From Arcobacter sp. (lineage in GTDB: Bacteria > Campylobacterota > Campylobacteria > Campylobacterales > Arcobacteraceae), in NCBI GenBank assembly GCA_965662175.1, contig CBFIGT010000050.1, forward strand, positions 1 to 15,973: DNA of 15,973 nt. The letters run 5' to 3'. The number at the start of each line of letters is the position of its first letter. The first letter of the stretch is position 1. A program made the position numbers and the translations under genes. Positions 1-15,973 of the stretch are shown piece after piece. A model generated the notes under the pieces. The model did not search any database. It was given only the letters and a program-made list of their open reading frames with translations, and was not told the DNA's origin.

Positions 1-466
1 TATTTAGTATCCCTTTTTCTGTAAAGTTATCTATTTCGATAGCTTCTCTTGAGATTCCTTTTGTTTTTTCACCCCAGTTCTTTTTTGTACTTAGTTTATT
101 TCCATCTTGTATTCTTATGGAAAAATCATTACATGCGGTAAAATATCTTGGAGTAATATCAACAATTTTATCATCTTCATATACAAAATCACATAGTAAA
201 GCAACTTCCGCTTCAACTTGTAAATTGTCAGCTTCTCTATTATGAGTTTTTATAATTTCATCACAAATAGGGTAAGTTCCTAAAAAAGAGTCATGTCCTG
301 GAATATAAAAAGGAAACATTCCTTTTGGAGCATCTTTCTCTTTTGTTTCAATAACAGAAAACTCATCAGCTTCACCAGCTTCTCCTAAATGATTAGCAAA
401 GTTTCCTGCAACACCAAATCCTAAATAATCTTTTAATTCTTCTAAATTTAAATTAATTTTATTCAT
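1..466 (-). CDS. DUF5718-like protein, partial (3' end runs off the window); N-terminus resembles the fumarylacetoacetate-hydrolase (FAH) superfamily
   Basis: Not in the ORF track because it is truncated. Manual translation from ATG 466: MNKINLNLEELKDYLGFGVAGNFANHLGEAGEADEF...KGMFPFY...LQVEAEVALLCD...CNDFSIR...KKNWG, open to the window edge. AAGG Shine-Dalgarno upstream. Family recalled from the GVAGNFAxHL motif. Confidence 0.7.
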   Translation of the reverse strand, partial: MNKINLNLEELKDYLGFGVAGNFANHLGEAGEADEFSVIETKEKDAPKGMFPFYIPGHDSFLGTYPICDEIIKTHNREADNLQVEAEVALLCDFVYEDDKIVDITPRYFTACNDFSIRIQDGNKLSTKKNWGEKTKGISREAIEIDNFTEKGILN

Positions 467-528
467 CTTTTTACCTTGTTATATATCTTTTTATGTTTTG
501 ACAATAGGTTGTTTTGTTTTGATTATTT

Positions 529-616
529 ATTTAAGTGAGGATTTTGTGCGTAGTTTTGGTTGTTTAAAAATTCTTGTCTAAATTTAACAGCGCCTAAAAC
601 TATCCTCACTATAAAT
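529..616. repeat. 88-bp imperfect palindrome (REP/MITE-like element or structured RNA)
   Basis: Outer arms AGTGAGGAT (534-542) / ATCCTCACT (602-610), extended by ATTTA/TAAAT with one bulge. Nested arms AGTTTTGG (552-559) / CCTAAAACT (593-601) and TGTTTAAA (561-568) / TTTAACA (583-589). Confidence 0.6.
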
Positions 617-655
617 GACGTGGGCTAGTTTGACTAGTTTCTTCTTTTGCATCAT
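584..655 (-). CDS. Candidate small peptide (M)MQKKKLVKLAHVIYSEDSFRRC, 22-23 aa
   Basis: AAAAGG Shine-Dalgarno (665-660) followed by tandem ATG ATG (655, 652) and TAA at 586-584. No homology recognised. Confidence 0.25.
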   Translation of the reverse strand: MMQKKKLVKLAHVIYSEDSFRRC

Positions 656-670
656 CTTTCCTTTTAAAGT

Positions 671-705
671 TTTATAGACAAGAAGTTTAACCTCTTATCT
701 ATAAA
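671..705 (-). terminator. Stem-loop just downstream of the CoA-lyase operon, probable intrinsic terminator or 3'-stabilising hairpin
   Basis: Minus-strand RNA UUUAUAGAUAAGAGG-UUAAA-CUUCUUGUCUAUAAA forms a 15-bp stem. Its two non-Watson-Crick positions are G-U wobbles only on the minus strand. It lies about 20 nt after the stop at 725; the U-tract is short (ACUUU). Confidence 0.65.
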
Positions 706-724
706 TAAAACTTAATATTTTATA

Positions 725-1708
725 TTAAGCAAAAAATCTTTTTGTTACTTCATCTAATAGTTTAGCACCTGAAAAGTGTGCTCTTTGAACTAATTCCCAG
801 AAATATCTATATGTTGCTCTATCGTGTAACTCACCATCATATTGGATTGGTCCCCACTCAGCATCTTGTGCAGCTAATAAAATATTTTGTGCAGCTTCTA
901 ACTCTGTAAAATCAGGTTTCATAGCATCAACGATTGCTTGTACTTGTGTTGGGTAAATTGACCACATTCTCATGAACCCGAACTCATTTCTAGCTCTTTC
1001 AGCATCTTTATAAGTTTGGTATGGGTTTTTAAGGTCAAGTGTAACATTGTGACAAGGAATTACATGATTTTGGATTGCAGCTTGTGCAACTTTTGCTTTA
1101 GCAGCTCCAATTAATCTATGGTCAAATTGTCCTGGGCTTCTCATATTTGATGCTGGAATTGCACCTTGGTAACCAGATACGAAATCCATTAGACCGAAAT
1201 CTAAAACTTGTAACCATGGTAAAGTTGCAGTTTTCTCAACATCTTGTAATGCACCATGAGTTTCAATTAAGATATGAATTGGAATCTCTCTTGTAATTCC
1301 TGATTTTTTAGCAACTTCTTGAATATACTCAATTTGTGCTTTTGCATCTTCATATGAAGTTGATTTTGGCAATGTAATATATGCTAATTTTTCACCAGCA
1401 CCTGGTACTAAAATATCAACATCTTGTTTCCAATCTGGATGAGAGAAATCATGGATTCTAGTTCCTGCCATTGCATATGGGTTAGCATCTGAGTTAACTA
1501 CTCTAACAATCATTTCAGCATGTTCAACTTCTTTACCAGTTTCTGCTCCATCTTCACAGTCACAAGTAATATCAAAAACAGGTCCTAATTTCTTTTGCAT
1601 TTCGAAACCTTTTAGGATAAGCTTTTCGCTTCCTGCAAAGTGTTCACAAGTTGGGATGATTGGTAAAGATTTACCAGATTCAAATAGTGCTTCGTTTGGA
1701 TGTGTCAT
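725..1708 (-). CDS. CitE/HpcH-HpaI superfamily acyl-CoA lyase/thioesterase (327 aa)
   Basis: Motifs DCEDGA, RIH, ITLPK, LIET (Mg Glu), FGLMDF (Mg Asp), WSIYPTQ and GELHD (C-terminal Asp). The N-terminus HPNEALF...EHFAGSEKLI resembles the stand-alone CitE-like subfamily I recall from Betaproteobacteria. SD AAAAGGA. Confidence 0.85.
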   Translation of the reverse strand: MTHPNEALFESGKSLPIIPTCEHFAGSEKLILKGFEMQKKLGPVFDITCDCEDGAETGKEVEHAEMIVRVVNSDANPYAMAGTRIHDFSHPDWKQDVDILVPGAGEKLAYITLPKSTSYEDAKAQIEYIQEVAKKSGITREIPIHILIETHGALQDVEKTATLPWLQVLDFGLMDFVSGYQGAIPASNMRSPGQFDHRLIGAAKAKVAQAAIQNHVIPCHNVTLDLKNPYQTYKDAERARNEFGFMRMWSIYPTQVQAIVDAMKPDFTELEAAQNILLAAQDAEWGPIQYDGELHDRATYRYFWELVQRAHFSGAKLLDEVTKRFFA

Positions 1709-1734
1709 ATTTTTTTCCTTTTGTTAAATTTAAT

Positions 1735-2793
1735 CTATTTTTTTGTTTTTTTCTTTGGGATTACAACAGTGTAATCTAAATCAAGTACTACATTTTTTAA
1801 GTACTTACCATCTTCACCTTTTGGATTCTCAATCTCGCTTGATTTCTGATTTTTAACAGCTATCGTTCTTAATCTTAATAATCCAATATCTTCTCTTTTA
1901 TGGTCAATAGTATCAATCACTTCAGTATATGCATAGATTGTATCACCTGCATAAGTTGGGTTCGCATGAGCCCCAGAATTAATCGCATACATCCATTGAG
2001 CATTTTGCAATCCATTAAATGAAATAGCTCTTGCCATAGATATTACAATTCCACCATACATAAGTCTTTCACCCATAGGTGAAGATTTCATCATATGGTC
2101 ATTGAAGTGTACTTTTGCATTATTTTGATATAACTTAGTTGCTAATGTATGGTCACTGTTATCAACTGTAATACCCTCAGGGTGATTTAATCTCTCACCT
2201 TTTTCATAATCTTCAAAAAAGTATTTTCCACCTGTAGCATCAGTATCAACACACTTAATCTCTGGTAAATTAATCTCATCTAAAATAGGAGTAGTTGCTG
2301 CAAAAGTAGGAACTTCATTAATTCCAGATTTTGTTTCCTTATCTTTTTTATGAACCATTACCCATCTTTTGAAGTTTAATACCTCATCACCATTTTGCTT
2401 ATACCCAATAGAGTGTACATAAACAACTCCACTTTTACCATTTGAGTTCTCTTTTAATCCAATAACAGTAGATGTCATAGATACAGTATCTCCAACATAT
2501 ACAGGGTTAGGAAAAGCAATTTCTGCATAACCTAAGTTTGCAATTGCATTTAAAGAGATATCTTGTACAGATTTCCCAAATGTTAAGTGAAACATTAATG
2601 TATCATCAATTGGTCTTTTTTCATATCCCATCTCGTTTGCAACTATATCCGATGAATGTAATGCAAATCTAGAACCTGTGAAAGCGATGTATAAAGATAC
2701 ATCACCCTCACTAATTGTTCTAGGTAGTGGATGAATTATTTTTTGACCTATTGAGAAATCTTCAAAAAAGTTACCCATATTAATTTTAGACAT
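1735..2793 (-). CDS. mch: Mesaconyl-C1-CoA hydratase / beta-methylmalyl-CoA dehydratase homologue (double hot-dog MaoC family)
   Basis: GNFFEDF, PRT, GDVSLY, SRFALHSS, FHLTFGKSVQDISLNAIANLGYAE, STVIGLKENSNGKSGVVYV and RWVMV closely match Rhodobacter/Chloroflexus Mch as I recall them. A second FFEDY repeat is present. Start moved from GTG 2799 to ATG 2793 because AAGGAG (2806-2801) lies 7 nt upstream. Confidence 0.85.
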   Translation of the reverse strand: MSKINMGNFFEDFSIGQKIIHPLPRTISEGDVSLYIAFTGSRFALHSSDIVANEMGYEKRPIDDTLMFHLTFGKSVQDISLNAIANLGYAEIAFPNPVYVGDTVSMTSTVIGLKENSNGKSGVVYVHSIGYKQNGDEVLNFKRWVMVHKKDKETKSGINEVPTFAATTPILDEINLPEIKCVDTDATGGKYFFEDYEKGERLNHPEGITVDNSDHTLATKLYQNNAKVHFNDHMMKSSPMGERLMYGGIVISMARAISFNGLQNAQWMYAINSGAHANPTYAGDTIYAYTEVIDTIDHKREDIGLLRLRTIAVKNQKSSEIENPKGEDGKYLKNVVLDLDYTVVIPKKKTKK

Positions 2794-2804
2794 TATCACT
2801 CTCC

Positions 2805-5324
2805 TTATTTACCAAATAGGTTTTGACCTAAAGATTTATATGTTTCATATAGAGTAATCATTTTCTTAGCCCATTTAATTTTACACTTATCAATAAGTTT
2901 ATCATTAAATAAGATTACCTCTTTACCCTCTTTCTCAGCTGCTTCATATTTAGCAATCATCTCTTCATACTCTTGAACTTCTTTTCGTTTTGGAGTAAAA
3001 ATATCATTGATATACTCAACTTGAACTGGATGAATAAGTGCTTTACCATCAAATCCTAAATCAAATGCATCTTTTGTTGAAGCTTCACAAGCAAACTCAT
3101 CATGAACATCATAATGTGGTCCATCAATTACTGTTTTACCATAAGCTTTTGCTGATAATGCAATTCTAGCTAGGTAATTAAACATAGCTTTTGAACCTCT
3201 TTTAATATCAATTTGAAGTCTATTTGCTAAGTTATTAGAACCAACAACAATAACCTCTGTTTTTGTACTAGCAGCACAAATATCAGGAGAGTTTAATATT
3301 GCTAATGGAGTTTCAATCATAACCATCATTGTTAAATTAGGGTCAAGCTCATTTATAGCTTTTTCAGCCTCTAAAACTTGCTCAACAGTCTCAATTTGAG
3401 AGAATAAAATTCCATCAATATCAATCTCTTTAGCTAATTCCATATCTAATCTAAATGATTCTGTTCCAACATTATTTACTCTTAAAATTCTTTCAGATTC
3501 ACCAAACTTAGCACCATCTTCTTTGTAAACTTCTCTGATTACTTCTCTTGCTGTTTTCTTTTGTTCATCTAAAATAGCTTCTAAATCAAATACTACAGTA
3601 TCAGCTAAAACTGTTTTTGCTTTTTGTACATATCTTTTATTATTTGATGGAACAAATAACATTGATCTTCTAGCTTTGTACTCAATAATCTCTTCACCTG
3701 TCTCTTTTGCATGATATTGTTCATGTAATTGTTTAACAAGTTGTTTTCTTAATACTTTTCCATTTTTTGTTCTTGGATAATCTTTCATTCCAAAAATCTC
3801 TTTTGGAGCTTTATATTTTGCTAAGTTTGCTTGTGCAAAAGCTAATACTTCAGCCTCTTTTTCAGCTGTTAACTCTTCATGTCCAATTACAGCAATACCA
3901 ACAATAGTTTTATCTTTTCCAATATCTAAACCAAAAGCAACACAATCAGCAACTGCATCGTGAGTTTTTACAACTCTTTCGATTTCATGTGGAGATACTC
4001 TAAATCCAAAAGTATTGATAATATCATCTTTTCTACCTATGAACCAAATATATCCATCTTTATCTCTTTTTGCATAATCACCTGTAAAGAAGTAACCATC
4101 ATGTCTAGCTTTTGCTGTTTCTTCTTCTAATTGCCAATACTCTAAGAATAATCCTGGATCATCAACTCCAATACAAATCATTCCCTCTTCTTCTAAACCA
4201 ACCTCTTCTAATGTTTCAGGGTCTAAAAGTTTTACAATATGTCCTGGTTGAACAAACCCAGCTGATCCTGGTCTAATTGGATTATTTTTAGAGTGAGAAA
4301 TATAGTATGAACACTCAGACATTCCGATTGCTTCGAAAATATCTTGATTGAATTTTTCTCTCCATAATCCTAACATTTCATCAGATAAATGCTCACCAGC
4401 ACTCATACAATATCTTAATGATGGACAATCTTCAATTGTAAAATCAGTTTTTTGAATAATTTGTCTATAAATTGTTGGAACCCCAATAAATATTGTACAT
4501 TGGTGTTTTTTAATTAAATTAATCCAAGTTGATGCATCATTTGCACCCTCATAAGCAATTACTGTATGACCATTAAATAATGGGTCCATAAGTGCAGAAC
4601 CTAATACATATGTCCAGTTAAATTTTCCAGAGTGCATGATTCTATCATTCTCTTTAAAATCAAACCAATATTCAGTTGCAGGAGTTCTTCCAACAAGTGA
4701 TCTATGTGAATGTAGTACACCTTTTGGGTAACCAGTTGTTCCTGATGTATATACTAAATAAGCAGGTTCACCTGATTTTGATTTATAGTGATTAGGAGTT
4801 GCGTCACCATTTTTTAATATATCATTTAAACAGTATACATTTATACCTTTTGGTTTTGCTAAATCATCAACACTATCTGTTCCTGCAACAATAATTGTTT
4901 TTAAGTTATCAACATTTTCTAAATAAGGAACTAAGTTTGTATACATAGTAGCACTTAAAACAATAGCACTAGCTTGTGAATCTTCAGCTAAATATTTAAC
5001 CTCTGAACCACTTAAAAGTGTAGAAGTTGGTACTGCTATAATTCCAGCTTTTATTGCACCAAAGAAAGAGATTGGATAAGCTAAAGAGTTTTTTAAACAT
5101 ACTAAAACTCTATCTCTTGGACCAATTCCAATACTTGTAAGGAAGTTAGCAACTTGGTCTGATCTTGTTGCTAAATCTTTATAAGTTATCTCATCCGTTC
5201 CTAATTTATCATCTTCGATAATCATAGCTGTACTGTTCTCTTTAGGTGTTCCTACGTGAGCAGATGTACAAGCTACACCGATATTTAAAAATTCAGGTAC
5301 TTCAATTTTAATTGTTGAACTCAT
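2805..5324 (-). CDS. Fusion protein: AMP-forming acyl-CoA ligase (aa ~1-535) plus C-terminal CitE/malyl-CoA lyase-thioesterase-like domain (aa ~549-839)
   Basis: Adenylation motifs YTSGTTGYPKG, AIGMSE, FFTGD, GRKDD and PRTKNGK, then RSMLFVP, FDLE, RVN, MIETP and LGFDGKALIHP. Single uninterrupted frame. Confidence 0.9.
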   Translation of the reverse strand: MSSTIKIEVPEFLNIGVACTSAHVGTPKENSTAMIIEDDKLGTDEITYKDLATRSDQVANFLTSIGIGPRDRVLVCLKNSLAYPISFFGAIKAGIIAVPTSTLLSGSEVKYLAEDSQASAIVLSATMYTNLVPYLENVDNLKTIIVAGTDSVDDLAKPKGINVYCLNDILKNGDATPNHYKSKSGEPAYLVYTSGTTGYPKGVLHSHRSLVGRTPATEYWFDFKENDRIMHSGKFNWTYVLGSALMDPLFNGHTVIAYEGANDASTWINLIKKHQCTIFIGVPTIYRQIIQKTDFTIEDCPSLRYCMSAGEHLSDEMLGLWREKFNQDIFEAIGMSECSYYISHSKNNPIRPGSAGFVQPGHIVKLLDPETLEEVGLEEEGMICIGVDDPGLFLEYWQLEEETAKARHDGYFFTGDYAKRDKDGYIWFIGRKDDIINTFGFRVSPHEIERVVKTHDAVADCVAFGLDIGKDKTIVGIAVIGHEELTAEKEAEVLAFAQANLAKYKAPKEIFGMKDYPRTKNGKVLRKQLVKQLHEQYHAKETGEEIIEYKARRSMLFVPSNNKRYVQKAKTVLADTVVFDLEAILDEQKKTAREVIREVYKEDGAKFGESERILRVNNVGTESFRLDMELAKEIDIDGILFSQIETVEQVLEAEKAINELDPNLTMMVMIETPLAILNSPDICAASTKTEVIVVGSNNLANRLQIDIKRGSKAMFNYLARIALSAKAYGKTVIDGPHYDVHDEFACEASTKDAFDLGFDGKALIHPVQVEYINDIFTPKRKEVQEYEEMIAKYEAAEKEGKEVILFNDKLIDKCKIKWAKKMITLYETYKSLGQNLFGK

Positions 5325-5337
5325 ATTATATTCCTTA

Positions 5338-6471
5338 CTATATTTGACCGTATGGCCAGTTTTCTTTAAATGTATGTAACGGCATTTTATTTAGCACAGT
5401 TAACGCAAACGCTTGGTCCTCTTTATTTAAACTTCTTAAAGCATAACCTCTTAAAAGATTTTGTAATGATTTACCAAACATTGGTGGATCTAACATTTCA
5501 CCTTTATATCTAATAGCACCACTTAATAAAGCATCAGCTTCAATTGCAGCTTTTAAGATTTCAATATCTTTTGCTATTTCATTTGGACTTGGAGTAAATG
5601 CAACTTTACAAACATTAATATGATTTGGTGTAATAACTTGTTTACCTGTTAATCCCATAGCTGTTTCTCTTTTTGCATGCTCATAAACATGTCTTGAAGC
5701 ATCATCACCATGTAAATCTAACCATCTTCTAATCTCTTTTTTCTCAACACATGAATCAGGTAATGAATTTGGAGTAAGTAAAACCTCAACACCACCAATT
5801 ACACCCTTACCTTTAACTCTAGCTTCCATAGTTAGAATATTAAAGAAAGTTTGTAATTCATCTATCCAACCCTCAGGTGTGATTTTGTAAGCCATTGCTT
5901 TAGAGAAGTCATGGATACCAAATACAACATGTTGAACAGTTGAGTGACTCATTAACTGATCAGCAATTTTAAGCGACTTTGGATGCTCAATAATTGGTTG
6001 AATTTGTAAATTTGAACCAATAGAAACTAACCAAGAAGATAAATCTCTAATCTCAGCATCTCCATAAACTTCACCAGCTTTTGCTAAAACGATTGCATCA
6101 ATATATTTGTGCACTTGCTTTAACATTTTTAAATCCTCTTCATACTCATCAGTTCTGAATGGATTAATTCTAATAGCTATTTGAAAATCTCTTTCAGGAA
6201 ATTTTGGTAACTCTTGGATTAATAACTCTCTAGACATTGCTTTTTGTCTACAACCATCTTCTAAGTCAAATAAAACTGTGTGTGCTTTTGTTTTATAAGC
6301 ATGTTTTTGTAATCTTAACTTAGCTTGTTCCATAGTTTCATAACTTCCATCAAGTGGATTAAACTTGATTGGAGGATAATAAATCTGAATTCCAGGCCAA
6401 TGCCCACCTAATACTGGTTTTAAATCATCATTTGCTGTTAATTTTGATAAGTCGATAATTGACGATGTCAT
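5338..6471 (-). CDS. Divergent CitE/malyl-CoA lyase superfamily protein (377 aa), first gene of the operon
   Basis: FDLEDG, IRIN, IIEHP (Mg Glu), FGIHDF (Mg Asp), GLTGKQVITP, FTPSP and GEMLDPP (catalytic Asp position). SD AAAAGG. Confidence 0.85.
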   Translation of the reverse strand: MTSSIIDLSKLTANDDLKPVLGGHWPGIQIYYPPIKFNPLDGSYETMEQAKLRLQKHAYKTKAHTVLFDLEDGCRQKAMSRELLIQELPKFPERDFQIAIRINPFRTDEYEEDLKMLKQVHKYIDAIVLAKAGEVYGDAEIRDLSSWLVSIGSNLQIQPIIEHPKSLKIADQLMSHSTVQHVVFGIHDFSKAMAYKITPEGWIDELQTFFNILTMEARVKGKGVIGGVEVLLTPNSLPDSCVEKKEIRRWLDLHGDDASRHVYEHAKRETAMGLTGKQVITPNHINVCKVAFTPSPNEIAKDIEILKAAIEADALLSGAIRYKGEMLDPPMFGKSLQNLLRGYALRSLNKEDQAFALTVLNKMPLHTFKENWPYGQI

Positions 6472-6584
6472 ATTATTTACCTTTTGTTTTTTTTATATTG
6501 TTTCTTACATAACTGTAAAACATTTTGATTAAAAATATAATCAAATCCGTCTTGCTGAGTGAAATTTATCCATACTTAAAATTA

Positions 6585-6593
6585 ATTATAACA
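6585..6593 (-). promoter_or_regulatory. Extended -10 sigma70 promoter of the CoA-lyase operon
   Basis: Minus strand reads TGTTATAAT, a perfect TGnTATAAT, with AT-rich upstream sequence. Implies a ~105-nt 5' leader. Confidence 0.55.
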
Positions 6594-6685
6594 TAAATTT
6601 AATAATTAGTTTTTAAATTTATAAATTTTTTATAATTTCTATAAAGCCCTATTTATGGGACAATATCAACTAAGCTATTTTTTAG

Positions 6686-6700
6686 TTTCACATTGTGAGA
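6686..6700. promoter_or_regulatory. Candidate IclR-family operator
   Basis: 15-bp near-palindrome TTTCACA-T-TGTGAGA between the divergent promoters. A weaker 10/15 copy, TCTTGCTGAGTGAAA, lies at 6550-6564. Confidence 0.45.
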
Positions 6701-6840
6701 AAAAAATATTCAAAATTCTTAGTATCCAAAATAATTTCTTTTAAATTTAATGAAATATTAGAAATATTTATACAAATAGGAACAGATTAAGAATTAATTT
6801 AGTTATTGCCTTTAAATTTTCAAACTATTTAAAATTAAAA

Positions 6841-6849
6841 TGGTAAAAT
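6841..6849 (+). promoter_or_regulatory. Extended -10 promoter of the IclR-family gene
   Basis: TGGTAAAAT, 26 nt upstream of GTG 6876. Confidence 0.5.
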
Positions 6850-6875
6850 TAAAAAAATTAAAAAGAAGATATAGC

Positions 6876-7601
6876 GTGCAAAATCAAAACAAGTCCTTTA
6901 TAAAAGGCTTATCTGTTTTAAAAACTATTATGAAAGCAAATAAGCCTTTAACAGCAAACTACTTATGTCAAATGCTAGTTATAGATAAAAGTACTATGTC
7001 AAGACTAATAAATACACTTATTAGGGAGGGTTTTATTGAGTATGTGGATAATTCAAAAGAGATAATATTAAGTGATATTATGAGAAAAGTTTCTCAAAAA
7101 GAGAATAGAGAAAAGATTGTTGAAAGAACTGCTGCTATACTTGATGAGATATTTTACTTAACAGATGAGTGTGCTTATATGGGTATTTTGGATAATAACG
7201 AGGTTTTATATTTAAATCAAGTTGATAAATCAACTAGAATTTTGAAAGTTAGAGATTCAGTAGGAACACACGCACCACTTCATGTAAATGCTTTTGGAAA
7301 GATTTTATTAGCTTTTCAAAATGTAGATTTAAAAAAATTAGATTTAAAAAAATACACAGTTAATACAATTACTACAGTTACCAAACTTCAAAAAGAGATT
7401 GATTTAGTAAAACACAGGGGTTATGCAATAGGATTTGAAGAGTATGAATTTGGACTTTTTTCAATAGCTGTACCATATTTCAATAATAAAAAAGAGTTTG
7501 TGGGAACAGTTGGAATTTCAGGACTTTCAGCGAGGGTAAATCAAGAAAAATGTCATGAAATAGGACAAAAAATATTTAAACTTGTAAATCCAGTTATTTA
7601 A
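6876..7601 (+). CDS. IclR-family transcriptional regulator
   Basis: N-terminal HTH (SFIKGLSVL...IDKSTMSRLINTLIREGFI) and C-terminal effector domain (VGTHAPLHVNAFGKILLA, TITT, RGYA, E.E.GL.SIAVP, ISG). Likely start GTG 6876 rather than ATG 6840. Confidence 0.92.
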   Translation: MQNQNKSFIKGLSVLKTIMKANKPLTANYLCQMLVIDKSTMSRLINTLIREGFIEYVDNSKEIILSDIMRKVSQKENREKIVERTAAILDEIFYLTDECAYMGILDNNEVLYLNQVDKSTRILKVRDSVGTHAPLHVNAFGKILLAFQNVDLKKLDLKKYTVNTITTVTKLQKEIDLVKHRGYAIGFEEYEFGLFSIAVPYFNNKKEFVGTVGISGLSARVNQEKCHEIGQKIFKLVNPVI

Positions 7602-7978
7602 TCTTTTTTTATTTTTATTAATATTTTATTATTTCTATCCCTATGAATAATCTCTTTATTTGGATTTTCAAATATCTCTTTCAAAAAACCAGCTTTATAG
7701 GATTTGTGTAAATATTTTCTATTAAAACTCTCTAAACTTTCACACTCAAATGTTGATTGACATATTTTATCTTCATAAATTTTCAAATCTAATAGAGTTT
7801 TTCCAGCACTATAAATTTGTACTTGAGTAAAATTATTAAATTTTGAAATAAATCCCTTATCATAAAACTTCATTGTTGGAGTTTTTATTAAAATTGTTGC
7901 ACTTGAAGATTTAATTGCTACTTTGTTACTACAAGCAATAAATAGAAATGGAAGAATCAAACTAAGCAAAAACTTCAT
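7598..7978 (-). CDS. Hypothetical lipoprotein
   Basis: Signal peptide MKFLLSLILPFLFIA-C with lipobox-like FIAC; 126 aa; stop overlaps the IclR stop (TTAA). Confidence 0.75.
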   Translation of the reverse strand: MKFLLSLILPFLFIACSNKVAIKSSSATILIKTPTMKFYDKGFISKFNNFTQVQIYSAGKTLLDLKIYEDKICQSTFECESLESFNRKYLHKSYKAGFLKEIFENPNKEIIHRDRNNKILIKIKKD

Positions 7979-8011
7979 AATTTATACCACTCCCCTTTAA
8001 TTTTGAGTTTT

Positions 8012-8024
8012 ATTTTACTATAAT
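8012..8024. promoter_or_regulatory. Back-to-back -10 boxes for queH (+) and the lipoprotein gene (-)
   Basis: TATAAT at 8019-8024 (+) and TAAAAT at 8017-8012 (-) in a 67-bp divergent gap. Confidence 0.4.
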
Positions 8025-8045
8025 ACGATTAAATAAAGGATTTAA

Positions 8046-9119
8046 ATGCTTGTTCATATATGTTGTTCTGTAGATAGTCACTATTTTTTAGAAAGACTTC
8101 AAGAAGATTTTCCAGAAGAAAAATTAGTTGGATTTTTTTATGACCCTAATATTCATCCTTATAATGAGTATCTATTAAGACTTAAAGATGTAGAGTATTC
8201 TTGTAAAAAATTAGGTATAGAGTTAATTGAGGGTCCTTATAACTTAGAAGAGTGGTTAAAAAAAGTAAAAGGTTTAGAAAATGAACCTGAAAAAGGTGAT
8301 AGATGTACAGTTTGCTATGATGATAGATTAGAAACAACTGTAAAAAAAGCCATTGAATTAGGTCATGATAAATTTACAACAACCCTTTTAATCTCTCCAA
8401 AAAAATCCCAAGAAAAACTAGAGTTTGTGGGAAGTGCTTTAGAAGAAAAGTTCCATGTGAAATGGATTTTCAAAGATTATAGAAGTGGAAAAGGTGTTGA
8501 AGAGCAAGCTAAAGTAGTAAAAGAAAACTCATTTTATAGACAAAACTATTGTGGTTGTTTATTTGGATTAGCACCTCAAAGAGAGCATCAAGATAAACTA
8601 ATGGATGAGATGTTTTTACCAATATCTAACCAAACCATGCCCCAATCAATTGAGAGTCGCCTTGAACTTTATAGCCAAAGAGATAATCTTGATGAAACAG
8701 AAATACCATACAAAATAGTAAAACAAAGATTTTTGAATTATAGATTATTAAATGCAAAAGTAAAAGTTGATAAAGAGATTATTCCCTCATATTTTTTATG
8801 TTATTCAACTATTAAAAACGGCAAAACAAAAGGTACAATTGCCTTTGAAAAAGCAGAAATACACTATTTAAACAAAGATGAAGTTAAAATCATAACAATA
8901 GATACATTTAATGATATTGCCCAATCTCATTTTAGAGATGTAAAAGACCTGATTTATCATCCCCTTACTTTTGATGCTGAACTAAAAATAAGAGAGAAAA
9001 TCACTCAAAATCCTTATGGATTATCAGCAATTATTATATTAGATAAAGTTGAAGATAAAAAATATGAGATAAATATGGATGCTAGAATTTATGAAGATAT
9101 TAAAGAGGTAATCGTTTAA
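8046..9119 (+). CDS. queH: Epoxyqueuosine reductase QueH (DUF208), long form
   Basis: HICC, PNIHP..EY..R, EPEKGDRCTVC...RL, FTTTL.ISP.K and YRQNYCGC motifs. Confidence 0.9.
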   Translation: MLVHICCSVDSHYFLERLQEDFPEEKLVGFFYDPNIHPYNEYLLRLKDVEYSCKKLGIELIEGPYNLEEWLKKVKGLENEPEKGDRCTVCYDDRLETTVKKAIELGHDKFTTTLLISPKKSQEKLEFVGSALEEKFHVKWIFKDYRSGKGVEEQAKVVKENSFYRQNYCGCLFGLAPQREHQDKLMDEMFLPISNQTMPQSIESRLELYSQRDNLDETEIPYKIVKQRFLNYRLLNAKVKVDKEIIPSYFLCYSTIKNGKTKGTIAFEKAEIHYLNKDEVKIITIDTFNDIAQSHFRDVKDLIYHPLTFDAELKIREKITQNPYGLSAIIILDKVEDKKYEINMDARIYEDIKEVIV

Positions 9120-10162
9120 TGAAACTACTTGTTTGTGCGATGGAAACCTCCTCAAATATTCATTTAGCCGAACTTAAAAAATACCTAAACAAAGATGTTG
9201 AACTTTTTGGTATTTTTGATAAAAAACTTGGAAATCCAAATTATGATATAGAACAGCTTGCAATTATGGGATTTATTGATGCGATAAAAAGGCTTCCATT
9301 TTTTTTCAAACTAAAAGATGAAATGGTTGAGCTTTCAAAAGATGCAGATAAAGTTTTACTTATGGATTCAAGTGGTTTTAATCTTCCCCTAGCAAAATCT
9401 ATTAAAAAAAAATATCCAAATAAAGAGATTATTTATTATATTTTACCTCAAGCTTGGGCTTGGAAAAAAGGAAGAATTCCTAAAATAGAAAAATATTGTG
9501 ACAAACTTTGCTCTATTTTGCCCTTTGAAAAAGATTATTATAGACAAAAAAATAAAATCACCTATGTGGGTCATCCTCTACTAGATGAAATAAAAACATT
9601 CAAAACAAATATAAGTAAAAATAATATCATAGCCTTTATGCCAGGGAGTAGAAAAACAGAGATTCAAAATCTTATGCCTATTTTTAAAGAACTAATCAAA
9701 AAAATTCCAAATAAGGAGTATATTTTAATTATTCCTAAAAAATTTGATAAAGAGTATATTAAAAAAATTTATGGAGATATTAGTGATTTTAAAATCTCAA
9801 ATAATACCCATGAAACATTAACAAAAGCAGATTATGCTTTTATTTGTAGTGGCACAGCAACCCTAGAAGCAGCACTTATAGGAACACCTTTTACACTTAG
9901 TTATATAGCTAAAAAACTTGACTATTTTATAGGTTCAAGACTTGTAAAACTACCAGCTGTTGGTCTTGCTAATATATTTTTTCATAAAATGGGAAAAGCT
10001 TTAATTCATAGTGAATTTTTACAAGAGAATGTAAGTGTTGAAAACCTTCTAAATGACTATAAAAACAAAGATGAAAAAAAATTTTTAGAGAATGCAAAAA
10101 TACTTAGAGAGTATTTAAAAAATGGAAGTTCTAAGAATACAGCTCACATAATTCAAAACTAA
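9119..10162 (+). CDS. lpxB: Lipid-A-disaccharide synthase
   Basis: E.SSN, MGF, DS..FNL.LAK, YILPQAWAW, ILPFE, YVGHPL, PGSRKTEI, SGTATLE and GLANI motifs; upstream of fabZ-lpxA. Confidence 0.95.
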   Translation: MKLLVCAMETSSNIHLAELKKYLNKDVELFGIFDKKLGNPNYDIEQLAIMGFIDAIKRLPFFFKLKDEMVELSKDADKVLLMDSSGFNLPLAKSIKKKYPNKEIIYYILPQAWAWKKGRIPKIEKYCDKLCSILPFEKDYYRQKNKITYVGHPLLDEIKTFKTNISKNNIIAFMPGSRKTEIQNLMPIFKELIKKIPNKEYILIIPKKFDKEYIKKIYGDISDFKISNNTHETLTKADYAFICSGTATLEAALIGTPFTLSYIAKKLDYFIGSRLVKLPAVGLANIFFHKMGKALIHSEFLQENVSVENLLNDYKNKDEKKFLENAKILREYLKNGSSKNTAHIIQN

Positions 10163-10171
10163 TATTTTTTT

Positions 10172-10180
10172 TGATAGAAT
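10172..10180 (+). promoter_or_regulatory. Internal extended -10 promoter for fabZ-lpxA-clpX-mreBC
   Basis: TGATAGAAT preceded by a T-tract, 33 nt upstream of the fabZ ATG. Confidence 0.5.
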
Positions 10181-10213
10181 ATATGCCTTAAATAAAACTA
10201 TATAGGAAAATAT

Positions 10214-10657
10214 ATGTTAGACGTTACAGAAATTCAAGAGATACTTCCTCACAGATACCCATTTTTATTAGTTGATAGAATCACTGATATGGAAAAGGGT
10301 AAAACAATTATTGGATATAAAAATATTTCAATAAGTGAGCCTGCATTTATGGGACACTTTCCAGGTCACCCAATTTATCCAGGTGTTTTAATCTTAGAGG
10401 GTATGGCACAAGCAGGTGGAATTTTAGCACTTAAAAGCAATGACTTAACAAATGAAGAGCTTAAAAATAAAGTTATTTACTTTATGAGTATTGATGGAGC
10501 AAAATTTAGAACACCTGTAAAACCAGGGGATAAATTAGAGTATAGAATTGAAGTTAAAAAACTAAGAGGAACATTAATCGTTCTTGCTGGTAAAGCTTAT
10601 GTTGATGACAAACTAGTTTGTGAAGCTGAACTTAAAGCAATGGTAGTGGATAAATAG
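10214..10657 (+). CDS. fabZ: 3-hydroxyacyl-ACP dehydratase
   Basis: [13 protein letters not shown] and [22 protein letters not shown] motifs. Confidence 0.97.
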
Positions 10658-10665
10658 GTTCTTTT

Positions 10666-11454
10666 ATGAGTAATATTCATAAAACAGCTATCATCGAAGA
10701 TGGAGCAATAATCGGAGATGATGTTACAATTGGTGCATACACTATTATTGGTGCTAATGTAAAAATTGGAAATGGAAATATAATAGGTTCTCACACTCTA
10801 ATTGAGGGTAAAACTACAATTGGTGATTTTAATAAAATCTATTCCCATGCAGCCCTTGGAACTGACCCTCAAGACTTAAAATTTGATGGTGAAGATGTTG
10901 AGTTAGTAATTGGAAATAGAAATAAAATTAGAGAATATACACTTTTTAATCCAGGAACTAAAGGTGGTGGAAGCATCACTAAAATTGGTGATAATAACCT
11001 ATTTATGGGTTATACTCATGTGGCACATGATGTTATTATTGGAAATAATTGTGTTTTTGCAAATGTGGCAACACTTGCAGGTCATGTTGAGATTGATGAT
11101 AATGTTGTAGTTGGTGGATTAACTCCAATACACCAATTTTGTAAACTTGGAAGCCACTCAATGATTGGTGGAGGTTCTGTTGTAACGCAAGATATTCCAC
11201 CTTTTTGTTTAGCTGAGGGAAATAGAGCAAATGTTCGAGGACTAAACTTAAATGGTCTAAGAAGAAGATTTGAAAGAAATGATATAAATGCTATAAAAAA
11301 AGCATATAAAGATATATTTGAGTCAGGACAACCTATTCAAGAAATAGCTAATGAACTTGTTAAAACAGAAGATAATATCTATGTTTTAGAGTTGGCTAAT
11401 TTTGTAATAAATACAAAAAGAGGTATTCCTTTTATAAGAAAGCAGGAGAAATAA
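10666..11454 (+). CDS. lpxA: UDP-N-acetylglucosamine O-acyltransferase
   Basis: Hexapeptide repeats, PQDLKF, HVAHD, LAGHV, HQF and [10 protein letters not shown] motifs. Confidence 0.97.
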
Positions 11455-11459
11455 ATAGT

Positions 11460-12686
11460 ATGGCAAAACTTAAGTGTGATTTTTGTGGTTCTGAAGATAG
11501 CAAACAAAATCCAGTAATATCAGGTGACAATGCAACAATATGCAAGGCTTGTGTAAATGCAGCATATGACATTATGAGTGGCAAAGAGCCTGATTTGGAC
11601 CAAGAGTCTTTAACACAAAATGAAAAAACTCAAGAATCTACAGTAAAACTTTTAGCTCCTAGCGAACTAAAAGCTTTATTAGATGATTATGTAATTGGAC
11701 AACATAGAGCTAAAAAAGTTTTATCAGTAGCTGTTTATAATCACTATAAAAGAATTTTTAGAAAAGATGAGATAGATGAAGATACAGAGATTAATAAATC
11801 AAATGTACTTTTAATAGGGCCAACAGGTTCAGGAAAAACTCTTCTAGCTCAAACAATTGCAAGATATTTAGATGTTCCTTTAGCAATTGCTGATGCAACT
11901 TCATTAACAGAAGCTGGTTATGTTGGGGATGATGTTGAAAATGTTATTACAAGACTATTACAAGCAGCTGATGGTGATGTAAAAAAAGCTGAAACAGGGA
12001 TTATCTTTATTGATGAGATTGACAAAATTGCTAGAATGAGTGAAAATAGATCAATAACTAGAGATGTTTCAGGGGAAGGTGTTCAACAAGCTATGCTTAA
12101 AATCATAGAGGGTTCTGTTGTAAATGTTCCACCAAAAGGTGGAAGAAAACATCCAGGTCAAGATGCAATTCAAGTTGATACTACAAATATTTTATTTGTT
12201 TGTGGTGGTGCTTTTGATGGTTTAGAAGATATTATAAAAAGAAAAAAGGGTGGAAACACTTTAGGATTTAACCAAGAAAAACATGGTAAAAAAGATGAAC
12301 ATAATTTAATTACAATGGTTGAAGCTGATGATTTGGTTAAATATGGTTTAATTCCAGAGTTAATTGGTAGACTTCATATGATAGCTACTTTAAACGAAAT
12401 CACTGAGGATGATATGGTTCATATATTAACAGAGCCAAAAAATGCTCTAATAAAACAATATATCAAACTTTTTGATATGGATAAGGTAAAATTGGAGTTC
12501 GATAAAGAAGCACTTTTAGAGATTGCAAAAAAGGCAATTGAGAGAAAAACAGGTGCAAGGGGTTTAAGATCTATACTAGAAGATATAATGTTAGATATAA
12601 TGTATGATTTACCAAATTACAAAGATAAAACTATTATTATCACAAAAGAAGTGGTTTTAGATAAAAAAGAACCAAAAATAGCATAA
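11460..12686 (+). CDS. clpX: ATP-dependent Clp protease ATP-binding subunit ClpX
   Basis: N-terminal C4 zinc finger (CDFC...CKAC), Walker [13 protein letters not shown] pore loop, IDEID and [10 protein letters not shown]. Confidence 0.97.
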
Positions 12687-12706
12687 ATTAAAAGGAGTTG
12701 TAAATA

Positions 12707-13738
12707 ATGTTTCTAGACAAATTGATTGGATTTTTTTCAAGCGATATGGCCATTGACTTAGGGACTGCTAATACTATCGTTTCTGTAAAAGGAAAAGGTA
12801 TTATTATCAACGAACCCTCAGTTGTAGCTGTTCAACATGATAAATATGGGAAAGATAAAATATTAGCTGTAGGTGTTGAAGCTAAACAAATGATTGGTAA
12901 AACACCTTTAAACATTCAAGCGGTACGTCCTATGAGAGATGGTGTTATTGCTGACTTTGAGATGACTGAAAGAATGATAAGATATTTTATTGAAAGAGCA
13001 CACTCTAGAAAATCTTTTATCAGACCTAGAATCATTATTTGTATTCCTTATGGAATTACACAAGTTGAAAGAAAAGCTGTAAAAGAATCAGCTTTAAGTG
13101 CAGGTGCTAGAGAAGTATTTTTAGTAGAAGAGCCAATGGCAGCTGCAATTGGTGCTGGAATTCCTGTATCTGACCCATCTGGATATGTGGTTGTTGATAT
13201 TGGTGGTGGAACTACTGAGATTGGTGTTACATCACTTGGTGGACTTGTTTTATCAAAATCAATTAAAATTGCAGGTGATAGATGTGATAAAGCAATTATT
13301 GATTATGTAAGACAAAATTACAACTTATATATAGGGGAAAGAACTGCTGAAACTATTAAAATAGAGATAGGTACAGCTGTAAAACTTGACCAAGAGCTTA
13401 AAATTAGAGTAAAAGGTAGAGATAACTCAGGACTTCTTTCGACTATTGAATTAGGGTCTGAGGGTGTTAGAACAGCTATTAAAGAACCTCTTAGAGAAAT
13501 AGTAGCAGCTGTAAGATCAGTACTTGAAGATATGCCACCTGATTTAGCTGGTGATGTTGTTGATAATGGTGTTACATTAACAGGTGGTGGTGCATTAATT
13601 AGAGGATTAGATACATATTTAGCTGATATTATTAAATTACCTGTAAAAGTTGCTGAAGACCCATTATTAGCTGTTGCTTATGGTACAAGCAAAGTATTAG
13701 ACGAGGAAGCATTACTTAGATTAATCTCAAATGAATAG
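12707..13738 (+). CDS. mreB: Rod shape-determining protein MreB
   Basis: IDLGTANT, EPSVVA, EEPMAAAIGAG, DIGGGTTE and LTGGGAL motifs. Confidence 0.97.
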   Translation: MFLDKLIGFFSSDMAIDLGTANTIVSVKGKGIIINEPSVVAVQHDKYGKDKILAVGVEAKQMIGKTPLNIQAVRPMRDGVIADFEMTERMIRYFIERAHSRKSFIRPRIIICIPYGITQVERKAVKESALSAGAREVFLVEEPMAAAIGAGIPVSDPSGYVVVDIGGGTTEIGVTSLGGLVLSKSIKIAGDRCDKAIIDYVRQNYNLYIGERTAETIKIEIGTAVKLDQELKIRVKGRDNSGLLSTIELGSEGVRTAIKEPLREIVAAVRSVLEDMPPDLAGDVVDNGVTLTGGGALIRGLDTYLADIIKLPVKVAEDPLLAVAYGTSKVLDEEALLRLISNE

Positions 13739-14549
13739 AATACTTTTCCTTTTCCTTTTAATTATCTCTATTGGTCTATATATTTTTAATATAGACCAAT
13801 CTATTACTGACAAATTTAGATTTGTAAATGATATAAAAAAATACTACTCTGAAAGACTAATTGTTGTAGAAGAGGCTTTAAATAAATATTTTTCTCAAGT
13901 TAATACAATAAATAAGTTATCAGAAGAGAATAAAGAGTTAAATAAATATCAAATACTATATACAAAAACAGAAAAACAACTAGAAGAAATCTTAGATAAA
14001 AACGAAAAACTACAAATAAATGATGCAAACCTGAAACTTACAAAAGTATTATCTTATGTGAAATTTGATGATTATACAAAGGTTTGGCTGGATTTAGAAA
14101 AAGCAGATAAAAAAATAGAGGGACTTATCTCAAATAATTATGCTGCTGGAATTGTTGTAAATCAATCTAATCAATCACTAGCCTTACTTAATGGAAATGA
14201 AAAAAGTAATTATGCTGTTTTTATAGGAGAAAACAGAGCTCCTGGAATTGTCCATGGAATTGAAAACTCAAAAAATATTATTATAAAATATATTCCTATT
14301 TGGATAGATATTAAAAAAGATGATGAAGTTATTACATCAGGTATGGATGATATCTTTTTTGAGGGTTTAAAAGTTGGTCGTGTTATCTCAATCAAAAAAA
14401 TGGCTGATATGCAAGAAGCAACAGTAGAACCATATGCAAAAGCTCAACAAGAGACATTTTTTTATATCTACTCTAAAAAAATAGTTGAGAAAAAACAGAA
14501 AGTTTTAGAAGAGGGAAAAACAGAATCAACTCCTAATAAGAAGCCATAA
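13731..14549 (+). CDS. mreC: Rod shape-determining protein MreC
   Basis: N-terminal TM segment, coiled coil and DEVITSGMDDIF.EG.KVG.V motif; overlaps the mreB stop. Confidence 0.92.
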   Translation: MNRILFLFLLIISIGLYIFNIDQSITDKFRFVNDIKKYYSERLIVVEEALNKYFSQVNTINKLSEENKELNKYQILYTKTEKQLEEILDKNEKLQINDANLKLTKVLSYVKFDDYTKVWLDLEKADKKIEGLISNNYAAGIVVNQSNQSLALLNGNEKSNYAVFIGENRAPGIVHGIENSKNIIIKYIPIWIDIKKDDEVITSGMDDIFFEGLKVGRVISIKKMADMQEATVEPYAKAQQETFFYIYSKKIVEKKQKVLEEGKTESTPNKKP

Positions 14550-15147
14550 TCCCATCAACTTTATCCCAAGTTAAACCCTCTTCTTTTTGCCCTTTAAACA
14601 TATTATAAATATATCTAGCAAACATATCTGTTTCTAAATTTACCTTTGTACCTATTTTATATGTTTTAAATAGTGTATTTTCCACAGTATGAGGAATAAT
14701 AGTAAGTCTAAAAGAGTCATTCATCACTTCATTTACAGTTAATGAAACTCCATCAATAGTCACACTTCCTTTTGGAATAATATATTTTGCATATTCATTT
14801 GGTAAACATATTATAAAATCCCATGAGTTACCACTTTGTTTTATTGATTTTATTGTTCCTAAACAATCCACATGACCTTGAACAATATGTCCCTCAAACC
14901 TATCTCCCATCATCATGGCAGGTTCCATATGAACTTTACCTTTGTAGTTTTCCATTGCTAATATTTTTTGGGACTCAGGTGAAAGTTCTACAGAAAAAGT
15001 ACCACTTGAAACTCTAACAACTGTTAGACATGCACCATTTATTGCAATTGAATCACCTACTTTTGGAACATATTTTGCTTTTAGTGTAAGCTGGTTTGAC
15101 TTTAAACTTAAAACCCAAGCCATCTCTCTTATTAATCCTGTAAACAC
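14533..15147 (-). CDS. ribE: Riboflavin synthase (alpha chain; ribC in E. coli nomenclature)
   Basis: MFTG, GDSIAINGACLTV, GHIVQGHVD, KGSVTIDGVSLTV and VNLETD motifs; GTG start with SD AAAGGA. Confidence 0.95.
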   Translation of the reverse strand: MFTGLIREMAWVLSLKSNQLTLKAKYVPKVGDSIAINGACLTVVRVSSGTFSVELSPESQKILAMENYKGKVHMEPAMMMGDRFEGHIVQGHVDCLGTIKSIKQSGNSWDFIICLPNEYAKYIIPKGSVTIDGVSLTVNEVMNDSFRLTIIPHTVENTLFKTYKIGTKVNLETDMFARYIYNMFKGQKEEGLTWDKVDGIMASY

Positions 15148-15182
15148 TACTTTCCTTTAAAACTTTTGTAAAAGTCGAAATA

Positions 15183-15199
15183 TTTGGTATAATACCAAA
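15183..15199. promoter_or_regulatory. Palindromic bidirectional extended -10 for mnmG (+) and riboflavin synthase (-)
   Basis: TTTGGTAT-A-ATACCAAA reads TGGTATAAT (15185-15193) on + and TGGTATTAT (15197-15189) on -. Confidence 0.55.
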
Positions 15200-15225
15200 A
15201 ATTTAATGAGAAGCTAATTTTAATT

Positions 15226-15269
15226 AAATTTCTTAGATAAGCGGAAGAAAACGTTTATCTAAGAAATTT
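15226..15269 (+). repeat. 18-bp-stem hairpin in the presumed mnmG 5' leader
   Basis: AAATTTCTTAGATAAGCG-gaagaaaa-CGTTTATCTAAGAAATTT, with one G-U pair on the plus strand. Confidence 0.7.
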
Positions 15270-15297
15270 CCTAAAAAAGGTTGAAATAGGAAATATT

Positions 15298-15973
15298 ATG
15301 GAATATGATGTAATTGTAGTTGGTGGAGGACATGCTGGTATTGAAGCTAGTTTAGCAAGTGCTAGAATGGGCAAAAAAACTCTACTTATAACTATGCTAG
15401 TTGAGCAAATAGGAGCGGCAAGCTGTAATCCTGCTATTGGAGGTCTTGCAAAAGGTCACTTAGTTAGAGAATTAGATGCCCTTGGTGGTGAAATGGGACT
15501 TTGTACTGATGCTTCAGGTATTCAGTTTAGAATACTAAATGCTTCAAAAGGTGCTGCGGTTCAAGGAAGCCGAGCTCAAATTGATATGGACAAATATAGA
15601 GAATATATGAGAGAAGTTTGCCATAATACAGAAAATCTTGAAATCTACCAAGATGAAGTAACTTCACTTTTAACAACAGATTCTGAAAATTTAGAAGTTT
15701 GTGGTGTAAAAACAAAACTAGGTGAAGAGTTTAAATCAAAAAAAGTAATCCTAACAACAGGTACTTTTATGAAAGGTTTAATCCATATAGGAACTTCAAC
15801 TTATGATGCTGGAAGAGCTTGGGAATTACCATCAAGTACCCTTTCAACACAGCTTAAAGAGTTTGGATTAAATGTTGGTAGATTAAAAACAGGAACACCT
15901 GCAAGAATAGATGCAAAATCAATTGACTTTTCAAAAATTGAAGAGCATGGTGGAGATGAAAAACCAACTCCAT
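15298..15973 (+). CDS. mnmG: tRNA uridine-5-carboxymethylaminomethyl(34) synthesis enzyme MnmG (GidA), partial
   Basis: Manual translation from ATG 15298: [25 protein letters not shown]...[23 protein letters not shown]...LTTGTF...[11 protein letters not shown]; runs off the window. Confidence 0.96.

What the first reader, a model, noticed from the sequence alone, without database searches (positions are those of the whole stretch)
725..7601. IclR-linked operon with three CitE-type CoA-ester lyase domains, mesaconyl-CoA hydratase and an acyl-CoA ligase: candidate undescribed C5-dicarboxylate/glyoxylate pathway
Seen: four tightly spaced co-directional genes (gaps 13, 11 and 26 nt), an upstream extended -10, a downstream hairpin and a divergent IclR gene. 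Known: Mch interconverts mesaconyl-C1-CoA and beta-methylmalyl-CoA in the ethylmalonyl-CoA pathway, the 3-hydroxypropionate bicycle and the methylaspartate cycle. CitE-superfamily Mcl cleaves beta-methylmalyl-CoA to glyoxylate + propionyl-CoA and condenses glyoxylate with acetyl-CoA, and Mcl2 hydrolyses malyl-CoA. None of those pathways is, to my knowledge, established in Campylobacterota, and no CoA-transferase, ccr, ecm, mct, meh or citD/citF gene is in this window. Inference: a compact ligase-initiated route, e.g. mesaconate or methylmalate -> CoA ester -> beta-methylmalyl-CoA -> propionyl-CoA + glyoxylate -> malyl-CoA -> malate, or the reverse, co-assimilating or detoxifying glyoxylate with propionate/acetate.
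Basis: partly seen in the sequence, partly recalled or inferred. Interest (0 to 1): 0.85.

Follow-up and report, generated by a model that had tools for sequence, protein, structure and literature searches.

The report
Candidate citramalate–methylcitrate acetyl-CoA assimilation operon
This conserved four-gene operon, already noticed in print but not tested in any paper found, likely lets bacteria that lack the glyoxylate shunt turn two acetyl-CoA into malate through a five-carbon (citramalate/mesaconate) detour coupled to the methylcitrate cycle, which would explain a long-unexplained gene cluster.

Summary
The four genes, their spacing and the divergent IclR gene are real. The cluster is not undescribed. 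It matches A. butzleri ab1917-ab1921 (Miller 2007) and the extra genes of the Methylophilaceae 'methylcitric acid cycle' cluster (Beck 2014), and this scan reported it before on other DNA.

Shown here: all five units travel together (72 of 80 loci; the other 8 are cut by contig ends). In 121 Arcobacteraceae, all 86 holders also carry methylcitrate synthase, against 5 of 35 non-holders. The two distant holders without prpB/prpC carry methylmalonyl-CoA mutase instead. All 20 holders tested have a single-chain class I fumarase. No isocitrate lyase, class III CoA-transferase or methylaspartate lyase was found in the holders searched. Only two of the three CitE domains keep a full catalytic set; the fused one does in 0 of 75 copies.

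Best reading (inferred, about 0.55): pyruvate + acetyl-CoA -> citramalate -> mesaconate -> mesaconyl-CoA -> methylmalyl-CoA -> propionyl-CoA + glyoxylate, closed by the methylcitrate cycle; net 2 acetyl-CoA -> malate. Against it: A. butzleri reportedly does not grow on acetate, and the entry step is uphill unless the thioester is hydrolysed.

The parts
5338..6471 (-). Gene A: divergent CitE-superfamily enzyme (377 aa) with an intact catalytic set (E71-D72, R101, E162, D188, lid D328). Equivalent of A. butzleri AB1917 and Methylophilaceae cyl3 by description. Predicted citramalate synthase (condensation plus thioester hydrolysis).
   Evidence: PF03328 E=6e-8; best PDB hit CLYBL 5VXC, weak; catalytic residues invariant in 77 of 77; directly upstream of the ligase in every locus where both are held
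3690..5324 (-). Gene B, N-terminal part: AMP-forming acyl-CoA ligase (about residues 1-545). Predicted mesaconate-CoA ligase.
   Evidence: PF00501 E=3e-73; below every NCBIfam cut-off shown; 26% to E. coli Acs and 24% to PrpE; 56-58% to the Methylophilaceae-type ligases
2805..3686 (-). Gene B, C-terminal part: CitE-like domain related to the Mcl2 (malyl-CoA thioesterase) group but degenerate; likely non-catalytic here. A separate gene (cyl2) in several Gammaproteobacteria.
   Evidence: PF03328 E=3e-32; 0 of 75 copies with the full set E-D/R/E/D; all 11 module copies in a wider alignment lack at least one such residue while the Ruegeria control keeps all; mean column identity 64% against 81% and 75% for A and D
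1735..2793 (-). Gene C: mesaconyl-C1-CoA hydratase (Mch) homologue, double hot-dog fold
   Evidence: PDB 4E3E E=3.5e-107 and 8HGN beta-methylmalyl-CoA dehydratase E=7.8e-102; PF19315 above cut-off; RipB/Ich 107 bits against a cut-off of 340
725..1708 (-). Gene D: CitE-superfamily enzyme (327 aa) of the uncharacterised 3QQW/3R4I group with an intact catalytic set (E52-D53, R84, E149, D175, lid D296). Predicted beta-methylmalyl-CoA lyase and/or malate synthase.
   Evidence: PDB 3QQW E=1.4e-137; residues invariant in 70 of 70; directly upstream of prpB-prpC-prpD in G151, G351 and G487
6876..7601 (+). Divergent IclR-family regulator (GTG start chosen by homology; an in-frame ATG lies at 6840)
   Evidence: PF01614 and PF09339; best NCBIfam BhcR 119 bits against a cut-off of 350; present in 34 of 80 loci, so accessory
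6564..6574 (-). Conserved upstream motif (TATGGATAAAT here), a candidate promoter or operator element
   Evidence: exact TATGGATWAAT in 23 of 35 IclR-type upstream regions
6585..6593 (-). Perfect extended -10 (TGTTATAAT); present here but not conserved
   Evidence: 1 of 35 upstream regions
672..704 (-). 15-bp hairpin after gene D with no U-run; role unclear
   Evidence: z=-3.9, 0 of 200 shuffles as stable; not called as a terminator
2..466 (-). DUF5718 gene, cut by the contig end; a frequent but not core downstream neighbour
   Evidence: PF18985; in 48 of 80 loci, none of them gammaproteobacterial

Best explanation
The operon is a conserved five-unit CoA-ester module that likely converts pyruvate plus acetyl-CoA into propionyl-CoA plus glyoxylate and, coupled to the methylcitrate cycle, would turn two acetyl-CoA into malate without isocitrate lyase. 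Inferred steps: (1) gene A condenses acetyl-CoA and pyruvate and hydrolyses the thioester to (S)-citramalate; (2) the class I fumarase (elsewhere in this genome, in the operon in many relatives) dehydrates it to mesaconate; (3) the ligase makes mesaconyl-C1-CoA at the cost of ATP to AMP; (4) Mch hydrates it to beta-methylmalyl-CoA; (5) gene D cleaves it to propionyl-CoA and glyoxylate; (6) A or D condenses glyoxylate with a second acetyl-CoA to malate; (7) PrpC, AcnD/PrpF, aconitase and PrpB return propionyl-CoA plus oxaloacetate as pyruvate plus succinate, and succinate is re-oxidised to oxaloacetate. With malic enzyme and pyruvate dehydrogenase the same loop would oxidise acetyl-CoA fully where 2-oxoglutarate dehydrogenase or succinyl-CoA synthetase is missing. 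The fused CitE domain is likely a non-catalytic partner. Shown: gene content, linkage, residues, co-occurrence. Inferred: every activity, the split of work between A and D, and the direction.
For: (a) All five units together in 72 of 80 loci, 70 in the same order; the other 8 end at a contig edge. Also together in all 5 further gammaproteobacterial holders fetched. (b) A propionyl-CoA sink accompanies the module. In one sample of 121 Arcobacteraceae, 86 of 86 A-holders have PrpC-type hits, against 5 of 35 non-holders; the match holds inside mixed genera g73 and g74. In 151 Campylobacterales, 11 of 11 Mch holders have PrpB-level hits, against 10 of 140 others. The two holders with no PrpB/PrpC hit (G152, G257) have methylmalonyl-CoA mutase; in G257 the fumarase lies in a run oadA-oadB-fum-x-ligase-mcm-carboxylase genes. 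(c) In G151, G351 and G487 the order is cyl2-mch-D-prpB-prpC-prpD, facing gntR-malic enzyme-...-A-ligase, followed by fumarase and acnB (G151) or ppsR-ppsA (G351, G487). (d) A single-chain class I fumarase is in 20 of 20 holders; the 2 non-holders have only the short two-subunit type; it lies within 10 kb of A in 33 of 80 loci; class I fumarases hydrate mesaconate (PMC4682846). (e) No true isocitrate lyase in the holders searched; malate synthase in 3 of 20. (f) Ten of 10 Arcobacteraceae holders have PrpC or PrpB but no PrpE/Acs-level hit, so a dedicated propionate entry is missing; four distant holders have a PrpE-level gene, plus Acs-level ones, besides the module ligase, so the ligase is not simply PrpE or Acs. 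(g) No transporter family recurs next to the module in the 80 loci (read from sequence starts). (h) Holder G008 has no pyruvate:ferredoxin oxidoreductase alpha subunit. (i) Precedents: CitE-type lyase/thioesterases make malate; pyruvate plus acetyl-CoA flux was pulled through citramalyl-CoA by thioester hydrolysis in engineered E. coli (PMC11367265).
Against: A. butzleri is reported not to grow on acetate, propionate or both, and to show no succinate oxidation (data not shown in PMC2147049); the cycle needs succinate oxidation. Citramalyl-CoA formation is unfavourable (1:2.5 at 200-fold pyruvate excess), and the haloarchaeal enzymes do not hydrolyse it (PMC3832036); the passages read on the mycobacterial enzyme show hydrolysis of malyl- and methylmalyl-CoA only. 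Only two intact CitE enzymes are left for three C-C reactions and two hydrolyses, and methylmalyl-CoA must escape hydrolysis. This genome and G100 also have pyruvate:ferredoxin oxidoreductase, another way to assimilate acetate. Absence of isocitrate lyase is weak evidence: only 1 of 151 Campylobacterales and 111 of 400 Gammaproteobacteria had it, so 0 of 6 holders in that sample can be chance. Co-occurrence counts are among kin and give no direction by themselves. In G152 and G257 the mutase lies beside a propionate-type ligase gene and may serve propionate use alone. No MDH and only a contig-edge MQO-like fragment were found in this genome.
Confidence: 0.55

Rival explanations
1. Catabolism of an external C5 dicarboxylate (mesaconate, citramalate or methylmalate): the ligase starts the route, and propionyl-CoA and glyoxylate go to the methylcitrate cycle and to malate.
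For: Needs no uphill citramalate synthesis; fits the ligase, Mch, fumarase and the link to a propionyl-CoA sink; fits A. butzleri not growing on acetate.
Against: No recurring transporter gene in 80 loci. The module is in 86 of 121 Arcobacteraceae and, by the paper's table, in all nine Methylophilaceae compared, which looks like central metabolism. It is linked to sdh, acnB, malic enzyme and ppsA. A shorter route through citramalyl-CoA lyase would not need Mch.
Confidence: 0.18
2. Reverse direction, as Miller 2007 proposed: glyoxylate plus propionyl-CoA -> methylmalyl-CoA -> mesaconyl-CoA -> mesaconate -> citramalate -> pyruvate plus acetyl-CoA, a version of the second 3-hydroxypropionate loop without Mct and Meh, serving glyoxylate or propionate co-assimilation.
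For: Citramalyl-CoA cleavage is the favoured direction; an Mcl2-like domain could hydrolyse mesaconyl-CoA, and the G151 copy lacks only one conserved residue; partial 3-HP bicycles are reported in sulfur-oxidising Gammaproteobacteria (PMC6593406).
Against: It would compete with PrpC for propionyl-CoA, yet every holder tested has a separate sink; 10 of 10 Arcobacteraceae holders have no PrpE/Acs-level gene; no glyoxylate-forming gene recurs in the clusters; Miller's source of propionyl-CoA needs methylcitrate synthase to run backwards, which is strongly unfavourable (established knowledge).
Confidence: 0.13
3. The ligase is an acetate, propionate or malate CoA ligase, and the CitE and Mch proteins act as malyl-CoA cleavage or CoA-ester repair enzymes beside the TCA and methylcitrate cycles, with no through-going C5 cycle.
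For: In 10 Arcobacteraceae holders no Acs/PrpE-level gene was found while both non-holders have one; Beck 2014 labelled the gene prpE and Miller 2007 acetyl-CoA synthetase; D relatives occur without the module in Cupriavidus and Azoarcus plasmids.
Against: Eight distant holders keep separate Acs- or PrpE-level genes; this genome has two AckA and a Pta; the ligase is only 24-26% identical to PrpE and Acs; repair does not explain five units kept together with Mch and the fumarase across two phyla.
Confidence: 0.14

Closest known systems
Arcobacter butzleri RM4018 cluster ab1917-ab1921 (Miller et al. 2007, PMC2147049; section 9 read whole)
   Same: CitE, ligase-CitE fusion, enoyl-CoA hydratase, CitE, in that order; the paper proposes mesaconyl-CoA synthetase, Mch, malyl-CoA lyases, citramalate synthesis and a fumarase acting on mesaconate.
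   Different: There the class I fumarase (ab1921) is in the cluster; here it is on another contig and an IclR gene is divergent. The paper favours flux toward pyruvate plus acetyl-CoA and treats all three CitE domains as possible lyases. I matched by description and did not fetch the RM4018 sequences.
[quoted passage not shown]
   Same: A Methylotenera locus holds all five units at 36-66% identity to the window's proteins, among prp, sdh, fumarase, aconitase and malic-enzyme genes. The papers say the metabolite processed is unknown.
   Different: Ligase and cyl2 are separate genes, the regulator is GntR, and the prp genes are in the same cluster.
Citramalate cycle proposed for Rhodospirillum rubrum (as reviewed in PMC8307300; called unproven in PMC4682846)
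   Same: Acetyl-CoA + pyruvate -> citramalate -> mesaconate -> mesaconyl-CoA -> methylmalyl-CoA -> glyoxylate + propionyl-CoA, in cells without isocitrate lyase.
   Different: The proposal uses a CoA-transferase and regenerates pyruvate through propionyl-CoA carboxylase, mutase and oxaloacetate decarboxylase. Here an AMP-forming ligase would activate mesaconate and the methylcitrate cycle would regenerate pyruvate with no carboxylation and no B12. G257 and G152 resemble the original form.
Ethylmalonyl-CoA pathway lower half (Mch, Mcl1, Mcl2) and methylaspartate cycle
   Same: Mch homologue; cleavage of methylmalyl-CoA; malate from glyoxylate; the cyl2-mch pair mirrors a CoA-ester lyase and MaoC pair between mdh and sdhC in Ruegeria.
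   Different: No Ccr, Mal, class III CoA-transferase or methylmalonyl-CoA mutase found in this genome; A and D are not close to known Mcl (best E about 1e-8 to 1e-13); the Mcl2-like domain is degenerate.

Membership tests
A. butzleri ab1917-21 / Methylophilaceae cyl-maoC-'prpE' module | CitE, ligase (+CitE), Mch-type hydratase and CitE together, with a class I fumarase | tested here: met
   matched to the descriptions (RM4018 sequences not fetched)
Citramalate cycle (R. rubrum proposal) | Citramalate synthase activity | not testable with these tools
   A and D have intact CitE catalytic sets; activity unknown
Citramalate cycle (R. rubrum proposal) | Mesaconase (class I fumarase) gene | tested here: met
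   20 of 20 holders, this genome C39; mesaconase activity itself not tested
Citramalate cycle (R. rubrum proposal) | Mesaconate CoA-transferase | tested here: not met
   PF02515 in 0 of 5 holders including this genome; an AMP-forming ligase is present instead; other CoA-transferase families not searched
Citramalate cycle (R. rubrum proposal) | Propionyl-CoA handled by carboxylase and methylmalonyl-CoA mutase | tested here: not met
   no mutase in this genome; prpB, prpC, acnD and prpF are present; mutase present in G152, G153, G257
Citramalate cycle (R. rubrum proposal) | No isocitrate lyase | tested here: met
   only a PrpB-level hit with the KRCGHRP motif; genome 94% complete
Ethylmalonyl-CoA pathway | Crotonyl-CoA carboxylase/reductase | tested here: not met
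   TIGR01751 best 47 bits against a cut-off of 379 in this genome; 1 of 5 over the cut-off (G100), inside a PKS/NRPS cluster
Ethylmalonyl-CoA pathway | Ethylmalonyl-CoA and methylmalonyl-CoA mutases | tested here: not met
   PF01642 not found in this genome
Ethylmalonyl-CoA pathway | Mesaconyl-C1-CoA hydratase | tested here: met
   (sequence only)
3-hydroxypropionate bicycle, second loop | Mct (class III CoA-transferase) | tested here: not met
3-hydroxypropionate bicycle, second loop | Meh (mesaconyl-C4-CoA hydratase) | tested here: inconclusive
   the Mch query finds only the window's gene in this genome; no Meh-specific query was run
Methylaspartate cycle | Methylaspartate ammonia-lyase | tested here: not met
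   PF07476 over the cut-off in 0 of 5 holders
Methylaspartate cycle | Glutamate mutase | tested here: inconclusive
   glmS/E/L-like genes on C41 of this genome but in only 1 of 5 other holders, so not part of the module
Itaconate degradation (Ict-Ich-Ccl / RipABC) | Ich/RipB and Ccl/RipC orthologues | tested here: not met
   RipB 107 of 340 bits; RipC 55, 106 and 34 of 375 bits
Citrate lyase beta subunit (CitE proper) | TIGR01588 cut-off, with citD and citF | tested here: not met
   57, 144 and 22 bits against 443; no citD/citF in the window; genome-wide citD/citF not searched
Active CitE-superfamily lyase (fused domain of B) | E-D pair, Arg, Mg-binding Glu and Asp, called absolutely conserved in PMC3832036 | tested here: not met
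   0 of 75 copies complete; 11 of 11 incomplete; residue list

The most novel reading that the evidence does not exclude
This module is the genetic basis of a real citramalate cycle: a carboxylase-free, B12-free substitute for the glyoxylate shunt in which 2-methylisocitrate lyase replaces isocitrate lyase. It would run on a new citramalate synthase family (gene A), an AMP-forming mesaconate-CoA ligase and a CitE pseudo-enzyme subunit, with a swappable back half (methylcitrate cycle or methylmalonyl-CoA route), across Arcobacteraceae, Sulfurospirillum, Methylophilaceae and other Gammaproteobacteria.
Probability: 0.45. Interest if true: 0.9.

Novelty: new variant of a known kind. Interest (0 to 1): 0.6.

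Why it matters
Only a handful of routes for assimilating acetyl-CoA are established. The citramalate cycle has been proposed since 1997 and is still called unproven, and the substrate of the highly expressed Methylotenera methylcitrate cluster is stated to be unknown. If the reading holds, one small gene set answers both, explains how arcobacters without isocitrate lyase or pyruvate:ferredoxin oxidoreductase handle C2 units, and gives engineers a glyoxylate-shunt substitute needing no CO2 fixation or B12. The gene cluster and most enzyme guesses are not new; the value is a sharper, directly testable direction and gene-to-step assignment.

Tried and rejected
1. Ethylmalonyl-CoA, 3-HP, methylaspartate, itaconate and citrate-lyase readings: key partners not found. 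The Ccr hit in G100 is in a PKS/NRPS cluster. The glutamate-mutase-like genes here are not shared by most holders.
2. A TCA-bypass role as the only purpose: this genome has sucCD and an Oor-type alpha subunit, so it cannot be general.
3. Hidden isocitrate lyase in long open frames of G394 and G226: they are prpB genes in prp operons.
4. Gene A as a replacement for citrate synthase (its position in G151 suggested it): this genome has gltA.
5. Hetero-oligomer of A, D and the pseudo-domain: the complex predictor was not available, so this is untested.
6. DUF5718 as an FAH-family enzyme: the single-sequence model was useless (pLDDT 33), PDB searches found nothing, and the Atlas gave only a 0.84 lead to a cluster with 11% PF01557; a model from an alignment could not be run. 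Left open.
7. Co-transcription: contigs of relatives from RNA libraries (X5, X6, X8; two studies) cover all four genes and bridge each junction, but contigs cannot show a single transcript or a level, so this is not used as support. 4 of 20 listed runs were laid.
8. The homologue list for cyl2 and plasmid searches gave no functional names.
9. Rows dropped before counts: two weak MaoC hits (G085, G137); six GltA-only hits (G045, G575, G596, G603, G627, G639); G372 was not scored. G119 and G155 appear to be one genome (same coordinates).


Full report
OBSERVATION. The window holds four tightly spaced minus-strand genes, here A (5338-6471), B (2805-5324), C (1735-2793) and D (725-1708), and a divergent IclR gene ending at 7601. 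Gaps are 13, 11 and 26 nt. A, the C-terminal third of B, and D are PF03328 (CitE-like); the rest of B is an AMP-forming ligase; C is PF19315. C matches PDB 4E3E at E=3.5e-107 and beta-methylmalyl-CoA dehydratase 8HGN at 7.8e-102. D matches the uncharacterised 3QQW at 1.4e-137. A has only weak hits, best human CLYBL. The hairpin at 672-704 is real (z=-3.9) but lacks a U-run. The perfect extended -10 is found in 1 of 35 aligned upstream regions, while TATGGATWAAT is exact in 23 of 35. The closest relatives of A are in genomes named Arcobacter (95-97%); the host genome has 2.6 Mb and is 94% complete.

CONSERVATION. Of these, 72 hold all five units and 70 hold them in the window's order; the other 8 stop at a contig end. 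Named holders include Arcobacteraceae, Sulfurospirillum, Sedimenticolaceae, Chromatiaceae and Methylotenera. A is in 86 of 121 Arcobacteraceae and 6 of 400 Gammaproteobacteria; the five of these six not seen before all have the full set. IclR accompanies it in 34 of 80 loci, a class I fumarase in 33 and DUF5718 in 48.

ALREADY IN PRINT. Miller et al. 2007 (PMC2147049; passages and section 9 read) describe ab1917-ab1921: two CitE-like genes, a ligase-CitE fusion, a hydratase and a fumarase, said to resemble parts of the 3-HP and citramalate cycles. Beck et al. 2014 (PMC4109929; passages) list cyl1, maoC, cyl2, cyl3 and 'prpE' inside the Methylophilaceae methylcitric acid cycle cluster. PMC3728764 (passages and section 14) reports that cluster highly expressed in situ with the metabolite unknown. 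Ten library searches returned no biochemical or genetic test of these genes and no paper stating the coupled cycle below; the library lacks most subscription journals, and no supplements were read. Six earlier notes of this scan cover the same module on other DNA and reach a similar idea. I had written the idea down before seeing them, and I do not count them as support.

ONLY TWO INTACT LYASES. PMC3832036 (passages) names the residues conserved across the superfamily: an E-D pair, an Arg, a Mg-binding Glu and Asp, and a lid Asp, replaced by Glu in the R. sphaeroides thioesterase group. A keeps all in 77 of 77 copies and D in 70 of 70. The domain fused to the ligase has the full set in 0 of 75 copies. 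In a wider alignment all 11 module copies lack at least one, in different ways, and 7 of 11 lack the Mg-binding Asp, while a Ruegeria CoA-ester lyase used as control keeps all. That Ruegeria gene lies near an Mch homologue between mdh and sdhC and has the lid Glu, as do four stand-alone module copies. I infer descent from the Mcl2 group and loss of catalysis in the Arcobacter-type domain. The G151 copy lacks only one residue and may still be active. Mean column identity is 64%, against 81% for A and 75% for D.

HOST GENOME. Found: prpB (C132), prpC-acnD-prpF (C31), class I fumarase (C39), FumC, malic enzyme, pyruvate dehydrogenase, AcnB, GltA, SucCD, two Sdh/Frd sets, AckA and Pta, ActP, and a single-chain pyruvate:ferredoxin oxidoreductase (FumC and pyruvate dehydrogenase named from sequence recall). 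Not found: isocitrate lyase, malate synthase, Ccr, class III CoA-transferase, Mal, methylmalonyl-CoA mutase, Acs, PrpE, MDH, PpsA. The operon is therefore not the lower half of a known complete pathway in this genome, within the limit of its completeness.

WHAT TRAVELS WITH IT. In the same 121 Arcobacteraceae, PrpC-type hits (at least 400 bits, 371-403 aa frames) occur in 91 genomes: all 86 A-holders and 5 of the other 35. In genus g73 only 2 of 18 have A and both have PrpC, against 1 of the other 16. In 151 Campylobacterales all 11 Mch holders have a PrpB-level hit; 10 others do too. In G151, G351 and G487, D is directly followed by prpB-prpC-prpD, and the facing operon carries malic enzyme, A and the ligase, then fumarase and acnB or ppsR-ppsA. 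Two distant holders, G152 and G257, gave no PrpB or PrpC hit; both have methylmalonyl-CoA mutase. In G257 the fumarase gene lies between oxaloacetate decarboxylase genes and the mutase and carboxylase genes, close to the enzyme list of the proposed citramalate cycle (PMC8307300; passages). All 20 holders tested have a single-chain class I fumarase and the two non-holders do not. These are counts among kin, not independent events.

MECHANISM. A module that always comes with a propionyl-CoA sink, and in Arcobacteraceae without a PrpE- or Acs-level gene, is most simply a propionyl-CoA producer. With a fumarase able to act on mesaconate (PMC4682846; abstract and passages), the genes give: pyruvate + acetyl-CoA -> citramalate -> mesaconate -> mesaconyl-C1-CoA -> beta-methylmalyl-CoA -> propionyl-CoA + glyoxylate. 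The methylcitrate cycle returns pyruvate and succinate, and glyoxylate plus a second acetyl-CoA gives malate. The net result, 2 acetyl-CoA -> malate, is that of the glyoxylate cycle. Adding malic enzyme and pyruvate dehydrogenase gives full oxidation of acetyl-CoA, which would matter where 2-oxoglutarate dehydrogenase (Methylophilaceae) or SucCD (A. butzleri) is missing. I assign A to the entry step because it always precedes the ligase, and D to cleavage because it precedes prpB; both assignments are inference from gene order alone.

AGAINST. Miller 2007 report no growth of A. butzleri on acetate or propionate and no succinate oxidation (data not shown). Another arcobacter, strain CAB, grows on acetate (PMC3656443; passages), but I did not test whether it has the module. 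Citramalyl-CoA synthesis is uphill and haloarchaeal CitE enzymes do not hydrolyse it; the mycobacterial enzyme is shown hydrolysing malyl- and methylmalyl-CoA (bioRxiv 10.1101/322404; passages). Pulling the step by hydrolysis has worked in an engineered route (PMC11367265; passages). This genome has a pyruvate:ferredoxin oxidoreductase as an alternative, although holder G008 does not. Lack of isocitrate lyase says little: the background is 1 of 151 and 111 of 400 (the latter count includes four genomes marked unpublished, G192, G270, G415 and G425). Malate synthase is present in 3 of 20 holders.

VERDICT. A real, widely conserved, previously noticed and untested module. It works most likely like a citramalate cycle but fails membership of the proposed form on two features (CoA-transferase; carboxylase and mutase), so I file it as a new variant of a known kind. 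Confidence in the mechanism 0.55; interest 0.6.

Noticed in passing
window 2-466 (-); full-length copy L004:16001-16843: DUF5718 has motifs that resemble the fumarylacetoacetate-hydrolase superfamily (resemblance recalled from memory). The Atlas gave a 0.84 lead to a cluster with 11% PF01557; PDB searches were empty and the fold model failed.
   Followed up: partly
G000:C41:5144-9728 (L110): Glutamate-mutase-like S, E and L genes followed by an AMP-binding ligase, with no methylaspartate ammonia-lyase found in the genome; an E-like gene is also in G100. Function unexplained.
   Followed up: partly
L113:10-11156 (G100): A PKS/NRPS hybrid with thioesterase, crotonyl-CoA carboxylase/reductase and phosphopantetheinyl transferase in an Arcobacter-genus genome.
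   Followed up: partly
L120:1723-15939 (G257): Run of oadA, oadB, class I fumarase, a membrane gene, a propionate-type ligase, methylmalonyl-CoA mutase and carboxylase subunits, matching the back half of the originally proposed citramalate cycle.
   Followed up: partly
G000:C62:12252-12983: A second IclR paralogue, 51% identical to the window's regulator.
   Followed up: no
window 535-612: A second, imperfect inverted repeat between gene D and DUF5718; some relatives have about 130 extra bases between genes C and D.
   Followed up: no
G000, G351, G487: No malate dehydrogenase found; G351, G487 and G008 have a divergent MQO-family gene of about 450 aa, and this genome has only a contig-edge fragment.
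   Followed up: partly
window 7598-15972: Ordinary housekeeping neighbours: a small lipoprotein, queH, then lpxB, fabZ, lpxA, clpX, mreB, mreC, riboflavin synthase and mnmG (named from sequence recall).
   Followed up: no
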